Source of the DNA: Anaerolineae bacterium
GTDB taxonomy: Bacteria; Chloroflexota; Anaerolineae; Epilineales; JAHCIE01
Assembly (NCBI GenBank): GCA_046328505.1
Contig: JAXLWL010000004.1
Location: 9,559 to 73,558, forward strand
Length of the DNA stretch: 64,000 nucleotides
Reading direction: 5' to 3'
This document shows, in pieces, positions 1 to 64,000 of this stretch. Position numbers and translations under genes: made by a program. The notes under the pieces were generated by a model that saw nothing but the letters and a program-made list of their open reading frames with translations, made no database searches and was not told the origin of the DNA. Within the stretch, counting starts at the first letter, position 1. Each line of letters begins with the position of its first letter.

Positions 1-388
1 CCCCACGGGTTCTCGACGATCCCCCATACGTGATCCGACCAGGTGATGAGAATGAACAGAGCATCGATGATCCAGATGCCATAGTTCTTCAGGAACTTGG
101 GCGCGGGCCGCTTGAGGCCGACGTACTTCTGCACCACGTCATTGAGCGTGCCGAACGGGCAGAGAGCGCACCAGAAGCGCCCCATGAACACGAAAATGAT
201 GGGGATGAGCGGCCACCACAGGACCCAGGTCAACGCCGTACCCAGGTTGTCGTGAGCAGCCGACGGACCGGCGACGAGCTGGAACATAATCAGGACAAAC
301 ACAGCCGCCGTCACGGCCTGAAAGACCGAAGGGAATAGACGGCTCTTGAAGATACGCAGAACGAACGGCCTCTCAAGAAGATTGGTGC
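1..388 (-). CDS. NapH/MauN/FixG-type 4Fe-4S ferredoxin-like membrane protein, N-terminal part only (gene continues past window start)
   Basis: Minus-strand ATG at 386-388 preceded by AAGGGAG. Translation MSTNLLERPF...FWCALCPFGTL carries the CxxCPxG motif of NapH/NosR-type membrane ferredoxins plus hydrophobic helices. The reading frame is open to the window edge, so it is absent from the ORF track. Confidence 0.45.
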
Positions 389-1807
389 TCATCGGGCGCT
401 CCCTTTGGCCGCGGCGATAGCTTGATGAGCCGCCTTCACCTGCGATTCCTTAGCCATCGTCCTCTTGAGGAAGAACGCGACCGCAATCACCAGGGCGTTC
501 ACTGACCCAAAACCGCCGAGAACTAACGCCTTCGTTATCGGGTCTGTCCCACTTACCGCGGCGCCGTGCCCGCTCGCTTGCCCTCCCATATCGCCCTGGG
601 CCATCATCGCCGCGTGTCCGCCACCGGCAGCGGCATCAGACATCAGCCACACGCCGTAGAAGTCGTGCGTCACAGCGTGAGAGCCATCGCCCATCGTCTT
701 CGCGACCTGCTGTGCGGCGGCGACATTCTTATCACTGAGGGCTTTGGCCATCGGCTGGAGAGCCGCGCCGATCTTGTACACCGAGGGCGCGAGCGCCTTG
801 GGCCAGACGGTGTGGCCAACGAGGACCTCGATACGCCCTAGCTTCTCCTGGGCGATACCCAGGCTGCTATCGTCGCCCTTCTCCCATGCGGTAATCCGCG
901 TCCGCAGGTCGGTGACATTGCTCGTGAGGTCCAGATAAGCCGATTGCGTACAGGCCGCGTCTTTGACGCCCGCGGTGGTATCCAGCCAGGTGTAGAAGTC
1001 GTGAGTCAGGTCGTGCGAGGCATCGCTGAGGGGCTTCATGGCAGCCTGCGCAGCGGACGCATCCTTCGCCTTGAGAGCGTCACTCACCGGCATGAGCGCC
1101 ATGGCAATCGCTTGCACCGGCTTGGCAACCGCTTGATCCGAGGACATGTGCTGGACGAGGACTGCGATACGGTCGGCTTTCTCCTGAGCCACGCCCAGGC
1201 TGGCCTCATCCCCCTTTTGCCACTGATCCACACGCGTCTTCAAGTCCGCGATGTTCTGAGTGAGATCCAGGTAGTTGGCGTGCGGCGCCATTTCGGTGAA
1301 CTTCGCATCTTTCAGGCTTGGCAGCCACTCCCCGTAGAACGCGTGGGTGAGATCGTGGGAAGCATCTCCCAAGATTATCGCCGCGGCTTGACCACCCGTG
1401 ACATCTTTGTCCATGAGGGCCATATCCATCACCGCGACGCCCCCCTTGGCCTTGCTGATGGCTGCGTTCATGCTCTCCGGCCAGGCGACATGACTGAGCA
1501 TGGTTTGGATACGTTCCACCTTCTCCTGGGCCACGGCCATGCTCGCTTCATCACCCCTTTGCCATTGGTCCACGCGTGTCCGAAGGTCGGCGATATTGCC
1601 GGTCAGGTCGAGATAGGAGGCATGAACAGTCTCCATTGGAGCTGCAGCCGAGGCGCCTCCCACGGTCGTGCCGTGTGCAGCCATATGCCCTGAACTGCCG
1701 CCATCAGCTGAGACGGTGCTCCTAGAGATAAGGCCAAGCGTGAGTAAGAGCAGAATACCTGCTGTGGCAAGACAGAGTGCCTTGTGGTGCAAGTGCGGCG
1801 ATTTCAT
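389..1807 (-). CDS. secreted/membrane-anchored protein made of three ~140-aa repeats (YLDLTxN..DLRTR..W.KGD / SHDLTHDFY motifs), putative metal-binding helical repeat protein
   Basis: Track ORF 389..1885. Start refined to the ATG at 1807 (MKSPHLHH...), which has GGAGGA 7 nt upstream. N-terminal hydrophobic signal, C-terminal hydrophobic anchor, three internal repeats. Confidence 0.6.
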   Translation of the reverse strand: MKSPHLHHKALCLATAGILLLLTLGLISRSTVSADGGSSGHMAAHGTTVGGASAAAPMETVHASYLDLTGNIADLRTRVDQWQRGDEASMAVAQEKVERIQTMLSHVAWPESMNAAISKAKGGVAVMDMALMDKDVTGGQAAAIILGDASHDLTHAFYGEWLPSLKDAKFTEMAPHANYLDLTQNIADLKTRVDQWQKGDEASLGVAQEKADRIAVLVQHMSSDQAVAKPVQAIAMALMPVSDALKAKDASAAQAAMKPLSDASHDLTHDFYTWLDTTAGVKDAACTQSAYLDLTSNVTDLRTRITAWEKGDDSSLGIAQEKLGRIEVLVGHTVWPKALAPSVYKIGAALQPMAKALSDKNVAAAQQVAKTMGDGSHAVTHDFYGVWLMSDAAAGGGHAAMMAQGDMGGQASGHGAAVSGTDPITKALVLGGFGSVNALVIAVAFFLKRTMAKESQVKAAHQAIAAAKGSAR

Positions 1808-2633
1808 CTTGTTTCCTCCTTGATTGAGACCTGATAAGAATTGCCCGGCCGTCGAACCCGGCAGCCTTGCCGACGGTCGCGACAAACTCCTGGTTCAGCG
1901 TGTCGCGCACCTAAAGTTGCGCGATGCAATGCAGCCCGATGAATGCATTTCTCAGCTCGTTATTCAGTTGAGTGGCAAAGGGGAGAAGTCACCCTGAACG
2001 AGTTGTTGTTAGTATGAATGCTTCGGCTCCAGGTGATCAGAATTGGTGTATGTCTCGTATTATCCCGTGAACTACTGAGCGTGGCCTGATGCAAAACTGA
2101 GGGACTGCTGAGGATGTGATCGGCGGGGAATTAACGGCTGCTTGAGGGACGGCACAGCTTTTCCAACGACAGCCATGTTATACCAATTGGTGGTGACAGC
2201 GATGCATGGGGTCACGGCGTGCATCTGCCAACGGATAGGAACGGATAAGCTGTAATAGGCAGTACTTGATATGACGAATGGCAATGTACGACCAGCTCGT
2301 ATCTGCTGGAATAGCACGTTCTTTTTCAACGCGTTAGAGGTCATTTGGAAATTAGGGGAAAAGGCCAAGGCGGTTGAGACAGTGATGAGATATTTCTTGT
2401 GTTGCTGCCATGTCCTGAGGTAAGGGCACGCTCAACAGGATGGCAAACTCTGTCAGAAACTACGGTCCCCGTGGTGCTGCAATAGGAATAGTTCCGGGAC
2501 GCTGGTGTTCATCGAGACCCTCGGCGTGTTCCTCCAGCATCTTGCCGCCTAGCTGCAACTTCACTCATACTGTCTCTACATAGGCTCCAATACCATGAGG
2601 TCTCCGCCAGATGTTGACGCTACTGGGCACCAC

Positions 2634-3848
<1,215 letters not shown>

Positions 3849-4182
3849 TCGCCACTTGGCCGCTGCCGAGCAGCTCAGTGCGGCCAAATCGCTCGCAGGC
3901 GCAACCATGCCCGACGGAAGCAAGAATGAGTGAAGGGCGCCAAATTAACCCCAACGGAAAACCCGCGAGGTGGCTCCGGCTGGCTTCTCATGCGCTTCAA
4001 ACGCAACAGAGCCAACCATTGACGGTCGGCGGGGGCTTACAAACCGTCCTGATCGAGGCTAAGAGTTCCTACGATGCTGCGAGATATAAGAACGGTCGCT
4101 TGCCTATTCACGCGAGCATAGGACTTTGACGTACCCGATAATAGTTGTATACTTGAACTATTATAGAATGAGAGGGGCAGGG

Positions 4183-4635
4183 ATGGAACTCGTAGCGAAC
4201 CAGGATGTTACAGGCTTTGCGCTTCAAGAAGGAATGATCGCTCTGGTGCGGTCTCTTGGATTGCACCGGGGCGATATCACACCATGTGGCGAGCCTGTCT
4301 CAGTGGGAGAGGCCCATGCCCTGCTCGAATTGCGTCGAACCCAGCCCCTTTCACAGAATGATCTGGCTGAGCGTCTCGAGTTGGAGAAGAGCACGATCAG
4401 CCGATTGGTAGTTCAGATGGAGACGCGGGGATGGATCGAGCGGTACCGAGCGGCACCAGATCGGCGCGTGCAACATCTTTGTTTGACTGCGAGTGGGCAG
4501 AGCATCGCGGCCAGGCTAGCCGCGGCGAGACAGGACATGTTCCGACGAATCTTGGAAGCGATTCCCGACTGCCAGCGCGGAGCGGTTATCGAAGCCTTGA
4601 GAACTCTTGTGGAGGCAACGCGTGAAACCCGTTGA
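4183..4635 (+). CDS. MarR-family transcriptional regulator
   Basis: Winged-HTH signature LSQNDLAERLELEKSTISRLVVQMETRGWIER. Start is ambiguous (4126 or 4183). Confidence 0.8.
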   Translation: MELVANQDVTGFALQEGMIALVRSLGLHRGDITPCGEPVSVGEAHALLELRRTQPLSQNDLAERLELEKSTISRLVVQMETRGWIERYRAAPDRRVQHLCLTASGQSIAARLAAARQDMFRRILEAIPDCQRGAVIEALRTLVEATRETR

Positions 4636-4636
4636 G

Positions 4637-5155
4637 ATGAGGAACCCGAAGACAGTGGCAATTGTTGGCTTGGTCGCCCTTGTAGCGGCCGTGATCGCGG
4701 TCGTCACTTTGACACTGGTCAGTCATTATCGAGCAGCTGCTGTACAAGCGAGGCAAGCCGAGATCGAGGCTCGTGGCGCGGACGTCATGCCGTTCGACCA
4801 GAATCAGACACAGCATATCTTCACACCTACAGATGATGGGGGTCTGCAGCAAGTTGTCGCCAAAGACCCATCCAACCAGCAACAGATTGCCTTGATCCAG
4901 GCGCACCTGAGCGAAGAGGCGGACCGTTTCAAGCGCGGTGACTTCGCCGACCCAGCCAGCATTCATGGTCAGGACATGGCCGGCCTCAGCGAGTTGGAGA
5001 CTGGCGCCGCGAGCATCGACATCCAATACGCCCCATTACCGAATGGTGCCGAGATTCGCTACACCGCGAAAGACCCCCAGCTTGTCATGGCGCTCCACCA
5101 CTGGTTCATGGCGCAACTGGCGGACCATGGAGCACACGCCTCGATGCATCCCTAA
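4637..5155 (+). CDS. membrane-anchored hypothetical protein (N-terminal TM helix, His-rich C-terminus)
   Basis: Track ORF 4607..5155. A TM segment VAIVGLVALVAAVIAVVTLTLV follows a basic N-terminus. The gene overlaps the MarR stop, so co-transcription is likely. Confidence 0.5.
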   Translation: MRNPKTVAIVGLVALVAAVIAVVTLTLVSHYRAAAVQARQAEIEARGADVMPFDQNQTQHIFTPTDDGGLQQVVAKDPSNQQQIALIQAHLSEEADRFKRGDFADPASIHGQDMAGLSELETGAASIDIQYAPLPNGAEIRYTAKDPQLVMALHHWFMAQLADHGAHASMHP

Positions 5156-5193
5156 TGTGATGCTCACGGGCATGGTCTCAACGGTAGAGGTTC

Positions 5194-5487
5194 TCATTGG
5201 CTTAGCGCCGCATCATCCTCGACCTGGATGCGCCGAGGTCCGAGCCGCCGCTGTGTCCGTAGCTGGCGGATCCACTGCTCTTGGTCCGCGAAGACCTTCT
5301 GGTTAGGGAAGTGATGCGGGCGACGACGGCGGCTGTGGAGGCCTGAAACACCGTCCGCTTGGTAGCGACGCCACCACTTGCGTAAGGTCGGACGCGAGAT
5401 GCCACAGCGACGACAGACAAAGTCTGCATCCTGCGTTCGTTCGCAGAGCTGCACCCAGGCGAGACGTTGTTTGGTTTCCCGATCCAT
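5194..5487 (-). mobile_element. IS481-family transposase N-terminal (HTH) fragment, truncated remnant
   Basis: 97 aa (...CRRCGISRPTLRKWWRRYQADGVSGLHSRRRRPHHFP...) matches the HTH N-terminus of IS481-type transposases. The DDE catalytic domain is missing. Confidence 0.6.
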
Positions 5488-5727
5488 GCCAGGGTTCTCC
5501 CTACGGATTGAGTCGCTGGGTCTCGTGCTGGTCGGCCTGATGGCGAAGATAAGGATAGCAAGGGGCTCGTCCGTGTCAAGGGGACGCTGACGCGCCCCTG
5601 TGACGCGTCCTGCGCGCCTTGCTCTGCAACGGCTTGTGCCATCAGGCCAACCAGAGTTCCTACTCAGCGACTAGACTTGCTCCTCAGGTTGAAACCATGT
5701 TTGCGTACCCCGCATTATGGTATAGAT

Positions 5728-6051
5728 GTTCCGGTTGCGTGCCAGTTCATCGAGACACATGAACAGCGGACCGGCGAAATCGCGGCGTTTACGGGCTACT
5801 TCGCCTTCTGGCCGGCGCAAGCAGTGGATTAGGACAGGTTGGTACTCTTGGTCGTTGGAGAAATTGTCCGCAAGCCCGCCATCGTGGATGGGCAGATTGA
5901 GCCTCGCGATATGCTTTGCCTGAAAGTGGGGTTCGACCACAACGTCGTAGATGGCGCGCCGGCGGCACGTTTTGTCGAGCGCCTGGTAGAGTTGATCGAG
6001 AGCGGGCATGGGCTCGCGGAGGCGCCCTTTATGCTCGCTACCAGGGCCTAG
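5728..6051 (+). pseudogene. C-terminal fragment of a 2-oxoacid dehydrogenase E2 (dihydrolipoamide acyltransferase) catalytic domain
   Basis: Track ORF 5839..6051. ...RKPAIVDGQIEPRDMLCLKVGFDHNVVDGAPAARFVERLVELIE matches the conserved E2 C-terminus (DHRVVDGA motif). The upstream in-frame sequence is interrupted by TAG at about 5830. The minus-strand ORF 5671..6009 is antisense to it. Confidence 0.55.
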
Positions 6052-6121
6052 ACCTCGGCGCCTCGAATTAGAAGCCAGCTGGGTATAGTTTCGAGAGGGA
6101 ACACCCGAGACCGAACCTCAT

Positions 6122-6610
6122 CTACTGAGGGTTCCGGACGATCGGGTAGCCGGCGTTTTCCCAGGCAACCATGCCACCTGCCAATTGGAAAACGTTAGTG
6201 TAGCCCTGCTTGACAAGCGTTTGAGCCGCTTCTGTACTCATGCGCCCACTGCGGCAGTACAGGACGATCTTGGCATTCTTGTCGGGCGGCAGCTTATCCA
6301 GATGGCTACCGATCTCATTGTACGGAATTGAAACGTCCGTTTGGGCAATATCCCCCTCGTAGGGGATGTGGACATTCACGAAGGCAAAGTCCTTCTGCCC
6401 AAGCATAGCCTGGAGTTCCTTCGGGCTAACGTCGGTATAGGTTCCGCCCTGCGCGGTTACCAGCTTCCCAATGCTTGCCCCCGACTGTGTAGACGTCGTG
6501 GAGCTGGACAATCCTGATTGCGTGCATGATGCAAGAACAACCGCTCCAAGAACCGCGACGAGACAAAGAAGCCACGAGCGCATCATCCTGTCCCCTTTCG
6601 GTAACGGCAA
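6122..6610 (-). CDS. rhodanese-domain sulfurtransferase lipoprotein
   Basis: Signal peptide with lipobox (VLASCTQ). Rhodanese active-site region KIVLYCRSGRMSTEAAQTLVKQGYTNVFQLAGGMVAW. Confidence 0.8.
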   Translation of the reverse strand: MPLPKGDRMMRSWLLCLVAVLGAVVLASCTQSGLSSSTTSTQSGASIGKLVTAQGGTYTDVSPKELQAMLGQKDFAFVNVHIPYEGDIAQTDVSIPYNEIGSHLDKLPPDKNAKIVLYCRSGRMSTEAAQTLVKQGYTNVFQLAGGMVAWENAGYPIVRNPQ

Positions 6611-6670
6611 GTATCCGATCCTCTTGTACTCGCGATGAAAGGCGAAGTGAGTTACTTCGACCTACCTGCA

Positions 6671-6940
6671 TCAGCGTTGGAGTGTTTCGCGCATTTCCTC
6701 ATACTCCGCTTTGGTGATCTCGCCGCGGGCATAGCGGCTCTTCAGAATGTCGAGAGCGCTACTCCCTGCTGCGGATGCCGAACTGGTCGAGCCCGTCGAT
6801 GTATTGGAACCACCACCCGCAAAAGCTCGGACCGCCAGAATGAGCAAGACAATTAGCCCGCCCCAGAAGAGCACCATCATCAAGCCTCCCATCATCATCC
6901 ATCCCCAGCCCCACCCGGTTCCAAATCCCATCATGTTCAA
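6671..6940 (-). CDS. SHOCT-domain small membrane protein (Met/Trp-rich N-terminus)
   Basis: C-terminus LDILKSRYARGEITKAEYEEMRETL is the SHOCT motif. N-terminus MNMMGFGTGWGWGWMMMGGLMMVLF, TM segment. Confidence 0.7.
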   Translation of the reverse strand: MNMMGFGTGWGWGWMMMGGLMMVLFWGGLIVLLILAVRAFAGGGSNTSTGSTSSASAAGSSALDILKSRYARGEITKAEYEEMRETLQR

Positions 6941-7091
6941 TCTCCTTTACGACTAACATCAGATCCAAACCTGAGCGACATGGCGACTTGCCCGCACTGT
7001 CACGTGCCTCATAGGAAGATGTGCCCAGTCTCTCGACTGAAAATACAGCGCCAAGAGACCGGGCTTTTGTCTCCGCCAACCGGTGTAGACG

Positions 7092-7835
7092 TTACTCGAT
7101 ACCGTACCAGGATTTCAGGTACCCGCGCATCTCAGCGATTTCGGCGGTCTGGGCTGCGACGATGCTCTGAGCGAGGCTCTTGATCTCCTGATGCTCTGCC
7201 TTGCCTAGCGCGACGTTCGCCATGTCGATGGCGCCCTCGTGGTGCGGGATCATCATCTGCATGAACATGCGGTCGGCGTCGAAGTTGCCGCCCATCATCT
7301 GGGCCATGTCGTCGTCATCCATCATGCCGTTACCCATCATGCCGCCCATCATCCCACCCATCATGCCCCAGCCTGAAGTGGATGTCTGCGGAGCGTTGGG
7401 GTACCATTGCTTCCGCCAGTCCTGCATTTGAGCAATCTCACGCTGTTGGGCTGTGATGATGCGCTGGGCCAGGTCATCCATCTCGGGACGGGCAGAGTTC
7501 TCGACCATGTGCTGCGTCATGAGCACGCCCATCTGGTGATGCGCAATCATCTGGTCCAGAAACTGGAGGTCATACGGCTGGCTGGACGCTGTGCTGCCCG
7601 AACCTGTACCGAGCCTACCACCCATCATGCCGCCGGTACCACGGTTGCCCATCATCCCCCCGGCGCCCCGGTTCCCCATCATGCCACCGCTGCCCCAATT
7701 GCCCATCATGCCGCCGTTGCCCCAGTTACCCATGGGGCCTTGCGCCAGGGCAACCGTCGTCAGGCCGACGACCAGGGCGAGCACTGTGAGGCCAGCAGCG
7801 AGAATACCCAGTATTCGAAGCTTCATCTCAATCAT
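7092..7835 (-). CDS. DUF305-family secreted protein with Met/Gly-rich repeats (copper-resistance associated)
   Basis: N-terminal signal/TM. Four repeats of GGMMGN[WR]G. Two DUF305 half-domains (DLQFLDQMIAHHQMGVLM and DRMFMQMMIPHHEGAIDMA, each ending ...WY). Confidence 0.8.
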   Translation of the reverse strand: MIEMKLRILGILAAGLTVLALVVGLTTVALAQGPMGNWGNGGMMGNWGSGGMMGNRGAGGMMGNRGTGGMMGGRLGTGSGSTASSQPYDLQFLDQMIAHHQMGVLMTQHMVENSARPEMDDLAQRIITAQQREIAQMQDWRKQWYPNAPQTSTSGWGMMGGMMGGMMGNGMMDDDDMAQMMGGNFDADRMFMQMMIPHHEGAIDMANVALGKAEHQEIKSLAQSIVAAQTAEIAEMRGYLKSWYGIE

Positions 7836-7953
7836 CCTCTCTCGATCATTGACAGGCGCGTGCGCCGTGTGAGCTATCTACTCGCAGTGTAACATAGCAA
7901 CATCAAGAGAAGATGCGCAGAATGCTCAAGATTTGGTCAAGATTGTGGAACTG

Positions 7954-9075
7954 CTACGAGGCTATGGGTAGACTGAAAGAGAAGGTTGCACCCTGTCCGG
8001 GGCCGGCGCTATCTGCCCAAATGCGTCCACCCTGGGCCTCAATAAGCGCTTTGGCAATGGTCAGTCCGATACCGCTGCCGCCGAGCGCGCGCGAGCGGGC
8101 TTTGTCAACGCGGTAGAAACGCTCGAACAGATGGGGGAGATGCTCTGCCGGGATGCCGATACCGGTGTCGGTGATGTGAAACACGACCATGTTAGCACTT
8201 CGCTCTGCGCTGACGCCTACACTGCCGCCGGACGGCGTATAGCGCAAGGCATTGCCAAGCAAGTTGATCGAAACCTGGATGACACGGTCTGCGTCGGCGG
8301 TGACACGCGGTAGGTCTGTCGGAACCGCGCGGGTCACACGGATGCCTTTGTCGCTGAACTGGCTCTCCATCCGCGCCAGGGCATGGGTCACAAGCTCGGC
8401 TGGTGGATGCGGCTGGATATGCAGGGGAAGCTGGCGAGCTTCCGCACGGGATAACTCCTGCAGCTCCTGGACCAGTCGGCGCAGCCGCCCCACCTCGTTA
8501 TGCAGCATCGCCCAGGTCTCGGCGCTCGGCTCGACGACACCATCGAGTAGCCCTTCAGTGTAGCCTTCCAGTGTCGCGAGGGGAGTCCTTAGCTCGTGGG
8601 CGACATCCCCAATCAGAGCGACGCGGCGACGCTCGGTGGCTTCCAATTCCTCCGCCATGATGTTGAACTGCTCGGCCAGTGCCCCCAACTCGTCGTCCGC
8701 GCTCACAGGGACGCGCTCGGTATAATGCCCAGCCGCGATACGCCGGCTGGCCTGAACCAACCTTTGAAGAGGTGTGACGATTCGCGCGGAGACGACAAAG
8801 CTGATCGCTATGGCAGCCACCGTTGCCGCACTTGTACTGATGACGAGGGCCTGGAGCATGGCTGTTTGGAAGGCCTGGGCCGTCGTTTGTTGCGCGCCCG
8901 CCATCATGCCTCCCATCATGTTCATACCAGGCCCCATCATGCGTCCCATCACCCGATCAAAAAGCGTTGGTCCAATGGCTAGCGTCGCCACGACCAGCGT
9001 TACCACTCCCACGGCAATGACCAACAGGTGTGCGAACAACAGACGCGTGTGGAGGGACGAGCCCGTCGCAGCCAT
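7954..9075 (-). CDS. sensor histidine kinase (HAMP-HisKA-HATPase) with Met-rich extracytoplasmic segment
   Basis: H-box HELRTPLATLEGY. G-boxes DTGIGIP and GGSGIGLTIAKAL. Sensor region MGRMMGPGMNMMGGMMAG. Start chosen at the internal ATG (MAATGSS...) adjacent to the regulator stop. Confidence 0.8.
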   Translation of the reverse strand: MAATGSSLHTRLLFAHLLVIAVGVVTLVVATLAIGPTLFDRVMGRMMGPGMNMMGGMMAGAQQTTAQAFQTAMLQALVISTSAATVAAIAISFVVSARIVTPLQRLVQASRRIAAGHYTERVPVSADDELGALAEQFNIMAEELEATERRRVALIGDVAHELRTPLATLEGYTEGLLDGVVEPSAETWAMLHNEVGRLRRLVQELQELSRAEARQLPLHIQPHPPAELVTHALARMESQFSDKGIRVTRAVPTDLPRVTADADRVIQVSINLLGNALRYTPSGGSVGVSAERSANMVVFHITDTGIGIPAEHLPHLFERFYRVDKARSRALGGSGIGLTIAKALIEAQGGRIWADSAGPGQGATFSFSLPIAS

Positions 9076-9079
9076 GTCT

Positions 9080-9790
9080 CTATCCTCCCTGCGCCGCAAA
9101 TCGGTAACCGACACCGCGAATTGTCTGGATGTAGCGAGGTGCACCTGGGTCGTCGCCGAGCTTCTTGCGCAGATTAGCAACATGAACGTCAACCACGTGG
9201 TCATCGCCGAAGTAAGTGGCGCCCCACACCTGCTCCAGGAGCTGATTGCGGGTGAACGCTCGGCCCGGGTACGATGCCAGCGTTGTTAGAAGGTTGAACT
9301 CCAGCGGCGTGAGGGAAACGGGCTGACCCGCGAGGGTTACCTCGCGGCGTATCTGGTCGATCAACAGGTCGCCGAACCGCTGGGGCGACGGAACCTCGGG
9401 CAGGGTGTTCGAGCCGTGGCGCGGCCGTCGGAGCATGGCGCGAACGCGCGCGACCAGCTCGCGCGGCGAGAACGGCTTGGTAAGGTAATCGTCGGCGCCC
9501 ACCTCCAGCCCAATGACGCGGTCATATTCCTCGGACTTGGCTGTGAGCATGATGACGTATGCGTCGGAGAAGGTGCGAAGCCGACGGCAGACCTCCAGCC
9601 CATCTAGGACAGGTAACATCAGGTCGAGGATGACGACCAAAGGCGCGTGCTGACGCGCCAACTCGATGGCCGCCAGACCGTCATTGGCGGTCAGGACGGC
9701 GAAGCCCTCGTGTTCGAGATAGCTTCGCACCAGGTCGCGGAGGGGCGGCTCGTCGTCCACCACCAGGATTGTGGGCTGAGTATTCGTCAT
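9080..9790 (-). CDS. OmpR-family response regulator
   Basis: Receiver domain (ILVVDDEPPLR, D in LVVILDLMLP, ...TAKSEE) followed by a winged-helix C-terminus (RVHVANLRKKL...GVGYRF). Confidence 0.9.
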   Translation of the reverse strand: MTNTQPTILVVDDEPPLRDLVRSYLEHEGFAVLTANDGLAAIELARQHAPLVVILDLMLPVLDGLEVCRRLRTFSDAYVIMLTAKSEEYDRVIGLEVGADDYLTKPFSPRELVARVRAMLRRPRHGSNTLPEVPSPQRFGDLLIDQIRREVTLAGQPVSLTPLEFNLLTTLASYPGRAFTRNQLLEQVWGATYFGDDHVVDVHVANLRKKLGDDPGAPRYIQTIRGVGYRFAAQGG

Positions 9791-9830
9791 GGAATGTAGG
9801 GTCGCGGGAGATTTCGCCATTGACCAGTAT

Positions 9831-9859
9831 CTCCAATTGTTTTATACTCTGTTTTATCA
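9831..9859 (+). promoter_or_regulatory. sigma70-like promoter TTGACC-17-TATACT upstream of the blaI/copY-like gene, with a TGTTTTAT direct repeat overlapping the -10
   Basis: TTGACC at 9831-9836, TATACT at 9854-9859. TGTTTTAT occurs at 9849-9856 and again at 9861-9868. AT-rich island within GC-rich DNA. Confidence 0.4.
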
Positions 9860-9917
9860 TCTGTCAAATAGCCGCCTCAATTCCCGGATGAACTCAGTGA
9901 AAGAAAGTAGGACGAGC

Positions 9918-10343
9918 ATGACCAAGCCCATCCCTGTCCAGGCGTTTCGGCTTGATCAACACGGCTTAATGCGGTTCTTTGGGGAACTGGAAGCGCGTGT
10001 CATGGATGTGATGTGGGATCTGGAGGAGGCCCCGATCCAGGATGTGTGCGACCGGCTTGGCGAATGCAACTATCTCACCGTCACCACGGTCATGAACCGT
10101 CTTGTGTACAAAAATGTCCTGCAACGATGGCGGGTCGGTAAGGTGTACTTCTACGCCCCTGTCCAGACGCGGGAGGAGTTTCTCCAGAGCGTGTCGCATC
10201 AGGTCGTGCAGAGCCTTGTCAAGGATTTCGGGAAGCTGGCGATAAGCCAGTTCTCCGATGTGATTGATGACCTAACCTCCGAAGACCTGGCGGCGTTGGA
10301 ACAGGCCATCCACGAAGCCCGACAGAAAGCAATCCGTCGTTAG
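9918..10343 (+). CDS. BlaI/MecI/CopY-family transcriptional repressor
   Basis: Track ORF 9789..10343. Start refined to MTKPIPVQ.... Winged-helix N-terminus (LMRFFGELEARVMDVMWDLEE...TVTTVMNRLVYKNVLQR). Confidence 0.75.
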   Translation: MTKPIPVQAFRLDQHGLMRFFGELEARVMDVMWDLEEAPIQDVCDRLGECNYLTVTTVMNRLVYKNVLQRWRVGKVYFYAPVQTREEFLQSVSHQVVQSLVKDFGKLAISQFSDVIDDLTSEDLAALEQAIHEARQKAIRR

Positions 10344-10364
10344 GCAGACACGGAGTTAGCATTC

Positions 10365-11285
10365 ATGCGTGTTCAACAAGGCCGGTACCCTTTGTTAACA
10401 TTGGTCAGCCTAGCCACCTTCCTTACGGTGGGACTTAGCATAGCCCTGTTGGCCTACGGTTTTGCCGACTACCACTCAATTCTCGCCATTTGTCGGCTGG
10501 CGTGGAGCGAGGTTGTCGATCACGGCGTGTGGCCGATGGTGACTCCGATACTGGTGTTGCTGCTCATGGGTGGCAGCGCCGTAGTTGCCTTGGTCAGACA
10601 GCTTGTTGCGACGCGTCGTCTTCACCTCCGCCTCGCCCCACTGCTCGTGAACACACCGTCTACTGTGGTCGAGGCGACACAGCGACTTGGAATCGCGGGA
10701 CGAGTGGACGTCGTATATTCCGATGCTCCGTTAGTCTTCTGCTATGGTCTGTTGAAACCGCGCGTTTGCCTGGCAACAGGGCTGCTACGCTTGCTGGATG
10801 ACGAGGAGTTGACTGCCGTTTTGCTGCATGAACGCCACCATCTTCTCAGGCATGACCCGTTAGGTGTTCTCGCCAGTCGATGCCTGGCCGCGGCGCTCGG
10901 CGTGTTACCTGTCGCTCGCCAACTTGCCACGCGTTATCTGCTTGCGAAAGAGCTAGATGCCGATCGCCACGCCGTCGAGAGCTTGGGGGATCCGACGCCG
11001 CTTGCGAGCGCTATTCTCAAGTTGAACCGTGCCCGGCCCCAGTGGCGTCTCGGTCAGGCGGCCATTAGCCCATTGAATGTGACGCATGAACGCGTCGTGC
11101 AGCTGTTGACGGGAACTCCAGGGCCATTACCTCATCCAGGTCTCGGTGCAGCTCTATCGACTCTGGCTATCATTGCCGTGATCTTCACCGCGAGCTTCGC
11201 TCCTCTCCTATTGCTCCGCGAGAGCACGGAGCTTCATACCCATTGCGACCCGGCGGTGGGCGTGACAAGTATCTCTCCGACGTAG
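10365..11285 (+). CDS. BlaR1-type M56-family membrane metalloprotease (signal-transducing partner of the BlaI-like repressor; no extracellular sensor domain)
   Basis: Four TM helices. HExxH motif in LLHERHHLLRHD. Gene order is repressor then peptidase. Confidence 0.7.
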   Translation: MRVQQGRYPLLTLVSLATFLTVGLSIALLAYGFADYHSILAICRLAWSEVVDHGVWPMVTPILVLLLMGGSAVVALVRQLVATRRLHLRLAPLLVNTPSTVVEATQRLGIAGRVDVVYSDAPLVFCYGLLKPRVCLATGLLRLLDDEELTAVLLHERHHLLRHDPLGVLASRCLAAALGVLPVARQLATRYLLAKELDADRHAVESLGDPTPLASAILKLNRARPQWRLGQAAISPLNVTHERVVQLLTGTPGPLPHPGLGAALSTLAIIAVIFTASFAPLLLLRESTELHTHCDPAVGVTSISPT

Positions 11286-11854
11286 CTCCAGTAGTTAGTC
11301 GTTCTCCAACTGCCTCAGGTCCGCAAAGAATAGACTCTGGCATAAAGGTGGCCCAACTGGAGATAGACTTCTTGACGGGGATGATTCCCCACCACCGCAG
11401 TGCCATCATGATGGCGGAAATGGCCGCGATGAAGGCGACGAAGCCCGAGCTGCGTCAACTGGCGCAGAAAGAAATCAGTGAGCAGCGCGGCGAGATCGAG
11501 AAGATGACGGCCTACCTGCGCGACTGGTACGGCATAGAGGCGCCAACGGCGCAAATGATGACACCCGAGATGATGATGAAGATGGACATGCCGATGTTGC
11601 ACGGCATGATGTTCGATGACGCGGCCGCTATGGCCCGTCGTGAGGCGAAAACAGGCACGGACTTCGACATCGAGTTTATGAGCAGCATGACGCAGCACCA
11701 CAGCCAGGCGATCATGATGGCCTCAGCTGTCCTGATGAACGGTTACCACGCCGACCTCTACAAGATGGCGAACAACATCGTCATGTCACAGGGCGAGGAG
11801 ATCCAGCAGATGGATGAGTGGCTTAATGCCTGGTATGGTGTGGCAGATCCGTGA
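11243..11854 (+). CDS. DUF305-family protein, Met-rich
   Basis: Two DUF305 half-domains (DFLTGMIPHHRSAIMMAEMA and DIEFMSSMTQHHSQAIMMASAV, each ending ...WYG). Start uncertain; a GTG near 11349 is possible. No obvious signal peptide. Confidence 0.65.
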   Translation: MRPGGGRDKYLSDVAPVVSRSPTASGPQRIDSGIKVAQLEIDFLTGMIPHHRSAIMMAEMAAMKATKPELRQLAQKEISEQRGEIEKMTAYLRDWYGIEAPTAQMMTPEMMMKMDMPMLHGMMFDDAAAMARREAKTGTDFDIEFMSSMTQHHSQAIMMASAVLMNGYHADLYKMANNIVMSQGEEIQQMDEWLNAWYGVADP

Positions 11855-11939
11855 CTCAGCACATCATCAGAATTGCCTTAGTTTTGCTTCAGCCCGGTGG
11901 GTTACTATAGAGATGTTGTCTCACGTGTTGCGCTGAAGT

Positions 11940-12175
11940 GAGCCAGGACCGCGACTGCCGAGGGACTGAACGATACCGCAGTGGCGCGGCAATTGGACAT
12001 CAGCGTCGATACGACGTACCACTGTGGAAGACGCCGGTTGGGCTTGCAGGCTGTGTCGATGGATGGGTTAAGCGTCGACGAGTGGCTGGAAGATGCGCCG
12101 CGACCGCGCAAACCGCCGCAGATCACGGCGGAGCAGGTGTGCCAGTTGGCGGCCTTGGCGGGCGAGCACCCCTAA
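11940..12175 (+). mobile_element. IS630-family transposase N-terminal HTH fragment (remnant)
   Basis: ...GLNDTAVARQLDISVDTTYHCGRRRLGLQAVSMDGLSVDEWLEDAPRPRKPPQITAEQVCQLAALAGEHP* matches the IS630/Tc1 HTH N-terminus (RPRK...EQ...LA.EHP). No start codon and no catalytic domain. Confidence 0.5.
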
Positions 12176-12220
12176 AGGTGGGAAGCAACCGACCTAATGT
12201 ACTAGAGGGATTGCTGAAGA

Positions 12221-12973
12221 ATGAATGCTGCAAGGCAAGTCGAAAAAGACGGCACAGTTGCCACTTCAAGCGTCTCAACTTCTGAGACTAGCTACGGACA
12301 GACGGACATCGTTGTTAGGACGCTTTCTCAGCACTGGCTGTTGATATTGAACATCATTATGGGTGTTTTTGTTGCCCTGCCGTGGCTCGCGCCCCTCCTT
12401 ATGGCAAATGGTTATGAGATGCCGGCGAAGGCCATCTATCTAGCCTACAGCCTCACCTGCCATCAACTTCCGGAGCGCTCATACTTCTTGTTTGGCCCAA
12501 AGGTTATGTACTCCATGACCGAGATCGCCTCCGTCTGGCCGTCTCAGGACATGCTGATTCGCCGCCAGTTCATTGGCACGCCTGCTATGGGCTACAAGGT
12601 GGCGTGGTCGGACCGCATGGTGTCAATGTATACCGCCATGTTTGTGGGAGGTCTTGTCTTCGCTCTCGTGCGCCACCGTGTACCCCGGTTGAGCTGGCGA
12701 TCATTCCTCCTGATAGGCGTCATGCCCATGTTCCTGGACGGCTTCTCGCACATGATCAATGATCTGTCAGGCTGGGGCTTTCGCGACAACAATGCCTGGC
12801 TCGCGGCTTTGACGGGGCATGTTTTCCCTGCCACATTCTACGGAGGCGACGCGATAGGCTCCCTAAACTGGTGGTTGAGGTTGGTCACAGGACTATTATT
12901 CGGCTTCATGGTGATCTGGCTGGCTTACCCGGTGATCGGTCGCGAGTTGGAGAGAACTTCAATACACAATTGA
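12221..12973 (+). CDS. DUF2085-family integral membrane protein
   Basis: Conserved LTCHQLPERS motif with several TM helices. Confidence 0.6.
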   Translation: MNAARQVEKDGTVATSSVSTSETSYGQTDIVVRTLSQHWLLILNIIMGVFVALPWLAPLLMANGYEMPAKAIYLAYSLTCHQLPERSYFLFGPKVMYSMTEIASVWPSQDMLIRRQFIGTPAMGYKVAWSDRMVSMYTAMFVGGLVFALVRHRVPRLSWRSFLLIGVMPMFLDGFSHMINDLSGWGFRDNNAWLAALTGHVFPATFYGGDAIGSLNWWLRLVTGLLFGFMVIWLAYPVIGRELERTSIHN

Positions 12974-13156
12974 GGCTCCTTCGGGTGCTAAACTCTGCCT
13001 GGTTCTGCTCTTCAGCAGATCCTCAGGTTTGCCTCAGGTTTGCGTCAGCCCATGCTGCTATGATGGAGCTGCTATTGGAACTTATCGCGCCTGCCAGTGA
13101 GCAGAGATCGCGACCATTCGAGAGAAAGGCTAATGATCCAACATGACAATGCGAGG

Positions 13157-13642
13157 ATGCGTATGTGGCTGCGAGTGACCCGTATCCTACTGGGGATCAT
13201 CGGGGTCGCCGCCCTGTTCGTGGTCGCGGCATGTTCCTCTCAGTCTGCTGCGCCGACCACATCCGGTAGTGCTTCCACGACGCAAGGAGGCGCATCGGCG
13301 CCAAAAGCGAGCGGCGCGAGCCTTGTGTTCGACGAGACGTCGGTGGACTTTGGCAAGGTGCCCTTCGACAAGATGGTGGAGAAGAGCTTCGTCTACCGCA
13401 ACGTCGGCACGAAACCTATTAGCATCGTCGAGAAACCGAGAGTCGACACGGTCGCTGGCTGCTGACCGCCTCAGCCCGTCGTCAGTTCGACGACATTGCA
13501 GCCCGGTGAGACCGCTACACTTCGCGTTGCCCTTGTCATGCATGAAGGCATGGGCGGCGAACATGACTTCCGTGTCACGGTCAAGACGAACGATCCGGTC
13601 CAGCCCGAGACCGTTCTGACGGTCAAAGGCGTCTTCGGCCCG
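13157..13642 (+). CDS. DUF1573-like (Ig-fold) lipoprotein with an in-frame TGA at 13463-13465 (pseudogene or candidate selenocysteine site)
   Basis: Lipobox VVAACSS. The frame reads ...FDETSVDFGKVPFDKMVEKSFVYRNVGTKPISIVEKPRVDTVAGC-TGA-PPQPVVSSTTLQPGETATLRVALVMHEGMGGEHDFRVTVKTNDPVQPETVLTVKGVFGP*. The TGA falls where DUF1573 proteins carry the CGCT motif. Both halves are listed separately in the ORF track. Confidence 0.5.
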
Positions 13643-13722
13643 TAAGGCCCTCTCCTCGCGCTTCACCAGGAGCGCGGGGAGGGCCACATTTCATTCGTCA
13701 GAGTCAAGCGCTCGTCCGCACC

Positions 13723-14178
13723 TTGAAGGTTCACATGCTCCCTCGATTCATATTGCCGCTAGTCCTCCTGGCGATTCTCCTGTCAGCCACGCTCAGTGCC
13801 TGCCGTGTCGCTCCTTTACCCGAAGGTGTCACATTCACACAGGTCATGGAAGGCAAGGACCTGTACGAGGCCAATTGTGCAGCCTGTCATGGTCCAGCTG
13901 GTGAAGGGCAAGATTGGCGCACTCCCGTGCCCGCCGGTCTTCTGCCAGCCCCGCCCCACAATAACGAGGGCCACACCTGGCATCATCCGGACCAGCAGCT
14001 TCTCGAGATCGTTCGGGACGGCGGCAAGACGCAAGGCAGCACAATGCCTGCGTTCAAGGATCGCCTGACCGACGCGCAGATGAAGGCGATTCTAGCCTAC
14101 ATCAAGACACTCTGGGGGCCTGAGGAACGAGCACGACAGGCAGAGCTGACACGTCTCAACATGAGCGACCACAAGTAG
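13723..14178 (+). CDS. class I c-type cytochrome (single CxxCH), secreted lipoprotein
   Basis: Signal peptide/lipobox (LSAC). Heme-binding motif NCAACHG. Met ligand region GSTMPAF. Confidence 0.75.
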   Translation: MKVHMLPRFILPLVLLAILLSATLSACRVAPLPEGVTFTQVMEGKDLYEANCAACHGPAGEGQDWRTPVPAGLLPAPPHNNEGHTWHHPDQQLLEIVRDGGKTQGSTMPAFKDRLTDAQMKAILAYIKTLWGPEERARQAELTRLNMSDHK

Positions 14179-14283
14179 CGAGTAATGGTTACCCAGTTCT
14201 TCGTACTCCTGGTTCCGCAGGCGTTAGACCCGCTGGTGCATCTACCAAAGATGTCGAAGCCACTATTTCCCTTAGTACTCTGT

Positions 14284-16371
14284 TCACTTATGGCGAAGCA
14301 AACGGGCCGAATTGCCAAGGATGCCAAGATCGGGTAGAGATTGCGCGGCAGCCGCCAGAATAGGTGGCAGAATACCAATTGCAGCCAGCGATAGCCCCAC
14401 GAGATTGTAGCCAGCGGTGAACCCGATGTTCATCTTCACAACCCGCATTGTCCGTTTGGCAATCTTGAACAGTTCGGGCACCAGCGTCCAATCTTCGCGC
14501 ATCAGAGCAACATGCGCTGCCTCGATCGCCACATCCGTCCCGGCTGCTCCCATAGCGATTCCTACGTCAGCCTGGGCCAAGGCGGGCGCATCATTCACGC
14601 CATCTCCTACCATCACGACGACGTGTCCCTGAGCCTGATACTTCTTCACCACAGCGATCTTCTGTTCTGGCAGCAGGTTGGCGCGGTACGCTACATGGAG
14701 CGCGTCGGCAAGGGCTGCGGCCGTTCGTTCGTTGTCCCCGGTCAGGAGTTCAATGTGCTCAATCCCAAGAGCACGAACGGATGCCAGCGCCTCGGGCACT
14801 TCCGGGCGCAGGGTGTCAGCAGCCGCGAGGATGCCTGCCGGTTCGCCATTTTGGGCCACGAACAAGAGAGTCTTGCCTTGTGCCTGTAGTTCATCGGCGA
14901 TAGAGGGTACTTCAAGCATTGGAAGCATTCGGCGGCTACCGATGGTCACGAGGTTGCCGTTTACCCGTGCCTGCACTCCCATGCCAGGAACAGATTCAAA
15001 GTCCTCCGGCTCGAGCGAAGACAGTCCGCGCTCTCGCGCAGCCGCGCGTGCAGCTTCAGCGAGTGGATGCTCTGAGTAGCGCTCGGCAGATGCAGCAAGC
15101 GTCAAGAGGTCATTCTCGGAGAGGCCGTTGAGAGGGACGACGTTGGTGATCTGCGGACGGCCAAGCGTCAGTGTGCCTGTCTTGTCTACGAGAAGCACAT
15201 CAGCACGGGCAAGCAACTCCAGGTACTTCCCACCTTTGATAAGGAGCCCTCGTTTGGCTCCCGCCCCAATGGAAGCCAGCATAGCAATCGGCGTTGCGAG
15301 AGCAAAGGAGCAGGAGCAAGCCACAACCAACACCGCGGTGGTCGCGAGAGGGTCGCGGCGAACCAGAAAGGTGAGTGTCGCGATGCTTGCGACCACCGGT
15401 AGGTAGTAGGCAGAGAACTTGTCACCGATGCGTTGGATGTCGGCCTTATGCGCTTCGGCTTCCTCTACCAGCTTAATCACGCGACCAAAAGTCGTATCAG
15501 GGCCGATATGGGTCGCACGAATGCGCACACTCCCTAGCCGGGCAATCGTCGCCGCAAACACGCTTGCCCCTGGCCCGACCTCCACGGGCATCGCTTCGCC
15601 GGTGATAGTTGCCTGGTCCACTGTGGCCTGACCGCTGACGACCTCGCCATCCACCGGAATCTTGTCGCCGGGCCGGATCACAACGATCTCACCCACGCGT
15701 ACTTCGCTGGCCGGGACTTCATACTCCTCGCCGTCCCGTTCAACCCGCGCTGTCTGTGGGGCCAGTGCGGTCAGGTCTTTCACAGCACGTCGCGCGCGCT
15801 CCGTGGTGAAGTGCTCCGCGTAGTCACCCACACGCATGAAGAAGACGACGACGGCCGCTGTTGCCCATTGGCCAACGATTAAGGCAGCGACCGCGCCCAC
15901 ACTCATCAACGTGTGGGAAGTGATCTCTCTCTTCAAGGCGGAGCGGATGACGTTGCGAAAGATGGGGTAGCCAAACACGAGGACAATGCCCACACCGACA
16001 AACCAGGGGACACGTGCGGTGAGCGCTTCGAAAAGGCCTAGCCACTCGCCTACAACCACGACAAACAGCACGACGCCAAAGACGATCCCAAACAAAGTCA
16101 GGACCTGTCGGGTCAAGCCAGCCAGGGGAGCGGTAGATCGCTGCTCGTTGTCCGACTGAGGGACCGCGTATCCTGCACCCTCGACCGCCTTGCAGACGGA
16201 CGCCAAGTCCACTTGTGCTGGATCGAGCTGGATCACAGCTTTCTCTGCTGTCAGTGAGACATCTACCGCATGGACACCGGGGAGGGCCGATATGGCGCGC
16301 TGGACGCTCTTGGTGCATTCCACGCAGTCCATGCCGCGAATGGGAACCTCCAAGGTGTTGAGGCTGGCCAT
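14284..16371 (-). CDS. heavy-metal translocating P1B-type ATPase (N-terminal HMA domain; TM6 motif reads CSC instead of CPC)
   Basis: HMA domain GMDCVEC. DKTGTLT phosphorylation motif, GDGVNDAP, TGE motif. TM6 VVACSCSFALATP (15310-15318 encodes CSC). Start at MASLNT (16371), directly after the arsR stop. Confidence 0.85.
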   Translation of the reverse strand: MASLNTLEVPIRGMDCVECTKSVQRAISALPGVHAVDVSLTAEKAVIQLDPAQVDLASVCKAVEGAGYAVPQSDNEQRSTAPLAGLTRQVLTLFGIVFGVVLFVVVVGEWLGLFEALTARVPWFVGVGIVLVFGYPIFRNVIRSALKREITSHTLMSVGAVAALIVGQWATAAVVVFFMRVGDYAEHFTTERARRAVKDLTALAPQTARVERDGEEYEVPASEVRVGEIVVIRPGDKIPVDGEVVSGQATVDQATITGEAMPVEVGPGASVFAATIARLGSVRIRATHIGPDTTFGRVIKLVEEAEAHKADIQRIGDKFSAYYLPVVASIATLTFLVRRDPLATTAVLVVACSCSFALATPIAMLASIGAGAKRGLLIKGGKYLELLARADVLLVDKTGTLTLGRPQITNVVPLNGLSENDLLTLAASAERYSEHPLAEAARAAARERGLSSLEPEDFESVPGMGVQARVNGNLVTIGSRRMLPMLEVPSIADELQAQGKTLLFVAQNGEPAGILAAADTLRPEVPEALASVRALGIEHIELLTGDNERTAAALADALHVAYRANLLPEQKIAVVKKYQAQGHVVVMVGDGVNDAPALAQADVGIAMGAAGTDVAIEAAHVALMREDWTLVPELFKIAKRTMRVVKMNIGFTAGYNLVGLSLAAIGILPPILAAAAQSLPDLGILGNSARLLRHK

Positions 16372-16373
16372 GC

Positions 16374-16718
16374 TCAATCTTCCCTTTCGACGTTGTAGCG
16401 CGTGCATTGGTACACACCTTGCGCTACATCAGCCAACAGTTCTTCGGCCAGGCAGAGCAGTTGGCCGACGCGCTCGTCACTGAGACGATAGTACACATGG
16501 CGCCCCCGCTTCTCGCGCGTGACGAGGCCACAGTCATTCAAGCAAGAGAGATGATTGGAGACATTGGGCTGCGTCAGCCCAGTGACCGCAATGACTTCCG
16601 TGACACTACGCGGCCCATCTCGAAGGGCCTCAAGGACGGCGAGACGGGAGGAATCTGAAAAGCCTCGAAAGAGCTTGGCCTTCAACTGGGTCGCTTGGGC
16701 ATGTGCGGCAATTAGCAT
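16374..16718 (-). CDS. ArsR/SmtB-family metalloregulatory repressor
   Basis: HTH LAVLEALRDGPRSVTEVIAVTGLTQPNVSNHLSCLNDCGLVTREKRGRHVYYRL with candidate metal-site Cys/His. Start at MLIAAHAQ. Immediately upstream of, and co-oriented with, the ATPase. Confidence 0.8.
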   Translation of the reverse strand: MLIAAHAQATQLKAKLFRGFSDSSRLAVLEALRDGPRSVTEVIAVTGLTQPNVSNHLSCLNDCGLVTREKRGRHVYYRLSDERVGQLLCLAEELLADVAQGVYQCTRYNVERED

Positions 16719-16741
16719 AGGCTCGTCCTGGGTATATTTGT

Positions 16742-16788
16742 ATATCACTATGTGCTGATATATTATTGTGATTGCTGCGATTTGTCAA
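16742..16788 (-). promoter_or_regulatory. arsR promoter (TTGACA-17-TAATAT) with an overlapping ATATCA-N8-TGATAT palindrome, a candidate ArsR operator, in the divergent arsR/CDF intergenic region
   Basis: Minus-strand -35 at 16783-16788 and -10 at 16760-16765. The perfect 6-bp-arm inverted repeat at 16742-16761 overlaps the -10 and the predicted transcription start. Confidence 0.5.
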
Positions 16789-16851
16789 GACATGGTAAGC
16801 AAGCACCAGTTGCCAAAGACCGGACCAAGAAGCGGGGAGGAGTAGGGCGAG

Positions 16852-17754
16852 ATGGCGCATACTCACGAGCACGGGCCAGCGAATTACGGCCGAGCGTTTG
16901 CCATTGGCGTGGCTTTGAATCTCGGCTTTGTCATCATAGAGGGCGGCTACGGCTATGTGTCTAACTCGCTCGCCCTCGTCGCGGATGCCGGGCATAACCT
17001 AAGCGATGTTCTTGCCCTTCTATTGGCCTGGGGAGCGAGTGTTCTCGTTTTGCGCCTTCCGACCGTCAAGCATACGTACGGGATGCGGAGCACCTCTATT
17101 CTTGCTGCTCTTGTCAACGCAATGTTACTTCTCATTGCCATTTCGGCAATTGTGTGGGAAGCTCTCCAACGGCTGATGAACCCCGCGCCAGTCGAGGCTG
17201 AGACAGTTATCTGGGTCGCTGTCGTGGGCATTGTCGTCAACACCGTGACCGCGCTGCTGTTCATGTCCGGCCGCCAGCACGACCTTAACATCCGAGGCGC
17301 CTTCATGCACATGGCGGCTGATGCGGCCGTTTCGGCGGGCGTCGTTCTAGCCGGCTTCGCGATTATAGTAACTGGTTGGGAATGGCTTGATCCGGTGGTG
17401 AGTCTGCTCATCGCAGCAGTGATCTTCGTAGGAACCTGGGGGCTGCTCAAAGAGAGCATCAATATGGCGCTTGACGCGGTACCGGAAGGTATTGACCTTA
17501 GTGAGGTCAAGAGTTACCTCGAAGGGCTACCGGGTGTGATCGAAGTTCACGATCTCCATATCTGGCCCATGAGTACAACTGAAACTGCCTTGACAACTCA
17601 TCTTGTTATACCGGACCACAGGGCCGATGATGCGCTATTGAACGAAGTGCTAGAAACACTCCACGACAGGTTTGGCATCGAGCACACCACGATACAGATT
17701 GAAGCAGGCAATACGGCGCATCCGTGTAAACAAGCCCCGGCTCATACTGTTTGA
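16852..17754 (+). CDS. czcD: cation diffusion facilitator (CDF) family divalent metal exporter
   Basis: Six TM helices, conserved HNLSDVLALLLAW, and a C-terminal cytoplasmic domain. Divergent from arsR. Confidence 0.8.
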   Translation: MAHTHEHGPANYGRAFAIGVALNLGFVIIEGGYGYVSNSLALVADAGHNLSDVLALLLAWGASVLVLRLPTVKHTYGMRSTSILAALVNAMLLLIAISAIVWEALQRLMNPAPVEAETVIWVAVVGIVVNTVTALLFMSGRQHDLNIRGAFMHMAADAAVSAGVVLAGFAIIVTGWEWLDPVVSLLIAAVIFVGTWGLLKESINMALDAVPEGIDLSEVKSYLEGLPGVIEVHDLHIWPMSTTETALTTHLVIPDHRADDALLNEVLETLHDRFGIEHTTIQIEAGNTAHPCKQAPAHTV

Positions 17755-17882
17755 GAGACTTCGTGGAGCACAAGAAAGGAACCCGGCAGCGCAGGTACCG
17801 AGTTCCCGTAGTTCTCGTATGCCTTCTCCTCTTTCTCAGCCTCCACACCGCTTAATGTACCGAGTGCAGGTGCATTCTTACC

Positions 17883-18557
17883 TCACCCCGGATACCACTT
17901 GTTGCGCCATTCGCGCATTTGGCTGATTTCCCGTTCCTGCGCGGCGATGATGTCGGCCGCTAGCTGCCTGATCTCGGGCTTCGTCGCCCGTTGCTGAGCG
18001 ATCTTTGCCGCCTCAATAGCGCTCTCGTGATGCGGGATCATCGTATCGATGAAGGCCTTGTCGAAGGGGGACGCTGTTTGGAGCTTCTGGACGTCCTCCG
18101 CCATGTTGCCCATGTCGCTCTTCATTTCGGGTAGCATCGGCATGCTCGCCATGGCCGGCGTCTGGTCCGAACCGTACCATGCCTTACGCCAGGATTTCAT
18201 CTGCTGAACTTCCTTGTCCTGGCTACTGACGATAGCGTCGGCGAGTTGACGGATCTCGGAGTGTTCGGCGCGAGATTGAGCCACCTTAGCCATGGCGACG
18301 GCGCCCTCATGGTGCGGCACCATCATGTCGATGAACTGCTGGTCGAACGGCGCCTTTGGATCGGTTGTTGAATGCCCTGCCAACGCGTGGTTCATCCCCA
18401 TCCCTGTAGAGGATTGAGGTGGGCTTTGCATAGGCTGGCTTTGTTGCTGACCCTGTGTCTGTGGGCTACAGGCGATGACGCTGAAGCCTAGCAGGAGGCC
18501 AGCGACCAGGGCAGGAAAGTGGCGTCGAAGGTTCTGCATTACGGAGAGTCCTTTCAA
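17883..18557 (-). CDS. DUF305-family lipoprotein, Met-rich
   Basis: Lipobox VIACSPQ. DUF305 half-domains DQQFIDMMVPHHEGAVAMA and DKAFIDTMIPHHESAIEAA, each ending ...WYG. Confidence 0.8.
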   Translation of the reverse strand: MKGLSVMQNLRRHFPALVAGLLLGFSVIACSPQTQGQQQSQPMQSPPQSSTGMGMNHALAGHSTTDPKAPFDQQFIDMMVPHHEGAVAMAKVAQSRAEHSEIRQLADAIVSSQDKEVQQMKSWRKAWYGSDQTPAMASMPMLPEMKSDMGNMAEDVQKLQTASPFDKAFIDTMIPHHESAIEAAKIAQQRATKPEIRQLAADIIAAQEREISQMREWRNKWYPG

Positions 18558-18718
18558 GGGTCACGGTAGAGTTGAGGATCTGGTTTGTGCGACTTCGGTT
18601 ACTGCGCATGAACACAATCGGGCAACAAGGCGCGGGTAAGAGCCTCTTGTTTTACATCCTATAAAAGATCGCTGTCCGAATTCTAGCTTAACTCGCCGGT
18701 GTAGGCAAGAATGCGCTT

Positions 18719-21280
18719 TCAGGAAGTGCTTGTGGGAGCTCGCTCAACCGATGGAGAAGCACTCGTCGAAGGCTCGCCGCCAATAGGTTGCGCCAGATCA
18801 CTCTCGACGCGCTTGAGAGACACGGCATTGACGGCGACGATGATGGACGACAGCGACATCAGCAGCGCCGACCACTCCGGCCGCAGCATGATACCATAGG
18901 CGGGGTAAAGAATACCCGCGGCGACGGGAATCGCCAGGATATTGTAAACCGAGGCCCACACAAGGTTCTGCTTCATCTTGCGCACCGTCGCCTTCGACAG
19001 CTTGATGGCGCGGATGACGTCCACCGGATCGCTCTTCATGAGCACGACCTTCGCCGTCTCGATGGCGACGTCTGTACCCGCGCCGATGGCGATGCCGATG
19101 TCGGCCTGGGCCAACGCCGGGGCATCGTTGACACCATCGCCCACCATCGCGACGCGTTTGCCCTCCGACTGGAGCTGCTTGACGTAGCCCGCCTTGTCCG
19201 CGGGTAGCACCTCGGCGAACACCCGCTCGATGCCCAGCTCGTGTGCTACCGCCTGGGCCGTGCGCGTGTTGTCGCCGGTCATCATCACGACCTCGATGCC
19301 CAGGTCTTTCAGGCCCGCGACGGCCACCCCCGCGCTTGGCTTGACGGTATCCGCCACCGCGACGATGCCGGCCGGCTGCCCATCCACCGCCACGAGCATC
19401 GGCGTCTTGCCCGCCTCTGCCAGGCTCGCCATCCGCCCCTCCAACTCTTGCACGTCCAGACTGTTCTCGGCCATCAGCCGCGCGTTTCCGACTAGCACCG
19501 TGCGCCCGCCGACAGTGGCGCGGATGCCGCGGCCCGTGATTGCCTCGAAGCCACTGGCGTCGTCAAGCTGGAGCCCTCGTCCCTGTGCCCCCGCCACAAT
19601 CGCCTCGGCCAACGGGTGCTCCGAGCCGCGCTCGGCTGAGGCGACCAGGCGCAGTAGCCCGTTCTCGTCCAACGATCCTACCGCGACAATATTCGTTAGC
19701 GATGGCTTGCCCTCGGTCAGCGTCCCTGTCTTGTCGAGAACGATGGCGTTGATGTCGGACACCCCTTCGAGCGTGGCGGCGTCCTTGATGAGTATGTTGT
19801 GCCGCGCGCCAATGCCGGTGCCGACGGCGACGGCGGTTGGCGTCGCCAACCCCAGGGCATCGGGGCAGGCGATGACGACGGCCGAGATGGCGAAGGTAAG
19901 GGCCGTGATGAGGGCGGCGTTCAGCCCGAAGTACCACGCCAGGAAAGTAACGATGCCCGCGCCGACGGCGAGAATCACGAGGTACTGCGCCGCCCTATCG
20001 GCCAGGCGCTGGCCGGGCGCCTTGGAGTTCTGCGCCTGCTCGACCAGCTTCACGATCTGGGCCAGCGCCGTCTCCGCGCCAACGGCCGTCGCGCGGAAGC
20101 GCACGCTGCCCGTGCGGTTGATAGAGCCAGCTACCACTTTGTCGCCGGCCCGCTTGGTCACCGGCAGGCTCTCGCCTGTGACCAGGGCCTCGTCAATGGC
20201 GGTCTCGCCCTCGGTCACCTCGCCGTCCACCGGCACCTTGTCGCCAGGCCGCAGGACGACGATGTCGCCGACCTGCACCTCGCTGCTGGGAACGGTCATC
20301 TCCTGGCCGTCGCGGATGACGGTCGCCTGGGGTGGCACAAGATCGAACAAGGCGCGCAGGGCATCGTTCGTCCCCCGCCGCGAGCGCATCTCCATCCAGT
20401 GGCCGAACAGGACGAACGTCACGAGCATGGCCGCCGCTTCGTAGAACGTCTCCCCACCCAGGAAGGTGATCAGAACGCTGAAGACGTAAGCGGCCAGGAC
20501 GCCGGTGGCGATGAGGACGCTCATGTTGAGCATCCCGCGCTTGAGGGAATAGTACGCACCGGCGATGAACAGCCAGCCACAATAGAAGACCACCGGCGTG
20601 GACAGGATGAGCATGATAATGTTGGTGTCCAGGCCGAAGGTCGGCAGGCGCAAGCCGAGAAAGTTCATGCCCAGGGGGGAGTAGAGGACAGTCGGGATGG
20701 TGAGCAGGAGGGCGATGAAGAACTTGTTGCGCATGTCGCGCTCCATCGCCGCCGCCATGCCCGGATCGGACATGTCGTGCCCCATGTGCTCGTGCGCGCT
20801 GCCCTGCGCTGCGTGCTCCATGCCACCATGTGCCTCGTGAGACGTCGGCGGGGTAGTGGGCGCGACATGGTGGGCGCGGGCATGGTCGTGGGCGCGGGTC
20901 GCGGGCATCTCGTACTGCATGCGGTCATGCTTGGTGCCCATCGTGATGGGCTGGGTCTGCACACCGTGGGCGAGGTGCTGCATCTGACGCTGCGGGGAGG
21001 GCGCGACAGTCTCGTGAGGGTGGCCATCCGCCGCCGTGCAATCGCAACCGGTGGACGCGATAATCTGCTCGATCTGCTCGCGGCTAATCATCCCCTCGTG
21101 GTAGCCTACGTGAACGACGTTGTTCGCCCAGTCCAGGTGGACGCTTGTGATGTGCGGATTGACGCGAAGGGCCTTTTCGACCGCGGTGGCGCAGTCGAGG
21201 CAATACAGACCATCCAGCTTGAACGTCGCGTGCTGAGCAGTATGCACCTGGTCCTGGTGAGCTCTCTTGTGATCCATCAT
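18719..21280 (-). CDS. heavy-metal translocating P1B-type ATPase with N-terminal HMA domain and His-rich stretch (TM6 motif CPD)
   Basis: HMA domain LYCLDCATAVEKAL. His-rich HDHARAHH...HEAHGGMEHAAQGSAHEHMGHD. DKTGTLT, GDGVNDAP. TM6 VVIACPDALGLATP. Start at the ATG at 21280, which has GAGAGG upstream. Confidence 0.85.
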   Translation of the reverse strand: MMDHKRAHQDQVHTAQHATFKLDGLYCLDCATAVEKALRVNPHITSVHLDWANNVVHVGYHEGMISREQIEQIIASTGCDCTAADGHPHETVAPSPQRQMQHLAHGVQTQPITMGTKHDRMQYEMPATRAHDHARAHHVAPTTPPTSHEAHGGMEHAAQGSAHEHMGHDMSDPGMAAAMERDMRNKFFIALLLTIPTVLYSPLGMNFLGLRLPTFGLDTNIIMLILSTPVVFYCGWLFIAGAYYSLKRGMLNMSVLIATGVLAAYVFSVLITFLGGETFYEAAAMLVTFVLFGHWMEMRSRRGTNDALRALFDLVPPQATVIRDGQEMTVPSSEVQVGDIVVLRPGDKVPVDGEVTEGETAIDEALVTGESLPVTKRAGDKVVAGSINRTGSVRFRATAVGAETALAQIVKLVEQAQNSKAPGQRLADRAAQYLVILAVGAGIVTFLAWYFGLNAALITALTFAISAVVIACPDALGLATPTAVAVGTGIGARHNILIKDAATLEGVSDINAIVLDKTGTLTEGKPSLTNIVAVGSLDENGLLRLVASAERGSEHPLAEAIVAGAQGRGLQLDDASGFEAITGRGIRATVGGRTVLVGNARLMAENSLDVQELEGRMASLAEAGKTPMLVAVDGQPAGIVAVADTVKPSAGVAVAGLKDLGIEVVMMTGDNTRTAQAVAHELGIERVFAEVLPADKAGYVKQLQSEGKRVAMVGDGVNDAPALAQADIGIAIGAGTDVAIETAKVVLMKSDPVDVIRAIKLSKATVRKMKQNLVWASVYNILAIPVAAGILYPAYGIMLRPEWSALLMSLSSIIVAVNAVSLKRVESDLAQPIGGEPSTSASPSVERAPTSTS

Positions 21281-22040
21281 GACGCCTCTCGTTGCATCAA
21301 ACACACAATACATTCACCTTTCCAAAGTATACGCGATTTGCTTTATGCACGGTAAAAGTTACTGCCGCGCATCGTGATCAACAGCCGTAAATACGTCGGA
21401 TGGCTAGGTTCCGCTTGAGGGCGAACGCATGTTGCCTGACGCATTGCTTTGAACATAGGTGACGATGCAGCAAATCAACAAGCAGGACGATCGGATGGAG
21501 TGACATGCGAGTCCAGTAGAGGTGCGAATCAATACGCTACGTGGAGGGAGCGCCATGTCCGATAGCCTCGCCCTCTCTGCTACTGTCCTTGATCGTGTTC
21601 ATACAATCAACTCTCCCGAAGACCTACACCGCCAGAAGGTTTTCACCTCAATCGTCGTCGGCATACTGTTGGAGCAGACCATCAGCATGCCTCAAGATAG
21701 TAGAGCGGTGAACCGGCGGTCTGCAGGCTCAGACGTTAGCTGATCTCGATGACTGTAACCGTGCTCTTCCCCTCACCACGAAATCCGCCACACTTCAACG
21801 AAATTCCCGTCGACGCGTTACCATTTGCCCCCCTTGTGCGTCTACTTATTGTAACTATATACTGTTTTCGCTACTCCGATCATCCTGCCGACGTTTCGTC
21901 GCGCGCCTCGTCCTCCGGCGATCAGCGCATTCTTACCCTCATCATCGCCTCGCTGATTTGCGCCCTGCTGTTCTCGGCTGACACGCCCAGGCTCTTCCGC
22001 CGTCTCGACCCCCGTCGGGACTGCCCTCCAGGAGGTCACC

Positions 22041-22724
22041 TTGGCTAGCTCGCCTCTTACCCCTAGTCGTGCCCTGCGCCGACCCCGCCGCATTGACATG
22101 CGCATCGTCGTCGGCGTCCTCCTCATGCTTGCCACCACCCTCGGCTCCCTCGCCTTCTGGACGGCCATCTCGGATGCCCGTCCCGTCGTGGTGGCGACCC
22201 ACGACCTGCCGGCCCTCGCCGTGCTCACCCCGTCCGACCTCACCGTCGCCCACGTCCGCATGGACGATACCCTCTACCAGGCTGCCATCCCTGGCGACGA
22301 TCTCAACACTCTCGTGGGTAAGCCCCTGTCCCAGCCGGTCTATGCCCAGGAGGTGCTGGTGCGCCCCCACATCGCGCCGCGTCCGGCCCTCGCCGCCGAC
22401 CAGGTCGCCATGACCATCGCCATCACGCCTGAGACAGGCGTCGGCGGACGGCTGCGGCCCGGCGACCAGGTGCAGGTGCTCGTCACCCTCAACAAGGGCA
22501 AGCCTGACGTGCGCTCGGCGGTCGTCCTCGACCGCGTCACCGTCTACGATGTCGGCTACGAGCAGCGAGTCGGCGCCATCAACACCGACAGCATCACCGG
22601 CAGCGGGGCGCAAGGCACGGCCCGGTGGCTGACACTGGCGGTGACCGCCGAGCAGTCGCGCCAGTTGGCCGAGGCGAAGGGCAGCGGCGACCTGGATGTG
22701 ACGCTGCTCCCGCCTCGGCGATAG
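22041..22724 (+). CDS. cpaB: Flp pilus assembly protein CpaB/RcpC (SAF domain)
   Basis: N-terminal TM helix. SAF-like region (TPSDLTVAHVRMDD...GKPLSQPVYAQEVL). First gene of the tad operon. Confidence 0.75.
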   Translation: MASSPLTPSRALRRPRRIDMRIVVGVLLMLATTLGSLAFWTAISDARPVVVATHDLPALAVLTPSDLTVAHVRMDDTLYQAAIPGDDLNTLVGKPLSQPVYAQEVLVRPHIAPRPALAADQVAMTIAITPETGVGGRLRPGDQVQVLVTLNKGKPDVRSAVVLDRVTVYDVGYEQRVGAINTDSITGSGAQGTARWLTLAVTAEQSRQLAEAKGSGDLDVTLLPPRR

Positions 22725-22734
22725 GGGCGGCGCC

Positions 22735-24162
22735 ATGAGCCAGTCCAATCCTGCGCAGCCTCAGCGGCTGCCCGATCCTCTCGACGCGCGCTGGCGCCTG
22801 GCCGTTGGGCTCGGCGACCCCGACCGTGAGCGCGCCCTGCTGCCGGCCCTCCGCGCCCTCGGCGACTTCGTCGTCGTCGAGCGCTGCCTGGCGGCCGACC
22901 AGCTGCTCGCCTGCCTCCAGGGGCGGCGCGCGGATGCGGCGATCCTGGCCTTCGACCTTCACCGGCTCAGCCAGGGCGTCATCGCCGACCTGCGCCAGAC
23001 GCGTGTCCCCCTCGTGACCCTGGCGCCCGACCCGAACCAGGAGCGGTGGCGCTCGCTCCCCGGCGTCGTCCTTCCCCTGGACGCCGACGCGGCGATGCTG
23101 GAGCGCGCCCTCACGGCAGCGCTGCGCGGCGAACGCCCACCGCCCGCCGAGCAAGACGAGCCGCTCACTCTGTCGCCGACGCAAGAGGCCCGGTCCCAGG
23201 CGCCGCCCGCCCTCTCTCTCATCGCCCTCGCCGGCGGCTACGGCAGTCCAGGGCGCACGACCCTCGCCCTCAACCTGGCGGCCGCCCTCGGCGCGGTCGC
23301 CCCCACGGTCCTGGTGGACGCCGACCTCAACAACCCCAGCCTGGCCATCCACCTCGACGCCGATCCCACTCGTAACCTCTCCATGCTGGCCCACGCGGAG
23401 CCCGACACGCCCCGCGCCTGGCGGCATGCCCTCGACGGGGAAACCCAGCCCCTAGCGGCCCGCAGCCCCCACGCGGTTGTCCTGTGCGGCCTGCCCAAGC
23501 CTGAGCTGCGCAGCCAGCTCACGCTGCCCTTCTTCGAGCGCCTGCTGGAGCATCTCCGCCTCCGCTATCGGTACGTCATTCTCGACGTCGGCGCGGAGGT
23601 ACACGGTTCCGAGTCCGCCCTGCACCGCGCCGCCCTGCAGCTGGCCGACCACACCCTCGTCATCGTCGCCGCCGACCTGGTCGGGCTGCGCCAGGGCCAG
23701 CGCGCCTTGACCTACCTGACCGACACCCTCGGGTTGCCCCACGAGCGTGTCGCCATCATCCTCAACCGCCACGACCGCCACCGCCATCACAGCCGGCCGG
23801 AGATCGAGTGGGCGCTCGACCGGCCAGTGGCCGGCGTCATTCCCTACGACCACGCCGCCGTGCAGCGCGCCCTTGACCGCCAGCAGCCCTTGCTTCTGGC
23901 CGGGAAGAGCCGCGCCGGCCGCGCCATCCTCGACCTGGCCGAACGCCTCCACGCCGGCCAGGTTGTCCTGCCCCCCGAAGCGCCTTCGAAGCGCCGCTTC
24001 CCCTGGCGACTCAACATTAAGAAGTCCAAGACCGGGCAGACGACGCCCGTTGAAGGAGACTTGCATGGCCACGTCCCTATCCCAGATGAGCCCCTGGCCG
24101 AGGGGCAGCTACGATCCAACGGTCGAGCGCGCCCTCCGCGCCGAGGTCCGCGAGGCCGTTAG
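22735..24162 (+). CDS. cpaE: Flp pilus assembly protein CpaE/TadZ (receiver-like N-domain plus ParA/MinD-type ATPase)
   Basis: Deviant Walker A IALAGGYGSPGRTTLALNLAAAL. Followed by the CpaF gene. Confidence 0.8.
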   Translation: MSQSNPAQPQRLPDPLDARWRLAVGLGDPDRERALLPALRALGDFVVVERCLAADQLLACLQGRRADAAILAFDLHRLSQGVIADLRQTRVPLVTLAPDPNQERWRSLPGVVLPLDADAAMLERALTAALRGERPPPAEQDEPLTLSPTQEARSQAPPALSLIALAGGYGSPGRTTLALNLAAALGAVAPTVLVDADLNNPSLAIHLDADPTRNLSMLAHAEPDTPRAWRHALDGETQPLAARSPHAVVLCGLPKPELRSQLTLPFFERLLEHLRLRYRYVILDVGAEVHGSESALHRAALQLADHTLVIVAADLVGLRQGQRALTYLTDTLGLPHERVAIILNRHDRHRHHSRPEIEWALDRPVAGVIPYDHAAVQRALDRQQPLLLAGKSRAGRAILDLAERLHAGQVVLPPEAPSKRRFPWRLNIKKSKTGQTTPVEGDLHGHVPIPDEPLAEGQLRSNGRARPPRRGPRGR

Positions 24163-25393
24163 CCGCCTGCTCAGTGACACGCAGTGGCTGACGCCCAGCG
24201 CCGCCGACGAGGCGCGCATCCGCGCCCTCATCCACGAGCACGTCGTCGCCTACCAGCGCCGCGCCGCTACGGCTAACACCGGCCCTCCTCTTCAACCCCG
24301 AGGCGGTCGAGCAGCATCTCTTCGATGGCCTGCTGCGCATGGGCATCCTCCAGCCGCTCATGGACGCGCCGAGCGTCGAGGAGATCATCTGCAACGGCCC
24401 GCAGCGCATCTTCGTCATCGAGGACGGGCAGAAGCGTCTCATGAGCGACCTGTTCTTCGACGACGACGAGGAGCTGCGGCAGCTCGTCAAGCGCCTGGTC
24501 GGGCCCCTGGGCCGCCGCCTGGACGAGTCCGCTCATGGTGGATGCGAGGCTGCTCAACGGGGCGCGGCTCAACGCCGCCATCCCGCCGGGCGACGACCCG
24601 CTGGTGCTGCCTCACCATCCGCAAGTTCACCTTGCGCGCCCACTCCCTGGAGCAGCTCGTCGAGTTGCGAACGCTGCCCGAGCACGGCGGCGCAGTTCCT
24701 GGACGCCGCGGTGCAGGCGGGCGTCAACATCCTCGTCAGCGGAGCAACCGGCGCCGGCAAAACGACGATGCTCAACGCGCTGGGCGCCTCCATCGCGTCG
24801 CTGGACGAGCGCGTCGTGACGATTGAGGAAGTGGCTGAATTGCAGCTCGACCGCCAGCTCCCCGACTGCGTCTCTCTACAGGCGCGAGCGCGAGCAACGT
24901 CGAAGGCGTGGGCGAGATCCGCATCCGTGACCTGGTCAAGAACGCCCTGCGTATGCGGCCGACGCGGATCATCGTCGGGGGAGTGCGCGGCGCGGAGGCG
25001 CTGGACATGCTGCTGGCCATGAACACCGGCCACGAAGGCTCCCTCGCCACCATCCATGGCAACTCGCCCCGCGACGCCCTGGACCGGCTGGTGACCCTGG
25101 CGATGATGGCTGAGGAGCGGCTGTCCAACGAGGCCCTCACGAAGATGGTGGCGCGCACCATTGAGCTGGTGCTCCAGGTGCGCTTCGAGCCGCGGACGGG
25201 CCAGCGGCGGCTGGTGAGCATCTTCGAGGTGACGGGGCTGGAAGGCGAGGTGATCACCGGCAACGACATCTGGGCGCTGGACGAGAAGAGCGGCCGCCTC
25301 GTCTGGACCGGCATCCAGCCGCGCTGCCTGACCAAGCTGGCCGCGCGGGGTATCCCGTATACCTTCGCGCCGACGCGCGGGCCGTCCGACTGA
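24065..25393 (+). pseudogene. cpaF: cpaF/tadA (Flp pilus assembly ATPase, VirB11/GspE family) disrupted by about five +/-1 frameshifts
   Basis: CpaF-like sequence is readable only by switching frames near 24270, 24530, 24605, 24680 and 24885. Examples: MATSLSQ...EARIRALIHEHVVAYQRRAA / LFNPEAVEQHLFDGLLRMGILQPLMDAPSVEEIICNGPQRIFV / MVDARLLNGARLNAAIPPGDDPLVL / TIRKFTLRAHSLEQLVELRTLPEH / [33 protein letters not shown]...[10 protein letters not shown] / [52 protein letters not shown]. Walker A and the His box are present but lie in different frames. Confidence 0.75.
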
Positions 25394-25730
25394 CACTTTC
25401 CTGCTACTTTCCCGGTTGCGTGTCCAGGAAAGTGGCAGGAAAGTCAGGAAAGCCCGCATTGGAGCCTCACTTTCCCGGCAGCGCGTCCAGGAAAGTGGCG
25501 GGAAAGCCGGAGAAACACACCTTGGAGCATCACTTTCCCGGCAGCGGGTCCGGGAAAGTGATGGGAAAGCAGGAAAAGCACGCGTTGGAGCTCCACTTTC
25601 CCGGCAGCGGGTCCGGGAAAGTGGCAGGAAAGTCGGGGCAGAGCAGTTTGCCGTCGATGCAACCGCCAAGTTCGCTCCACTTTCCCAACTCGTGGTCCGG
25701 GAAAGTGGCAGGAAAGCGCCGGGAAAGTGG
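25394..25730. repeat. five tandem copies (period 63 bp, one of 84) of a unit containing an 11-bp-arm palindrome CACTTTCCCGG-N8-CCGGGAAAGTG
   Basis: Palindromic cores at about 25405-25432 (variant), 25468-25497, 25531-25560, 25594-25623 and 25678-25707, with an extra half-site GGGAAAGTGG at 25721-25730. Each core is followed by a conserved GCAGGAAAG..TTGGAGC segment. Intergenic between cpaF and tadB. Confidence 0.85.
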
Positions 25731-25766
25731 CGTCTGGTACACTAGGGACAGGAGGGTGGGTTCAGC

Positions 25767-26624
25767 ATGATACCAATTCTACTCTCAGTTGGTTTAGGGT
25801 TGGCCGTCTTCTTCGTCTACGACGGGCTGACGCGCCCACCTACGCCCCAGGTGGAGACGCGAGAACGAACGCGGCTCGACGGGTTCCTGCTGCGGGCCGG
25901 TCTGCCGGATGTCAAGCCCCGCGAGTTCGCCTTGTTCTCTCTGGCCTGCAGCTTGGCCACCGCCATCGTCAGCCAGATCCTCCTGGGCTGGGGCATCGTC
26001 AGCCTGCTGGCCCTCCTGTTCGGCCTGGCGGCGCCCCTCGCCTACTACGCCCACCGCCACGATAGCCGCCGCGCTCAGGTCCAGGCCGCCCTGGTCGAGG
26101 CCATCGCCCAGCTCCGCGATGCCATCCGCAGCGGCCTCTCGGTTCAGGAGGCGCTGGTCGGTCTGGCGCGCGTCGGGCCAGAGGCGCTGCGGCCTGAGTT
26201 CGTCACGCTCGTCCGGGATATGCAACTCGACGGTGGTGAAGCGGGGCTGGTCGCCATGCGCGACCGCCTCGCCGACCCGCTGTTCGACATCGTCGCCGCC
26301 ACCCTCATCCTCAACGACCGGCTCGGTGGCCGCAACGTCAGCCAGGTGCTCGACGAGCTGGCCGAGACGACGCGGGCGCAGCTGCGCGTCCAGGATGAGC
26401 TGCGCGCTCACCAGGCTCAGACAGTGCTGTCCGCCCGAGTTGTGGCCGTCATGCCCCTGATCGTGCTGATCATCATTCGCCAGATGAACCCGCGCTACCT
26501 GGCCATCTTCAACGACTGGTCGGGCCAGGTCATCCTAGCGCTGTGCGTCCTGAGCATCGCCATCGGCTACGGGGCCATGCTCTGGATCACGCGCCTGCCG
26601 GCCGAGCGCCGCATCTTGAGGTGA
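25767..26624 (+). CDS. tadB: Flp pilus assembly inner-membrane protein TadB (T2SS-F domain)
   Basis: 285 aa with an N-terminal TM segment, a cytoplasmic helical domain and C-terminal TM segments. Position and architecture fit TadB. Confidence 0.75.
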   Translation: MIPILLSVGLGLAVFFVYDGLTRPPTPQVETRERTRLDGFLLRAGLPDVKPREFALFSLACSLATAIVSQILLGWGIVSLLALLFGLAAPLAYYAHRHDSRRAQVQAALVEAIAQLRDAIRSGLSVQEALVGLARVGPEALRPEFVTLVRDMQLDGGEAGLVAMRDRLADPLFDIVAATLILNDRLGGRNVSQVLDELAETTRAQLRVQDELRAHQAQTVLSARVVAVMPLIVLIIIRQMNPRYLAIFNDWSGQVILALCVLSIAIGYGAMLWITRLPAERRILR

Positions 26625-26628
26625 CGCC

Positions 26629-27603
26629 ATGCCTTTCCATTTCCACCTGTCGAGTCCGCCCGTCGCCGTCATTCTCTTGCCCCTCCTCTTCAGCCTGGGC
26701 GCCTACCTCATCCTCATGGCGCAGCCCATCGGTCGGCCGCGGCCTGACTTGAAAGAACGCCTGCGCCGCCTGGACGTGGACGAGAGGATGCGCGAGCAGA
26801 TGAGCCAGCCCATCCGCCGCCCCATCTTCGCCTCGCGCTGGCTGGAGGCCATCCTGCGACCTATCCTCGACGACGTCGGGCGGCTCGTGCGCTCGGTGCT
26901 GAGCCTATTCGGGCTCGGCGGCGGACGCCGGTTGGAGCGCAAGCTGCACATCGCGCGGCCCGAGGTCGAGATCTCCCAGTTCTTCGGCGAGAAGCTCGCC
27001 GCCGGGCTGATCGGCCTGGCGATCTTCCCGGTCATGAATGCCCTGGGCCTCCAGCCGTTCGGGACGTGGCCGACCTGGCTGTGGGGTGTCGGCTTCCTGG
27101 TCGGCTTTCTCAGCCCCGATTGGGACCTGGAGCGGCGGCTGGCCGAGCGGCGCATCGACGTCCTGATGGAGTTGCCGACCGTGCTGGACATGCTCACCAT
27201 CGCGACATCGGCAGGGCTGGCCCTGGAGCAAGCCCTCATCCTCGTCGCGCGGGAGAGCCAGGGCCTCGTCGCCCAGGAGCTGCAGCACGTAGTGCGCGAG
27301 ATGGCGCTGGGTCAGCGTTCCCTCGACGGCGCCCTGTCCGACATGGCCGAACGCAACGATGTGCCGCAACTGACGACCTTCGCCAACCACGTGCGCGCCG
27401 CCTACCAGCAGGGGACGCCTCTCATCCAGACACTGCGAACCCAGGCGGTGAGCCTGCGGGAGCAGAAGCGACTGCGGATTGTGGAAGAAGGGGGGAAGGC
27501 GAGTGTCAGGATGCTCTTCCCCGTGGCCCTCTTCATATTACCGGTCCTCTTCGTCGTACTCCTGCTGCCGGCGGTCTTCGAGCTGCTCAAGCTCGGGCGA
27601 TAG
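26629..27603 (+). CDS. tadC: Flp pilus assembly inner-membrane protein TadC (T2SS-F domain)
   Basis: 324 aa paralogous architecture immediately after tadB. Confidence 0.75.
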   Translation: MPFHFHLSSPPVAVILLPLLFSLGAYLILMAQPIGRPRPDLKERLRRLDVDERMREQMSQPIRRPIFASRWLEAILRPILDDVGRLVRSVLSLFGLGGGRRLERKLHIARPEVEISQFFGEKLAAGLIGLAIFPVMNALGLQPFGTWPTWLWGVGFLVGFLSPDWDLERRLAERRIDVLMELPTVLDMLTIATSAGLALEQALILVARESQGLVAQELQHVVREMALGQRSLDGALSDMAERNDVPQLTTFANHVRAAYQQGTPLIQTLRTQAVSLREQKRLRIVEEGGKASVRMLFPVALFILPVLFVVLLLPAVFELLKLGR

Positions 27604-27635
27604 GCAGGAGAGGAACTGCACAAGGAGGTGAGGCA

Positions 27636-27857
27636 ATGCTGTTCATTGTGTCGTTGTATCTGAGTTGGCTGCATAGCTATTTTCACAGGCTCGTCCTGCG
27701 CGTCTGGCGCGACGAGGAAGGGGCGTCGCTGGTGGAGTACGCCATCCTGGTGGCGCTCATCGCCATCGTCGCCATTGCTGCCGTCCAGGCCCTCGGCAAC
27801 GGGATCACCGGCGTCTTCCAGAACATCCTGGGGCGCATTCAAGGCCTGGGACGGTAG
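27636..27857 (+). CDS. flp: Flp/Fap-family type IVb pilin precursor
   Basis: ATG at 27636 with AAGGAGG 8 nt upstream. 73 aa MLFIVSLYL...EEGASLVEYAILVALIAIVAIAAVQALGNGI carries the Flp processing/hydrophobic motif (G-x4-EY). Hidden inside the spurious ORF 27066..27857. Confidence 0.75.
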   Translation: MLFIVSLYLSWLHSYFHRLVLRVWRDEEGASLVEYAILVALIAIVAIAAVQALGNGITGVFQNILGRIQGLGR

Positions 27858-27860
27858 GAA

Positions 27861-28289
27861 TTGGAGACTGGAAGCGTGTCGTCCTTGTATGCATCTGTTG
27901 TGGCCGTCGGCATCTTCGCAGCTGCCACGGTCACCGACATCCGCTCGCGTCGCGTGCCGCGCTGGCTCACGCTTGGCGGCATCCTACTCGGCCTGGCAGT
28001 CGCCGCCATGAGCGGGTCGGAGGCCCTACTTGCTAGCCTCGCTGGCCTGGTCGTCGGCGGGGTACTTCTGCTCCCCTTTGTCCTCAAAGGCGGGATGGGT
28101 CTGGCGGATGCGCTCCTGCTAGCAGCCGGTGGGGCGTGGCTGGGCTGGCAGCCCATTCTCCATGTCGCGCTGTGGGGCGCGCTGGCCGGTGGCATCCTGG
28201 CCCTCGTGGCGCTGGCCCGCGGGCAGCGCTCCCTTCCCTACGCGCCGGCCCTGCTCGTCGGCGTCCTACTGGCGTTGGCGGTACGATAG
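27861..28289 (+). CDS. cpaA: prepilin peptidase (A24 family, CpaA/TadV-like)
   Basis: 142 aa polytopic membrane protein with conserved Asp residues (ATVTDIRSRRVP...LGMGLADALLLAAGGAWLG). Confidence 0.7.
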   Translation: METGSVSSLYASVVAVGIFAAATVTDIRSRRVPRWLTLGGILLGLAVAAMSGSEALLASLAGLVVGGVLLLPFVLKGGMGLADALLLAAGGAWLGWQPILHVALWGALAGGILALVALARGQRSLPYAPALLVGVLLALAVR

Positions 28290-28302
28290 GAAGGTCGCCG
28301 TC

Positions 28303-28725
28303 ATGAACAGGCTCGAACGCTGGCTTGAATTTCATCAACGGTTGGAGATCGGCGCGGCGATGGTCGAAACAGCGGTTGCCTTTCCCCTGCTCATTATCGT
28401 CGCGCTGGGTCTCGTTCAGTTCGCCCTGTACGCCCACGCCCAGAACGTGGTTGTCGGCGCAGCCCAGGATGGAGCTCGCGTGGCGGCTGCCGAGGACCGC
28501 CACATCGAGGACGGGCTTGCTCGCGCCCACGACCTGCTACGGGCCGGACTCGGGCCGAGCGCCGAGGGGGTGAGCGTGCGCGGCGTGGACGGCGGGGACG
28601 TCGTGATGGTCGAGACGCAAGGCCGGCTGCGGCTTATCCTCCCGTGGGTGGGTGACGCCTCGCTGCCGCTCCACGCGCAGGCTATGATAAACAAGGAGGC
28701 GTTTCATGCTAGCCCGTCGCGCTAA
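28303..28725 (+). CDS. TadE-like pseudopilin
   Basis: Start refined to MNRLERW.... TadE N-terminal motif ERWLEFHQRLEIGAAMVETAVAFPLLIIVALGLVQF. Confidence 0.6.
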   Translation: MNRLERWLEFHQRLEIGAAMVETAVAFPLLIIVALGLVQFALYAHAQNVVVGAAQDGARVAAAEDRHIEDGLARAHDLLRAGLGPSAEGVSVRGVDGGDVVMVETQGRLRLILPWVGDASLPLHAQAMINKEAFHASPSR

Positions 28726-29155
28726 GTCCGCACGCTCCTGCGAGCGCGCTTCGGCGCTCGTCGAGGTTGCCCTCGTCTTGCCCCTGCTGCTTGTGCTCGC
28801 CTTCGGTGTCGTGGGTGTGAGCCGTGTCGTCCAGGCGCGGATGGGCGTGAGCGCCGTGGTGCGTGAGGCCGCTCGATCGGGCGCACTGGCGCAGGAGCCA
28901 GGCGAAGCCGTCGCCCGAGGGCTTTCGGTGGGACATGCGGTCGCCGAGGGGTATGGTCTGACCAACGGCTCGTTGGCGCTGGGTGTAGACGCAGGAGGTT
29001 TCGGGCCTGGTGGGAGTGTGCGGGCGAGTGCGGGTTACACAATATCGCTGGGCGATCTTCCGCTCCTTAGTTGGGCCAGCGTGAATGTGGCGAGCGAGCA
29101 CGTCGAGCGTGTGGACCTCTACCGCTCGCGGTGGACATCTGGAGGGAGGCCATGA
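28706..29155 (+). CDS. TadE-like pseudopilin
   Basis: RSCERASALVEVALVLPLLLVLAFGVV matches the TadE N-terminal motif. Confidence 0.6.
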   Translation: MLARRAKSARSCERASALVEVALVLPLLLVLAFGVVGVSRVVQARMGVSAVVREAARSGALAQEPGEAVARGLSVGHAVAEGYGLTNGSLALGVDAGGFGPGGSVRASAGYTISLGDLPLLSWASVNVASEHVERVDLYRSRWTSGGRP

Positions 29156-29619
29156 GGCGGTTGACAACGACACCGCTGAGAAGGCTTGACTTCCTGCTGG
29201 CTCGCGATGCCGGCCAGGCAATTGTGTGGGTCGCGGTGATGCTGCCGCTGTTCCTGGCGGTGATTGGCCTATCCATCGACGGCGGGTTGGTCTTCAGCGC
29301 CCGCCGCGAGTTGCAGAATGTCGCCGATGCGGCAGCTCGCGCCGGGGCGATGCAGATTGACGAGCGGGTCTACCGCGAGAGCTTCGGGCAGCGCGTCGTT
29401 CTCGATCCAGGCGCAGCGCAGGCAGCCGCCGTTGATTACATCGGGATGCAGCCAGGTCATCCCTCGGCATCCGTCAGCGCCGGCCCACAAGGGGTGCGGG
29501 TCGACACGGCGCGCGACGTGCCGACGAGCTTCTTGAGGCTCGTCGGGATTGAGACGGCGCGGGTGACGGCCACGGCCATCGCCGAGGTGCGCCACGGCAT
29601 TGAGCGGGGGGAACGGTAG
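29152..29619 (+). CDS. TadG-like (Tad_N domain) pilus assembly protein
   Basis: Start refined to MRRLTTT..., with GGAGGGAGG RBS. ARDAGQAIVWVAVMLPLFLAVIGLSIDGGLVFSARRELQNVADAAARAG matches the TadG N-terminal domain. Confidence 0.55.
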   Translation: MRRLTTTPLRRLDFLLARDAGQAIVWVAVMLPLFLAVIGLSIDGGLVFSARRELQNVADAAARAGAMQIDERVYRESFGQRVVLDPGAAQAAAVDYIGMQPGHPSASVSAGPQGVRVDTARDVPTSFLRLVGIETARVTATAIAEVRHGIERGER

Positions 29620-29628
29620 GAGGTAGGT

Positions 29629-30309
29629 ATGGATGTCAAGGACATGAGACCGGAAACCGAGACGGCGCGGGCGCGCCGGCCGTTCTGGATTGTCGCCGTC
29701 ACCCTGTTCGCCATCGTGCTCGTTGGGCTGCTGGCAGCGTACGGGCTGGACCGGCGATTCCGCGCGCCCGTGGGTGTCGAGCCGGCGCCACCGGGTAGCG
29801 CCTCTAGCCAAGCGCGCGCGCCAGGGACGCCGCCAACGGCTCTGCCCGCCGCGCAGCCTTCAGCCGTCGTCGTTGCACCGACGGTTGCCATCACACCGAC
29901 ACTCCCCGCTGGCTTGCGACTGGCCGACTCGCCCCTGGAGCGCGAGATCGAGGCCGCCTACCTGCACTACTGGCAGGTTCTCGCTGAAGCCAACCTGACG
30001 CTCGACACGTCTCGACTGCCCGAAGTGGCAGCCGATAAGGAGCTTGTCCAGGCGCAGCAGCAGGTCAACGACCTCAAGGCACAAGGCAGGGCCGCCAAGC
30101 TGGATGTTGAACATCGGACGGCCTTCGCGAAGGTCACTCCGACCCAGGCTGTCATCGCCGATGAGTACCTGAACAAGAGTGTGTTTGTGGATCCGGTCAC
30201 AAAGGAGGAGCTGAAGACTTCGTCGCCGCCGACCGTCGAGAAGCTATCGTTCACGATGCGGAAGATCGACGGGCAATGGAAAGTCGTGGAGGCGCTGCGC
30301 TATGATTAA
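29629..30309 (+). CDS. membrane-anchored hypothetical protein (tad-locus accessory)
   Basis: N-terminal TM helix (FWIVAVTLFAIVLVGLLAAYGL) and Pro/Ala-rich linker. Overlaps the next gene. Confidence 0.45.
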   Translation: MDVKDMRPETETARARRPFWIVAVTLFAIVLVGLLAAYGLDRRFRAPVGVEPAPPGSASSQARAPGTPPTALPAAQPSAVVVAPTVAITPTLPAGLRLADSPLEREIEAAYLHYWQVLAEANLTLDTSRLPEVAADKELVQAQQQVNDLKAQGRAAKLDVEHRTAFAKVTPTQAVIADEYLNKSVFVDPVTKEELKTSSPPTVEKLSFTMRKIDGQWKVVEALRYD

Positions 30310-31408
30310 GCATCTCTTTCCATCACTGGTTCTCGCTTTGCTCGTAACCGCTTTTCTTTCTACCTCCGTTCATGCCGACGGGCCAAACCCCGACCGGCCG
30401 CAGCCGCATGTCAATCGCGATCATCTGAACGTTCAGACCCGTGTCGAGAGCCGCCGCGACGGAGTCTATGTTGAGATTTCCGTCCAACAGTCAACGCCAG
30501 GGGAAGACCGGCCGAGTCCGCATGCGCGTGCTACCGATGAACCCTCGAACAACACTGCATCTGCAACGACTGCTACAAGTTCGGCTCAGCCGGTGAGCAC
30601 GGGACCGCAGGAGCGCTACTGGAGCAACAACACCGGGATCTACCGCGAGACGGTAGACGGTCACGTAATCCAGCTCACGCCGCCACCTATTGGCACAGCC
30701 AGCCTGAGCGCCTGGGACACCGCGCGGGCTAACCACCCCGACCAGACGCCGTATCTCCTGTACGTGGACGACCAGTACAACGGCGTCGTCTGGATCCCCC
30801 AGTCGCCCCAGAACGGCAACGTTCGCATCGAGGCGATGCCCTCCGCCCAGCCCTCGCGTCCCTCAGGTGATGACAACAGCACGGACGCGCGCGAAGTCGC
30901 CCTCAGCGCCCTGGGCCACGTGCGCCTCCCCGACATGCACGTCCGCGTGAACCCGTCCCTTGGCCTCGTCAACCTGCCGGGCTGGTTTTGGGTCGACGGC
31001 TACGACGGTCGCCCCTTCGGCGTCAGCCGCACCGTCCATGTCCCGCCCGAGATTGGCGACGATGTCCCCGATACCGTCGTCCCTGCCGACGACCCCCGTC
31101 GGCGCGGCACGAGTTTCACCGTCAGCGTGCGGATCTGGCCGAGCCAGTATGAGTGGAACTTCGGCGACGATCACATCCTGGTGACCGACTCCCTGGGCAA
31201 GCCCCACCCTGCCGAGTCCGACATCCAGCATACCTACGAGACCTCTTCCCTGGGTTTTGCCAACGGCTTCCCCGTTCGGCTGAGCGTCACCTTCCACGCC
31301 GAGTACCGCGTCAACGGTGGCCCGGCTGAGGCGCTGCCCTCGATCACCCAGGTGGTCGAGTACGGCTACCGCGTGCAGGAAGCGCAATCGGTTCTCACCG
31401 GTCATTGA
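30302..31408 (+). CDS. secreted hypothetical protein (tad-locus accessory)
   Basis: Signal peptide [25 protein letters not shown]. No recognisable domain. Confidence 0.45.
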
Positions 31409-31428
31409 GTGGGAGCGAGGAGGAAGTC

Positions 31429-34400
31429 ATGCAGACGACCTACGTAGACATGGACGAGCAGCGGCGCGACCGTGTGAGCCTCCTGGGGCTGATTGTCGGC
31501 CTGGTGGGCGTGGGCGTCTTCCTCTATAAGGTGCCCGGCCCGCCCCACTTGCCCGCGACGTGGCCGACGTGGGCTGGCATCGTCACGACCCTGCAGGGCA
31601 GCTATCTCCCCCTGGATGGCGTCATCTACGTGCTCATGATGCTCGCCTGGCTGCTCTGGGCCTGGCTGGCTTTCTCGCTTGTCCTGGAGCTGATTGTCGT
31701 AACCGTCGAGAAAGTCTCACAGGGCGCGGCGTGGGCGCGAAGCCTACGCGCTGCGGCTGACCATGTCACAGCGCCCATCGTGCGCCGCGTGGTGCAGGGC
31801 GCCGTCGTGGCAACCGTCGTGGTCAACCTCGTGGGCCGGTCGGGGACGCCGGCGAACGCCGCACCTATGGAGACAACCCCGATTGTGCTCCAGCAGCGGG
31901 CGCCAACAGATGCTGCGCCTCCGGTGGTCGAGCAAGAGGCCGAGCACAATCCGCGCGTCGTCGAGTACACGGTGCAGTCGGGCGACAGCCTGTGGGCCAT
32001 CGCCGAGCGCTTCTACGGCGACGGCGACGCCTATCCCCGCGTCGTCGCGGCCAACGTCGGCCGCGCCATGCCGAACAATGGGCGCTTCACGCCGGCCGGC
32101 GTCATCCACCCTGGCTGGGTGCTGGTCATCCCGCTCCCCGACGAGGCGCCGGCCGAGCACAGGCAGCGGACCACCTACGTCGTGGCAAAAGGGGATACAT
32201 TGTGGGGCATTGCCGGGAGGTTCTTGGGCGACCCGACCCGCTGGCCGGAAATCTTCGAGCTGAACCGCGGCGTTGCCCGCCATCCCCAGACGGGCTGGAC
32301 GCTCACGAACCCTAACCTCATCTGGCCGGGCCTGCCCCTCCAGATACCTGTCGAGGCGCCATCTGAGCAGCCCGCGCCCCTGCCCCCGGCTCCTGTTGTC
32401 GAGCATCCAGTGGAGACCTCGCCAGTTCCCGGCCTCCAACCTGGTACGATTACAACGGCAACGCCTCGGCCCGCAGAGCCTAAGCAAGTCGTCGTCGAAA
32501 CGCCCGTGGCAACACCGGTTCCCGTCGCCACGCCCTCGCCGGTCGTGCACGAGCAGGCTCTACCGCCTATAGTGTGGGGGGCAGTGGGGCTGATGGTCGC
32601 CGCCGGCATCGCTGGCCTGGCCTTGCGGCGTCGGGTGCGGCGCAGCGTGGCCGAGTCGCTGGCCCCCGACCCGGCGGAGGTCATGCCGCCCCACGGCGAC
32701 TTCGTCGACGCCGAGTTCGCGCGCCTGCTGCGCCACCGGCTGCAGAATGGCGAGGTCGAGGCGGCCGTTCTGGTTGCCGAGCAGACGCTGCGCTTCCTAC
32801 GCGATGAGGGCATAGAGGGAGTCTCCCTCATCATGGCCGGCCAGGGCGCCAAGTCAGTCAACCTGATTCTGTCCACGAGCTTACAAGACAAGGAGCGTAT
32901 TATCGCCTTGGCGCCTAAGATGGGCGCGCGCCTCGGCGGAACGGTCAAGGCGGAGACGACGTGCGACGACGATATCGCCCTCGAGGTATCGGAGCCCAAG
33001 CTCGCCGATGTCGCGTCTGCCTCTAAGCGCGCCCACGAGTTGCCCCGCCTTGTCGCCGTCGGGCTCTTGCCTCAGCAGACCACAACCTACATCAACTGGC
33101 CGAAGGCGGGTCATGTCCTTATCGCGGGGACCCCAGGCGGCGGGACGGACATAACGCTCACTAGCCTCATGTGCGCGTTGGCGACCCGCTATCACCCGGA
33201 CGCTCTCCGGCTGTACACCGTTGCCAGCCGCCGCGCCCTGCCACACCAGCTGTTCGATCTGCCACACGGGGTTGAGATCGCCGATTCGTCCGACGCAAGA
33301 GGCGTGCAGGGAATCCTGGAGCAGGTGGAGGCCGAGCTTGTTCGACGCATGAAAGCCGCCGCCGAAGGAGAAGCGACCCGGGAGCCAGAGATTGTGATTG
33401 TGCTGGGCGAGCTCGCCGACGTAGAGGACATTGCAGCGGTGGACATGATCGGAACGCACGGCACGGCGCATGGTATCCAGCTTCTTGCCGCCACAAGCCG
33501 CGTGGACGAGATCCCCGACGGGACGTTGGCGCTCTTCTCCACGCCGCTGGTTCTGCGACTACTCGACGACGAGACCAGCATTCGCGTCTTGGACGACAGC
33601 GCTGCCGCCGACCTGGGGCGCGGTGACATGTTCCTGTCCCTGGACAGCCGCTGGCCGATCCAGATGCGCGGCCTGCGCGTCTCACCGGAGCACCTGGATC
33701 AGCTGGTTACAGTGATGCGTGAGGCCTATGGGGAGCCGACACCGGCCCCATCCCTGGCAACCGCCGACGAGAACGACGCCGAGATAGTTGCCGACGGCGA
33801 GGAGCTTTCCGTGCAGTCGCCGAACGGGCACGCGCCAGCGGCTGTACCGGCCAAACCAGTCGAGGCTAAGCCCGACCTTCCGGTGGACGCGAGCGCAGCG
33901 GAAAACGACCTTGTTGAGCCTGTCACACTAGCGCTCCCGGCGCTTAACGGCCACACGCCACCGATACCCCTGCCGAGCGACGCCTCAGACGCGCCGCCTG
34001 AGGTCGACGGGGTTGAGGAGGAGCCGCCGGTGTTCATCCAGTGCTTCGGCAGCCTGGTCGTCCGATACGCGGGGAAGACCCTGCAGGCCAGGGCAGAAGG
34101 GCGCGCCATCCTCAAGTCGTGGGAGGTGATCGCCTACTTGGCGTGCTATCCACCCGAGGGCGTGACCGTGGATCGGCTAATCGCCGATGTCTGGCCCGAC
34201 ACTGACGGCGCTGACAAGAACGTGCTGCACATCGCGATGTACCGAGCACGCAAGGCACTGCAAGAGCAAGTCGAGAGTGTCAGCGACGACGTCATTCGCC
34301 TGGACCGCGATGGGACGTGTCTCCTCGACCGCGCGTTGGCCACGTCGGATGTCCACCAGTTCATGGCGCTCGTCTCGCGGGCACAAAGGCTTCCGTCTGC

Positions 34401-34854
34401 CCAAGCCAGGGCCGCATTGGAAAGAGCGCGGGACCTGTACCAGGGGGACCTGCTCTCCAGCCCTCAGGCGCGAACGTTCCACTGGCTTGACAATCGCGGG
34501 GCGAGCGGGTTGACGCTTCGCGAGACCTACCGCATCGAGTACCAGCGAGCCATGTGCCAGTTGGCGGGGCTCTACCGCGAAGACGGCGAGTTCCAGCGGG
34601 CTCAGGCGCTGCTGAAGGGCATGCTGCAGCAGGAGCCAACGCTCGAAGATGTCGTGCGCGAGCTGTATCGTCTCTACGCGCAGATGGGCGACCTGGCCGG
34701 GTTACGGCGGGAAGACCGTCGCCTGCGTCTGGCGCTGCAGTCCGCCTACTACGACCCGAACAACCCCGACGACGACCCCGGCCTCTACTCGCCCGAAGCC
34801 GAGACCGTCGCGCTATATAATGAGATACACAGGGCCCTGAACCCGATAAGCTAG
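31429..34854 (+). CDS. giant multidomain protein: N-terminal TM helices, two LysM domains, Pro-rich linker, TM helix, FtsK/SpoIIIE-like P-loop domain with degenerate Walker A, C-terminal BTAD (SARP-type transcriptional activator) domain
   Basis: LysM domains [20 protein letters not shown]... and [20 protein letters not shown].... FtsK-like [27 protein letters not shown] (no Walker Lys) and [12 protein letters not shown] (Walker B-like). BTAD-like [25 protein letters not shown]...[10 protein letters not shown]. Start at the ATG at 31429 with GAGGAGGA upstream. Confidence 0.6.
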
Positions 34855-35024
34855 GCCAATCCTGCCGTCCCACAACCTTCTATTCCTGTCCCCGCCCAAG
34901 CGGCTATGCTACTCGTGCATAACCGCTTGGTTGACTGTGTGACGTACCAGCCTATAATCAGCGGGTAGTGAGGGATGACCCGCTGACGGGTCTGTCTGAG
35001 CGTTGAGTGGCGGGGGGAAGGCGT

Positions 35025-38000
35025 ATGGACCTGGAAGGGTGGAAGCAAGCGACGAGAGAGCGGCTGCACGGAATGGCGGAGATCCTCCGGCGCAAGACAC
35101 CGGGCGCGGTGTACGGAGGGCTATCCGCAGCGGCTATACTGCCCATTATCAGCGCGCTAAACCAGGGCGACCTCATGGCGGTCCTGGCGTTTGGAAGTCT
35201 CCTCGGCAGTGTTGGCGCTGGCCTCATCACCAACCAGATTCAAGCGTGGAAGGACAAGAGCGACACGGAGTTGGCCGAGGAGCTGACGCAGAAGGCCGAA
35301 ACCGACGCCAAGTGGCGCGAGGCGCTGGACAAACTGATGCAGGAATTGGAGACACCGCGCCTTGCCCAGGAGACTCTCGCCCCCGGCGGCCGCGCCTGGC
35401 TCGCCGAGGCTCTCAACCAGGAGCTGACGCGTCTGGGTAGCAGCGTTCGCGTCCAAGGCAACGGGAACGTCGTCGCTGCAGGCAACATATCGGATAGCGT
35501 CATCAATTCGGGCCGCGTCGAAGCGCGCGAGGGTAGTGTCGTCATCATAGCGCAGCAGGTCTCGCGCGATATAGTGGCGAGCCTCAAGCCGGAAGGTCTG
35601 TCTGCGAGCGAACTCCAGGCCATCACCGAGCCCTACCTCAAGTACCTCATCACCCGCTACCGCTACCTCGACTTCAAGGGTATGGGCATGGCAGACCGCG
35701 TCCCATTGCGCCTCCCGATTGAAGATATGTACATTCCTCTTCGCGCACGCGTCGAGATACCACGATGGGAGCGGTCAGGTTGGCAGGACTTTGAGGCTTT
35801 GTCGGATCGTGAAGCGCAGTTGCTTGGAAGCCTGGAAACACCGGAGGAATCAAGATACACTACGGAGCGCTTCGGTGGATCCCCATGGCTCCTCGATCTT
35901 CTGGGGCGCCACGACGGTCTAGTCATCGTTGGTGACCCTGGGGCGGGCAAGACGACCTTCCTCAAGCATCTGACACTCTCCTTGGCGCTAGGTCATGGCG
36001 AAAGAGTTGGCTTAGCTAATCGTCTGCCCGTCCTAGTCCCGCTCTCGGCCTACGCTAGGGCTCTCGAGCTAGAGGACGTTGCTCTCCAGGAGTTCCTGGG
36101 GACGTATTACCGTAACCAGGGTACTGACCTATCGATTGACGCCCTCCTTGCGGCAGCGCTGTCCGACGGGCGCGCCCTGGTCATGTTTGATGGCCTCGAC
36201 GAGGTCCAGGAGATTACGCGCCGCGGTCTGGTACTGGAACGAGTGACCGCCTTCTACGCGCTGCACCGCCAACGCGGCAACAAGTTCATCCTCACTAGCC
36301 GAATCGTGGGCTACAAAGACGTGCGCCTGACGGCCGAAGGGCTCGAAGAGTGTACGCTGGTCGACTTCGACGAACGGGACATCCGCGAATTCATCAATAA
36401 GTGGACGTGTGCTGTGGAACAGGCGATCCACGGTCCGAGCGCATTTAGTCTCCGGCAGGCCGAGATCGAGGGGAATGAGCTGCTTGACGCTATTGCGCGC
36501 AATCCAGGTGTCCGCCAACTCGCTGCTAACCCCCTCCTGCTTACCATTCTGGCCCTCATGAAGCGCCAGGGTGTTGCCTTGCCCGAGCGCCGGGTCGAGC
36601 TATACGACAAGTACGTCGAGACGCTACTGCGCCATTGGAACCTGGCGCGGGGGTTGGACCGACGCGCAGCGCGGGACCTGGACGTGGTAGAGACGCTAAG
36701 AGTCATAGCGCCGCTTGCATTGTGGATGCAAGCGACAAGTCCAGGGCGTGGATTGGTTAAGCAAGCCGATCTACAGCGCCAGCTGATTGCCATCTACAGT
36801 GAGCGCGGGGAAGCAGACCCGGAGCGCGCTGCACGTCAGTTTCAGCACGACGTTCGCGACCACGCCGGGCTGCTGCTGGAGCGTGGTCCACGTGAGTACG
36901 GCTTCATCCACCTGACGTTCCAGGAGTATCTGGCTGCGGTGGCTATTGCTCAACATGGGCAGGTGGACGTGGCTCCAGTAGTGCGTACTCTGGCTGCGCA
37001 TATGGATGATGCCAGCTGGCGCGAAGCTGTACTCCTGACTATCGGCTATCTTGGTCTCATACAGCAAAGGGACGAAGCTGCGGGCGATGTGCTGCAGCAG
37101 CTTGTAGCTAGCCCTGAAGCTTCGCCTGCAGCTGTCGTATTAGCAGGTGAGGCGGCAGTTGATGCCGGACCAGGCGGAGTGTCAGTAAGCGGGCGTCAGG
37201 CAGTGGCTGGGGCGCTTCTGGCCGTCATGCGTGATGACGAGCATGCAGACGCTCTAACGCGAGCTGCGGCAGGTGATGCCCTGGCGAAGCTCGGCGATCC
37301 GCGATTCCGTGCCAACGCGTGGTTCCTGCCCGACGAGCCGCTACTGGGCTTCGTCAAGATTCCATCGGGTGGACTCACAATGGTCGAAGGCAGTACCGAG
37401 AACGTTGTCGATGTCCCTACGTTCTTCATTGGCCGCTACCCGGTAACGGTGGCCCAATTTGAGGCATACGTGGACGCGTCCGGCCAAACCCCCGTGAACA
37501 AACAGAGCCTTCGCGATCCCGTTAACCGTCCGGTGCGCTATATCAGCTGGAGCGAGGCGATGAATTACTGCCGCTGGTTGGCGGGAACGTTGCGGGTGTG
37601 GGCCGACACGCCACAGCCACTAGCCGATTGGCTGCGCGGGACCGGCGAGCGACCGCCCGGACGTATCACACTGCCGAGCGAAGCGGAATGGGAGAAGGCA
37701 GCGCGAGGAACGGCTGAACATACGTATCCCTGGGGCGAGCAGCCCAACCCAAATCGAGCTAACTACCGTGACACAAAGATTGGTGACACAAGTTCGGTCG
37801 GCTGTTTTCCTAGTGGTGCCAGTCCATACGGTATTGAGGAGATGGCTGGGAATGTTTGGGAGTGGACGCGCAGTATTCTAAAGAATTACCCTTATGACCC
37901 GAAAGACGGGCGTGAGGACGAAGCGATAGAAGGGAATCGCGTGGTGCGCGGGGGAGCGTTCATTGATAATGCCACCAGCTTGCGCTGCTCATTCCGCGGC

Positions 38001-38063
38001 AGGTATAGTCCCTTCTATGGAGGCAACGATCAGGGGTTTCGGGTCGTATTTTCCAATCTCTGA
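35025..38063 (+). CDS. STAND NTPase: N-terminal ~145-aa helical domain, G/N-rich strand motif, NACHT domain, C-terminal FGE-sulfatase (SUMF1-like) domain
   Basis: Walker A LVIVGDPGAGKTTFLKHL, Walker B LVMFDGLDEV. FGE-sulfatase signature RYPVTVAQFEAYV...LPSEAEWEKAARG...SPYGIEEMAGNVWEWT...VVRGGAF...GFRVV. Shared motif VQGNGNVVAAGNISDSVINSGRVEA at 35448-35531. Confidence 0.85.
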   Translation: MDLEGWKQATRERLHGMAEILRRKTPGAVYGGLSAAAILPIISALNQGDLMAVLAFGSLLGSVGAGLITNQIQAWKDKSDTELAEELTQKAETDAKWREALDKLMQELETPRLAQETLAPGGRAWLAEALNQELTRLGSSVRVQGNGNVVAAGNISDSVINSGRVEAREGSVVIIAQQVSRDIVASLKPEGLSASELQAITEPYLKYLITRYRYLDFKGMGMADRVPLRLPIEDMYIPLRARVEIPRWERSGWQDFEALSDREAQLLGSLETPEESRYTTERFGGSPWLLDLLGRHDGLVIVGDPGAGKTTFLKHLTLSLALGHGERVGLANRLPVLVPLSAYARALELEDVALQEFLGTYYRNQGTDLSIDALLAAALSDGRALVMFDGLDEVQEITRRGLVLERVTAFYALHRQRGNKFILTSRIVGYKDVRLTAEGLEECTLVDFDERDIREFINKWTCAVEQAIHGPSAFSLRQAEIEGNELLDAIARNPGVRQLAANPLLLTILALMKRQGVALPERRVELYDKYVETLLRHWNLARGLDRRAARDLDVVETLRVIAPLALWMQATSPGRGLVKQADLQRQLIAIYSERGEADPERAARQFQHDVRDHAGLLLERGPREYGFIHLTFQEYLAAVAIAQHGQVDVAPVVRTLAAHMDDASWREAVLLTIGYLGLIQQRDEAAGDVLQQLVASPEASPAAVVLAGEAAVDAGPGGVSVSGRQAVAGALLAVMRDDEHADALTRAAAGDALAKLGDPRFRANAWFLPDEPLLGFVKIPSGGLTMVEGSTENVVDVPTFFIGRYPVTVAQFEAYVDASGQTPVNKQSLRDPVNRPVRYISWSEAMNYCRWLAGTLRVWADTPQPLADWLRGTGERPPGRITLPSEAEWEKAARGTAEHTYPWGEQPNPNRANYRDTKIGDTSSVGCFPSGASPYGIEEMAGNVWEWTRSILKNYPYDPKDGREDEAIEGNRVVRGGAFIDNATSLRCSFRGRYSPFYGGNDQGFRVVFSNL

Positions 38064-38256
38064 CTCCTTTGAGGGGTTGAGGGCAGGCAGGTGAAACCCC
38101 CTCCTGCAGAGGGGGCCGGGTGAAGACCCTAACCCACCCAGTAGCAGAAGACCCCCACCCAGCCTCTCCCAGAGGGAGAGGCGCCTGACTTGTTCCCCTC
38201 AAACGCAGATGGCGAGGCCGGCAGAAGTTGACTTGGCCGGCCAAGGATGACAGACG

Positions 38257-41200
38257 ATGGACCTAAACACTTGGAAACAAGCTGCGCGTGACCGCCTTGT
38301 CGCGATCCGTGACGCGTTTCGCGGCCGCGCTCCGGGTACGTTGTACGGCGCTCTCTCAGCAGCTGCAATACTGCCCGTCGTTGCTGCTGTGAACCAGGGT
38401 GACTTTGCCGCGCTAGTGGCGCTCACTGGTGTTGTCGGCGGCGTGGGCGGCAACCTGATTGCGAACCAGATCCAGGCGTGGAAGGACAAGAGCGAGGCGG
38501 AGATTGCCGCGAACCTGACCGAGAAGGCCCAGGCGGACGACCAGTGGCGCGAGGCGCTGGACACGCTCATCGAGAAGCTCGACGTAGTGGCGGCAGTCGA
38601 AGTCGGGCTGAGCCAGGCCGACCAGCAGTGGTTCCAGGAGACGTTGCAGGCCGAAGTCGAGCGCCTGGGCAGCCGCGTCACAGTTAACGTGAAGGGCAAC
38701 CGCAATGTGGCGCCCGCTGGTGATATTCGCGAAAGCACGATTTTCACCGGCGACAATGCGACCTACATCGAGCGGCTCGACATCCGCTCGGCGGTCTTCC
38801 ATACGCCTCCGCAGCCTGGGCATGTCGATCCCAAAGAGCTACTGTGGACATATCTCAACCAGGTCATCAGCGACACTGGAGCCCTTGACTTGTCCGGCGT
38901 CGACAAGCGCACTGCTAGCGACCCTGAAGCAGCCCGCCTCGAGTTAGCTGCCGTGTACACTGCTCTAGATACGCTCCGACTTGAGGAACGACGGAGAACC
39001 CTGTCTTCCCAAACAGTGGAACAGATGGAACTGCCTTTCTTGTCAGAGCGCCAGTCGGTTCTTGCCTTTGTAAATGACGCGAAGTACGCAGCCCTCCTGG
39101 GTGACCCCGGCTCTGGCAAGACGACGTTTGCCAACTTTTTGGCGCTGTGTCTGGCGGGCGAAATTCTTGGCGAGGACCGCGCTAACCTGGCGCGTCTTGG
39201 GGACGCGTGGAAGCAGGACGCCCTCCTGCCCGTTCGCGTCGTTCTACGCCAGTTCGCCGCCCATCTCCCTGCGCCGCCTGACGCGAGCGCCAGCCTGCTG
39301 TGGGACTATATCATCCGCCGCCTAGGTCCGGGCCTGGACGGCTTCGCGCCTTTGCTGCGGAAGCACCTTGTCCAGCACGGCGGCCTGCTCATCCTCGACG
39401 GCCTGGACGAGGTGCCTGAGGCCCACCACCGCCGCGAGATCGTCAAAGGGGCCGTTCTCGACTTCAAGCGCCAGTTCCCGAAGGTTCGCATCCTGCTGAC
39501 CAGCCGCACCTATGCCTACCAGAACCGGCTATGGCGGCTGCCCGGCTTCGACGAGGCCGTCCTGGCGCCGTTCACGCCGGAGCAGGTTGACCTGTTCGTG
39601 AACAACTGGTACGCCCACATGGCCCAGGTGCGGCCCAACCTGTCGTCCGACGAGGCCCAGGGTCGCGCCGAGCGCCTCAAGGAGACCATCCACCGCGAGA
39701 GCCATCTGGCCGAGCTGGCCGAGCGCCCGCTACTGCTCACTCTCATGGCGTCCCTCCACGCCTGGCGTGGCGGCGCCCTGCCGGAGGACCGCGAGCAGCT
39801 CTACGACGAGAGCGTCGAGCTGCTGCTGGACGTGTGGGAGCGGCCCAAGGAGGTGGTGGACAGCGAGGGCAGCACGATCCTCCAGACGGAGAGCCTGGCC
39901 GAGTGGCTACGCGCACCCCAGGCGGACGTGCGTCAGGCGCTGGAGGCGCTGGCCTTCCGCGCCCACCGCGACCAGCCTCAACGAACCGGCGCGGCCGACA
40001 TCGGCGAAGACGCCCTGGCCGGGGCGCTGCTCAAAGTGGCGAAAGGCCGCGACCTCACCCTCGACCGCATCATTGACTATATCCTCGACCGCACCGGGCT
40101 GCTGGTCAATCTCGGCGAGGGCATCTACAGCTTTCCCCACCGCACGTTCCAGGAGTACCTGGCCGCTCGCCACCTGAGCGAGACCGACTTCCCGGGCCGG
40201 CTGGTCGAGCTGGTGCGGGCGGACCCGGAGCGCTGGCGCGAGGTGATGCTGCTGGCCGGGGCCAAGGTCAAGCGGGGGACGCCGTTCGCGGCGTGGGCGC
40301 TTGTGGATGCCCTGTGCTTCGGCGAGTGCGGCGACGGCGCCGGCGACGCCGACTGGTACGCCGCGCTGCTCGCCGGTCAGCTCCTGGTCGAGACCGGCAT
40401 GCACAAGGCGGCGGGGACGCCGGCCACGGCGGCGAAGGTGGCGCGGGTGCGCGGCTGGCTGACGAGGCTGGTGAGGGAGGGGCATCTGCCGCCGGTGGAC
40501 CGCGCTGCCGCAGGGCGCGCGCTGGGCTGGCTCGGGGACGAGCGGCCGGGCGTCAGTATCATTGTCCGCAATGGCGCGCAAATACCCGATATCGATTGGA
40601 TCGCGATTGAGCCGGGGCCGTTCATCATGGGGAACGATCATCCGCTGGCCGACTGGGCCAAACATATGGAAACGCCCCAGTTCACCTGCCAACTCATCAC
40701 ACGGCCCTATCGTATCAGCCGTTATCCGGTGACAGTGATGCAATATCAGGCATTCGTGGACGCTGACGGGTACCAGAACGCGCAGTATTGGTCCCTTGCA
40801 GAAGCAGCAGGTGTCTGGCGAGACAAACACACACTTCGCCGTGTACCATATCTGGTGGAGGATAGGATTGAATGGAAAGAGGAGTGGGCTGACCAGCCCT
40901 TAAGCTATGGTGTGCTATACTCCGCGCCCAATCAACCTCGGGTTGGAGTCACTTGGTACGAGGCGGCTGCGTTCTGCGCCTGGCTGAGTGAGGTTCTCGG
41001 CAAGCAGGTGCGACTGCCCACGGAAGCGGAGTGGGAGCGAGCGGCACGCCACACCGACGGGCGTGCCTATCCTTGGGGGAACGACTTCAACCCGCAACGT
41101 TGCAACATGGGTGATACGGGAATCGGTGCGCCGTCAACAGTGGGGATTTTCCCGAACGGCGCTTCAGCGTGCGGGGTACATGACATGGCCGGCAACGTGT

Positions 41201-41439
41201 GGGAATGGTGCAGCACGAAGTGGCTGGATAGCTATGACAGCTACGAAACGCGGGTCGATGATAGCATGACAGGAAGCGAAGACCGCGTGGTGCGTGGGAG
41301 CGCGTTCGACCTTCGTGGGGAATTCGTGGAATGTGCATTCCGCCTTGGGATTAGTTCAGTCGGTAGGAGCAGCAATCAGGGGTTTCGGGTGGTGTCCCCA
41401 GCCTCTGACTCTCTGGCCTCTGAATCCTCTGACCTCTGA
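38257..41439 (+). CDS. STAND NTPase paralogue: N-terminal ~145-aa domain, G/N-rich strand motif, NACHT domain, C-terminal FGE-sulfatase domain
   Basis: Walker A LLGDPGSGKTTFANFL, Walker B LLILDGLDEV. FGE signature RYPVTVMQYQAFV...LPTEAEWERAARH...GVHDMAGNVWEWCSTKW...VVRGSAF...GFRVV. N-terminus MDLNTWKQAARDRL... is paralogous to MDLEGWKQATRERL... of the preceding gene. Shared motif VKGNRNVAPAGDIRESTIFTGDNATYI at 38692-38766. Confidence 0.85.
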   Translation: MDLNTWKQAARDRLVAIRDAFRGRAPGTLYGALSAAAILPVVAAVNQGDFAALVALTGVVGGVGGNLIANQIQAWKDKSEAEIAANLTEKAQADDQWREALDTLIEKLDVVAAVEVGLSQADQQWFQETLQAEVERLGSRVTVNVKGNRNVAPAGDIRESTIFTGDNATYIERLDIRSAVFHTPPQPGHVDPKELLWTYLNQVISDTGALDLSGVDKRTASDPEAARLELAAVYTALDTLRLEERRRTLSSQTVEQMELPFLSERQSVLAFVNDAKYAALLGDPGSGKTTFANFLALCLAGEILGEDRANLARLGDAWKQDALLPVRVVLRQFAAHLPAPPDASASLLWDYIIRRLGPGLDGFAPLLRKHLVQHGGLLILDGLDEVPEAHHRREIVKGAVLDFKRQFPKVRILLTSRTYAYQNRLWRLPGFDEAVLAPFTPEQVDLFVNNWYAHMAQVRPNLSSDEAQGRAERLKETIHRESHLAELAERPLLLTLMASLHAWRGGALPEDREQLYDESVELLLDVWERPKEVVDSEGSTILQTESLAEWLRAPQADVRQALEALAFRAHRDQPQRTGAADIGEDALAGALLKVAKGRDLTLDRIIDYILDRTGLLVNLGEGIYSFPHRTFQEYLAARHLSETDFPGRLVELVRADPERWREVMLLAGAKVKRGTPFAAWALVDALCFGECGDGAGDADWYAALLAGQLLVETGMHKAAGTPATAAKVARVRGWLTRLVREGHLPPVDRAAAGRALGWLGDERPGVSIIVRNGAQIPDIDWIAIEPGPFIMGNDHPLADWAKHMETPQFTCQLITRPYRISRYPVTVMQYQAFVDADGYQNAQYWSLAEAAGVWRDKHTLRRVPYLVEDRIEWKEEWADQPLSYGVLYSAPNQPRVGVTWYEAAAFCAWLSEVLGKQVRLPTEAEWERAARHTDGRAYPWGNDFNPQRCNMGDTGIGAPSTVGIFPNGASACGVHDMAGNVWEWCSTKWLDSYDSYETRVDDSMTGSEDRVVRGSAFDLRGEFVECAFRLGISSVGRSSNQGFRVVSPASDSLASESSDL

Positions 41440-41464
41440 CTCCCTCTGGGTCTTTGTCCCTTGG

Positions 41465-41499
41465 GGTCTGGGGGCTTTGCCCCCAGACCGGATTTTGGG
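41465..41499 (+). terminator. GC-rich hairpin (11-bp stem GGTCTGGGGGC/GCCCCCAGACC, TTT loop) followed by GGATTTTGGG; terminator- or attenuator-like element 6 nt upstream of the caspase start
   Basis: Perfect inverted repeat at 41465-41489 with a short U-run after it. Lies between NACHT gene 2 and the caspase gene. Confidence 0.3.
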
Positions 41500-41504
41500 A
41501 GAAA

Positions 41505-42494
41505 ATGATGGCCAACACATTTGACCATGGCTACGCACTGCTCATCGGCGTCGGAACGTGCGCCTACACCGCCTGGTCGCTGCCGGTGACGGTCAAGGAC
41601 ATGGGGGCGCTGCGCGGCGTCCTGGCCGACCCAACGCTGTGCGCCTACCCCGACGACGCCGACCACCTGCGCCTGCTCCACGACGCCGGCGCGACCCGCG
41701 CCGACATCCTCGACGGCCTGGCCTGGCTTGCCGAGCGCACTGCGGCCGACCCCGATGCCACCGCCATCGTCTACTACTCGGGCCACGGATTGGTGGACAA
41801 GGCCAGCAGCTGCTACTACCTTATCCCCCACGACGTGCAGCCCTTCGACATTCCCGGCTCGGCCCTGCCCACCGACGACTTCCACGCCGCGCTGCGCAAA
41901 GTCAATGCGCGGCGCCTGCTCGTCGTCATTGATGCCTGCCACGCCGAGGGCATGGCGACAGCGAAGGATCAGCCTGCCTTCGCGCTGCCGAAGGGCTTCG
42001 AGCAGGAAGCGCCATCGAAGGGGCTGGTGGACGCGCTGAAGGAAGGCGAGGGCCGCGCCGTGTTCACCTCGTCGCGGGGAACGCAGAGTTCGTGGATTCG
42101 GCCTGACGGCGCGATGAGCATCTACACGTACCATCTCATCGAAGCGCTGCACGGCGCGGCGGCTCAACTCGGTGACACGACTGTGACGGTGGGCCAGCTC
42201 CAGCACCACCTGGGTCGAACGGTTCCCGAGAGCGCCCGCGCAATGTGGAAGCAAGAGCAGACGCCCTTCTTCGACACGGCGACCGAGGACTTCCCCGTGG
42301 CACTGCTGCGCGGCGGCAAGGGGCTGCCGGCCGGCGGATGGCAGGCGGTGGAACCGTCGACCGCGCCGCGTCCGCGGACATCCATCAAGGCAAAGGGCAA
42401 CCGCAATGTCGTGTCCGGCGGCGACATGCGCGGCAACGTCATCGTCACGGGCGACAACGCCAACATCCGGAGGGGAGATGACCAGGATGAGTGA
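41505..42494 (+). CDS. caspase-like (peptidase C14/CHAT-type) protease with C-terminal G/N-rich motif shared with the upstream NACHT proteins
   Basis: Catalytic dyad context IVYYSGHG and LLVVIDACHAEG. C-terminal tail KAKGNRNVVSGGDMRGNVIVTGDNANIRRGDDQDE (42383-42494). GGGAGA RBS then ATGATG. Confidence 0.8.
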   Translation: MMANTFDHGYALLIGVGTCAYTAWSLPVTVKDMGALRGVLADPTLCAYPDDADHLRLLHDAGATRADILDGLAWLAERTAADPDATAIVYYSGHGLVDKASSCYYLIPHDVQPFDIPGSALPTDDFHAALRKVNARRLLVVIDACHAEGMATAKDQPAFALPKGFEQEAPSKGLVDALKEGEGRAVFTSSRGTQSSWIRPDGAMSIYTYHLIEALHGAAAQLGDTTVTVGQLQHHLGRTVPESARAMWKQEQTPFFDTATEDFPVALLRGGKGLPAGGWQAVEPSTAPRPRTSIKAKGNRNVVSGGDMRGNVIVTGDNANIRRGDDQDE

Positions 42495-42513
42495 GCCGTC
42501 ACTCCAGGAGAGT

Positions 42514-42702
42514 TCAGACAACTCGCAGAAGCACGGCGACGAGTATGATCACGAAGACCAGGAGCAGGCACCCAAGGCCACGGGGTGATTGCGCCTCGGG
42601 CTGCGTTATATAGACGATGGGGGGCGGTGGCTGGCTGGACACGGCCGGTGCAGCCAGTATCAGAATGATGACGATTGTTATCACAAGGACTAAGGCTTCC
42701 AT
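42514..42702 (-). CDS. small two-TM membrane protein with central Pro-rich loop (paralogue of 58211..58405)
   Basis: ATG at 42702 with AAGGAGG 6 nt upstream. MEALVLVITIVIILILAAPAVSSQPPPPIVYITQPEAQSPRGLGCLLLVFVIILVAVLLRVV. Divergent from the STAND gene at 42897. Confidence 0.6.
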   Translation of the reverse strand: MEALVLVITIVIILILAAPAVSSQPPPPIVYITQPEAQSPRGLGCLLLVFVIILVAVLLRVV

Positions 42703-42896
42703 CGGGCGCCTCCTTTGGACAATCTCACCGTCGCAATGACAGTGTAGTCCCACAGACGCCCCAAAAAGCGGACTAAGCTGTCCGAGAACTCGTACAGCGC
42801 GGCCGAAATCTAGGACCGGTAGAGGTGTATTTTGTATGTAGCTCGATGAGGAAGCGGGGACAGAACTGATCGTTTCGAACGGAGGGCCAGCCGCCG

Positions 42897-45186
42897 ATGA
42901 ACGAGCAAAGGCGCGAGTTCGGACTTCTTCTCACGCAAGGGCTGAAGAGTATCGCCGCCCGTCAACACAAGGGTCTGGGCGTCCTGGAGGATGAGCTCGG
43001 CTACGAACTCGGCGTCACCGGCTGGGCGATCCAGGGTTGGCGCCAGGATCGCATCCCGCCCCACCCTGGCCAGGTTTGCTCTTCTAGCCCGCAGATGTGT
43101 ACAGCAGGGAGGCATGGATCGCCAGTGGCTCCTCCGTTTCCTCACGCTGAGCCAGTACCCTGAGAAAGATGGATTGCTGGCTGAGTTATGTCCTGGAGAG
43201 GCTGAGCCGCGAGGGGCTGCGCACCATAACCTCCCCGGCCGTCCATACGAATCCTTCATCGGGCGAGAGAAGGAACTGGCAGACCTTGTGCCTATCCTTG
43301 CCCGCGAGCATCGTATCGGGGTCGTCTGCATTAGTGGGATCGGTGGCGTAGGCAAGACGGCGTTGGCCCAGGAAGTTGCCCACCGCTTCTGCACTGCGAC
43401 CTCGAAACTGCCCTCGGCCGACCGCTTTGAGGCTATCGTCTGGGTCACCGCCAAGCGGACGGAGCTTCTGGCACGAGGTCTCACGCAACGGCAGCCCACG
43501 TTTAGCGACCTCGACGGTGTTTACCGCGCCATCGCCGATGTCCTGGATTTGCCGGCGGTCATGCGCGCCGCGACGCGCGAAGAGCAAGAGCTTCTCGTGA
43601 CTCGCGTGCTCGGCGAACATCGGGTTCTCCTGGTGCTAGATAACCTGGAAGACGTGGATGACCCGGCTCTGATGGTATTCTTGCGCGATCTTCCCACTCC
43701 CAGCAAGGCCGTCGTCACCACCCGCCACCGCATCGACGTCGCAGCGCCGATCCATCTCCGCGCTTTGAACGAAAGCGATGCGCAAAAGCTCATTGCGTCG
43801 GAGTGCCAGCGCCATAATCTACAACTGACGAATGACGAATGCGACAAGCTGCTCCGCCGGACCGGCGGCCTGCCGCTGGCGATTGTGCGCACCATCGGTC
43901 GGATGGCCTGGCGCGGCAGCAGCATCGAGATGGAGCTGCGTCAACTTGGAGCGCCCACCTCCGAAATCTATCAGTTCTGCTTCGATAAGAGCATCGCTCT
44001 CATTCAGGGCAGCGATGCTCATCGTCTATTCATGGCCCTCGCTCTCTTCGCGGCTGACGCCAGTCGAACCGCCATCGGCGAGGTCGCCGGCTTGAATGGA
44101 GATACGTTGAGCCGCGACGAAGGATTGAGTGATCTCGACGTGCTTTCGCTGGTCAACAAGAGTGCTGACCGCTTCAGCCTGGACCCGCTGACAAAGGTCC
44201 GGGCACAGGCAGAACTCAGGGCGAATCCCGCTTTTGAGGAGTCAGCCCGCGAGCGCTTCCAGGATTTCTACACGCAGTTCGCTTTCGACACGTGTGGCGA
44301 AACGTACTGGGGAAGCTATCTTCGGCAGGAGCGCTATGACGAAGTTGAGCGAGAGTTCGAGAACATCCTGGCTGTGTTTTCCTATGCTCGCGAGGCGGAA
44401 GACAACCTGACGATCGTGCGCTTGTTCAGCTCGATTGTTCACTTCATGGCTCGCCGCAACCGGTGGCCGGAGCGTCTGTCCTGGGTCCATCCCGCCATCG
44501 CGGCAGCCCAACGGCTAGAGGATGTTGCGTCGGAGGTCTGGTTTCGAATTGATGCCCTGGGCTGGATGCTACTCCAGCAAGGACGGACTGAAGAAGCCCT
44601 CGAGCAGTTGAATCTCGTGGAGAAGCTTGTCCCCAGGCTTGATGTTGAAACAGCTTACGATGCGACGATCTTCGTCCATTGTTACCGGAGTCGAGCAGCA
44701 CGGCGGCGAGGTGATCTGGACGAAGCGTATCGAGCGCTCCAGCCGGTATTTGACCAACCATGCCATCCTTTTGCGAGCCGTCACCTGCTCACTTACCTGG
44801 GCGAGCTGCTGTACTACCGGGGAGAATACGCGCAGGCGCGCAAGGTTCTTGCCGAAGCCGCGGCGATCTGCGATGAGATCGGCGACGATTCGGGGCGCGC
44901 CATTGTTCTCAACACCCTCGGCCTCACGTTAGTGCAGCAGACGGCGTATGCCGAGGCCGAGCCAGTCCTCGACGAAGTACTCGCATTCGAAACGAGTCTC
45001 GGCCGCGTTCATGGAATCGCGCGCGCACAGCAGGGCCTCGCGATGCTGGCCTGGGCGCGTGGCGATCGCGCGAAGGCTCTTGAGCTGGGCCGCCGGTCCA
45101 GCGCCGGTTTTGCCCGCCTTGGCATGCGACAGGAAGAGGCCGAGGTCGCCAACCTTATAGCCGACTGGGGCAACGAGATCCATTAA
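42897..45186 (+). CDS. STAND NTPase: N-terminal HTH, NB-ARC ATPase, TPR repeats; N-terminal region carries a -1 frameshift near 43074-43078
   Basis: HTH MNEQRREFGLLLTQGLKSIAARQHKGLGVLEDELGYELGVTGWAIQGWRQDRIPPHPGQV (frame 0) continues as LLARRCVQQGGMDRQWLLRFL (frame +1), colinear with the intact paralogue at 58607. Walker A GVVCISGIGGVGKTALAQEV, Walker B VLLVLDNLED. C-terminal TPR-like repeats. Confidence 0.7.
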
Positions 45187-45297
45187 CTCTCTTCCCTAAC
45201 AGCTGCATGTTTCTTGACAGAGCGTAACCGTCTCCCACCCTCAGCGTTCTAATTAGTACACCTTGTGGACAGCAATGCGGCTGGAGGGAGAGAGGGA

Positions 45298-48900
<3,603 letters not shown>

Positions 48901-48982
48901 CAGACTCGATAAACACTTCATCGAATTTCGAAGTAGACAACAGCCAATCCCTATGCGGCTCCGAAGTCCAGGGAACTGTTCG

Positions 48983-49990
48983 CTAAACTCTCGAGCGTGT
49001 AGCGTACCATCTTTGCCACGCTTGAACGAGGGCTGGATTTGTGCAACGCGCAATAATATCTTGTGCCATTTCCGCCCAAGCCCGACGGCGTGCCGCCTCA
49101 GCACACAGTACCAGAAGCAGATTGTGGTACGCGGCCGGAAGGTGGGAATGCCTCGCTAACCCTTCGAGTTCCTGCTGGGTGAGAACTGGCTGTATCATGT
49201 GATCGATGCTCTGAGCCATGGTATCAAGTACTCTCTCGGACTCCCTCTTTGGAAGCATCAACGAGTCAGGATTTTGCTCAGCGTGAACTGAGAGATCGAC
49301 GGATATGGATGGCAGGTCATTTTGGTATAGATGCAAGCTATCACTGAGGTGATGATAGGAGCCGACCTCAATACCTAACCAGCCCGCGACAATCTCATGG
49401 AGCGAGGTAAACTGGACTACGTTGTGTGGCAAACCTCGGAAGATGTCGTTGCTCCTCATAACTTGCAGCCACTCAAGTTTGCCGTTCCTCACCTTAAGCA
49501 TTGACAAAATATTGCAAGGGATATCCGGGTTAACTGGTTCGCCATCAGGGTTGGGAAAGTCAATGGCCGGGTCCCATATCTGCAAAACAACTTGCCGAGT
49601 GCTCGAATTGTTCTGTAAGGCCAGGAATGCGCGTTCTAGTTGATCGACTCCGAAGTGACGCCGCAAACGAAAGCCGTATGCCCCATGGTAGATGTCGCTG
49701 TAACCCGCAAACTTGGGCAGTTGTCGGTTCCAGTAATTTAGGAATTTGGCATCATTGCGACCATTCAGGATCCAGATGACCTCCGCAATGGCAAACGCCG
49801 GGTTGAGCGGCGGGTGGCGTGACACAATCCAACGTTGTCGAGGGTCGCCGATGCAAAAGACAGCGTGCAGAAGTTCAACGGTAGATCCGCCACGACCCGC
49901 ATGCGCATGAGTGCTTTGAGCACCCATCAATTGCTCCATTACCTGTTGCCATACTTCGTCAGCCGTTTGACCTTCATAGACGTGAATCAT
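48983..49990 (-). CDS. thymidylate synthase (ThyA)-fold protein, divergent; candidate pyrimidine dNMP hydroxymethylase/methylase
   Basis: TS hallmarks: AFAIAEVIWILNGRND, YGFRLRRHFG, SSTRQVVLQIWDP, and catalytic-Cys context PDIPCNILSMLKVRNGKLEWLQVMRSNDIFRGLPHNVVQFTSLHEIVA. Not canonical ThyA. Start at MIHVYEG (49990) with GGAGAG upstream. Confidence 0.7.
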   Translation of the reverse strand: MIHVYEGQTADEVWQQVMEQLMGAQSTHAHAGRGGSTVELLHAVFCIGDPRQRWIVSRHPPLNPAFAIAEVIWILNGRNDAKFLNYWNRQLPKFAGYSDIYHGAYGFRLRRHFGVDQLERAFLALQNNSSTRQVVLQIWDPAIDFPNPDGEPVNPDIPCNILSMLKVRNGKLEWLQVMRSNDIFRGLPHNVVQFTSLHEIVAGWLGIEVGSYHHLSDSLHLYQNDLPSISVDLSVHAEQNPDSLMLPKRESERVLDTMAQSIDHMIQPVLTQQELEGLARHSHLPAAYHNLLLVLCAEAARRRAWAEMAQDIIARCTNPALVQAWQRWYATRSRV

Positions 49991-51716
49991 GAACTCTCCG
50001 TCTTGCTGACAGCAGGTCATTCAGCCCCCATTTTGGGGGATACCAATAGGTTAACGGTTGGGACCGCCAGCGATATACCTGTTTGATACGCTTTCTCTCG
50101 CTTCTACCCTTGATATCTGGATGTGCTAGTCTTGCGTACTTATCGACCTCACAGAACAGATTCTGACAATCTATCAACTGAAGGGGCCTACCGAACAGAG
50201 ATTGAAATGGGAGCTCGAGACGAGCAAATTCTTGTTGTTGCCGGTCAGTTACCAGGCGAATCACGTCAACCTCGTTCAGGCCTCCAAGATCGGTAAAACA
50301 CTTCCGAATTCCGTCACGTGCGCCTGGCCCAGGTACAACAAACTCCATCTCACTGAAATTAGTGATCGGGCTGTAGTTGATGTCGATGACGTATTGATAC
50401 GCAAGAAAGTCGCCCAACATCGGATACGAACGAAGGAGTTCAAAAGCATGCCTCATTGAACGTGCCTCGGTCAGGCGCCGTGGAACCCCATCTTCCATCA
50501 TTCTCTCAAGCAACTTTAGATAGCTTCGGTGTTTCACACTGAAACCAAAACTGCTTGCACCCGAAGGCATGATATACGCTGCTGAGAAAATAGGCTCGCC
50601 GGCTTCTCGGGCTTGAGCGAGCACTTGATCGTATTTCTCAAAGGAGTAGTCTCGATAGGCAATTCCACCCAAAGCGCTAAGGAGGAGTTCCCAGGTTTCA
50701 ATCCGGTTGAATATCTTAAAAAGAAGTATTCTGAAGAAGACTTCATCGGCCGTCGGATCACCCTCATAGATGACCCTTTGGACAAGGTATTGACTCACTC
50801 GATCGGAAGCCCGATAAGCATTAGTGAACTTATGTCTGGCGAGAATAGGGTCGTTTGTCCAAGGGGGCGGCTCATTAGCAAACCTCCGAAAGAAGATGGC
50901 TTGTCGTTCAGTGGCAAACCTCCAGTAGGTGTCGTAGACCTCCGTCGGCTTGGCCGGGGAGAGACTGGAGAAGATAGTTAGGCCAGCTGGTCGTGGACCA
51001 GTTTGCGCACCTGGTAGGTCTAAGCTCAATTGCCCCTTTACTTCAGACTGTAGGAAACCAGCGCGCCTTGATGCCTGTCTGCTCCTTCGAGATGTTCCGC
51101 TCTTCTGACGCACTTCCTCAATCGTTGCCACAACGGTTTTCAGGGCGTCATCGACCGCGCCGTCGTTGTCGACAACCCAAGTAGGGTATTTTACCCTTTC
51201 CCGTTCGGCAAGTACGTCGTAGTTCCCTCTAACCATCTTCCAGAAATCGATAGGGTCATCCTCTCTGAGGGGCGAGGACCGTCGGATCAGGAAAGCCGCT
51301 GTCGGTACGACTTTGCCCCAATACTTTATCTCCACATCAAGCATGGCCTCGAGTACTGACCGACTTACTCCACGGGCTATTCCATATACCCAAGTGGACC
51401 ACCAGAAACGATCAAGTACGATAGATTTCCCGTCGCGTAGTGATGGGAGAATTCGCTTCTCAATAGTGTCAACGTGGGCGGCGACATGCAGCATTTGCAG
51501 ACTGGTTGGACTGAGAGACTCAATCCCAAACCTCTCGGTCGCATGATGCAGTTCGTAGACATGAAGTCCTAAAGTTCCAGCCTCACGTCCTGGAAACGCC
51601 AAATAGTCGCATGCGCGTCCCGTTGAGTTCAGATGTTGTGTTAGCGCCTCAGCAAGAGTTGTCTTTCCAACTCCATCTGGCCCCTCGAAGACGTACAGCT
51701 CGCCCCAACCGATCAT
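49974..51716 (-). CDS. fusion protein: N-terminal thymidylate-kinase-like P-loop dNMP kinase domain (~200 aa) plus C-terminal ~370-aa domain of unassigned function
   Basis: N-terminus VFEGPDGVGKTTLAEAL...AFPGREAGT...VLDRFWWSTWVYG parallels Tmk (EGxDGxGKTT / REPGGT / DR...S..AYQ). The C-terminal domain (YDTYWRFATERQAIFFRRF...YRASDRVSQYL...) has no family I can name. Overlaps both neighbouring genes, so the set reads as an operon. Confidence 0.65.
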   Translation of the reverse strand: MIGWGELYVFEGPDGVGKTTLAEALTQHLNSTGRACDYLAFPGREAGTLGLHVYELHHATERFGIESLSPTSLQMLHVAAHVDTIEKRILPSLRDGKSIVLDRFWWSTWVYGIARGVSRSVLEAMLDVEIKYWGKVVPTAAFLIRRSSPLREDDPIDFWKMVRGNYDVLAERERVKYPTWVVDNDGAVDDALKTVVATIEEVRQKSGTSRRSRQASRRAGFLQSEVKGQLSLDLPGAQTGPRPAGLTIFSSLSPAKPTEVYDTYWRFATERQAIFFRRFANEPPPWTNDPILARHKFTNAYRASDRVSQYLVQRVIYEGDPTADEVFFRILLFKIFNRIETWELLLSALGGIAYRDYSFEKYDQVLAQAREAGEPIFSAAYIMPSGASSFGFSVKHRSYLKLLERMMEDGVPRRLTEARSMRHAFELLRSYPMLGDFLAYQYVIDINYSPITNFSEMEFVVPGPGARDGIRKCFTDLGGLNEVDVIRLVTDRQQQEFARLELPFQSLFGRPLQLIDCQNLFCEVDKYARLAHPDIKGRSERKRIKQVYRWRSQPLTYWYPPKWGLNDLLSARRRVHDSRL

Positions 51717-52513
51717 ATCAGACCCCCCAAGCCAATTTGGATGCCGCCCTGATCCAACTTGCTGGAGCAGATGTTAGCCTCAACTTCCTCCTTCAATCCA
51801 CTCAAGGTTCGCTTGCCCACACCTCCTAGTGTCGCGACCCCGGTGATGCAATGCATCTGTGTGAGCTCGAGGCCCAACTCATGGGCCACGAAGCGCCCCA
51901 GGTTGCAGAGGCCCAAGTAATTTCCATAAGCTCGTTCGAAGAGGTACTGAGTAGCGTACACCCCCATAATAGCAAGCTCTTCACTGTTGAGCGGAATGAA
52001 CATTACATGCTGCAGGCAGGGAAAGCCACGCCGACGTTGATTACTGTGATCGAGTACTGGGTCGAAGATCATGGCTTGCAGAGCGCTACGCCGATGATTA
52101 CCGCGCTGATAGGTGGTAATAATGTGGTCAAGCTGATTCATCTTACCGGAACCATAGGCTATCAGGCGCTCAAAATAGACACCGTAATGATTTCGGGAGT
52201 CCTCCTTAAGTTTAGGTAGGACGCGAAGGTAACGCTCAAACAAGACGGCTCGCTCGCCGCCTGGATTCCAAAGAGATTGAGGGAAGATCGTGTTGGCTAC
52301 GGTACGGCATGACTGCTTACTGTGGCAGCTAAGGTGACGGTCGAGTACTTGACGGACGCTATCCATTTCAATGGGTGTACTGTTCGATAGCCCAGTCACG
52401 TCTACCACTAATGGCGTAATCTCTTCTACGCCCCGATCCATCAACTCCAGGAATGCTTGGGACCAGGCGAGCGATATGTTATTGCTGGCAATATGAACTG
52501 GCCTACTCCTCAT
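51713..52513 (-). CDS. second thymidylate synthase-fold protein (266 aa, divergent)
   Basis: YGVYFERL, QRGNHRRSALQAMIFDP and RRRGFPCLQHVMFIPLNSEELAIMGVYATQYLFERAYGNYLGLCNL align with TS motifs (YGFQWRHF / DSRRxIVSAWN / PCHxxFQFYV...). Shares ATGA overlap with the kinase gene. Confidence 0.65.
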   Translation of the reverse strand: MRSRPVHIASNNISLAWSQAFLELMDRGVEEITPLVVDVTGLSNSTPIEMDSVRQVLDRHLSCHSKQSCRTVANTIFPQSLWNPGGERAVLFERYLRVLPKLKEDSRNHYGVYFERLIAYGSGKMNQLDHIITTYQRGNHRRSALQAMIFDPVLDHSNQRRRGFPCLQHVMFIPLNSEELAIMGVYATQYLFERAYGNYLGLCNLGRFVAHELGLELTQMHCITGVATLGGVGKRTLSGLKEEVEANICSSKLDQGGIQIGLGGLI

Positions 52514-53375
52514 AATCAGGGTCCTCCAAGTATCGATACATCGCGCGCCCTACATAGTTCCTTCGTGAGACTCGAACAAAGGCTGACCAACCTGTAGTAG
52601 GATGAGCAAGTCGCCCAAGACCAGGCTTGCGGCCTGAAAGGATTGTCCTTGCCTCATCAGCCTCCTCCACCCGAACGCACATTCCTTCTACGGTTACGCC
52701 GTCTGGCAAGACCACGAAGTCATTGACCTGCAAGTCAATGGGGCGACCTTGCCAGTGAAGATCGACCGGGATCACATGTCCATCGACGTCCTCGCCCAAG
52801 ATATCCGATTGGATTTCTTTCGGCGTTACCCGCTTCAGTTGGTCTGCATGTGATGCTGAGACAAGCTTCAGCATCACGTGCATATGGGTAATGAGTGTGG
52901 TGTAGCCAACACCGAACAGTTCGGCTACCCTATAAACTTCATCCGGGTTACATGATGGGATGGTCCAGCCGCGCTCGGTGAAAGCCCGACCGACAGCCGT
53001 CTTGGGCATGAGGAACAAACCCGCGAAACAGTCAGCCACAAATTCCTCGCTATCAGCTAAGCCTTGCTCATATGGTCTTTCCAAGGCCTGGTCCATGCGC
53101 ATGCCGTGGCCGAACACATGATGCCCAAGTTCATGAGCACACGTAAAGGACTGACGCCCACGCGGTCTGTGCGATGATACCGTGATCAAAGGACCCCGCT
53201 GCCGAACATACATGCCCTCGAGGCTTGGCATATCGGTAAAGCGCACTTCAATGCCGAGATTCTCCACAACGCTATAGATCGAAACCGGATTGTAGATTCC
53301 CAATCCTTGCGCTTGCCTGAGAGCAAGCGCCCGCTCGTTCGCCTCGAGAACCAAACGTTTTTGCGTTCCATTCAT
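52503..53375 (-). CDS. ImmA/IrrE-family (DUF955) Zn-metallopeptidase
   Basis: HEXXH in FTCAHELGHHVFGH. Immediately downstream of, and overlapping, the XRE gene. Confidence 0.8.
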   Translation of the reverse strand: MNGTQKRLVLEANERALALRQAQGLGIYNPVSIYSVVENLGIEVRFTDMPSLEGMYVRQRGPLITVSSHRPRGRQSFTCAHELGHHVFGHGMRMDQALERPYEQGLADSEEFVADCFAGLFLMPKTAVGRAFTERGWTIPSCNPDEVYRVAELFGVGYTTLITHMHVMLKLVSASHADQLKRVTPKEIQSDILGEDVDGHVIPVDLHWQGRPIDLQVNDFVVLPDGVTVEGMCVRVEEADEARTILSGRKPGLGRLAHPTTGWSAFVRVSRRNYVGRAMYRYLEDPDYEE

Positions 53376-53722
53376 CGAGCATCCCCTTCGGATCGCAGAG
53401 CAGCAAGCAATTGAAGTAGACGATCCAGGTCGTCCTTATCGAGCTTCGCCAGTTCACGAGCCGCAAGTTCTATCTTGTCCTGCGCCAAGCCAGTTTCATC
53501 CGCTCCTTCGCCTAGCAACCAGTCTACGGACACGCCGTAAATGCGCGCGAGTTCGACTAATTCTTCGGACGATACACGTCTCCTTCCTGCCTCCGCTTCT
53601 GAAATCGAAGGGCGATGTAGTCCAAGCATCTTGGCTACTTGCCCTTGCGAAAGGCCAGCCATTTCTCGTGCGAGACGAAGTCTTGAGGCAAATGGTTTTC
53701 GCTTCTCATCAGTCCGGCTCAT
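53372..53722 (-). CDS. XRE-family HTH transcriptional regulator
   Basis: Start refined to ATG (MSRTDEK...) with AAAGGAGGG upstream. HTH LRLAREMAGLSQGQVAKMLGLHRPSISEAEAGRRRVSSEELVELARIYGVSVDWLL. Confidence 0.8.
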   Translation of the reverse strand: MSRTDEKRKPFASRLRLAREMAGLSQGQVAKMLGLHRPSISEAEAGRRRVSSEELVELARIYGVSVDWLLGEGADETGLAQDKIELAARELAKLDKDDLDRLLQLLAALRSEGDAR

Positions 53723-54011
53723 TGCCTTGCCCTCCTTTGGGTTCGACAAGCTCGTAGAGTCGCGCTACGATGTCCCTCACCTTTGGCGATTCGCCATTGA
53801 CTGGGGCTAACATAACCTTCATTGGGACCTCACGCCGGAGGGACTCCGATAGCATTACAGAAACTTCCGTTGCATTCAAACTATCAAATCCCTCCAGGTC
53901 ACCTATTGGACGAGTAGCGTCACTGATCCTCGGAACTGCATATCCGCTCCAGCTCTGATTCTCCACGAGAGCTTCAATCAGTGTGTTTCTGATCTCATCA
54001 ATAGTCATTAG
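53709..54011 (-). CDS. small hypothetical protein (100 aa), first gene of the XRE/ImmA operon
   Basis: ATG at 54011 with GAGAGGG 8 nt upstream (MTIDEIRNTLIEALVENQSW...). Overlaps the XRE start. Confidence 0.45.
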   Translation of the reverse strand, partial: LMTIDEIRNTLIEALVENQSWSGYAVPRISDATRPIGDLEGFDSLNATEVSVMLSESLRREVPMKVMLAPVNGESPKVRDIVARLYELVEPKGGQGNEPD

Positions 54012-54038
54012 CAATCCCTCTCTTACCACTGGTAAGAA
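54011..54038. promoter_or_regulatory. operator-like triple half-site TCTTACC-N4-GGTAAGA-N3-TCTTACC at the 5' end of the XRE/ImmA operon
   Basis: Perfect 7-bp inverted repeats at 54011-54017, 54022-54028 and 54032-54038, immediately upstream of the first gene of the minus-strand operon. Confidence 0.45.
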
Positions 54039-54269
54039 AATCTTACCACAACTTCGGGCATTTGTCAAGTGGCAGAACAGTGAATCGGCGGCAAGTTTGA
54101 AATGTTGCTGACACAGGACCGTTTGACTCTTTCTACAGCAGGGTAGAGATACACCAGCTGCGACCATTGTGCTCGGGTCGGTTGTTGGTGGCAGAGCGCA
54201 TCAGTGACATCCTGGACAATATGATAGTCGGGACGTATCATATGGGCGGTAGATGGAGACTTAGAAGCC

Positions 54270-55010
54270 ATGAAACAGACCGTCATTTTCAATGACACGC
54301 GGATGCGCCTGGATGATGCTTTCCAGGTGCGGCACATTGCCACCTTTCCCGTCCAAACATGCAGTTCAAAGGACCAGGTTGACGCGGTACTGGCGGAGTT
54401 CGGGGACTTCGACCAGATACCGGTGGCCAATGGCGACGACGTTGTGGAAGTCATCGAGCGCGAAGGCGCTCGGAAGCGCCCCATCGCATTAACCGATGTT
54501 GTGTCGGCCTACGAGCCGCTGGCTAAGTTCCTCCCGATGCTGGAGCACTCGCCCTACCGCCTCGTCACGGAAGGTGGCAAGGTAACAGGTATCGTCACGC
54601 GCAGCGACACTTTGAAATTGCCGGTGCGCTTGCTCGCCTTCATGATGATCACTCATCTCGAAATGTTGATGGCGGACCTCATCCGAGCCAGATATCCCGA
54701 CAGCACAGGCTGGCGGCGCCGGCTCTCCGAGGAGAGACGAGCCAGAATCGACCAGAAAGAAGAGGAGCTACGCCAGCCAGGCAATAATCCAGAGCCGCTG
54801 GAGCTGACCGATTTTGCGGACAAGCGTGAAATCGTCCGTGTTGAGTACGACCTTCCTAACCGCTTCCAGAAGGACCTCGGCGACATCGAACGTGTGAGGA
54901 ATTCAGTGGCCCACGCCGGCAACTACGCTCAGACCGAGGACAGACTGAGGAAGTTCGTCAAGCGCATTCGGCTGGCGGACAAGTGGATCGAGGAACTGAG
55001 CCGGCTTTGA
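54270..55010 (+). CDS. hypothetical protein with N-terminal CBS-like region and C-terminal Rx4H (HEPN-like) motif
   Basis: KVTGIVTRSDTLKLP resembles a CBS pair element. C-terminal ERVRNSVAHAGNY fits the Rx4-6H HEPN motif. Assignment is weak. Confidence 0.4.
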   Translation: MKQTVIFNDTRMRLDDAFQVRHIATFPVQTCSSKDQVDAVLAEFGDFDQIPVANGDDVVEVIEREGARKRPIALTDVVSAYEPLAKFLPMLEHSPYRLVTEGGKVTGIVTRSDTLKLPVRLLAFMMITHLEMLMADLIRARYPDSTGWRRRLSEERRARIDQKEEELRQPGNNPEPLELTDFADKREIVRVEYDLPNRFQKDLGDIERVRNSVAHAGNYAQTEDRLRKFVKRIRLADKWIEELSRL

Positions 55011-55174
55011 CCTGAGTTGGTGTAAAAACTCTAACCGAGGCTGACTTGCCGACGATGTTGAGTATAATCAGGCCGTGGTGTGCCTGTACGCAGAAAGGCG
55101 CGTGCTGTGTGAACACGCGTGACCGTCTCGACGAGGGCACGCCTCCCCAACCTCCAATCCCTAGAAAGCTGCCC

Positions 55175-58171
55175 ATGTCCGCCTACCGCAAAAAGCTTAT
55201 TGAAGTCGCCCTCCCCCTCGATGCCATCAACAAGGAGTCGGCGCGCGAGAAGTCCATCCGGCACGGCCACCCCTCCACCCTGCACCTGTGGTGGGCGCGC
55301 CGCCCCCTCGCCGCCTGCCGCGCCGTCCTGTTCGCCTCCCTCGTGGACGACCCCTCGGCCCTGCCGGAGCAGTTCCCGACCGAGGAAGCGCAGGAAGCCG
55401 AGCGCCAGCGCCTGTTCCGCATTATCGAGGCGCTCGTCAAGTGGGAGAACTCCAATGACGAGGCGGTGCTAGACGCGGCCCGCCGCGAGATCGCCCGCTG
55501 CGTGGCCCGCGCCCACGACGTCGAGCTGGCGGCGAACGCGGTGCCGGCCCAGGTCGCCGAGGCTTTGCGGGAGTACGCTCCGCCGGTCCTCGACCCGTTC
55601 TGCGGCGGCGGCTCCATCCCCCTCGAAGCGCAGCGCCTCGGGTTGGAGGCCCACGCCAGCGACCTCAACCCGGTGGCCGTGCTCATCACCAAGGCCCTCA
55701 TCGAGATCCCGCCCAAGTTCGCGGGGCAGCCGCCGGTCAATCCTGAGGCGCGCAAGGACTTGTTTGCGTCGGGGAACGTGTCTACCGCAGAGGGCGCAGA
55801 GGGGCGCGGAGCAGAGGGACAGGACAATACAAAATCTCATCCTCTGCGTTCCTCTGCGTCCTCCGCGGTGAATCCTTCTTCGGCGGCGGCGAGTCCTCGC
55901 TGGACCGGGGCCAAAGGGCTGGCCGAGGATGTGCGCTACTACGGCAAGTGGATGCGTGACGAGGCCGAGCGGCGCATCGGCCACCTCTACCCGAAGGTGA
56001 AGCTGCCGCCGGAGCAGGGAGGCGGCGAGGCGACGGGCATTGCCTGGCTGTGGGCGCGCACCGTCAAGTGCCCCAACCCAGCCTGTAGCGCGCAGATGCC
56101 GCTGGTGCGCTCGTTCGCGCTCTCGACCAAGAAGGGCAAGGAGGCGTGGGTTGAGCCGATCGTGAACCGAGAGGCCAAGACGGTGCGCTTTGAAGTACGC
56201 AGTGGCAAGAGGCAGTCGCACGAAGGCACTGTAAACCGAAGAGGCGCAACCTGTATTGTCTGCGGTACCACCGTTCAGTTCGACCACATCCGTAGTGAGG
56301 GCAAGGCCCACTGTATGGGCGCACAACTCATGGCGATTGTGGCCGAAGGCCAGCGCGAGCGAGTGTACGTCGCCCCAAATGCGGAGCACGAAGCGGTAGC
56401 GGCCCAAACCGAGCCTGATTGGGCACCAGAGACGGACTTACCAGAGCAGGCGCTTGGCTTCCGCGTGCAACTCTACGGCATGACAAAGCACCGCGACCTC
56501 TTCACCCCGCGCCAGCTTGTTGCTCTCACGGCTATGAGCGACTTAGTGGGCAAGGTGCGAGAGCGCGTACAGCGGGACGCCTCTGCAGCGGGGCTGACAG
56601 ACGACGTAGTGGCCATAAGTACAGGACAAACGGGGGCACAAGCATACGCCGATGCAGTCGCAACATATCTCGCGTTTGCGTTAGACAAAGCAATAGATCG
56701 CAATACGTCTCTTTGTACCTGGGAACACGGTATGGACAGGATGAGAGGCACGTTCGGACGTCAAACGTTGTCCATGATATGGGATTTCGCGGAAACAAAT
56801 CCCTTTGCTGGGGCGGGTGGCGACCTCGGCGGAAGTGTAGAATCACTATCGGAGGTACTAGAGACGCTGGGTCGAAATTGGCCGGGTGAGACCATACAAC
56901 GGGATGCAGCCTCTGGCACGCATATCCGGGAAGTCATATACTCCACAGACCCACCCTACTACGACAACATAGGATACGCAGACCTTTCGGACTTTTTCTA
57001 CATCTGGCTCCGCCACTCTCTGGTGGGTGTTTATCCCGAGCTATTTACTACTTTGTTGGTTCCGAAGACACAAGAGCTGATTGCAGCTACCTACCGCTTC
57101 AACGGAAGTAAGGAGCGAGCACAACAATTCTTTGAAGAAGGACTCCGGAGCGTATTCACGCAGATGCGCAAAGCGCAATCTTACGAATATCCGGTCACCA
57201 TCTACTATGCATTCCGACAGGCTGAAAGCGAGGAAGACGAGGAGGCGGCTTCGGGAACAAGTGCGAATGGAGCCGAGCTTCGATCGTCCACAGGCTGGGA
57301 AACCATGTTGGAAGGATTGCGCAATGCTGCATTCGCAGTAACCGGCACATGGCCAGTGCGAACAGAGCAGGCAAAGCGTATGCGCGATCAGGAAGCTAAC
57401 GCTCTTGCCTCCTCCATTGTTCTCGTCTGCCGGCCGCGGCCGGAGAATGCGCCTCTCGCCACGCGCCGGGAGTTCCTGACGCAGCTTCGGCGCGAGCTGC
57501 CCACCGCCCTCAAGACCCTGCAGCGCGAGAACATCGCCCCGGTGGACCTGGCCCAGGCCGCCATCGGCCCCGGCATGGCCGTCTTCTCCCGCTACAGCAA
57601 GGTTGTCGAGGCCGATGGCTCGCCTATGCGCGTTCGCACCGCTCTGCAGCTCATCAACCAGACCCTCGACGAGGTCCTGGCCGAGCAGGAGAGCGAGTAC
57701 GACGCCGACACGCGCTGGGCGGTCGCCTGGTTCGACCAGTACGGCATGAACGAGGGGCCGTACGGCGTCGGCGAGACCCTGTCCAAGGCCAAGAACACCG
57801 CCGTCGCTGCCCTGGTCGAGGCGGGTATCCTCCAGGCGCGGGGCGGCAAGGTGCGCCTACTGGCGCGGGATGAGCTCTCCCCCGACTGGTCGCCGACGAC
57901 GGATACCCGCCTCACCGTCTGGGAGGTGACGCAGTACCTGATTCGCGCCCTCCAGAAAGGCGGCGAGGGCGCGGCGGCAGACCTGCAGGCGCAGGTGGGG
58001 AGCGTGGGCGAGGTAGCGCGCGACCTGGCGTACCGCCTGTACACGACGTGCGAGCGCAAGGGCTGGGCGCAGGAGGCGCTGGCGTACAACAGCCTCGTCG
58101 TCGCGTGGCCCGCCATTCAGGCCCAGGCAGCGAGCCGGCCCACAGCTCCCACGCAAGGTACCTTGCTCTAG
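55175..58171 (+). CDS. DUF1156-family N6-adenine/N4-cytosine DNA methyltransferase with internal Zn-ribbon (COG1743-like)
   Basis: N-terminus MSAYRKKLIEVALPLDAINKESAREKSIRHGHPSTLHLWWARRPLAACRAVLFASLVDDP is the DUF1156 hallmark. Zn-ribbon CPNPAC...CIVCG. Catalytic DPPYYDNIGYADLSDFFYIWL. Confidence 0.85.
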   Translation: MSAYRKKLIEVALPLDAINKESAREKSIRHGHPSTLHLWWARRPLAACRAVLFASLVDDPSALPEQFPTEEAQEAERQRLFRIIEALVKWENSNDEAVLDAARREIARCVARAHDVELAANAVPAQVAEALREYAPPVLDPFCGGGSIPLEAQRLGLEAHASDLNPVAVLITKALIEIPPKFAGQPPVNPEARKDLFASGNVSTAEGAEGRGAEGQDNTKSHPLRSSASSAVNPSSAAASPRWTGAKGLAEDVRYYGKWMRDEAERRIGHLYPKVKLPPEQGGGEATGIAWLWARTVKCPNPACSAQMPLVRSFALSTKKGKEAWVEPIVNREAKTVRFEVRSGKRQSHEGTVNRRGATCIVCGTTVQFDHIRSEGKAHCMGAQLMAIVAEGQRERVYVAPNAEHEAVAAQTEPDWAPETDLPEQALGFRVQLYGMTKHRDLFTPRQLVALTAMSDLVGKVRERVQRDASAAGLTDDVVAISTGQTGAQAYADAVATYLAFALDKAIDRNTSLCTWEHGMDRMRGTFGRQTLSMIWDFAETNPFAGAGGDLGGSVESLSEVLETLGRNWPGETIQRDAASGTHIREVIYSTDPPYYDNIGYADLSDFFYIWLRHSLVGVYPELFTTLLVPKTQELIAATYRFNGSKERAQQFFEEGLRSVFTQMRKAQSYEYPVTIYYAFRQAESEEDEEAASGTSANGAELRSSTGWETMLEGLRNAAFAVTGTWPVRTEQAKRMRDQEANALASSIVLVCRPRPENAPLATRREFLTQLRRELPTALKTLQRENIAPVDLAQAAIGPGMAVFSRYSKVVEADGSPMRVRTALQLINQTLDEVLAEQESEYDADTRWAVAWFDQYGMNEGPYGVGETLSKAKNTAVAALVEAGILQARGGKVRLLARDELSPDWSPTTDTRLTVWEVTQYLIRALQKGGEGAAADLQAQVGSVGEVARDLAYRLYTTCERKGWAQEALAYNSLVVAWPAIQAQAASRPTAPTQGTLL

Positions 58172-58210
58172 CCCGTTCCTCGCCGATGGATATCGTGAGT
58201 GTGCGGCGGG

Positions 58211-58405
58211 CTAGATGAAGCGGAGCAGGGCAAGGATGAGGAGCGCGATGAACAGGACCACCAGGCAACCCAGGGCGTTGTTGTTGGGCGGCTGCGCCCC
58301 CGGCACGACAACGACCACCGGCGGCTGCGGCCGCCTCATGCTGAAGATGCCCGCTATTAGCACGATTACGAACACGATCCCTAGCACGACGAGTGGGACT
58401 TCCAT
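58211..58405 (-). CDS. small two-TM membrane protein with central Pro-rich loop (paralogue of 42514..42702)
   Basis: ATG at 58405 with AAGGAGG 8 nt upstream. MEVPLVVLGIVFVIVLIAGIFSMRRPQPPVVVVVPGAQPPNNNALGCLVVLFIALLILALLRFI. Divergent from the STAND gene at 58607. Confidence 0.6.
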   Translation of the reverse strand: MEVPLVVLGIVFVIVLIAGIFSMRRPQPPVVVVVPGAQPPNNNALGCLVVLFIALLILALLRFI

Positions 58406-58510
58406 CGTCAGACCCTCCTTTGCTCGATTGGACACCCTCGGTCACGTTAAGCGTACAACCGACGCGCACTGGAGGATCAGACCGATGCGCTGAGATTTCT
58501 GCGTCGGCAG

Positions 58511-58528
58511 GCTATGAAAATTCATAGC
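58511..58528. promoter_or_regulatory. perfect palindrome GCTATGAA-AA-TTCATAGC nested inside a larger imperfect inverted repeat (GATTTCTGCGT...ACGCAGAATC) in the divergent promoter region of the small-TM/STAND gene pair
   Basis: 8-bp arms at 58511-58528, flanked by about 58494-58505 and 58531-58540. Lies between the two divergent start codons (58405 and 58607). Confidence 0.4.
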
Positions 58529-58606
58529 TAAACGCAGAATCCTCGGAGCGTCCTTGCAGTAGAGTGTGACATGGTGCGGATTCCTACATGCGACAGGGAG
58601 GGCAAC

Positions 58607-60970
58607 ATGTCTCGGTTCGGTGAATTACTGACGGGAGCCATCAACAGCATCGCGGCATATGAGCGCAAGACCGCCTTGAATATCGAAACAGAGCTGGGCG
58701 GGAAGATCGGCCTGACGGCAGCGAGCATCCAGCGCTACAAAGCCGGCCATGTTCCGCCGGACGCGCGCACCATTGAGGTGCTGGCTTCGGAGGCAGTCCG
58801 GCGGGCCTATCTCAATCAGCAATGGCTGGAGCGCTTCCTAAAAGCGGCGCGCTACCCGGCGCCACAACGGTTAGTCGAACAGCTTTTTCCAGTTAGCACT
58901 CAGCCATCTCGCGCGCTCCGGATTCCCCACAATCTGCCCGCGCCATCCTATCCGCAATTCATCATGCGCGAGCGAGAGTATCGGCGCGTCGTCGAAGGCC
59001 TGAAGCAGCGAACACCGACTGTCGTGATATCTGGAATGGGCGGCACAGGGAAGACGAGCCTGGCGCGAGAAGTGGCGGGACATTGCCTCGAGGCCAGAGA
59101 CAACTTCCCCAGCTTCGCCGCTGCTGTATGGGTGAGCGACAAAGGGCGTCCCGGGACGACGACGTTAAGCGGTGTGCTGGACGAGATCGCTCGGACCTTG
59201 GATCACTGGGATCTCACGCAGTTGGCGCACGAGGAGAAGAAATCCCAGATTGAGCAGGTGCTACGTTGGCAGCCCGTGTTGATAGTGATCGACAACTTCG
59301 AGACCATCACCGACGGCAGCCTACTCGGCTGGGTTATGAAGCTGCCGCCGCCCAGCAAGGCATTGATCACGACGCGCGAGAAGCGGGAAGAGTTCCTGGG
59401 TAGTTGGCTAGAGGACCTGGGCGGCATGAATGAGGCAGAGGCGCGGGAACTTGTTGCCCAGCGCCTGCGGCAGCTGCGCATGACGAACCTCGTCACCGAA
59501 CCTAGTCAGCTGGACCCGTTGATTGATGCGACCGGCGCTAACCCCCAGGCCATGCAGATGGCAACCGGCCAGCTCAAGTATCAGCGCTCGCTGCAGCAAG
59601 TCATCGATGACCTGCACGCGGCGCGCGGCCAGGTATTCGACGACATCTTCGCACGATCGTGGAGTCTCATCGACAAGCCGGCGCAGCACGTGCTCCTCGT
59701 CGCGACTTTCTTCCCGACAAGTACCGCGGCCGAAGCCCTGGCCAAAGCCGCCGATGTCTACGACTTTGGCCTCGAGCAAGCCATTGAACTCCTGACCGAC
59801 CTGGCTCTGCTTGACGTTGAGCAAACCGGATTGGACCAGCCGCCTCGCTACGGGCTGCATCCCTTGGTACGCGCGTTCGCAAGCGAGAGATTGCGAGAGG
59901 AGACGACATTCGAATTGGCCGCCCGTCAACGTTGGTGTCGGTACTATGTCGAGTTCGCCGAGCAGCACATTGTCCGCACGGTGCCCCGGACTCGCTACTG
60001 GAATAGCCTGCTAGGCCGAGATCTGACGCTGGCCAATCCCGAGAAATCGAACCTATGTAGCGCCCTAGAGTGGGCTGAAGTGCATCACTGCGACGAACTG
60101 CTTGTCGAGCTAATGATACGATGGGCGCACTACATGGGTCGCCGCAACTTCCGTGAGCGGATCCAGTTCTCAAAGAAAGCAGCCGATGCGGCAGCACGTT
60201 TGGGTCACCAGTGGGATGAAGCGGTGTTGCTGATAGACGCCTACGGTTGGGTTTGCATTGAAGCCGGGTTGTTCGAGGATGCGCACCATGCCATCTCCCG
60301 TGGCTTGGAGTTAGCCTACTGCATCGAGTCGGCTGACCTGATTGCCCTTGGCAATGCGTTTCTCGCCAGACTATGTATCGACACGGGTGGCGACCTGGAT
60401 AGGGCGGGCGCGCTCCTTGACACGGCGCGTCTTGTCGTCCCGAATATCGGTTCAGATCTGGAGGCGGTCATCCGCGTCCGAGTGGACTTGGCGAGCGGTG
60501 ACCTGGCCGCCAAGCGGGGAGACTATCTCAAAGCGATCCAGTGCTATGAAGACGCGCTCGCAGATGGCTGGCATTACGGCGGCGAAGAGCCCGTCGTCGA
60601 GGCGAAATTCAGGCTCGGGCAAGTCTTCCTTGTCGAAGGTGACGTCCAGCGGCGGTTGGGTGAAGCTGCCCTTGCGCAAGGTGAGGCTGCCCATGCTGGC
60701 GGAGAACTCGAACAAGCCGAAATAATGCTGAGGCGCGCCGAGGAGTGTTTTACCCAGATACTCGACGCGCGGCACCAATCGAGCCTGTTGGACCTCACGT
60801 TCGCGCAGTATGGCCTGGCCTGCGTCGCCGTCCGCCGGGGCGACTTCGCGCGGGCGCGCACCTTCGCGTCGGAGGCAGAGGGCACGCTCTCGCAATTGGG
60901 CGTAAGCCACGCCCTGCGCGGCAAGGTGCGCCAGCTACTGGACGATCTGGAACACATGCGCTCGCCTTGA
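58607..60970 (+). CDS. STAND NTPase: N-terminal HTH, NB-ARC ATPase, TPR repeats (intact paralogue of 42897..45186)
   Basis: GGGAGGG RBS. HTH MSRFGELLTGAINSIAAYERKTALNIETELGGKIGLTAASIQRYKAGHVPP. Walker A VVISGMGGTGKTSLAREV, Walker B VLIVIDNFE. C-terminal TPR-like repeats. Confidence 0.8.
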   Translation: MSRFGELLTGAINSIAAYERKTALNIETELGGKIGLTAASIQRYKAGHVPPDARTIEVLASEAVRRAYLNQQWLERFLKAARYPAPQRLVEQLFPVSTQPSRALRIPHNLPAPSYPQFIMREREYRRVVEGLKQRTPTVVISGMGGTGKTSLAREVAGHCLEARDNFPSFAAAVWVSDKGRPGTTTLSGVLDEIARTLDHWDLTQLAHEEKKSQIEQVLRWQPVLIVIDNFETITDGSLLGWVMKLPPPSKALITTREKREEFLGSWLEDLGGMNEAEARELVAQRLRQLRMTNLVTEPSQLDPLIDATGANPQAMQMATGQLKYQRSLQQVIDDLHAARGQVFDDIFARSWSLIDKPAQHVLLVATFFPTSTAAEALAKAADVYDFGLEQAIELLTDLALLDVEQTGLDQPPRYGLHPLVRAFASERLREETTFELAARQRWCRYYVEFAEQHIVRTVPRTRYWNSLLGRDLTLANPEKSNLCSALEWAEVHHCDELLVELMIRWAHYMGRRNFRERIQFSKKAADAAARLGHQWDEAVLLIDAYGWVCIEAGLFEDAHHAISRGLELAYCIESADLIALGNAFLARLCIDTGGDLDRAGALLDTARLVVPNIGSDLEAVIRVRVDLASGDLAAKRGDYLKAIQCYEDALADGWHYGGEEPVVEAKFRLGQVFLVEGDVQRRLGEAALAQGEAAHAGGELEQAEIMLRRAEECFTQILDARHQSSLLDLTFAQYGLACVAVRRGDFARARTFASEAEGTLSQLGVSHALRGKVRQLLDDLEHMRSP

Positions 60971-61036
60971 GCGCGTCAGATGTGGATGAGGGCCCTCTGT
61001 CGAAGGGATGAGAACGTCAATCGGAAAGGGAATTCA

Positions 61037-64000
61037 ATGGCGACGACGAACCACGAGCGCATCGGCAAAGTCATGGAGTTGCTGCGCGCCGGGCTGAAAC
61101 CGTATGTCACGCGCGAGCTCGAAGCGAAGCACGGCAAGTACTGGGTCACGACGGTGACACAGAAGTGGCCCCACGACCTAGACTGGAGCGACAGCGACGA
61201 GCCGAACCTGGATGCCGCCGTTCTCCTGCGCATGATGTGGGACGAGTGGAACGAGGTCTTCCGGAACACCCTGGGCTACGCCGAACGCAGCATCGTCAGC
61301 GAGCTGCGCGACACGCGCAACCGCTGGGCGCACCAGCGCGGCTTCTCCCTGGACGACACCTACCGCGCCCTGGACAGCGCCCAACGCCTCCTCCTCGCCG
61401 TGTCCGCCCCTGAGGCCGAGCAGATCGACCGTATGAAGCAGGAGGTTCTGCGGCTTCGCTACGAAGAGGAGACGAAGCGCGAGGCCAAGAAGGCCGCCGT
61501 CGCCGCCACCGAGGGTCAGCCGAGCGCCGGCCTGCGTCCCTGGCGCGAGATCGTCACACCCCACCCCGACGTCGCGGCCGGCCGCTACCAGCAGGCGGAG
61601 TTCGCCGCCGACCTGGCCCAGGTGCATCGCGGCGAGGGCACCGACGAGTACCGTGACCCGCGGGCCTTCTACCAGCGCACCTATCTGACGGAGGGCCTGC
61701 GCCGCCTGCTCAAGGACGCGCTGCTACGCCTCAGCGGGCAGGGCGGCGAGCCGGACATCGAGCTCCAAACCAACTTCGGCGGCGGCAAGACCCACTCGAT
61801 GCTCGCCCTCTACCACCTGTTCTCGGGCGTCTCGTCGAGCGAGTTGGCCGGCATCGAGGGCGTGATGCGCGAGACCGGCGTGGCGATGTTGCCGCAGGTG
61901 CAGCGCGCCGTCCTGGTCGGCACGGCCCTATCGCCCGGCCAGCCGCGGCGCAAGCCCGACGGCACGCTCGTCAACACACTGTGGGGCGAGCTCGCCTGGC
62001 AGCTCCTCGGCCGCGACGGCTACGACCTGGTCGCCGAAGCCGACCGCAACGGCACGAACCCCGGCGCCGCCCTCAACGAAGTGCTCAGCATCGCCCAGCC
62101 GTGCCTCATCCTCATTGACGAGTGGGTCGCCTACGTCCGCCAGCTATACACCAACCCCAACCTGCCGGCTGGCTCGTTCGAGGCGAACCTGACGTTCGCC
62201 CAGGCGCTCACCGAGGCGGCCCGCGCCGTGCCTCGCGCCATGGTCGTCGCCAGCATCCCGACGTCGGACATCGAGACCGGCGGCGAGGGCGGCAGGGTGG
62301 CCCTTGATCACTTGCGCAACGTCTTCGGCCGCATGGAGTCGCCCTGGCGGCCGGCCAGCGCCGAGGAGGGCTTCGAGATTGTGCGCCGCCGCTTGTTCGA
62401 GCCGGTCACCGATCCCAGCCTCTACGCCGCGCGCGACGCCGTCGTGGACAGCTTCATGAACATGTACCGCACGCAGAAGGCCGAGTTCACCCAGGACACG
62501 CGCTCGGCCGACTACGAGCGGCGCATGAAGGCGGCCTACCCCATCCACCCCGAGCTATTCGACCGGCTCTACAACGACTGGTCGACGCTGGAGAAGTTCC
62601 AGCGCACGCGCGGCGTGCTGCGCCTGATGGCCAAGGTCATCCACGCCCTGTGGGAGCGCGACGACCGCAACCTGCTCATCATGCCCGGCGTCGTGCCCAT
62701 TGACGCGCCTTCGGTGCAGGACGAGCTGACGCGCTACCTGGAAGACCCGTGGATGCCCATCATCGAGAAGGACGTGGACGGGCCGCACTCGCTGCCGCTG
62801 CGCCTCGACCGCGAGAACCCCAACCTGGCGCGCTATTCGGCCACCCGCCGCGTCGCCCGCACCCTCTACCTCGGCTCGGCGCCGACGCTGCACACGGCGC
62901 ACAAGGGCATTGACGACCGCAGCATCAAGCTCGGCGCGGTGCAGCCGGGCGAGTCGGCGGCGACATTCGGCGATGCCCTGCGCCGCCTGGCCGATCAGGC
63001 CACCCACCTCTACCAAGACGGGCAGCGCTACTGGTACTCGACGCAGCCGAGCGTCAACCGCCTAGCCCAGGATCGCGCCGCCCAGCAGACGGAGGACGCC
63101 GTCGAGACTGAGATCATCCGACGGCTGCGCCTGGAGCTGCGGCAGCGGGGCGACTTCGCCGCCGTGTACGCGGCGCTGCCGTCGGGCGACATCCCCGACG
63201 AGATGGAGACGCGGCTGGTCATCCTGGGTCCAGGCCAGTGGCACACCAAGGGCCAGGATAGCCCCGGCCGCAAAGCCGCCAAGGAGACGCTCGATCTGCG
63301 CGGCGGGATTCCCCGTCGCTACAAGAACACCCTCGTCTTCCTCGCCCCCGATAGCGCGCGCCTGGCCGACCTCCAACAGGCGGTGCGGCAGTACCTGGCG
63401 TGGAAGTCCATCGAGGCCGAGAGCGAGACTCTGAACCTCGACGCATTCCAGGCCAACCAGGCGAAGACGAAGAGCGCCGACGCCGACGAGGCTGTGAGGC
63501 GGCGCATCCCCGAAGCCTACGTCTGGCTGCTCGTCCCGACGCAGCCGGATGCGCATGGGCCACTGGAGTGGGAGGACATCCGTGTCCAGGGGACAGACAG
63601 CCTGGCCATGTGTGCCGCCAAGAAGCTCGTCAACCAGGACTTGCTCAAGACGCAGTGGGTGGGCACGCTGCTGCGCGTAGAGATGGACCGTATCCCCCTG
63701 TGGCGCGGTGACCACGTCGCGGTCCGCCAGCTCGCCGACGACTTCGCCCAGTACCTCTACCTGCCGCGCCTCACCGGACCGCGCGTTCTTCACGAGGCGA
63801 TCCAGGATGGCGTGCGCCGCATAACGTGGGAGCAGGAGACGTTCGCCTACGCCGACGCCTTCAACGCGACCACCAGCCGCTACACGGGGCTGGAAGTCGG
63901 CCACATTGTGAGCGTCAGCGCCAGCGCCGACGCCGTCGTCGTCAAGCCCGAGGTCGCCCGCCGCCAGATGGACGCCGACGCCAGCAAGGTCGTCACACCG
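61037..64000 (+). CDS. DUF499-family ATPase with N-terminal Swt1-like HEPN motif; 3' end beyond window
   Basis: Open frame from the ATG at 61037 to the window end, absent from the ORF track because no stop is reached. N-terminal ELRDTRNRWAHQRGF carries the Rx4H HEPN motif. P-loop TNFGGGKTHSMLALYHL, Walker B-like CLILIDEWVAY. Usual partner of DUF1156 methylases. Confidence 0.8.
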   Translation, partial: MATTNHERIGKVMELLRAGLKPYVTRELEAKHGKYWVTTVTQKWPHDLDWSDSDEPNLDAAVLLRMMWDEWNEVFRNTLGYAERSIVSELRDTRNRWAHQRGFSLDDTYRALDSAQRLLLAVSAPEAEQIDRMKQEVLRLRYEEETKREAKKAAVAATEGQPSAGLRPWREIVTPHPDVAAGRYQQAEFAADLAQVHRGEGTDEYRDPRAFYQRTYLTEGLRRLLKDALLRLSGQGGEPDIELQTNFGGGKTHSMLALYHLFSGVSSSELAGIEGVMRETGVAMLPQVQRAVLVGTALSPGQPRRKPDGTLVNTLWGELAWQLLGRDGYDLVAEADRNGTNPGAALNEVLSIAQPCLILIDEWVAYVRQLYTNPNLPAGSFEANLTFAQALTEAARAVPRAMVVASIPTSDIETGGEGGRVALDHLRNVFGRMESPWRPASAEEGFEIVRRRLFEPVTDPSLYAARDAVVDSFMNMYRTQKAEFTQDTRSADYERRMKAAYPIHPELFDRLYNDWSTLEKFQRTRGVLRLMAKVIHALWERDDRNLLIMPGVVPIDAPSVQDELTRYLEDPWMPIIEKDVDGPHSLPLRLDRENPNLARYSATRRVARTLYLGSAPTLHTAHKGIDDRSIKLGAVQPGESAATFGDALRRLADQATHLYQDGQRYWYSTQPSVNRLAQDRAAQQTEDAVETEIIRRLRLELRQRGDFAAVYAALPSGDIPDEMETRLVILGPGQWHTKGQDSPGRKAAKETLDLRGGIPRRYKNTLVFLAPDSARLADLQQAVRQYLAWKSIEAESETLNLDAFQANQAKTKSADADEAVRRRIPEAYVWLLVPTQPDAHGPLEWEDIRVQGTDSLAMCAAKKLVNQDLLKTQWVGTLLRVEMDRIPLWRGDHVAVRQLADDFAQYLYLPRLTGPRVLHEAIQDGVRRITWEQETFAYADAFNATTSRYTGLEVGHIVSVSASADAVVVKPEVARRQMDADASKVVTP

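Follow-up and report, generated by a model that had tools for sequence, protein, structure and literature searches.

The analysed window, a 64,000-nucleotide stretch from an Anaerolineae bacterium, carries close to its first position the gene of a 472-residue protein with three tandem repeats, followed by a gene for a Fer4_5 membrane protein (Table 1). The ATG at 1807 is the likely start of the triple-repeat gene; it is supported by the AGGAGG that precedes it and by homologues, among them the 93%-identical P0001, that begin at the same methionine. The signal peptide is composed of a basic n-region, a hydrophobic core and the residues VSA before D35, as judged from sequence and hydropathy, and many homologues carry a lipobox (e.g., LATAC, LAAGC) at this position. 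The twin-arginine motif is absent from the signal peptides of the window protein and its homologues, which are of the Sec or lipoprotein type. Across homologues, the linker that follows the repeats is richer than the repeats themselves in histidine (7.7% versus 3.3%) and methionine (4.1% versus 2.4%), and H414 in its S/G-H-G motif is at least 90% conserved. The GGFG motif of the C-terminal anchor is also kept in homologues, and under the positive-inside rule the basic tail is expected on the cytoplasmic side. The best explanation of this arrangement is that the protein is exported by the Sec route and that its C-terminal helix would hold it on the outer face of the cytoplasmic membrane; the two hydrophobic segments bear out the signal peptide and membrane anchor proposed in the original prediction. 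An exact-sequence look-up of the window protein returned no record. An opposite-strand ORF of 249 residues (944–1693, plus strand) was set aside as a shadow ORF because it lies wholly inside the triple-repeat gene and has no support.

Table 1. Features of the triple-repeat gene and its surroundings, in window coordinates.
Feature	Position	Strand	Basis or remark
Fer4_5 / NapH-CcoG-like polyferredoxin membrane protein, first 130 codons	1..392	(-)	cut by window edge
Triple-repeat protein CDS, 472 aa	389..1807	(-)	stop TGA 391-389; ORF list and sequence
Short basic cytoplasmic tail, aa 449-472 (24 aa)	392..463	(-)	sequence
C-terminal transmembrane anchor, aa 424-448	464..538	(-)	hydropathy peak; AlphaFold helix 423-468
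Disordered Gly/His/Met-rich linker, aa 397-423	539..619	(-)	pLDDT <50
Repeat 3, aa 285-396; C286, Q288, H332, H377-A-V-T-H381	620..955	(-)	
Repeat 2, aa 172-284; H176-x2-Y179-L-D181, H220, H265-D-L-T-H269	956..1294	(-)	
Repeat 1, aa 58-171; H62-x2-Y65-L-D67, H151-D-L-T-H155	1295..1636	(-)	single-repeat AlphaFold pLDDT 96.6
Sec-type signal peptide, aa 1-34	1706..1807	(-)	hydropathy peak aa 6-34
Putative leader/promoter region of ~310 bp, travels with the cassette	1808..2120	(-)	pairwise alignment with locus L009
Shine-Dalgarno-like AGGAGG, 7 nt 5' of the ATG	1815..1820	(-)	read from sequence

The repeats are 112–114 residues long, with the YLDLT motif recurring at periods of 114 and 112 residues. 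Pairwise BLASTP between them gave identities of 54%, 43% and 51% with E-values of 1e-29 to 1e-35, far beyond chance. The expected tandem triplication is thus confirmed by both alignment and periodicity, but the units are shorter than first estimated (about 113 rather than about 140 residues) and somewhat less alike (43–54% by BLASTP rather than 50–60%). Each unit does contain the two conserved blocks that had been predicted, [H/Q]xxYLDLTxN...W at its start and SH[D/A][L/V]TH[D/A]FY at its end. In AlphaFold predictions, each repeat folds into an up-down four-helix bundle (single-repeat pLDDT about 97), and the full-length model contains three such bundles with a repeat pLDDT mostly between 83 and 98 per 10-residue block. 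In repeat 3, Q288 takes the place of the helix-1 histidine and is invariant among 23 close homologues (alignment A1).

We identified no catalogued family for this domain. Pfam and NCBIfam scans of the whole protein gave only noise below the cut-offs (HalX, TACC_C, SiaB and the like), as did Pfam scans of 34 single repeats, and the window protein had no sequence match in the PDB. Foldseek comparison of the three-bundle model with the PDB retrieved catenin, talin and BRIL-type bundles only, all with E > 0.001. Alignments of the repeat profile with alphaRep/HEAT-like designed repeats in the PDB were rejected as compositional, reflecting a short helix-3 resemblance (A-x-EP-x-x-KAL-KD). Homologue P0003 bears the precomputed tag PF28004, and our local Pfam scan of P0003 gave no PF28004 match. 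Literature searches on Fer4_5 with cupredoxin, on NapH-like proteins with four-helix bundles and on Chloroflexi with copper turned up no account of the family. The HDxxH four-helix bundle is therefore an uncatalogued domain, absent from Pfam, NCBIfam and the PDB, in agreement with the original prediction. As family criteria, we propose an up-down bundle of about 113 residues, W-P after helix 2, H-D-x-x-H-x-x-Y-x-[WF]-L on helix 4 and export. All three window repeats match the family profile end to end (156–158 bits), with the exceptions that repeat 2 is without W-P and repeat 3 reads HAVTH. The domain is rare: 1.84 billion proteins yielded 148 cluster representatives, and 185,579 species genomes yielded 9 loci, all in Chloroflexota. 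All members are metagenome sequences, and the close family is limited to Chloroflexota, mostly uncultured genomes.

Helix 1 of the domain bears the signature H-x2-Y-L-D, and helix 4 bears H-D-x-x-H-x-x-Y. Heptad analysis of the AlphaFold helices placed helix-4 D91, H94, H98 and Y101 at a/d core positions, and the helix register sets three helix-1 residues (H5, Y8, D10) and the helix-2 residue H49 level with them. This register, rather than measured coordinates, gives the site geometry: in every bundle, the conserved His, Asp and Tyr positions form a single layer, always at the corresponding end. Of 136 full-length repeats, 105 have both H94 and H98, 20 have neither and 11 have one of the two (counts uncorrected for phylogeny). 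H94 is replaced in one subclade by Asp, itself a metal ligand, and a distant subfamily carries an H90/H94/H98 ladder together with D-x-x-G-F-H on helix 1. The HDxxH of repeat 2 is the one most frequently lost among homologues.

Based on this register, we hypothesise that each bundle would bind one metal ion, probably copper as Cu(II), at the end where helix 1 begins and helix 4 finishes. The likely ligands would be H94 and H98, which are spaced i/i+4 in the HDxxH motif and occupy core a/d positions on helix 4; D91 and Y101 of the same helix, H5/Y8/D10 of helix 1 and, in many repeats, H49 where helix 2 ends are further candidates nearby. Given signals of the Sec or lipoprotein type with no twin-arginine motif, the cofactor must be taken up after export, as would suit a simple ion. 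Such a His/Asp/Tyr ligand set would suit Zn, Ni or Fe as well. The metal-binding periplasmic helical bundle of the original prediction is partly supported in so far as the bundle is extracytoplasmic, its His/Asp/Tyr residues are clustered and its fusions and neighbourhoods involve copper (see below); nothing points to the di-metal site suggested with it, and the number of ligands suits a single ion in each bundle. The HDxxH site would be a new metal-site type in the four-helix-bundle repertoire.

The same end of the bundle could instead hold haem. Cytochrome b562 (PF07361) is likewise an up-down four-helix bundle of about 106–110 residues outside the cytoplasm, with a histidine near the end of helix 4; its axial haem ligands are a Met of helix 1 and a His of helix 4. 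By analogy, each HDxxH bundle would carry a b562-like haem b, held by one axial ligand close to where helix 1 begins and by the histidine near the end of helix 4, and pass electrons from Fer4_5, NrfD or cytochrome b to cupredoxins or oxidases. We consider this quite improbable. The repeats differ from cytochrome b562 in having no conserved helix-1 Met, a Gln at His5 in repeat 3 and a polar cluster, and their His pair behaves like a chelate in being retained or lost together. Neither the window protein nor any of the 34 repeats matched PF07361 at the gathering score; two homologues gave borderline summed scores (P0033, 30.4 bits against the cut-off of 30 with no single significant stretch; P0052, 24.4). 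Alignment of repeat profile A2 with E. coli b562 by hhalign gave a probability of 0.4%, for a b562 sequence that may be inexact.

The ATG of the Fer4_5 gene, at 392–390, overlaps the stop codon of the triple-repeat gene in the sequence ATGA. The fragment inside the window contains GRFWCALCPFG, and a profile of four full-length orthologues matches window positions 3–449 on the minus strand with an E-value of 1.6e-81. The full-length orthologue L001:11464-12807 scored 43.2 bits for Pfam Fer4_5, above the cut-off of 22. Scores against the NapH model TIGR02163 (28.4 bits, cut-off 213) and PRK09477 (26.5 bits, cut-off 234) fell far short, and the CcoG/FixG family was absent from the partner's NCBIfam and Pfam matches, so NapH/CcoG-like chemistry is an analogy. 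A 447-residue Fer4_5 protein is encoded directly downstream in 8 loci (window, L001, L003, L008, L009, L012, L013, L014), with the 4-bp overlap in every locus where gene calls were available or the sequence was read (window, L001, L003, L008, L009). Judged from this gene order, the Fer4_5 protein appears to be an obligate, translationally overlapped partner; the NapH-like gene of the original prediction is therefore confirmed in its downstream position, but such recurrent pairing makes it more than a mere neighbour. Its orthologues are 69–73% identical and share a CxxCP motif, a CxxxC motif and two Cys clusters. Their C-terminus adds about 200 residues of extra transmembrane helices with a conserved GHIAHNLYH, and the helix bearing this motif is a candidate electron route to the outer face.

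Gene neighbourhoods were analysed in 12 loci of a family with 148 representatives. Domain members were found near an NrfC-like protein and NrfD (L011), NrfD and cytochrome c (L019), Fer4_11 and NrfD (L023), a multicopper oxidase with cytochrome b and cupredoxin (L017), cytochrome b with HMA, a multicopper oxidase (MCO)-like protein and SHOCT/YHS (L022), and an MtrC-like multihaem cytochrome (L006). The cassette itself lies among CopZ, three HMA ATPases and a cupredoxin at L003, and among cupredoxins, PCYCGC and DsbD at L001. In the window it is accompanied by a CopA-type ATPase, DUF305 and SHOCT, in an island that also contains a Zn/Cd-type ATPase and a CDF transporter; at L008 the context is sugar metabolism, with no metal context. 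Four DUF305 proteins had been attributed to the island, whereas tblastn located three such genes within the window (about 7095–7835, 11360–11869 and 17856–18350). Sixty family members carry additional sequence, in which we identified Cupredoxin_1 (20), Copper-bind (7), PCuAC (5, at 100–119 bits), cytochrome c (4) and YtkA (3) domains; a ZnuA-like domain is fused in one member. The ZnuA-like fusion, the Zn/Cd-type ATPase and CDF transporter of the island and the non-metal setting of L008 count against the copper reading. YtkA domains take part in the assembly of CuA and in the trafficking of copper (PMC13344008). The pairing with Fer4_5 and the fusion of the bundle to known copper proteins indicate that it most likely handles copper outside the cell. 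Because the family is also tied to membrane electron-transfer modules, copper redox or trafficking is likely, and not only binding capacity.

Binding capacity is the whole function in an alternative reading, where the bundles act as a passive metal buffer or "sponge" of the CopM/DUF305 or CnrX type that sequesters Cu, Zn or Ni at the surface, with no electron exchange and with Fer4_5 unrelated. We regard this as unlikely. It would draw on the conserved His/Asp/Tyr cluster and the His/Met-enriched linker, on the location in an island of resistance genes for several metals (DUF305, CDF, Zn/Cd and Cu ATPases), on the single ZnuA-like fusion and on the multiplication of capacity by tandem repetition, although three sites per protein amount to a small capacity. 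Recurrent pairing with NrfD, cytochrome b, cytochrome c and a multihaem cytochrome is hard to explain without electron transfer, and adjacency to Fer4_5 across the 8 loci, overlapping by 4 bp where read and including one locus outside any metal island, also argues against it. The proteins to which such a buffer would be compared share general properties with the repeats. CopM/DUF305 (PF03713) proteins are helical, His-bearing, exported and located in copper-resistance loci, and DUF305 occurs in the same island; however, their motif is another one, and DUF305 is not known to be paired with a conserved Fe-S protein. Pfam gave no DUF305 match, and hhalign against the window's own DUF305 protein returned a probability of 0.2%, in keeping with the earlier view that the repeats are distinct from DUF305. 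CnrX/NccX-type sensors are membrane-anchored four-helix periplasmic proteins with an HxxxH metal site. They resemble the triple-repeat protein in being helical, membrane-tethered and extracytoplasmic and in combining His-x3-His on one helix with ligands from other helices, whereas the latter has three tandem domains, an Fe-S operon partner and no anti-sigma partner; the Pfam scan of the window protein gave no match to their family.

The bundles might also serve without metal, as a scaffold, chaperone or sensor-like subunit that binds protein or a small ligand in the manner of the four-helix sensors of chemoreceptors and kinases or of PsbQ. Such a subunit would control or stabilise the complex of Fer4_5, or assist the maturation of copper proteins. 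We find this highly improbable, since the protein has no cytoplasmic signalling domain but only the 24-residue tail, its most conserved positions are classic metal ligands at core positions, and the domain is fused to copper-binding domains, not to signalling modules.

To the reading as an extracytoplasmic copper-binding module, probably for Cu(II), that is coupled to membrane electron-transfer proteins, we assign an even chance. The domain architecture, modelled fold, conservation, two-gene cassette and copper and electron-transfer fusions and neighbours are observed, whereas metal binding, the metal, the redox role and its direction are what we infer. The triple-repeat protein would be the extracytoplasmic partner of a Fer4_5 membrane protein with two [4Fe-4S] sites. 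Cu(II) would be captured on the bundles and reduced there by electrons from the Fer4_5 partner, and the resulting Cu(I) would be handed to Cu(I)-specific acceptors, for which PCuAC- or YtkA-type chaperones, cupredoxins and the Met-rich DUF305 proteins of the island are candidates. We argue for this direction of electron flow on thermodynamic grounds, since electrons usually leave low-potential Fe-S clusters, NrfCD modules and cytochrome b towards the outside; the pair may therefore be a cell-surface cupric-reductase or copper hand-off module.

Known systems offer partial parallels. With CcoG/FixG, YccM and NapH/MauN, the Fer4_5 partner shares its N-terminal membrane domain, the Cys motifs GRFWCA[IL]CPFG and WCRYLC, and two [4Fe-4S]-type Cys clusters after the membrane domain. 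In contrast to CcoG/FixG, it has no FixG_C Ig-like domain and carries transmembrane helices instead, and we know of no dedicated triple four-helix-bundle partner protein in any of these systems. NapH and NosR-type relatives serve extracytoplasmic redox partners. Copper reduction by CcoG is presumed to take place at the cytoplasmic face, a point that weighs against an outer-face reaction by analogy. The enzyme is specific for Cu(II) as a reductase and raises copper tolerance (PMC7558416). EfeO/EfeM proteins, in which a cupredoxin-like Cup domain is combined with a helical, imelysin-like M75 domain for metal binding, are similar in being extracytoplasmic helical-bundle metal modules, found alone or with a cupredoxin-like fusion, and in their link to metal redox chemistry at the membrane; for the HDxxH domain, metal binding is predicted and the redox link would follow from its partners. 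These partners are Fer4_5, NrfD or cytochrome b rather than an FTR1-type permease and DyP peroxidase, and the signature is HDxxH. The Imelysin-like/EfeM family (Peptidase_M75) gave no Pfam match at E <= 10, and the repeat consensus contains no conserved HxxE.

It is not yet understood how copper switches oxidation state outside the cytoplasm of bacteria, and to our knowledge the outer-face step that interconverts Cu(II) and Cu(I) in bacterial copper trafficking has not been identified. In Bacillus, recent work is still seeking the membrane activity that reduces Cu(II) to allow oxidase assembly and detoxification (PMC13344008). The fusions to cupredoxin, PCuAC, YtkA and cytochrome c, together with the wiring to Fer4_5, NrfD or cytochrome b, make the HDxxH domain a testable candidate for the missing step. 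We put forward, as a speculative and rather unlikely extension, that it is a new extracytoplasmic copper redox domain, an oxygen-independent cell-surface cupric reductase or a cuprous oxidase, tethered to quinol- or Fe-S-linked membrane modules. If so, the bundle would be a source of Cu(I) for PCuAC/YtkA chaperones and cupredoxins, or would govern the speciation of copper under stress. The rarity of the family limits the reach of this proposal.

Upstream of the cassette, an Rfam scan of positions 1–4200 found no match in the long upstream region, and promoter and terminator scans there remained at chance level, with no convincing sigma-70 consensus. Homology to locus L009 is near-identical in this region and ends abruptly near 2120; within it lies an inverted repeat, TCGCGCA-N8-TGCGCGA, at 1903–1924.

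The repeat gene has its ATG at 1807, preceded by AGGAGG (1820–1815), and P0001, a homologue with 93% identity, begins at the same methionine; an alternative TTG start at 1885 would lengthen the protein by 26 residues. Its stop codon TGA (391–389) overlaps the ATG (392–390) of the next gene, which leaves the window at the edge. Nothing supports the four open reading frames nested in the repeat gene as genes; they are shadow ORFs that reflect its high G+C content. The original prediction of three tandem repeats, a signal and a C-terminal hydrophobic anchor helix was borne out by the protein layout, as were its two conserved blocks, [H/Q]-x-x-Y-L-D-L-T-x-N at the repeat start and S-H-[D/A]-[L/V]-T-H-[D/A]-F-Y at the repeat end. 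The repeats measure 112–114 residues rather than the ~140 expected, and of their pairwise identities (54%, 43% and 51%), two lie within the anticipated ~50–60% and one falls below it. With BLASTP E values of 1e-29 to 1e-35, far above chance, the repetition is genuine. Across the family the signal peptides are of the Sec or lipoprotein type and none is twin-arginine, so any cofactor must be acquired outside the cell.

Coordinates of the repeat gene, its product and neighbouring features (window positions unless marked aa)
Feature	Position	Strand	Remark
Repeat gene	389–1807	-	472 codons
N-terminal hydrophobic signal	aa 6–34		hydropathy peak; VSA before D35
Gly/His-rich stretch	between signal and repeats		short
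Three tandem repeats	aa 58–171, 172–284, 285–396
Linker	after repeat 3		disordered, Gly/His/Met-rich
Hydrophobic helix	aa 424–448
C-terminal tail			basic, 24 aa
Nested ORF	944–1693	+	249 aa, wholly within repeat gene
Other nested ORFs	465–659, 566–841, 744–938
Partner gene, edge-cut	3–449	-	partner profile match, E 1.6e-81
Gene-free stretch	1808–2633	-	~825 bp
Leader shared with L009	1808–2120		~310 bp
Inverted repeat TCGCGCA-N8-TGCGCGA	1903–1924		perfect, ~100 nt before ATG
Aldo/keto reductase	2634–3569	-
MarR regulator	4126–4635	+
Membrane-anchored protein	4607–5155	+	182 aa, no Pfam or NCBIfam match
Transposase-like HTH fragment	5194–5487	-
DUF305 protein	7092–7835	-
Zn/Cd-type P1B ATPase with HMA, ZitB-like CDF transporter, CopA-type copper ATPase	14287–16428, 16846–17751, 18722–21313	-, +, -	listed together

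Each repeat was modelled by AlphaFold2 (23 homologues) as an up-down four-helix bundle, with pLDDT mostly 83–98 per 10-residue block in all three; in the full-length model the signal region and linker were disordered and the C-terminus formed a single long helix. Repeat 1 modelled alone (34 aligned repeats) reached a pLDDT of 96.6, with helices at 2–26, 31–49, 54–75 and 79–107. The small, confidently modelled soluble part makes the protein a good experimental target. Foldseek returned no PDB match at E < 0.001 and no specific structural relative, PDB sequence searches were empty or spurious, Pfam-A and NCBIfam scans of the window protein gave only sub-threshold noise, and no Pfam family recurred among 34 individually scanned repeats. 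The precomputed tag PF28004.1 on P0003, a homologue with 63% identity, was not reproduced by our local Pfam scan, and a literature search found no description of the domain. The bundle domain is new to Pfam-A, NCBIfam and the PDB. Kinship with DUF305, of which the repeats had been called reminiscent though distinct, was rejected at the sequence level by hhalign against the window's own DUF305 protein (probability 0.2%), and hhalign against E. coli cytochrome b562 was likewise negative (0.4%).

A word-indexed search of 5.8 billion proteins gave 29 relatives, every named source being a Chloroflexota metagenome-assembled genome, and a repeat-profile search of 1.84 billion cluster representatives gave 148 proteins at E <= 0.001 (66 at E <= 1e-10). 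Among 185,579 species, with one genome each, nine loci were found, all in Chloroflexota (Anaerolineales, Ktedonobacterales and unclassified). The three-repeat architecture outnumbers all others by a wide margin (76 of 173 proteins), also in a distant subfamily. The repeats are positionally distinct family-wide: position 5 is histidine in repeats 1 and 2, whereas repeat 3 carries glutamine there in 31 of 37 three-repeat proteins, invariantly in 23 close homologues, and a conserved cysteine stands before it. The W-P turn is usually missing from repeat 2.

Conserved positions, numbered within one bundle, are H5, Y8, L9, D10, N14, D17 and W25 on helix 1; E38 and R42 on helix 2, with H49 at its end in repeats 2 and 3; the turn W52-P53; and D91, H94, D95, T97, H98, F100, Y101 and W104 on helix 4. 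D91, H94, H98 and Y101 fall on the a/d core positions of the helix-4 heptad (A84, I87/88, D91, H94, H98, Y101, L105). With the modelled helix limits, helix-4 residues 94–101 lie level with residues 5–10 of helix 1 and residue 49 of helix 2, so the polar residues are predicted to converge on a single layer at one bundle end, as judged from helix register. Of 136 repeats, 105 have both H94 and H98, 20 have neither and 11 have one of the two (nominal Fisher p 4e-15, a statistic that ignores shared ancestry). One subclade has aspartate in place of H94 and keeps H98 (FDxxxHPYYGKW). The distant subfamily matches the profile only from helix 2 onward, retaining W-P and Q-H-D-L-S-H-x-x-Y-x-W-L, and gains a further histidine four residues ahead of H94 (H90/H94/H98) and, on helix 1, a D-x-x-G-F-H motif. 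The paired loss, the aspartate replacement and the histidine ladder point more to a chelating site than to a structural role or one lone haem ligand, and the His/Asp/Tyr cluster appears suited to Cu(II). A b562-like haem carrier would fit the fold and the electron-transfer neighbours, but is improbable given the negative b562 profile comparison, the polar pocket, the pairwise loss of the histidines, the H-to-D replacement and the glutamine at position 5 of repeat 3.

The Fer4_5 partner, a NapH/CcoG-like membrane protein of 447 residues, is encoded directly downstream of the repeat gene in eight distinct loci (the window, L001, L003, L008, L009, L012, L013 and L014). In each locus for which gene calls or sequence were examined (the window, L001, L003, L008 and L009) the two genes overlap by 4 bp, and the edge-cut gene of the window was matched by a profile of four full-length orthologues. 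The partner scores 43.2 bits against Pfam Fer4_5 (cut-off 22), resembles NapH weakly (28 bits against a cut-off of 213) and gave no match to the CcoG model. It carries GRFWCA[IL]CPFG and WCRYLC along with two [4Fe-4S]-type Cys clusters. In L009 (3197–4540) and the orthologues, which show the portion cut off at the window edge, its ~200 extra C-terminal residues contain several transmembrane helices and a conserved P-L-D-I-A-G-H-I-A-H-N-L-Y-H-L-L, whose GHIAHNLYH stretch is a possible metal or haem site that would move electrons or copper across the membrane. The partner is 69–73% identical between loci, against ~44–51% for the repeat protein in the same comparisons. In L008 the cassette sits amid sugar-metabolism genes, so the pairing is independent of a metal-island setting. 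The repeat protein is very probably a functional partner of the Fer4_5 protein. L001 also holds a second, paralogous Fer4_5 gene (28% identical) lacking the GHIAHNLYH motif; the genes at 16541–19780 run PCYCGC, cupredoxin/COX2-like, this Fer4_5 paralogue, COX2-cytochrome c fusion. Fer4_5 proteins of this lineage therefore pair with either cupredoxins or the four-helix-bundle protein.

Members without a Fer4_5 neighbour lie in other electron-transfer operons. Three-bundle proteins follow a Tat-signal NrfC-like ferredoxin, NrfD and an Ig-like protein (L011), NrfD and cytochrome c (L019), or a multicopper oxidase, cytochrome b and an Ig-like anchor (L017, with a cupredoxin and a DsbD-like protein, below the Pfam cut-off, downstream). 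L022 combines a single bundle with cytochrome b, an HMA protein, an MCO-like protein, SHOCT and DUF302, with YHS proteins upstream; L023 has a bundle-cupredoxin fusion, Fer4_11 and NrfD; in L006 a YtkA-bundle fusion adjoins an 842-residue MtrC-like multihaem cytochrome; and in L021 five bundles and a cupredoxin follow a histidine kinase and response regulator. These neighbours are membrane modules for electron transfer that work with quinol, Fe-S or haem. PCuAC acts as a Cu(I) chaperone. When 60 members with 95 or more residues beyond the bundles were scanned against Pfam, the recurring partners above cut-off were copper-binding domains or cytochrome c: Cupredoxin_1 (20), plastocyanin-type Copper-bind (7), PCuAC (5, at 100–119 bits), cytochrome c (4) and YtkA (3), with ZnuA-like and Cu-oxidase_2 once each. 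The remaining matches were single sequences (cell-surface Ig/cadherin-type, the ZnuA-like one, an ABC permease) or sub-threshold noise. YtkA domains (CtaK; the YcnJ C-terminus) act in CuA assembly (PMC13344008).

From these fusions, the electron-transfer neighbours and the His/Asp/Tyr cluster we infer metal binding, metal identity and redox role alike, and give roughly even chances to each bundle binding one copper ion and the repeat protein acting with the Fer4_5 protein, as its partner on the outer face, in a module for copper redox and hand-off. Electron delivery by Fe-S clusters, NrfCD modules and cytochrome b is normally outward. The related polyferredoxin CcoG is a Cu(II) reductase that raises copper tolerance (PMC7558416). 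Given this direction and precedent, the most economical mechanism would be that Cu(II) held on the bundles is reduced to Cu(I) and handed to Cu(I)-preferring acceptors, candidates being PCuAC or YtkA chaperones, cupredoxins and the Met-rich DUF305 protein. That the pair is specifically a cupric reductase is a more doubtful proposition, and the reverse reaction, in which Cu(I) is oxidised and the membrane takes up the electrons, is possible. The copper hand-off prediction is easily falsified: ~3 Cu per chain, lost on His mutation and redox-coupled to the partner. In kind, the protein would be a further putative example of exported, helical metal-binding proteins with a His site, working beside a membrane polyferredoxin of a known class.

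Copper genes lie next to the cassettes: CopZ, three HMA ATPases and a sulfocyanin-like cupredoxin in L003; cupredoxins, PCYCGC, DsbD/thioredoxin and the Fer4_5 paralogue flanked by COX2-like cupredoxins in L001; SHOCT and rhodanese in L009; and rhodanese, SHOCT, DUF305 and a CopA-type ATPase in the window, which also has a Zn/Cd-type ATPase and a CDF transporter. A passive metal sponge would fit this island, but is unlikely, as it leaves the obligate Fe-S partner and the electron-transfer neighbours unexplained. Because the island serves several metals, it cannot by itself name copper as the metal of the repeat protein. The DUF305 protein has a long N-terminal series of G-G-M-M-G-N-[WR]-G repeats and further GMMGG runs, which resemble a Met-rich low-complexity region of the Cu(I) type.

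The gene-free stretch upstream of the repeat gene is unusually long and gave no Rfam match. Its near-identity to L009 ends abruptly near 2120, so the cassette carries its own leader along. The more distant cassettes L001 (~9890–9925) and L003 (~9885–9925) share an operator-like inverted repeat, A[AT]TGGCG-N12-CGCCA[AT]T, ~75–90 nt upstream of the repeat gene and absent from the window leader. A regulator may bind this repeat, and near the L003 cassette there is a gene for a GerE-type response regulator. In L009 rhodanese and SHOCT genes directly precede the cassette, whereas in the window the genes at 2634–5650 stand between it and the rhodanese-SHOCT-DUF305 genes, which hints that something was inserted or rearranged here. 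The Ktedonobacterales locus L008 likewise has an aldo/keto reductase ahead of its cassette. Window composition is mosaic, with G+C of 0.57–0.62 over the first 22 kb, 0.72 at 22–24 kb, 0.64–0.68 up to 34 kb and a low patch of 0.52–0.53 at 50–54 kb.

Follow-up and report, generated by a model that had tools for sequence, protein, structure and literature searches.

The question raised by this locus is whether an in-frame TGA marks a broken gene or a codon for selenocysteine (Sec). The TGA lies within a 64-kb stretch of Anaerolineae DNA (64,000 nucleotides, the whole of which was analysed and is referred to here as the window), and the sequence-only reading of this DNA had described it as interrupting a DUF1573-like lipoprotein gene whose two halves share one frame. 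Translation of the frame, whether taken from 13097 or from 13157, gives ...VDTVAGC, the TGA at 13463–13465, PPQPVVSSTT...VFGP and then a TAA at 13643–13645, so that both the coordinates and the single frame are borne out. The gene call in GenBank stops at the TGA and covers 13163–13465 only (MFN8473852.1, a 100-aa hypothetical protein of an Anaerolineae metagenome-assembled genome). ATG 13163 is the likelier start codon, given the GAGG situated 6 nt upstream and the agreement with the GenBank call. The positions of the features discussed below are collected in Table 1.

Table 1. Features of the TGA-containing gene and of its surroundings, numbered from the first nucleotide of the window.
Feature	Position	Strand	Details and basis
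CopY/BlaI-like repressor, M56/M48 sensor-protease and DUF305/CopM-family protein, upstream	9789..11854	+	Pfam, NCBIfam
DUF2085 membrane protein, upstream neighbour	12221..12973	+	Pfam; DUF2085 also near the Cys-form locus L018
Full read-through gene (predicted)	13163..13645	+	160 codons, ATG 13163 (alternative ATG 13157) to TAA 13643-13645; translation, Pfam match spanning the TGA
Signal peptide with lipobox-like V-A-A-C	13163..13234	+	Cys codon TGT 13232-13234; read from sequence
Codons of the vicinal Cys-Sec dyad, TGC TGA	13460..13465	+	TGA 13463-13465 is the candidate Sec codon
Spacer between UGA and hairpin	13466..13477	+	codes for the conserved PPxP; alignments
Candidate bacterial SECIS core	13478..13494	+	6-bp stem GUCGUC/GACGAC, loop AGUUC, 12 nt after the TGA
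Met/His motif M-H-E-G-M-G-G-E-H	13538..13564	+	family consensus MHxGMxGxH; candidate soft-metal ligand loop
Secreted mono-haem cytochrome c, downstream neighbour	13723..14178	+	Pfam Cytochrom_C; same gene order in L010
Heavy-metal P1B-type ATPase with N-terminal HMA/CopZ-like domain	14284..16407	-	TIGR01525, TIGR01511; surrounding metal island

When the TGA is read through, the two halves form one domain. Pfam DUF1573 (PF07610) matches both halves of the read-through protein with 47.9 bits against a gathering threshold of 26.1, and residues 57–159 align with positions 2–97 of the 98 in the model; the assignment to DUF1573 is thus upheld by a single domain that spans the TGA. The product would consist of a signal peptide with lipobox, a linker rich in Ser, Thr and Ala, and this one DUF1573 (PapD/ASH-like Ig) domain. 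The lipobox pattern [LVI][ASTVI][GAS]C is found in the window protein as ...ALFVVAAC-SSQS, by pattern match only, and a similar pattern is seen in 46 of the 131 truncated relatives, the remainder having a hydrophobic membrane anchor. The product of the window gene is probably secreted and lipid-anchored. An example of a C-terminal peptide of the predicted read-through product is VALVMHEGMGGEHDFR. A simple scan of 12900–13800 for promoters and terminators found none.

The TGA is not peculiar to this copy of the gene. In all 11 of the distinct homologous loci that were fetched, which range from ~96% to ~40% identity and come from independent assemblies (ENA, JGI, NCBI and Logan), the same codon is found in the context TGY-TGA-CCN-CC. 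A phmmer search with the N-terminal half against 1.84 billion protein representatives gave 239 matches; within the best 150 of these there are 116 short relatives, 112 of which stop at a ...GC that aligns with the residue preceding the TGA, and the distinct truncated relatives collected number at least 131. Where the window gene has GC[TGA]PP, full-length relatives have GCCPP (90 of 96), while one JGI relative reads GCWPP, the TGA having been translated as Trp. A scan of genome contigs with the N-terminal half returned only distant DUF1573 proteins (Pirellulales, Zavarzinia). The sequence-only reading had proposed that orthologues be compared at this codon, and the comparison gives TGA in every one of the fetched loci and Cys in about 90 full-length relatives; the pattern that it had named as contrary, orthologues uniformly encoding a sense codon together with additional lesions in this copy, is not what we see, and there are no other lesions. 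The family is large, mainly from Chloroflexota with some Actinomycetota, and switches between predicted Sec forms (GCU) and Cys forms (GCC); this alternation of TGA and Cys at one position is, as judged from the alignments, a classic Sec/Cys pair.

The reading frame is also conserved beyond the TGA. In the homologous loci the 59 codons that follow it always reach a conserved ...FG(P/S/N) stop, and amino-acid identity downstream of the TGA is equal to or above that upstream. Relative to the closer relatives L003, L010 and L011, synonymous changes in the downstream part are at least as many as non-synonymous ones; for L003 and L010 the differences number 14–24 synonymous versus 9–15 non-synonymous. 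By these measures purifying selection is acting on the frame past the TGA, and the downstream frame is translated.

A hairpin, GTCGTC-AGTTC-GACGAC, had been described just downstream of the TGA and is located exactly as reported (Table 1). In the alignment it occupies the identical position in all Sec forms, and in relatives the stem is lengthened to 7–8 bp with a GUU or GUG triloop. The published criteria for bacterial SECIS elements are a loop of 3–9 nt, a stem of 4–16 bp, a G in the first two loop positions and a UGA-to-loop distance of 16–37 nt (PMC13188914). Here the loop has 5 nt (AGUUC), the stem 6–8 bp, the G stands at loop position 2 and the distance is 18 nt, in line with the earlier remark that the spacing is like that of bacterial SECIS elements. 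The accompanying remark that the loop lacks the canonical G-U has to be corrected, as AGUUC does contain G-U, and these two nucleotides (G23 and U24) do not vary among the 12 aligned sequences. The fold energy, −7.4 kcal/mol for the bare 17-mer and −8.9 kcal/mol with 3–4 flanking nucleotides, is borderline with respect to a criterion of −7.5 kcal/mol or lower, and the hairpins of relatives range from −5.7 (L010) to −10.9 kcal/mol.

The hairpin alone is weak evidence. A comparable perfect hairpin follows by chance after ~2.1% of all TGA triplets in the window, the fold of a 68-nt segment has z = 0.01, and an Rfam scan of 13300–13700 gave chance-level matches only, with no SECIS family among them. 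It gains significance because it is both conserved and covarying across the homologues. In 12 sequences drawn from few clades, 87.5% of the alignment cells are paired and five of eight pairs have changed on both sides, a covariation score reached by none of 500 shuffles, with controls slid along the alignment scoring far lower. The two-sided changes include C-G to U-A, C-G to A-U and U-A to C-G, the last of which arises via amino-acid changes in L021. Four of the six core pairs are forced by the Val-Val...Thr-Thr codons and the pairing is therefore partly tied to the protein sequence; the hairpin is also retained in one Cys form, L012.

We regard it as very likely that a joint explanation applies, namely that the gene encodes a secreted DUF1573-type protein in which UGA is read as Sec by way of a SECIS element, giving a Cys-Sec dyad with a copper-linked soft-metal or redox role. 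In this proposal the UGA at 13463–13465 would be decoded as Sec under the direction of the small in-frame SECIS 12 nt downstream, the hairpin presumably being bound by SelB-GTP-Sec-tRNA(Sec), and the product would bear the vicinal Cys-Sec dyad in the sequence (E/Q)GCUPPxP plus a second conserved loop, MHxGMxGxH. Together, dyad and Met/His loop could make up a soft-metal site outside the cytoplasm, with Cu(I) as the most likely metal, or alternatively a selenenylsulfide redox centre acting on copper or copper proteins, in copper homeostasis.

We infer from the conservation described above that Sec is actually inserted at this UGA, and we likewise infer that the Sec machinery is present in the source genome. 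The 64-kb window and ~150 kb of related loci show no selA, selB, selC or selD; Pfam detects no SelA, SelB or SelD among 40 ORFs of the window, and a tRNA scan of the window and five loci detects no tRNA-Sec. Sec decoding is known to occur in Anaerolineales and Chloroflexi (PMC4959059, PMC5389517, PMC1794560). A crude scan of the window for other ORFs split by TGA gave unconvincing candidates only, of the kind typical of GC-rich DNA.

Of the other explanations, the one that survives best is recoding without Sec, which we nevertheless consider improbable. Here the UGA would be read by a near-cognate tRNA (Trp or Cys), aided by a weak UGA-C context and the hairpin, or else Cys would be inserted in a SelB-dependent manner by a tRNA(Sec)-like tRNA(Cys), a process that has been described in some bacteria. 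It is consistent with such recoding that a C always follows the UGA, that the Cys forms show Cys to work at this position, and that unusual tRNA(Sec)-like species have been reported from Chloroflexi and Actinobacteria (PMC5389517). However, the UGA-C context alone is not the cause of read-through, because seven ordinary genes in the window end in TGA followed by C, these being among the 14 of 27 Pfam-supported window genes for which TGA serves as an ordinary stop. The hairpin, moreover, resembles SelB-binding elements in position, in size and in its loop G-U. Furthermore, the TGA has been kept in more than 100 divergent lineages although it is one mutation away from TGC or TGT, and there would therefore appear to be selection for something that Cys cannot give.

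True termination at the TGA, which would make the 100-aa N-terminal fragment the product and leave the downstream part untranslated or translated by itself, is less likely again, and we see only a slight chance of it. Gene callers and the GenBank annotation do place a stop at the TGA, and small downstream ORFs are sometimes called. Against this, the TGA would split a single beta-sandwich domain mid-way, the Cys forms are continuous proteins, and the PPxP that comes right after the TGA is conserved in frame. Nor is there a conserved start after the TGA, the codon in question being TTG in the window and L008 and ATC in L009.

The idea of a pseudogene, in which a recent nonsense mutation has struck the window copy, is very unlikely. 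A lone in-frame stop between halves that share one frame does resemble a fresh nonsense mutation, but the same TGA in homologues down to ~40% identity, free of other lesions and with purifying selection downstream, refutes this reading. The comparative data favour the predicted selenocysteine recoding over a broken gene, so that from the earlier alternative of pseudogene or Sec site the Sec half is retained, on the strength of the conserved TGA, the Cys pairs, the downstream selection and the hairpin covariation, and the pseudogene half is dropped. A sequencing or assembly error, or a genome-wide alternative code with UGA as sense, might be suspected as the source is a metagenome-assembled genome and the one JGI relative is translated with Trp at the site, but we give this almost no credence given the recurrence of the TGA in independent assemblies and its use as the stop of so many well-supported window genes.

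Returning to the reading of the UGA as Sec, the family alignments show two motifs, (E/Q)GC[U/C]PPxP and MHxGMxGxH, the latter being invariant or nearly so. The TGA had been said to fall at the CGCT motif of DUF1573 proteins, and this placement is right because hhalign puts the GC[C/U]PP of the family on the canonical S-C-G-C-T stretch of DUF1573. An AlphaFold model of a Cys form, predicted with good confidence (pLDDT 89), has MHEGM in the loop between strands 118–125 and 133–143; the strand order in this model suggests that the GCC and MHEGM loops share one end of the beta-sandwich. In structure it is matched best by HYDIN/ASH/PapD-like domains and 2qsv, and searches of the PDB by sequence and by Foldseek yielded nothing beyond generic PapD/ASH/HYDIN-like Ig domains that lack a metal site.

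The genes around the family provide further insight into its possible function. The window itself has a CopY-like repressor, CopM/DUF305 proteins, two P1B ATPases and the cytochrome c. At L010 the neighbours are a CopY-like repressor, YtkA, a multicopper oxidase, cytochrome c, a CopI-like cupredoxin, DsbD and YHS; L021 has a cupredoxin, HMA and DsbD; L017 has a CsoR/RicR-like repressor directly upstream; and L018, a Cys form, is accompanied by PCYCGC, a cupredoxin, DUF2085 and CtaG. The family thus recurs beside CopA-type ATPases, CsoR/CopY repressors, cupredoxins, multicopper oxidase, cytochrome c, DsbD and PCYCGC proteins, and because this copper-gene neighbourhood recurs, an extracytoplasmic copper-binding or redox role may be proposed for the family, to which the motifs also point. 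L008 and L013 are without canonical copper genes and have instead a NapH-like Fer4_5 membrane protein and a PCYCGC protein. Two further candidates in these loci were considered and rejected: in L008 the neighbouring PCYCGC protein has a Cys and is no second selenoprotein, and an unannotated stretch of 2.2 kb in L017 is a fragmented P-type ATPase and not a further TGA gene.

A more specific proposal, which we put forward tentatively and think somewhat less likely to be right than wrong, is that of an extracytoplasmic "seleno-cuproprotein" in which an Ig-like scaffold would present the G-C-U dyad and the Met/His loop and these would bind Cu(I) by way of selenium. Alternatively, dyad and loop would reduce Cu(II) or copper-damaged thiols in the manner of a selenenylsulfide reductase, supplied by partners of the DsbD/CcdA, NapH-like or cytochrome c type. 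If true, copper homeostasis would have its first dedicated Sec ligand or redox centre, one that is widespread in Chloroflexota.

The broader proposal of Sec insertion, if true, would enlarge the prokaryotic selenoproteome by a large subfamily that is so far unlisted and occurs mostly in Chloroflexota, a phylum in which few selenoproteins are known. In a 2026 catalogue of 119 families and subfamilies the UGC form is the sole DUF1573 entry (PMC13188914). Annotation would have missed the family throughout, since gene callers truncate each member and label it hypothetical; the distinct database entries mis-annotated in this way, as truncated hypotheticals of ~100 aa, would number at least 131, and a family model flagged for Sec would put this right. 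DUF1573 and its frequent partner PCYCGC would be tied to copper homeostasis, with a candidate active site made up of Cys-Sec or Cys-Cys plus MHxGMxGxH. The putative SECIS is very small and largely encoded by Val-Val-x-Ser-Thr-Thr codons, which would illustrate a joint constraint on RNA and protein, and so compact an element could serve for recombinant Sec insertion.

Several known systems bear comparison with this family. The minimal SECIS hairpin of E. coli fdhF starts 11 nt after the UGA, against 12 nt here. As in the fdhF-type SECIS and the bacterial SECIS model, the window has a stem-loop just past the UGA and inside the ORF, with a core of 17 nt and an apical G-U; unlike the E. coli element it has neither a bulged U nor an extended lower helix. 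Most SECIS elements that have been described are longer and stronger, and the hairpin is only a candidate for binding by SelB.

As for the dyad, mammalian thioredoxin reductase ends in GCUG, where the Cys-Sec pair forms a selenenylsulfide redox centre. Among bacterial selenoproteins with a CU motif and a relation to metals are SaoC, MbdU, HgcA and the MerB-like SaoL, whose CU pair is thought to bind soft metals or metalloids (PMC13188914). These proteins share with the window family an adjacent Cys-Sec preceded by Gly (G-C-U), although their fold is unrelated, and the predicted dyad of the window protein is internal, on a loop of the secreted Ig-like domain, with PPxP after it. NCBIfam, PDB sequence search and Foldseek indicate no homology of the window family to thioredoxin reductase, SaoC, MbdU, HgcA or SaoL.

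On the copper side, CusF, CopC/PcoC, PCuAC and CopM/DUF305 are extracytoplasmic copper chaperones or binding proteins with Met/His sites. They resemble the window protein as small secreted or lipid-anchored beta-sandwich proteins of copper resistance loci, with Met/His-rich loops comparable to MHxGMxGxH. No homology of the window protein to CusF, CopC, PCuAC or CopM (model NF049983) was found in Pfam, NCBIfam, PDB sequence search or Foldseek against the PDB; the resemblance is only functional and contextual, and copper binding by the window family is putative. We know of none among CusF, CopC/PcoC, PCuAC and CopM that uses Cys-Cys or Cys-Sec.

The known DUF1573 selenoprotein is OS_HP2 (NCBIfam NF041425), which has the motif UGC and comes from deltaproteobacterial symbionts of Olavius algarvensis (PMC1976440; catalogues PMC9312934, PMC13188914). 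Both are predicted bacterial selenoproteins with the SECIS inside the coding region, both have the PF07610 domain, and in both the Sec falls in the short Cys-rich segment that follows the third main strand. However, the Sec of OS_HP2 replaces the first Cys of C-G-C (UGC) and that of the window family would come one residue later; in the hhalign alignment the Cys of the family matches the first Cys of C-G-C and the Sec matches the Gly next to it, so that the motif reads G-C-U. The window protein scores 37.2 bits with NF041425, whose cut-off is 100, and among 57 Cys forms the best match has an E-value of 2.6e-10, with ~38–39 bits where a score is shown, against the same cut-off of 100. Unlike OS_HP2, the window family is distinguished by the invariant PPxP and MHxGMxGxH, by hosts among the Chloroflexota and Actinomycetota, and by its setting among copper genes.

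The candidate selenocysteine (Sec) codon lies within a single open frame, where ...VDTVAGC precedes the TGA at 13463-13465 and 59 further open codons, PPQPVVSSTTLQPGETATLRVALVMHEGMGGEHDFRVTVKTNDPVQPETVLTVKGVFGP, follow it before the TAA. When a placeholder stands in for the TGA codon, the Pfam DUF1573 match covers residues 57-159 (47.9 bits against a cut-off of 26.1) and so spans both sides of the stop; the sequence-only reading, that the two halves of the gene share one frame with this TGA between them, therefore stands. GenBank annotates a 100-aa 'hypothetical protein U0822_16805' (MFN8473852.1) that starts at 13163 and ends at the TGA. The read-through protein has a signal peptide to V-A-A-C (a lipobox-like pattern), then a low-complexity linker and one domain. 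Between the TAA and the cytochrome c gene there is an imperfect GC-rich inverted repeat, GGCCCTCTCC...GGGGAGGGCC (13647-13688), which lacks a T tail and where a terminator scan gave no call.

Features of the window and of the homologous loci compared with it
Feature	Location	Strand	Remarks
Open frame with TGA inside	opens 13097; ATGs 13157 and 13163; TAA 13643-13645	+	translation
Metal-resistance island	7092-21313		DUF305/CopM x3, two-component system, repressor/sensor, two P1B ATPases, CDF transporter
DUF305/CopM paralogue 1	7092-7835	-	
DUF305/CopM paralogue 2	11243-11854	+	
DUF305/CopM paralogue 3	17883-18557	-	
Tandem pair, ~1,000-1,060 aa each	35007-41439		NACHT NTPase and C-terminal FGE-sulfatase (formylglycine-generating-enzyme-like) domain in both
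Thymidylate-synthase-like gene	48983-50020	-	
5-hmdU DNA kinase	49974-51716	-	GenBank 'putative DNA base hypermodification protein'
PCYCGC (PF13798) neighbours	L008 10898-11314; L013 11863-12282; L018 7479-7931		Cys forms
L008, L009			two metagenome contigs, 42-43% identity; TGA form
L010			65% identity; TGA form
L011			TGA form
L013-L016			TGA forms
L017			Anaerolineae MAG; TGA form
L021			Chloroflexi MAG; TGA form

In a first homology search all hits were gene calls ending at this ...GC (identity 96% and 60%). The DNA of these relatives reads TGC TGA CCN CCT CAG CCC GTCGTCAGTTCGACGAC and stays open to the same ...VFGP stop, and all the more distant loci (L008-L011, L013-L017 and L021) carry TGY-TGA-CCN-CC followed by 59 in-frame codons. 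An exhaustive phmmer search of 1.84 billion cluster representatives, with the N-terminal half as query, found 239 matches; among the best 150 of these are 116 short proteins, 112 of which stop at a GC that aligns with the residue just ahead of the TGA (EGC in 78, QGC in 13 and AGC in 8). All searches pooled yield 131 distinct proteins truncated at ...GC. A profile built from six read-through proteins (alignment A1) recovers many full-length relatives of ~160-180 aa. The sequence-only reading had proposed checking this codon in orthologues, and it is TGA in 11 of 11 distinct homologous loci, while 90 of 96 full-length relatives in a MAFFT alignment have Cys there, with GCCPP opposite GC-TGA-PP; one JGI protein has GCWPP, the TGA translated as Trp. 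The family signature is (E/Q)GC[C/U]PPxP ... MH(E/A)GM(G/D)GxH.

Some relatives are tandem two-domain proteins (P0036, P0038, P0042, P0140, P0142 and P0145). Their first domain reads through the motif position with neither Sec nor PPxP: in five of the six, GC (in P0142, EC) has D/E after it, and P0038 has no Cys there. As the second domain ends in GC and then a stop, the presumed Sec would be confined to it.

The 59 codons after the TGA show 14 synonymous and 9 non-synonymous differences from locus L003, and 24 and 15 from L010. Amino-acid identity after the TGA (85% and 75%, respectively) is at least that over the 48 codons before it (81% and 73%), and judged by these sequences the frame downstream is translated. 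We consider it highly probable that the TGA is recoded as selenocysteine. That the UGA is read through without Sec seems to us unlikely. Of the window's 27 genes with Pfam support, 14 terminate at TGA, and seven of these share the TGA-C context; since TGA is a stop in the window, read-through at 13463-13465 must be site-specific. It is very improbable that this TGA is itself a true stop, where GenBank ends the gene; comparison of the window with its relatives found no conserved start codon after it. A pseudogene, a sequence error or an alternative code, even taken jointly, have very little probability beside a TGA shared by all 11 of these loci and a frame that stays open.

A scan of the window found no tRNA, a scan of five related loci found no tRNA-Sec, and SelA, SelB and SelD are absent among the 40 window ORFs scanned. 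The literature shows that the Sec trait exists in the lineage: Sec-type formate dehydrogenases and SelB are encoded in single-cell genomes of Anaerolineales, and SelB also in Anaerolinea thermophila (PMC4959059); tRNA-Sec variants are known from Chloroflexi and Actinobacteria (PMC5389517), and a 2006 count already gave three selenoprotein families for Chloroflexi (PMC1794560).

The perfect hairpin GTCGTC-AGTTC-GACGAC at 13478-13494 does start 12 nt past the TGA, as first read, and taken alone it is unremarkable. Among all the window's TGA triplets, 2.1% have a comparable perfect hairpin after them, and a 68-nt fold has no unusual stability (z = 0.01). Four of the six core pairs of the hairpin are automatic from GUN-GUN...ACN-ACN (Val-Val...Thr-Thr). 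In A4, a gap-free 45-nt alignment from the TGA onward, columns 15-22 pair with 26-33 in a helix of up to 8 bp with 87.5% of cells paired, which falls to 18-62% when the partners are slid by 1-3 columns. In five of the eight pairs both partners change: C-G becomes U-A or A-U at synonymous third positions, U-A becomes C-G in L021 via Val-to-Ala and Thr-to-Val replacements, and the closing and basal pairs complete the set. None of 500 column shuffles reached the observed covariation score, in a sample that is small and clade-structured (11 Sec loci and one Cys form).

The candidate element fits most of the published bacterial SECIS model (PMC13188914). That model allows 3-9 nt in the loop and 4-16 bp in the stem, asks for a G among the first two loop positions, places the loop 16-37 nt from the UGA and sets -7.5 kcal/mol as the upper bound of the MFE. 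The window's loop has 5 nt, against 3 in relatives, with G at position 2; the stem is 6-8 bp and the UGA-to-loop distance is 18 nt. The remark in the sequence-only reading that the loop lacks G-U features was wrong: the loop is A-G-U-U-C, and G23 and U24 are invariant across A4. The MFE is borderline, at -7.4 for the bare element and -8.9 once flanks are added, and spans -5.7 to -10.9 among relatives; an Rfam scan at the element matched no family. Of the two Cys-form DNAs compared, the distant L018 has no hairpin, and L012 (485-529 of ERZ27247703 k141_10180), a TGC form close to the Sec forms L008 and L013, keeps a perfect hairpin of 8 bp where the SECIS would be, including a compensatory pair of its own. 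We read L012 as a probable recent Sec-to-Cys convert with a fossil SECIS, although it may hint at a second role for the hairpin.

The surroundings of the window gene are a metal island that includes a CopY/BlaI-like repressor and an M56 sensor; a DUF2085 membrane protein lies directly upstream of the gene and a cytochrome c directly downstream. L010 keeps the order of family gene and cytochrome c, amid a CopY-like repressor, YtkA, multicopper oxidase, CopI-like cupredoxin, DsbD and YHS. Elsewhere the neighbours are cupredoxin, HMA and DsbD genes (L021), a two-component system, a YtkA-like protein and a NapH-like Fer4_5 membrane protein (L009), Fer4_5 and PCYCGC proteins (L008 and L013), and, at the Cys form L018, PCYCGC, cupredoxin, DUF2085 and CtaG. 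PCYCGC is fused to this DUF1573 domain in P0134 and P0193; PF13798 is itself a catalogued selenoprotein family (OS_HP4, motif UxxC), and the copies near or fused here are Cys forms. In L017 a CsoR/RicR-type copper repressor adjoins the gene on its upstream side, and ATPase remnants lie downstream. These remnants (L017 10573-12368, where the database record calls no gene) are an N-terminal and a C-terminal ORF of a P-type ATPase with the middle missing, either a pseudogene or an assembly artefact.

Because of these neighbourhoods we lean, by a narrow measure, towards a role in extracytoplasmic copper handling via the dyad and a Met/His loop; a literature search found no paper linking DUF1573 to copper function. 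AlphaFold2, given a Cys form and 57 aligned relatives, predicts a confident beta-sandwich (pLDDT 89.4, pTM 0.72). Among solved structures it comes closest to HYDIN, ASH and PapD-like domains and to 2qsv, a DUF1573 protein of Porphyromonas, with no metal site in any of them. The model puts GCC after strand 94-99 and MHEGMGGxH in the stretch linking strands 118-125 and 133-143, and the strand order suggests that the two loops share one end of the sandwich. The Cys-Sec dyad and Met/His loop could form a Cu(I) site, or alternatively a selenenylsulfide redox centre fed by DsbD, NapH-like or cytochrome c partners. Thioredoxin reductase ends in G-C-U-G, to which the proposed selenenylsulfide centre would be analogous.

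Elsewhere in the window, 45265-58171 is a defence- or mobile-island-like block, in which an M78 peptidase, an SNF2/NOV_C helicase, a DUF1156 protein and STAND NTPases adjoin the thymidine hypermodification genes. Genes of this kind usually reside in phages; here they are on an Anaerolineae contig of 837 kb.

Two reviews list a single DUF1573 selenoprotein, OS_HP2, with the motif UGC (PMC9312934; PMC13188914), which stems from the Olavius symbiont study (PMC1976440). Against its NCBIfam model, NF041425, the window protein scores 37.2 bits (cut-off 100), and none of 57 Cys forms scanned is materially above this. In hhalign comparison with a canonical DUF1573 domain (...PSCGCT...), the Cys of the family falls on the leading Cys of C-G-C, and its Sec (or second Cys) on the Gly, which would place Sec one residue later than in OS_HP2, as G-C-U in contrast to UGC. 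The 2026 catalogue treats the same domain with a different Sec position as a distinct subfamily, and lists no G-C-U DUF1573 form (PMC13188914). The recoding mechanism is an ordinary one and the domain family is already known; uncatalogued are the Sec subfamily, its motif and its genomic context.

Follow-up and report, generated by a model that had tools for sequence, protein, structure and literature searches.

Five frameshifts confined to cpaF in an Anaerolineae metagenome-assembled genome, probably a local consensus error

In the deposited sequence of a Chloroflexi (Anaerolineae) metagenome-assembled genome (MAG), the gene for the pilus motor ATPase CpaF is broken by five frameshifts that are unique to this sequence; its relatives carry the gene intact, the stretch varies between strains, and the rest of the window (the whole 64-kb stretch of DNA analysed here) is clean. 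We infer that the frameshifts are probably a local consensus or assembly error rather than mutation, and cpaF is most likely intact in the organism itself. Two relatives served as the main comparators: L001, a 2.7-kb contig of MAG STL-CHL21 (GCA_046328525.1) that encodes the protein P0001, and L005 (GCA_039810265.1), with cpaF at L005:9824-11149.

A CpaF reading spread over three frames

The gene encodes a CpaF/TadA motor ATPase, lies between cpaE and tadB/tadC and belongs to a tad (Flp pilus) operon of an ordinary Chloroflexi kind. Three-frame translation finds one CpaF coding sequence (24065-25393, + strand) spread across all three forward frames, in six segments instead of a single open reading frame (ORF) of about 440 codons. 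A tblastn search of the window with an intact orthologue gave three HSPs that differ in frame (E about 1e-115). This bears out the initial annotation, which had described about five frameshifts over all three forward frames and placed the breaks at 24270, 24530, 24605, 24680 and 24885, each within about 20 nt of those located here (24284, 24530/31, 24589, 24683 and 24888-89). The segments and events are as follows.

24065-24283, + strand: segment 1, offset 0 (the ATG frame); N-terminal 73 codons, MATSLSQ...RRAATANTG
24284, + strand: frameshift 1, an extra C; GGCCCT in the window, GGCCT in L001 and L005
24285-24530, + strand: segment 2, offset +1; LLFNPEAV...GRRLDES
24530-24533, + strand: frameshift 2, a complex event with 2 nt missing (24530/31) and an adjacent C>T; GAGTCCGCTCATG in the window, GAGTCCTCGCCCATG in L001 and L005
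24532-24588, + strand: segment 3, offset +2; LMVDARLLNGARLNAAIPP
24589, + strand: frameshift 3, an extra G; CCGGGC in the window, CCGGC in L001 and L005
24590-24682, + strand: segment 4, offset 0; ATTRWCCLTIRKF...LPE
24683-24684, + strand: frameshift 4, a complex event, T to CA (one extra base, 24683); GAGCACGG in the window, GAGTCGG in L001 and L005
24684-24887, + strand: segment 5, offset +1; Walker A (VSGATGAGKTT) and Asp-box region
24888-24889, + strand: frameshift 5, an extra GC giving a perfect tandem GCGCGA GCGCGA; L001 has GCGCGAGCGA
24890-25393, + strand: segment 6, offset 0, to the stop codon; Walker B and His box
24981-24982, + strand: shifted-base change, GGGGAGG > GGGGGAG; Walker B Glu to Gly (E305G)

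Reading cpaF from end to end needs five frame changes (+1, -2, +1, +1 and +2 nt), with a net length change of +3 nt, so that the last segment is back in the ATG frame. The product stitched across frames has 440 aa, is 98% identical to the intact 441-aa orthologue P0001 and matches T2SSE (PF00437) with E = 1.4e-43. Segment 1 equals the P0001 sequence apart from H16Y, and segment 3 carries P>L twice, both at positions invariant in all orthologues compared. Translation from the ATG yields 253 aa before a TGA at 24824-26 and lacks the Walker A motif, and the NCBI annotation records the part from 24866 as a 175-aa protein (P0121, MFN8473862.1). First and last segments in one frame are what would be expected if ribosomal frameshifting or transcriptional slippage restored full-length CpaF, but a net multiple of three arises by chance in one case in three, five shifts of differing size would all need recoding, and neither a slippery heptamer nor an A/T run is present at any of the five sites. 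As all orthologues are single-frame with no site shifted, programmed frameshifting was rejected, and we regard it as wholly improbable.

The best solved relative of the intact orthologue is the Tad pilus motor ATPase CpaF of Caulobacter crescentus (E = 1.7e-77, residues 78-403; PDB 8RKD, 8RJF, 9E24). Both belong to the same Pfam family, and the Walker A motif (SGATGAGKTT, in segment 5), the Asp box, the Walker B context RIIVGEVRG and the His box (in segment 6) all align. The operon is of like type, with cpaB/rcpC, cpaE, tadB, tadC, flp and a prepilin peptidase gene; no secretin gene was noticed in the tad locus of the window. The window copy, from a host in another lineage (Chloroflexi), differs from C. 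crescentus CpaF in its five frameshifts and in a Gly that replaces the Walker B Glu. Position E305 aligns with C. crescentus E357, and the window reads IVGGVRG whereas five of the five orthologues listed, as well as the solved CpaF, read IVGEVRG. The E357A variant of C. crescentus CpaF is non-functional (PMC11300603). To judge from its letters, the change at 24981-82 looks like one base moved between two G runs.

The tad neighbours and the rest of the window

The genes around cpaF are laid out as follows, together with one further change in cpaE.

22041-22724, + strand: rcpC/cpaB, intact, 227 aa
22735-24162, + strand: cpaE, intact, 475 aa; overlaps the start of cpaF, likewise in relatives
23796-23799, + strand: in-frame change in cpaE, CCGCGCCG > CCGGCCGG; three changes in 4 nt, equivalent to -1/+1
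25767-26624, + strand: tadB, intact, 285 aa
26629-27603, + strand: tadC, intact, 324 aa
27636-27857, + strand: flp pilin gene, intact, 73 aa
27861-28289, + strand: prepilin peptidase (A24) gene, intact
28129-29619, + strand: three TadE/TadG-like pseudopilin genes, intact

The lengths of RcpC, CpaE, TadB, TadC, Flp, the A24 peptidase and the TadE/TadG-like genes agree with a relative. The change at 23796-99 gives A>P with the frame kept and is found in the window only. When a greedy ORF map was combined with Pfam checks on neighbouring ORFs that overlap, no further split gene turned up in the 64-kb window; a GC3 frame plot helped little in looking for frameshifts along the window, since GC3 varies from place to place in it. 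The earlier description of the flanking tad genes as clean is right, then, and extends to every other gene checked in the window. A tblastn search with the intact orthologue found no second cpaF in these 64 kb.

Such an intact setting bears on the possible, though unlikely, reading of cpaF as a real and fairly recent pseudogene that was inactivated and afterwards gathered more indels as well as damaging substitutions, the lost Walker B glutamate among them. With the same modest probability, no Flp pilus would be assembled unless another ATPase substitutes; such a loss may have been neutral, or selection may have favoured it, for instance as a way to escape pilus-dependent phages. The frameshifts do stand in the deposited record, and a pseudogene would predict just such damage, concentrated in a single gene, which speaks against an artefact. 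Two relatives, UBA6077 and TGS_CHL1, have two cpaF loci each, which makes a substitute ATPase conceivable. However, the functionally dependent neighbours are untouched: the other approximately 6 kb of tad genes, with dN/dS of 0.02-0.2, have no frameshift, against about 18 expected had they been neutral as long as cpaF (P about 1e-8). We think it rather doubtful that a multiply disrupted cpaF without its Walker B glutamate really sits inside a conserved tad operon under purifying selection. If that allele is real, the rest of the machine would need an ATPase encoded elsewhere; alternatively, a dead allele may have recombined in recently, perhaps under selection by pilus-dependent phages.

Intact relatives and strain haplotypes

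In both L001 and L005 the gene order is that of the window, and cpaF is an intact, uninterrupted ORF of 441 codons that keeps the Walker B Glu, whereas the window copy is interrupted and lacks this residue; over cpaF the DNA identity of the window to the two is 93-95%. L001 spans exactly 22802-25401. Its left 610 nt (22802-23411) are 100% identical to the window, and beyond them identity is 84-98% per 100-nt window, while the last 363 nt of the L005 cpaF match, running into the downstream spacer, are again 100% identical. According to the initial annotation, an orthologous strain with the gene intact between identical flanks would point to assembly error; the intact gene is there in both relatives, but no single relative is identical on both flanks. 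All five indels occur in the window alone, and L001 and L005, mutually divergent at many sites, yet agree at these. Strains co-occurring in the cpaF stretch differ by 7-16%, and the MAG from which L001 comes shares its naming scheme with the window MAG and lies in a nearby accession range.

Identity along the stretch is mosaic: beyond the 610 nt shared with L001, the window is closest to L005 at 23500-24100 and 24700-24900 and equal to it at 25038-25400. Such a pattern could come from a chimeric consensus, a special case of artefact in which the contig switches among two or three co-occurring strain haplotypes and frameshifts arise at or near the joins. Between 24110 and 25015, however, 17 or more synonymous changes are the window's own, which means that a third, real haplotype is there beyond a mix of the two known ones, and the indels lie away from visible switch points. 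Synonymous SNPs specific to the window include 24160T, 24181G, 24268T, 24274T, 24437T, 24543T, 24719G and 24928T. We therefore consider a chimera highly improbable. The window-specific synonymous states are often common to outgroups; the window-specific non-synonymous changes and the indels are present in no relative.

Mutation pattern, independent copies and meaning

On the window branch 5 indels stand against 24 substitutions, compared with 0 against 88 on the two sister branches (Fisher p = 7e-4). Corrected for selection, about 6 'neutral' substitutions remain beside the 5 indels, a ratio near 1:1 (P 0.003-0.05, from small counts and reference ratios of other bacteria); mutation-accumulation work leads one to expect roughly 1:5 to 1:10. 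Insertions account for four of the five indels and a deletion for one (P about 0.03 against deletional bias, on small counts), and bacterial pseudogenes reportedly show a deletional bias. A bacterial-type spectrum, with substitutions far above indels and deletions above insertions, is thus not what cpaF displays in the window, small as the counts are. Four of the seven indel-type events (24530-33, 24683-84, 24981-82 and 23796-99) are complex or look like a base shift between adjacent runs, and two are 2>3 homopolymer extensions. The frame-stitched cpaF, moreover, keeps a pairwise dN/dS of 0.04-0.06. All of this weighs against a pseudogene, and the dependence of these statistics on small counts and on indel:substitution ratios of other bacteria is itself a point against an artefact.

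The substitutions point partly the other way. N/S on the window branch is raised, at 6/18 versus 7/81 on the sister branches (p = 0.03), and the residues changed include ones invariant in all orthologues compared (P>L twice, R>H, E305G), as would suit a pseudogene. Among the six non-synonymous changes, four are GC>AT transitions, the kind that spontaneous mutation usually gives, which likewise favours real mutation over artefact. Ordinary multi-frameshift bacterial pseudogenes resemble the window in having one disrupted gene against intact orthologues and a raised branch N/S; they differ from it in the balance of insertions and deletions, in the indel:substitution ratio and in the fate of functionally dependent neighbours.

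We favour an artefact because the window-specific changes are indel-dominated with more insertions than deletions, because several events are complex or resemble a base shifted between adjacent runs, because the underlying codons are strongly conserved and the adjoining tad genes free of frameshifts, and because a variant contig, L001, spans exactly this stretch and comes from a similarly named MAG. The frameshifts would then be consensus errors limited to roughly 1 kb of a contig assembled from a metagenome, where the divergence between strains may have kept the assembler or polisher from yielding a clean consensus; the shifted-base changes at 24981-82 and 23796-99 and a few odd amino-acid changes would most likely be errors of the same kind. 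A plausible local cause is visible in L001 itself, which lies over the cpaF stretch with its identical 610-nt anchor, and short-read Logan contigs cover the flanking regions and not the tad region. Frameshift errors in long-read or hybrid metagenome assemblies are a known class of artefact. The window is alike in being indel-dominated, with homopolymer extensions and shifted bases, and in having these changes at a place where strains vary, on a very long MAG contig with clean, polished flanks; such errors are usually scattered over many genes, whereas here they are confined to one.

Random sequencing error had been judged unlikely as the sole cause, which stands for uniformly distributed error but not for a local consensus error, which remains compatible with the data. 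The two explanations offered at the outset, an inactivated ATPase or low-quality local assembly, are the two that survive, and the kind of changes seen shifts the balance towards assembly error. The source, an 836-kb MAG contig, suggests long reads; had the contig been built from accurate short reads only, indels like these would normally be real, which would speak against an artefact. Other strain-variable stretches of the window are intact (a P-type ATPase gene, 226-aa and 368-aa ORFs and an FtsK-like gene, with dS of 0.4-1.0 versus L005), also a point against an artefact; errors here do not always follow from strain variation alone.

The main value of these results is as a quality flag on the deposited MAG, which annotates the cpaF fragment MFN8473862.1 as a protein. 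To conclude from it that the organism lacks a working Flp pilus would probably be a mistake. Were the frameshifts real, they would be a further case of a pilus motor lost at strain level, with an interest limited to local ecology; either outcome, artefact or pseudogene, looks ordinary and not like new biology.

Scans for independent sequences with any of the five indels, covering species-representative genomes and JGI metagenomes among others, found none, a further point against a pseudogene; in the JGI metagenomes, two pattern scans accepting both shifted and intact forms of sites 2 and 3 gave no matches. Exact-protein look-ups with five tad-region genes and two cpaF fragments (queries included TadB, CpaE, TadC, the 368-aa ORF, a 161-aa C-terminal cpaF fragment and a 227-aa internal ORF) found none on record, and the missing exact Logan matches are weak evidence because the gene-position index lacks the window's own assembly. 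Logan contigs of 4-7 kb (SRR26348419/20/23) at 14103-18189 and 48262-55308 align to the window without gaps at 99.97-100% identity; over about 11 kb away from cpaF, independent k-mer assemblies agree with the window without any indel, which is in keeping with a pseudogene. The near-identity of the window and L005 at 14-18 kb was dropped as a clonal-frame clock, as the heavy-metal island there recurs almost unchanged in many unrelated samples and is probably mobile.

Reading frames of cpaF in the tad operon

A standard tad (Flp pilus) operon, identified through Pfam, occupies 22.0-29.6 kb on the + strand of the GC-rich window, with GC at ~70% around the locus.

Genes of the tad operon
22041-22724, +, rcpC/cpaB
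22735-24162, +, cpaE
24065-25393, +, cpaF
25767-26624, +, tadB
26629-27603, +, tadC
27636-27857, +, flp
27861-28289, +, A24 prepilin peptidase
28129-29619, +, three TadE/TadG-like genes

Translation of 23745-25400 revealed that the CpaF-like sequence switches among three forward frames, and an intact orthologue matched the window by tblastn in three HSPs of differing frames (E ~1e-115), both in agreement with the frame-hopping gene described in the initial annotation. A first rough stitch across the frames found its best match, at 96% identity, in P0001, the intact 441-aa CpaF of MAG STL-CHL21 ('MAG: Anaerolineae bacterium'); the stitched protein has 440 aa and is 98% identical to it.

Segments and breaks of cpaF
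24065-24283, segment 1, frame offset 0
24284, break 1, extra C
24285-24530, segment 2, frame offset +1
24530/31, break 2, 2 nt missing
24532-24588, segment 3, frame offset +2
24589, break 3, extra G
24590-24682, segment 4, frame offset 0
24683, break 4, extra base
24684-24887, segment 5, frame offset +1, Walker A
24888-89, break 5, extra GC
24890-25393, segment 6, frame offset 0, Walker B and His box

The ATG-initiated reading ends at 24824-26 after 253 aa, before Walker A, and therefore the deposited gene cannot encode a working ATPase. Programmed frameshifting was rejected, as five shifts of different sizes shared by no orthologue would be needed; no slippery sites were found at the breaks.

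The frameshifts are present in the public record. The NCBI protein MFN8473862.1 (175 aa), which sits in the 90% cluster of P0001, is exactly the C-terminal cpaF segment of the window (24866-25393), odd IVGGVRG included, and the window CpaE is 100% identical to that on the 836-kb (836,658-bp) contig encoding this protein. The window therefore comes from a deposited MAG, not an isolate. NCBI annotates the fragment with a CTG start and no frameshifted-pseudogene flag.

The surroundings of cpaF are intact, as previously proposed: a greedy ORF map spans the window with no unexplained gaps, the adjacent overlapping same-strand ORF pairs checked by Pfam are separate complete genes, and in a 20-kb alignment with the relative L005 all non-triplet coding gaps outside cpaF are locally compensated, well-separated and uncompensated ones occurring in cpaF only. 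Two stretches of the window, 14103-18189 and 48262-55308 (~11 kb), recur in independent Logan k-mer assemblies of SRR26348419/20/23 at 99.97-100% identity with zero gaps. Under uniform random error, five frameshifts in one 1.3-kb gene have P ~3e-7; given this value and the clean remainder, uniform error is excluded for cpaF and the cause must be local. The earlier view that random sequencing error is unlikely as the sole cause thus holds for uniform error.

Comparison with close relatives

In two close relatives cpaF is unbroken, with 441 codons. One, L001/L007, is the 2,710-bp contig JAXLWK010000002.1 of STL-CHL21 and covers exactly 22802-25401 of the window; the other, L005, belongs to a 110-kb contig in GCA_039810265.1 and has the same gene order as the window from the metal-resistance genes through the entire tad operon. 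In a three-way alignment L001 and L005 differ at many sites, and they agree against the window at all five cpaF indels and at two further odd changes. At 24981-82, GGGGAGG>GGGGGAG replaces the glutamate of Walker B by glycine. Its counterpart in C. crescentus CpaF is E357, which lies at the catalytic Mg/water site and whose E357A mutant is non-functional (PMC11300603). In cpaE, at 23796-99, CCGCGCCG in both relatives is CCGGCCGG in the window, an in-frame Ala>Pro change with three changes within four nt, the window version being a perfect palindrome. It shares the shifted-base character of 24981-82.

The first 610 nt of L001 are 100% identical to the window, and thereafter identity is 84-98% in 100-nt windows. 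The window is a mosaic, equal to L001 on the left, equal to L005 at 25038-25400 and with its own variants between. Among the three sequences, 100%-identity blocks alternate with 84-93% blocks within the 2.6 kb of 22802-25401, and dS against L005 runs from 0.004 to ~1.0 along the locus. Such mosaicism suggests that recombination is frequent or, alternatively, that the MAG consensus sequences are chimeric.

Changes in cpaF by branch, assigned using L001, L005 and four outgroups
Window: 18 synonymous, 6 non-synonymous, 5 indels
L001: 55 synonymous, 5 non-synonymous, 0 indels
L005: 26 synonymous, 2 non-synonymous, 0 indels

The window branch differs from its sisters in indels versus substitutions (Fisher p = 7e-4) and in non-synonymous versus synonymous changes (p = 0.03), both on small counts. 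Its synonymous states look like natural polymorphism because they are often common to outgroups; its non-synonymous changes fall on residues invariant in every compared orthologue and are absent from all relatives. Pairwise dN/dS of the stitched cpaF is 0.04-0.06.

Origin of the frameshifts

The two readings offered by the initial annotation, an inactivated ATPase or local low-quality assembly, were sound, and the evidence leans to the second: judged from sequence, the frameshifts are probably a local assembly or consensus artefact. A real, recent pseudogene is less likely. In its favour, damage to a single gene is what decay predicts, GC>AT transitions account for 4/6 non-synonymous changes, the window has other strain-variable stretches that are intact, two cpaF loci in relatives make a substitute ATPase conceivable, and the statistics against decay rest on small counts. 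If the excess of ~4-5 non-synonymous changes reflected a neutral phase, ~6 substitutions would accompany 5 indels, near 1:1, whereas bacterial mutation-accumulation studies give indel:substitution ratios of roughly 1:5-1:10 (P 0.003-0.05, small counts); a neutral-phase origin of this ratio is unlikely. Insertions make up 4/5 indels, against the known deletional bias (P ~0.03, small counts), and of the seven indel-type events four are complex, either combining an indel with a mismatch beside it or shifting a base from one run to the next, and two are 2>3 homopolymer extensions. Decay also fits poorly with the remaining ~6 kb of tad genes, whose function depends on CpaF: these have zero frameshifts and dN/dS of 0.02-0.2, against ~18 frameshifts expected had the locus been neutral equally long (P ~1e-8).

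For an artefact, a plausible route exists. The MAG that contains L001 follows the same naming scheme and has accessions in a nearby range, and L001 looks like an alternative-haplotype contig of this stretch. Logan contigs cover the flanking regions; of five tad-region genes and two cpaF fragments looked up, none is on record, as would be expected from a strain-fragmented de Bruijn graph. An 836-kb contig crossing a strain-variable stretch suggests long reads, and polishing is known to fail locally where a strain mixture is left unresolved. Either outcome would be ordinary: gene and operon are both of known kinds, and so are the artefact and the process that could have broken the gene.

Other features of the window

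A cassette at 48983-53375 (-), also present in L002-L004, encodes a 345-aa thymidylate synthase, a 580-aa protein matching Thymidylate_kin and HMUDK_hel, a 266-aa unknown, a 290-aa Peptidase_M78 protein and a small HTH protein. The set is reminiscent of phage-type genes for thymidine hypermodification beside an ImmA/IrrE-like protease and repressor pair, and the 7 kb containing it are 99.97-100% identical in three Logan run assemblies. At 35007-41439 (+), two tandem ~1,000-aa proteins each have a NACHT NTPase and, C-terminally, an FGE-sulfatase (SUMF1-like) domain. After them come an NB-ARC+TPR protein at 42991-45186 and, at 45265-48900, an SNF2 helicase carrying a NOV_C domain; this stretch looks like a defence island. 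The heavy-metal resistance block at 14103-18189 (HMA P-type ATPase, ArsR-type regulator, CDF transporter, DUF305 protein) is nearly identical in L005 and 99.4-100% identical in contigs of several other samples (ENA ERZ27282907; Logan SRR26348419/20, SRR31893881); it is probably mobile and has probably spread recently. Directly 3' of the tad genes, a 1,149-aa protein at 31405-34854 (+), kept in L005 (1,144 aa), joins LysM repeats, an FtsK/SpoIIIE ATPase domain, a Trans_reg_C/BTAD region and TPR, an unusual architecture for a companion of a tad locus.

Follow-up and report, generated by a model that had tools for sequence, protein, structure and literature searches.

The tad locus and its intergenic array

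The window analysed here, a stretch of 64 kb, contains a Tad pilus locus in which a repeat array of ~340 bp lies between cpaF and tadB, opening 1 base past the cpaF stop codon (TGA, 25391-25393) and leaving 37 bp between its 3' end and the tadB ATG (25767). The cpaF/tadA-type secretion ATPase gene (24065..25393, forward strand), whose start probably lies at 24065 judging from the peptide MATSLSQ, was recognised by Pfam T2SSE on its C-terminal piece and carries five indels relative to locus L003 (24283 (+1), 24529 (-2), 24588 (+1), 24684 (+1) and 24888 (+2)), where the orthologue is intact over 474 open codons with 93% DNA identity to the window. All five are 500-1100 bp away from the array on its 5' side, with none at its edge, and so give no backing to an earlier note on this DNA that had tied the repeat to the cpaF frameshifts. 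Downstream, tadB (25767..26624, forward strand; Pfam T2SSF) encodes a protein 100% identical to an NCBI protein of an Anaerolineae MAG, and is the first gene of a presumed regulated unit of tadB, tadC, flp, a prepilin peptidase gene and tadE/G-like genes. A ParA/MinD-type tadZ gene was also found in the locus by Pfam.

Searching the 64-kb window with the inverted repeat CACTTTCCCGG-N8-CCGGGAAAGTG (up to 3 mismatches) gave five matches, all between cpaF and tadB (25394-25730) and starting at 25405, 25468, 25531, 25594 and 25678, with 0 matches in 100 shuffles. The start-to-start distances were 63, 63, 63 and 84 bp, both values being multiples of 10.5 and 21, and Tandem Repeats Finder reported a period of 63 with 3.6 copies and 83% matches, a 126-bp superperiod scoring better. 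The five-copy palindromic repeat that the earlier note had described is therefore real by pattern search, shuffles and Tandem Repeats Finder. Its uniform 63-bp spacing holds for the first three intervals and not for the last (84 bp), and its perfect palindromes are confined to units 3 and 4, units 1, 2 and 5 having 1-2 arm mismatches.

Unit 1 (25394..25456; all units are given on the forward strand) comprises two reverse half-sites, an 8-bp centre and three forward half-sites, with a core inverted repeat at 25405-25434 and longer 21-nt arms at 25395-25415 and 25424-25444. The inverted repeat of unit 2 (25457..25519) has one arm mismatch (25468-25497), and perfect inverted repeats occupy 25531-25560 in unit 3 (25520..25582) and 25594-25623 in unit 4 (25583..25645). 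Extra forward half-sites follow in each, one exact and one degenerate in units 2 (GGAGAAA) and 3 and a single one in unit 4. A 21-bp non-repeat insert (25646..25666, forward strand) then brings the last spacing to 84 bp instead of 63, adding two helical turns, before unit 5, the promoter-proximal module (25667..25729), which has a reverse half-site at 25678-25686 and the direct 11-mers CCGGGAAAGTG GCAGGAAAGCG CCGGGAAAGTG at 25697-25729 on the forward strand.

The half-sites have a consensus of ~8-9 bp, GGGAAAG(T/C)G, and 11-bp steps between half-sites are present within every unit. What had been called a conserved 33-bp tail is mostly one or two forward half-sites at 11-bp steps, with a likeness between units of just 65-83%. 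Exact GGAAAG hexamers number 12 forward and 6 reverse across ~330 bp of the array, so that 18 GGAAAG/CTTTCC hexamers fall in 25396-25727 versus 23 in the remaining 63.6 kb, and no second cluster was found upstream of cpaB or elsewhere in the tad locus of the window. All 18 share one helix face (coherence R=0.95 at 10.5 bp; highest of 2000 random sets, 0.75). Two open reading frames over the array (25416-25745 and 25420-25770) are very probably artefacts, as the earlier note had it, because the equivalent intergenic regions of relatives are far shorter (~70 bp in L015 and ~170 bp in L013); their repetitive peptides mirror the repeat.

No copy of the palindrome occurs in the window outside 25394-25730. 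Among 185,579 genomes, a collection that does not include the source genome, it was present on two contigs of STL-CHL21, a close relative, and one contig of STL-CHL20, and the remaining matches belonged to a longer, unrelated actinobacterial palindrome family or were lone chance-level matches. A metagenome scan for perfect palindromes returned 22 lone hairpins (contigs of 32-73% GC) and no arrays, a viral scan for the palindrome returned no match, and BLAST of the array against plasmid and phage collections was likewise negative; a viral scan with a triple GGGAAAG pattern found four phage contigs carrying 3-7 tandem 11-mers in unrelated contexts. The dispersed REP-like hairpin that had been proposed is not what these searches found, the palindrome occurring at no other place in the window, at two places in one close relative and in no metagenome or viral array.

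The non-tad locus of STL-CHL21 (L009) contains three palindromic units and the promoter-proximal module twice, with three motif types side by side, and adjoins a large serine recombinase gene. As read from the sequence, a leftward GGGAAAG-type promoter stands there before a small ORF resembling a ribbon-helix-helix protein. The STL-CHL20 contig (L008) has a single palindrome beside a big ORF without a Pfam domain, and its context is uninformative.

Promoter geometry before tadB in the window and in relatives

Between the array and tadB, the -10-like hexamer TACACT (25738..25743, forward strand) stands 8 bp past the last 11-mer and 23 nt 5' of the ATG, and a ribosome-binding site, GGAGG, was read from the sequence at 25751..25755 (forward strand), 11 nt 5' of the ATG. 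GGGAAAGTG ends at 25729 and is followed by 8 bp and then TACACT, the exact gap depending on the chosen end of the core. The position 17 bp upstream of TACACT reads AGCGCC, which is not -35-like, and a promoter scan found no sigma-70-type two-hexamer promoter around the array. Intrinsic terminators (a GC-rich hairpin plus T-tract) were absent from both strands of 24800-26300. Promoter and terminator scans found none upstream of cpaB; a TTGTGC-16-TATATA pair picked there by eye fails the promoter-scan criteria and no claim is made for it.

In SARP-dependent promoters direct repeats with 11-bp (or 22-bp) spacing and ~8 conserved bases per 11-bp repeat are placed so that the 3'-most lies ~8 bp from the -10, and the -35 is weak or missing with the repeats overlapping its position (PMC10936776). 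The sequence before tadB has three direct 11-mers at 11-bp steps, the 3'-most ending at 25729 with the -10-like hexamer opening at 25738, and the repeats cover the position where a -35 would stand; a candidate cognate protein with a winged helix and a BTA domain is encoded in the same locus.

Homologues of TadB were used to find relatives, which gave ten tadB loci with TadB identities of 62-100%. All ten had 2-6 direct 11-mers upstream of tadB followed, after 7-9 bp, by a single TAnAnT-like hexamer; loci with this gap include L013, L014, L015, L016, L044, L045, L046 and L047. Eight of the ten loci had the hexamer at -26 to -30 relative to the tadB start, and L045 had it at -39, over a background for such hexamers of 0.0002-0.0008 per position. 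The 11-mer type varied by lineage (GGGAAAG, GAAAAGGAACC, GGTACGCTCCG, GGGGACGG, TTGAGSC and GAGTAA), and in L013, L014, L016 and L044 the 11-mer before tadB was the sole lag-11 repeat found.

The promoter-proximal module was present in every GGGAAAG-type relative (L012, L013, L015 and L047), and every GGGAAAG-type module contained a reverse half-site. The number of modules was one in L015, two in L013 and five in both the window and L047. The copy-number comparison suggested in the earlier note thus gave a difference between lineages and none between the window and L047. The units of L013 are out of helical phase (R=0.20 at 10.5 bp), and relatives with one module or other 11-mer types keep the promoter layout and have no comparable hairpin.

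The orthologous arrays of the window and L047 were identical at 105 of 108 hexamer positions (97%) versus 170 of 242 other positions (70%; Fisher p=3e-10), and agreed in unit number, in 63/63/63/84 spacing and in total length (379 bp). The 84-bp last spacing was kept in L047 though the sequence of the 21-bp insert was almost wholly different. The units of the two are register-shifted relative to each other, which together with the 126-bp superperiod points to unit turnover. L012 had 0 differences from the window in the 186 bp upstream of tadB versus 37 over the other 1277 bp of its contig, mostly in tadB/tadC coding sequence, and L016 and L017 were identical across 2766 bp except that exactly two 11-mers (22 bp) were present in one and absent from the other.

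A candidate regulator encoded in the tad locus

A gene at 31405..34854 (forward strand) encodes a protein of 1149 aa with Pfam LysM, FtsK_SpoIIIE, Trans_reg_C and BTAD matches. It combines hydrophobic segments in its N-terminal part with two LysM domains and an FtsK-like domain, and ends in a SARP module of winged helix and BTA domain, for which 33982-34851 codes. BTAD scored 26.3 bits, above the cut-off, and Trans_reg_C 25.4 bits, just below its cut-off of 26.2. An AlphaFold2 model of the C-terminal 290 aa (pLDDT 86) has a SARP fold, the six best PDB matches in a fold search being EmbR and the AfsR SARP domain (E 7e-9 to 1e-6, TM 0.61-0.71); a PDB search by sequence with the same C-terminus gave a designed TPR protein alone, and EmbR and AfsR emerged via the fold search.

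The hydrophobic segments (residues 22-45, 66-105, 125-143 and 385-408) indicate that the protein is probably membrane-anchored, with a topology predicted from hydropathy. At the Walker A position of the FtsK-like domain the sequence is GTPGGGTD, in which the lysine is absent; GxxxxGK[ST] occurs nowhere in the 1149 aa, and PGGGTD is also in the consensus of 8 homologues. Motor activity is doubtful for a domain of this kind without its Walker A lysine. A translocase loading site of the KOPS or clt type, which calls for a partner with intact Walker A/B, was set aside on the same residues.

At least 250 LysM–FtsK-like–SARP homologues exist, those that are named having generic labels only (for example 'LysM peptidoglycan-binding domain-containing protein' or SARP-family regulator). 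A LysM–FtsK–BTAD gene with a product of ~1150 aa lies at the far end of every related tad locus that is long enough, and no other DNA-binding domain protein was found to be conserved across these loci.

The window and L047, which have their motif in common, also share one and the same recognition helix; the helix is similar in L016 and L044, which have similar cores (GGTACG and GGGACG), and differs in the remaining loci. The first four sequences compared were too diverged, and adding P0130, P0132 and P0139 gave a suggestive pattern, an agreement between helix and motif with which phylogeny is confounded, overall identity among the SARP modules being just 37-54%. In one assembly, GCA_039810265.1, there are two tad loci, and these differ from one another both in 11-mer type and in the regulator that they encode.

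A probable activator array on an internal promoter, and its rivals

One alternative in the earlier note, an array of cooperatively bound transcription-factor sites from which tadB, tadC and flp are driven, is the one that the sequence evidence favours, because a promoter-like hexamer stands at a set distance from the tadB start across related loci (n=10), 11-bp direct repeats stand 8 bp 5' of that hexamer, a SARP-fold regulator is encoded in the same locus, and the half-sites are conserved far above the rest of the array. We consider it probable that the array is a stack of activator-binding sites on an internal tadB promoter, with the SARP of the locus as the likely binder. The element recognised would be the GGGAAAG(T/C)G half-site, bound by a sequence-specific DNA-binding protein. 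The proximal module (25678-25743), with one reverse and three forward half-sites, 8 bp and TACACT without a -35, would form an activator-dependent internal promoter serving tadB, tadC, flp and the following genes. The four upstream modules, which lack a -10, would be decayed tandem copies of the proximal module and would add 14 half-sites on the same helix face.

The protein most likely to occupy the half-sites is the 1149-aa one, through its C-terminal SARP module. If it binds these sites and binding activates transcription, protomers on the proximal direct repeats may substitute for -35 recognition and recruit RNA polymerase in the manner of AfsR, and the upstream modules may raise local occupancy or permit cooperative, switch-like loading.

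The array could also be bound by a protein other than the SARP of the locus, such as a dimeric repressor, a ribbon-helix-helix protein or a centromere-like partner of TadZ, which we regard as unlikely. The 11-N8-11 inverted repeats would serve such a repressor as operators, and dimeric repressors typically use inverted repeats with a fixed 8-bp centre; a reverse half-site stands in every GGGAAAG-type module, and the leftward GGGAAAG-type promoter of L009 precedes a small ribbon-helix-helix-like ORF; TadZ is itself a ParA/MinD-type protein, and phased arrays in which short repeats stand in direct and inverted orientation are typical of plasmid centromeres (parC of R1, omega heptads). However, the 11-bp direct repeats, 8-bp gap and absent -35 match SARP geometry specifically, motif type tracks the SARP recognition helix, the related tad loci have no further conserved DNA-binding domain protein, and a non-exhaustive search of short ORFs recognised no small centromere-binding gene beside tadZ and no small ribbon-helix-helix or HTH gene in the locus. 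SARPs bind direct repeats head-to-tail and we know of no precedent among them for an inverted half-site in each module, which makes a second factor or another binder possible; L009, with its three motif types, is likewise not predicted by a simple picture of one locus and one regulator. A role for the inverted repeats as hairpins within the RNA of a cpaB-tadZ-cpaF transcript, giving 3'-end protection, processing marks or a read-through block and so uncoupling upstream from downstream gene dosage, as REP hairpins do within E. coli operons, appears quite unlikely. The array does start 1 base past the cpaF stop codon, and its units fold at -16.6 to -35.7 kcal/mol (unit 1, -35.7), four of the five folding better than all 200 shuffles (unit 2 was equalled by 9 of 200) and the whole region having a folding z-score of -5.35. 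Against this, 13 units held 0 compensatory substitutions (0 of 11 pairs changed on both sides), with 12 pair-breaking cells, in a covariation test that had low power since the arms vary little and in which shuffled controls scored equally; arm variants break the pair or wobble, and the arms are fixed in sequence, unlike the freely varying loop. The 8-mer of the arms recurs as unpaired direct repeats at 11-bp steps, and the use of the half-site in both inverted and direct orientation is unexplained by a hairpin. No T-tract terminator was found, no Rfam 15 family reached its gathering score at a permissive search threshold (the best match, sbcD RNA, scored 21.7 bits against 40, and the rest were microRNA-type hairpin models far below), and relatives with one module or other 11-mers retain the promoter layout without the hairpin. 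An added RNA-level role for hairpins of this stability is possible.

Two further readings concern the origin of the array. A neutral minisatellite, in which slippage or unequal recombination amplified the proximal module into functionless extra copies, was raised in the earlier note and accounts for how the array could have arisen, with its one (L015), two (L013) or five (window and L047) modules by lineage, the 22-bp indel between L016 and L017 and the unit turnover seen between the window and L047. As a full explanation it is distinctly improbable, since half-sites are 97% identical and the rest 70% between the window and L047 (p=3e-10), all 18 hexamers are in helical phase, and unit number, spacings and total length are the same despite turnover, an identity between two diverged strains that argues against free variation in copy number. 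A REP- or MITE-like mobile element landed between cpaF and tadB, or a degenerate CRISPR array, is scarcely credible. The 30-bp partly palindromic core, the 63-bp period and the second STL-CHL21 locus, where three units and the proximal module lie by a large serine recombinase gene, would suit such an element. REP/BIME families, though, have tens to hundreds of dispersed copies; here the 64-kb window has no second copy, the STL-CHL21 and STL-CHL20 genomes among the 185,579 contribute three contigs in total, and metagenome arrays and viral, plasmid and phage matches are all absent, while the low-power covariation test found no pairing kept by compensatory change. CRISPR arrays have near-identical repeats and unique spacers, and here the reverse holds, the 33-bp 'spacers' resembling one another (65-83%) and the 'repeat' varying at its 8-bp centre, with no cas domain in the Pfam scans run in the window; the earlier note had rejected CRISPR for the same likeness of spacers.

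A broader version of the activator reading, which we put forward tentatively and think somewhat unlikely as a whole, is a private regulator-operator code in which each Chloroflexota tad locus has its own membrane-anchored LysM–FtsK-like–SARP protein and 11-bp repeat, several loci within one cell being controlled independently and the operator in the window having been amplified into a 340-bp loading platform on one helix face. Such a platform could load a higher-order, membrane-tethered activator assembly, possibly ring-like via the FtsK-like domain, so that a cell-wall signal would be answered in switch-like fashion and the pilus operon kept at the membrane, and repeat gain and loss would tune pilus expression among strains.

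Likeness to known systems and significance

The proposed activator array on the tadB promoter most resembles the SARP promoters of actinomycetes (the afs box of AfsR at afsS and the targets of ActII-ORF4 and DnrI) in its 11-bp direct repeats, in a 3'-most repeat ~8 bp from a weak -10 with no usable -35 and ~8 conserved bases per repeat, and in a winged-helix plus BTA regulator encoded within the cluster whose repeat sequence is cluster-specific. Unlike those systems, its host belongs to the Chloroflexota rather than the Actinomycetota, its target is a Tad pilus operon rather than a biosynthetic gene cluster, and its SARP module forms the C-terminus of a LysM–FtsK-like protein that is probably anchored in the membrane. 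An inverted half-site is also present in each module here, and four further modules make a helically phased 340-bp array where known SARP boxes have 2-3 repeats.

ToxR and CadC join an OmpR-type winged helix via transmembrane segments to an extracytoplasmic sensor and act at promoters, and the combination of winged helix, hydrophobic segments and LysM domains found here is similar (with topology taken from hydropathy), but their DNA-binding domain is N-terminal and they have no BTA or FtsK-like domain. ParR-parC of R1, with ten 11-bp iterons around a promoter, and the omega protein heptads of pSM19035 are repeat arrays bound cooperatively; the present array shares with them many short direct and inverted repeats, helically phased and by a promoter, with a ParA-type tadZ near, and departs from them in belonging to a chromosomal pilus operon and in having a -10 geometry that follows the SARP rule, and in that a non-exhaustive search of short ORFs recognised no small centromere-binding gene. 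With REP/BIME elements it shares imperfect palindromes between operon genes and stable RNA hairpins, but it is not dispersed, shows no pairing covariation and reuses its half-site as unpaired direct repeats. In TraB-clt and FtsK-KOPS the winged helix of an FtsK-like translocase reads 8-bp motifs, and here too a winged helix is joined in one protein to an FtsK-family domain, with repeated 8-bp motifs nearby; the Walker A lysine, however, is missing, and the repeats stand at a set distance from the -10 and start codon in every lineage.

SARP regulators have been studied almost solely as antibiotic-cluster activators in actinomycetes, and our literature search found no report of Tad pili under a SARP-type regulator and none on how Tad systems are regulated in Chloroflexota. 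If the SARP of the locus does act on this array, the SARP promoter rule of 11-bp repeats and 8 bp to the -10 would extend to another phylum and to a surface-appendage operon, and a widespread, unannotated LysM–FtsK-like–SARP architecture would gain a testable function. The tadB loci would also provide a natural promoter series, with one, two or five modules and at least six operator sequences, for studies of the part played by site number and phasing in activation and of the joint divergence of regulator and operator specificity, and regulatory links in uncultured Chloroflexota would become predictable from sequence alone.

Half-sites of the array upstream of tadB

The array lies between the stop of the cpaF/tadA-type ATPase gene (TGA, 25391-25393) and the tadB ATG (25767). 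Searching the 64-kb window for CACTTTCCCGG-N8-CCGGGAAAGTG with up to 3 mismatches gave 5 matches, all in the array (units 1-5, starting at 25405, 25468, 25531, 25594 and 25678, with start-to-start distances of 63, 63, 63 and 84 bp), and zero matches were obtained in 100 shuffles. Tandem Repeats Finder reported a period of 63 bp (3.6 copies, 83% matches), which was outscored by a 126-bp superperiod. These data confirmed the five-unit palindrome array described in the earlier note with small corrections, as only units 3 and 4 were perfect palindromes, units 1, 2 and 5 having 1-2 arm mismatches each, and the last spacing was 84 bp. The array is thus real and non-random.

The working element is the half-site, not the 63-bp unit. 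In each unit, a reverse half-site CACTTTCC (two in unit 1) and a forward half-site GGAAAGTG lay on either side of an 8-bp centre, and 1-2 additional forward half-sites followed in steps of 11 or 9 bp. Exact GGAAAG hexamers numbered 12 forward and 6 reverse in 25396-25727, with 23 in the other 63.6 kb. Hexamer centres were phase-coherent at a 10.5-bp period (R=0.95; maximum R 0.75 over 2000 random placements, periods of 9 to 12.5 bp scanned), partly as a consequence of the 63-bp tandem structure but with an independent contribution from the 84-bp last spacing and the within-unit 20/11/11 spacings; reverse and forward hexamers fell on nearly the same helical phase.

Compared with the intact orthologue (474 open codons) in L003, an STL-CHL21 locus, cpaF (24065-25393) carried five indels (+1, -2, +1, +1 and +2, at 24283, 24529, 24588, 24684 and 24888) that split it into alternating frames, the net +3 placing its first and last segments in one frame; all neighbouring tad genes were intact. 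A connection between this frameshifting and the array had been suggested, but the indels were 500-1100 bp away and showed no relation to it. They could be genuine, making cpaF a pseudogene within a pilus locus that is otherwise complete, or could reflect a local error in assembly. In base composition the window is mosaic, with G+C of 62-73% over the tad locus and adjoining P-type ATPase gene (19001-35000; dip to 55% at 21-22 kb), 55-61% on the left (12-19 kb) and 50-53% between 49 and 54 kb. The genes that immediately follow the tad locus (35007-48900) look like a defence or STAND-NTPase island. They encode a pair of NACHT–FGE-sulfatase proteins of 1018 and 1060 aa, an NB-ARC–TPR protein, a protein with a caspase domain and an SNF2 helicase of 1211 aa carrying NOV_C; at this position the related locus L047 instead encodes an MmeI-type enzyme together with an SNF2 helicase. 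At 6874-8951, several tandem repeats based on CCATCATG (periods 12, 15 and 27 bp, such as 4.2 copies of 27 bp at 7621-7733) fall in minus-strand ORFs, with DUF305, cation-efflux and heavy-metal ATPase genes close by; they may code for metal-binding repeats rich in His/Met.

The promoter-like last unit and its relatives

The last unit of the array is a promoter-like module. From 25678 it reads CACTTTCCC-N12-GGGAAAGTG GCAGGAAAGCG CCGGGAAAGTG, the 8-bp GCGTCTGG, TACACT (25738-25743, plus strand, 8 bp 3' of the last 11-mer), 7 nt, GGAGG, 11 nt and ATG. No -35-like hexamer was found at this module, and a promoter scan around the array gave no two-hexamer sigma-70 promoter. Promoters targeted by SARP regulators have direct repeats 11 or 22 bp apart, the protein contacting the first 8 of the 11 bp in each, with 8 bp between the 3' repeat and the -10 element and with repeats overlapping a poor -35 (PMC10936776). 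All four features were matched by unit 5, where the gap from 3' repeat to -10 is 8 to 10 bp by choice of core end.

Related loci were collected by way of TadB homologues, the window TadB being 100% identical to an NCBI Anaerolineae MAG protein. L012 (TadB 98%), whose contig begins within the array, had its last two units identical to those of the window, and L047 (98%, DNA) had a complete five-unit array upstream of tadB. L015 (TadB 83%) had the proximal module alone, then AGGTCGGC and TAGACT, and L013 (80%) the proximal module with one palindrome. In more distant loci, the 11-mers were of other types: three of GAAAAGGAACC type, then TAGACT, in L014 (73%); GGTACGCTCCG x5 and x3, then TATAGT, in L016 and L017 (71%); CCAGGGGACRG x6, then TACTGT, in L044 (69%); TTGAGSC x2, then TACAGT, in L045 (64%); and weak GAGTAA-type repeats x3, then TAGAGT, in L046 (62%). 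In a right-aligned comparison of the 90 nt preceding the start codon in ten loci, a single TAnAnT-like hexamer was present at -26 to -30 in 8 of them (background rate 0.0002-0.0008 per position), L044 having TACTGT at that position and L045 its hexamer at -39. The lag-11 repeat upstream of tadB was the sole one in the locus in L013, L014, L016 and L044. An architecture kept while the repeat sequence differs by lineage is the pattern expected of a cluster-specific regulator-operator pair.

L047 matched the window in unit number, spacings (63, 63, 63 and 84 bp), stop-to-ATG distance (379 bp) and phase coherence (R=0.95 at 10.5 bp). Its coding flanks were 98% identical to those of the window (cpaF 3' end 471/480, tadB 841/858), whereas within the array identity was 105/108 at hexamer positions versus 170/242 at other positions (Fisher p=3e-10; p=3e-5 with 85% expected identity assumed to allow for ascertainment). 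Unit tails were register-shifted between the two, with A-B alternation, showing turnover of units with their number, spacing and sites preserved. L012 had 0 differences from the window in the 186 bp upstream of tadB versus 37 in the other 1277 bp of its contig, mainly tadB and tadC coding sequence. Between more distant lineages, and in the number of 11-mers, copy number does vary: one (L015), two (L013) or five modules (window and L047) were present in lineages of GGGAAAG type, and the STL-CHL21 array, inside which the contig ends, had a spacing of 55 bp, unlike the window. L016 and L017, from two samples, shared 2766 bp in which the only difference was a 22-bp indel before tadB (L016 5912-5933) equal to two GGTACGCTCCG 11-mers (five copies versus three), a clean repeat-number polymorphism at the presumed operator.

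The candidate regulator

A gene for a protein of about 1150-1240 aa with LysM, FtsK_SpoIIIE and BTAD domains was found at the far end of every locus reaching that far. In the window this gene lies at 31405-34854, and its Pfam domains were LysM x2, FtsK_SpoIIIE, Trans_reg_C (25.4 bits, slightly under the cut-off) and BTAD. An AlphaFold2 model of its final 290 residues (pLDDT 86, pTM 0.83) had as its top six PDB matches M. tuberculosis EmbR and the AfsR SARP domain in transcription initiation complexes (E 7e-9 to 1e-6; seventh match about 1e-2); the C-terminus is a genuine SARP module. At the Walker A position of the FtsK-like domain (residue 572) the sequence was GTPGGGTD, with no lysine, and GxxxxGK[ST] was absent throughout the protein; since PGGGTD was also in the consensus of its homologues, this domain probably lacks motor activity. 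The LysM domains are flanked by hydrophobic segments (22-45, 66-105, 125-143 and 385-408), suggesting a protein anchored in the membrane, its LysM part outside and its SARP part inside. The LysM–FtsK–SARP architecture recurred in at least 250 homologues, the named ones, whose names were generic throughout, all being from Chloroflexota MAGs except one partial Nanopelagicales record.

The predicted recognition helix was the same in the window and P0130, the L047 protein, which have the GGGAAAG motif in common. L016 (AYVRLRNVLSKLRNSL) and L044 (ALGRLRHTLNKLRNIL) resembled each other both in helix and in core (GGTACG and GGGACG), and in L014, L045 and L046 both helix and motif were different. This apparent co-variation agrees with a regulator-operator model, while being confounded with phylogeny. 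More telling, assuming that the MAG is not chimeric, is assembly GCA_039810265.1, where two complete tad loci (L016 on contig 6 and L047 on contig 20, TadB about 71% identical) each had their own 11-mer type upstream of tadB and their own LysM–FtsK–SARP gene.

Occurrence elsewhere and interpretation of the array

Scanning 185,579 species with a pattern fitting all five units gave 11 loci, 3 of them informative: L003 (cpaF 3' end and array start, at a contig end), L009 (STL-CHL21, a non-tad locus) and L008 (STL-CHL20, one palindrome). Six of the other eight belonged to a longer actinobacterial palindrome family and two were at chance level. In a metagenome scan the palindrome turned up 22 times, always singly and never in an array. 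A viral scan gave no match to the palindrome, and plasmid and phage collections no match to the array. The REP-like dispersal considered in the earlier note was therefore not borne out, and a REP-like element was rejected as far as these data reach. The longer perfect palindromes, (G/T)CACTTTCCCGGGCTATA(G/A)CCCGGGAAAGTG(C/A) (L001, L002, L004, L005, L006, L011, L026 and L033), were intergenic in several actinobacterial orders (Solirubrobacterales, Phytoactinopolyspora, Actinomycetospora), Phytoactinopolyspora having three copies within a still longer palindrome; the 11-nt arm that they share with the window unit was treated as coincidence. In four IMG/VR phage contigs (L018-L021), 11-mers with the core GGGAAAG were repeated perfectly in tandem 3-7 times (such as GGGAAAGCGAC x7), in unrelated contexts.

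Alternatively, the units could act as RNA hairpins, and their predicted folds of -16.6 to -35.7 kcal/mol would suit this. Across 13 aligned units from five loci, however, the arms were nearly invariant and the 8-bp centre free, with 0 compensatory pair changes and 12 pair-breaking cells, equal to shuffled controls, in a test of low power because the arms vary little. No T-tract was found at the array and no Rfam family scored above threshold for it, and a hairpin leaves unexplained both the unpaired direct repeats and the relatives that have the promoter layout without palindromes. The units may nevertheless act in RNA in addition to DNA.

Similar modules occurred outside tad loci. L009 (JAXLWK010000004.1, 5640-7340) adjoins a large serine recombinase and had, within 1.7 kb, at least 6 promoter-like modules on both strands (2-3 direct 11-mers, 7-9 bp, then TAnAnT) of GGGAAAG, GAAAAGGAACC/GAATAGGAACC and GGGGACGG types, three palindromes of 62-bp period and a 67-bp copy of the window's proximal module (90% identical, with TGGTACACT). 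Motif types that serve tadB promoters in different lineages thus coexist in what resembles a mobile element's control region. This mixture fits a small regulator family per genome, and a strict model of one regulator per locus does not predict it. Elsewhere in the window, 11-bp repeats formed only one more triplet, CCTCAGGTTTG CCTCAGGTTTG CGTCAGCCCAT, followed 5 bp later by TATGAT (13009-13053); it is intergenic, close to cytochrome c and DUF2085 genes, and may mark a second promoter built the same way on a different motif.

The array is best explained as amplified, helically phased activator half-sites on a putative SARP-type internal promoter for tadB, tadC and flp, with the LysM–FtsK-like–SARP protein of the same locus probably the cognate regulator. 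The analysis shows the anatomy and conservation of the array and the SARP fold of the protein, which support the proposal of a transcription-factor array driving these genes, and from them we infer binding and activation: the candidate activator would bind the half-sites at the internal promoter and activate tadB, tadC and flp. Such a system would be new relative to known SARP systems in its phylum, its target, the architecture of its regulator, its inverted half-sites and the amplification of its binding module.
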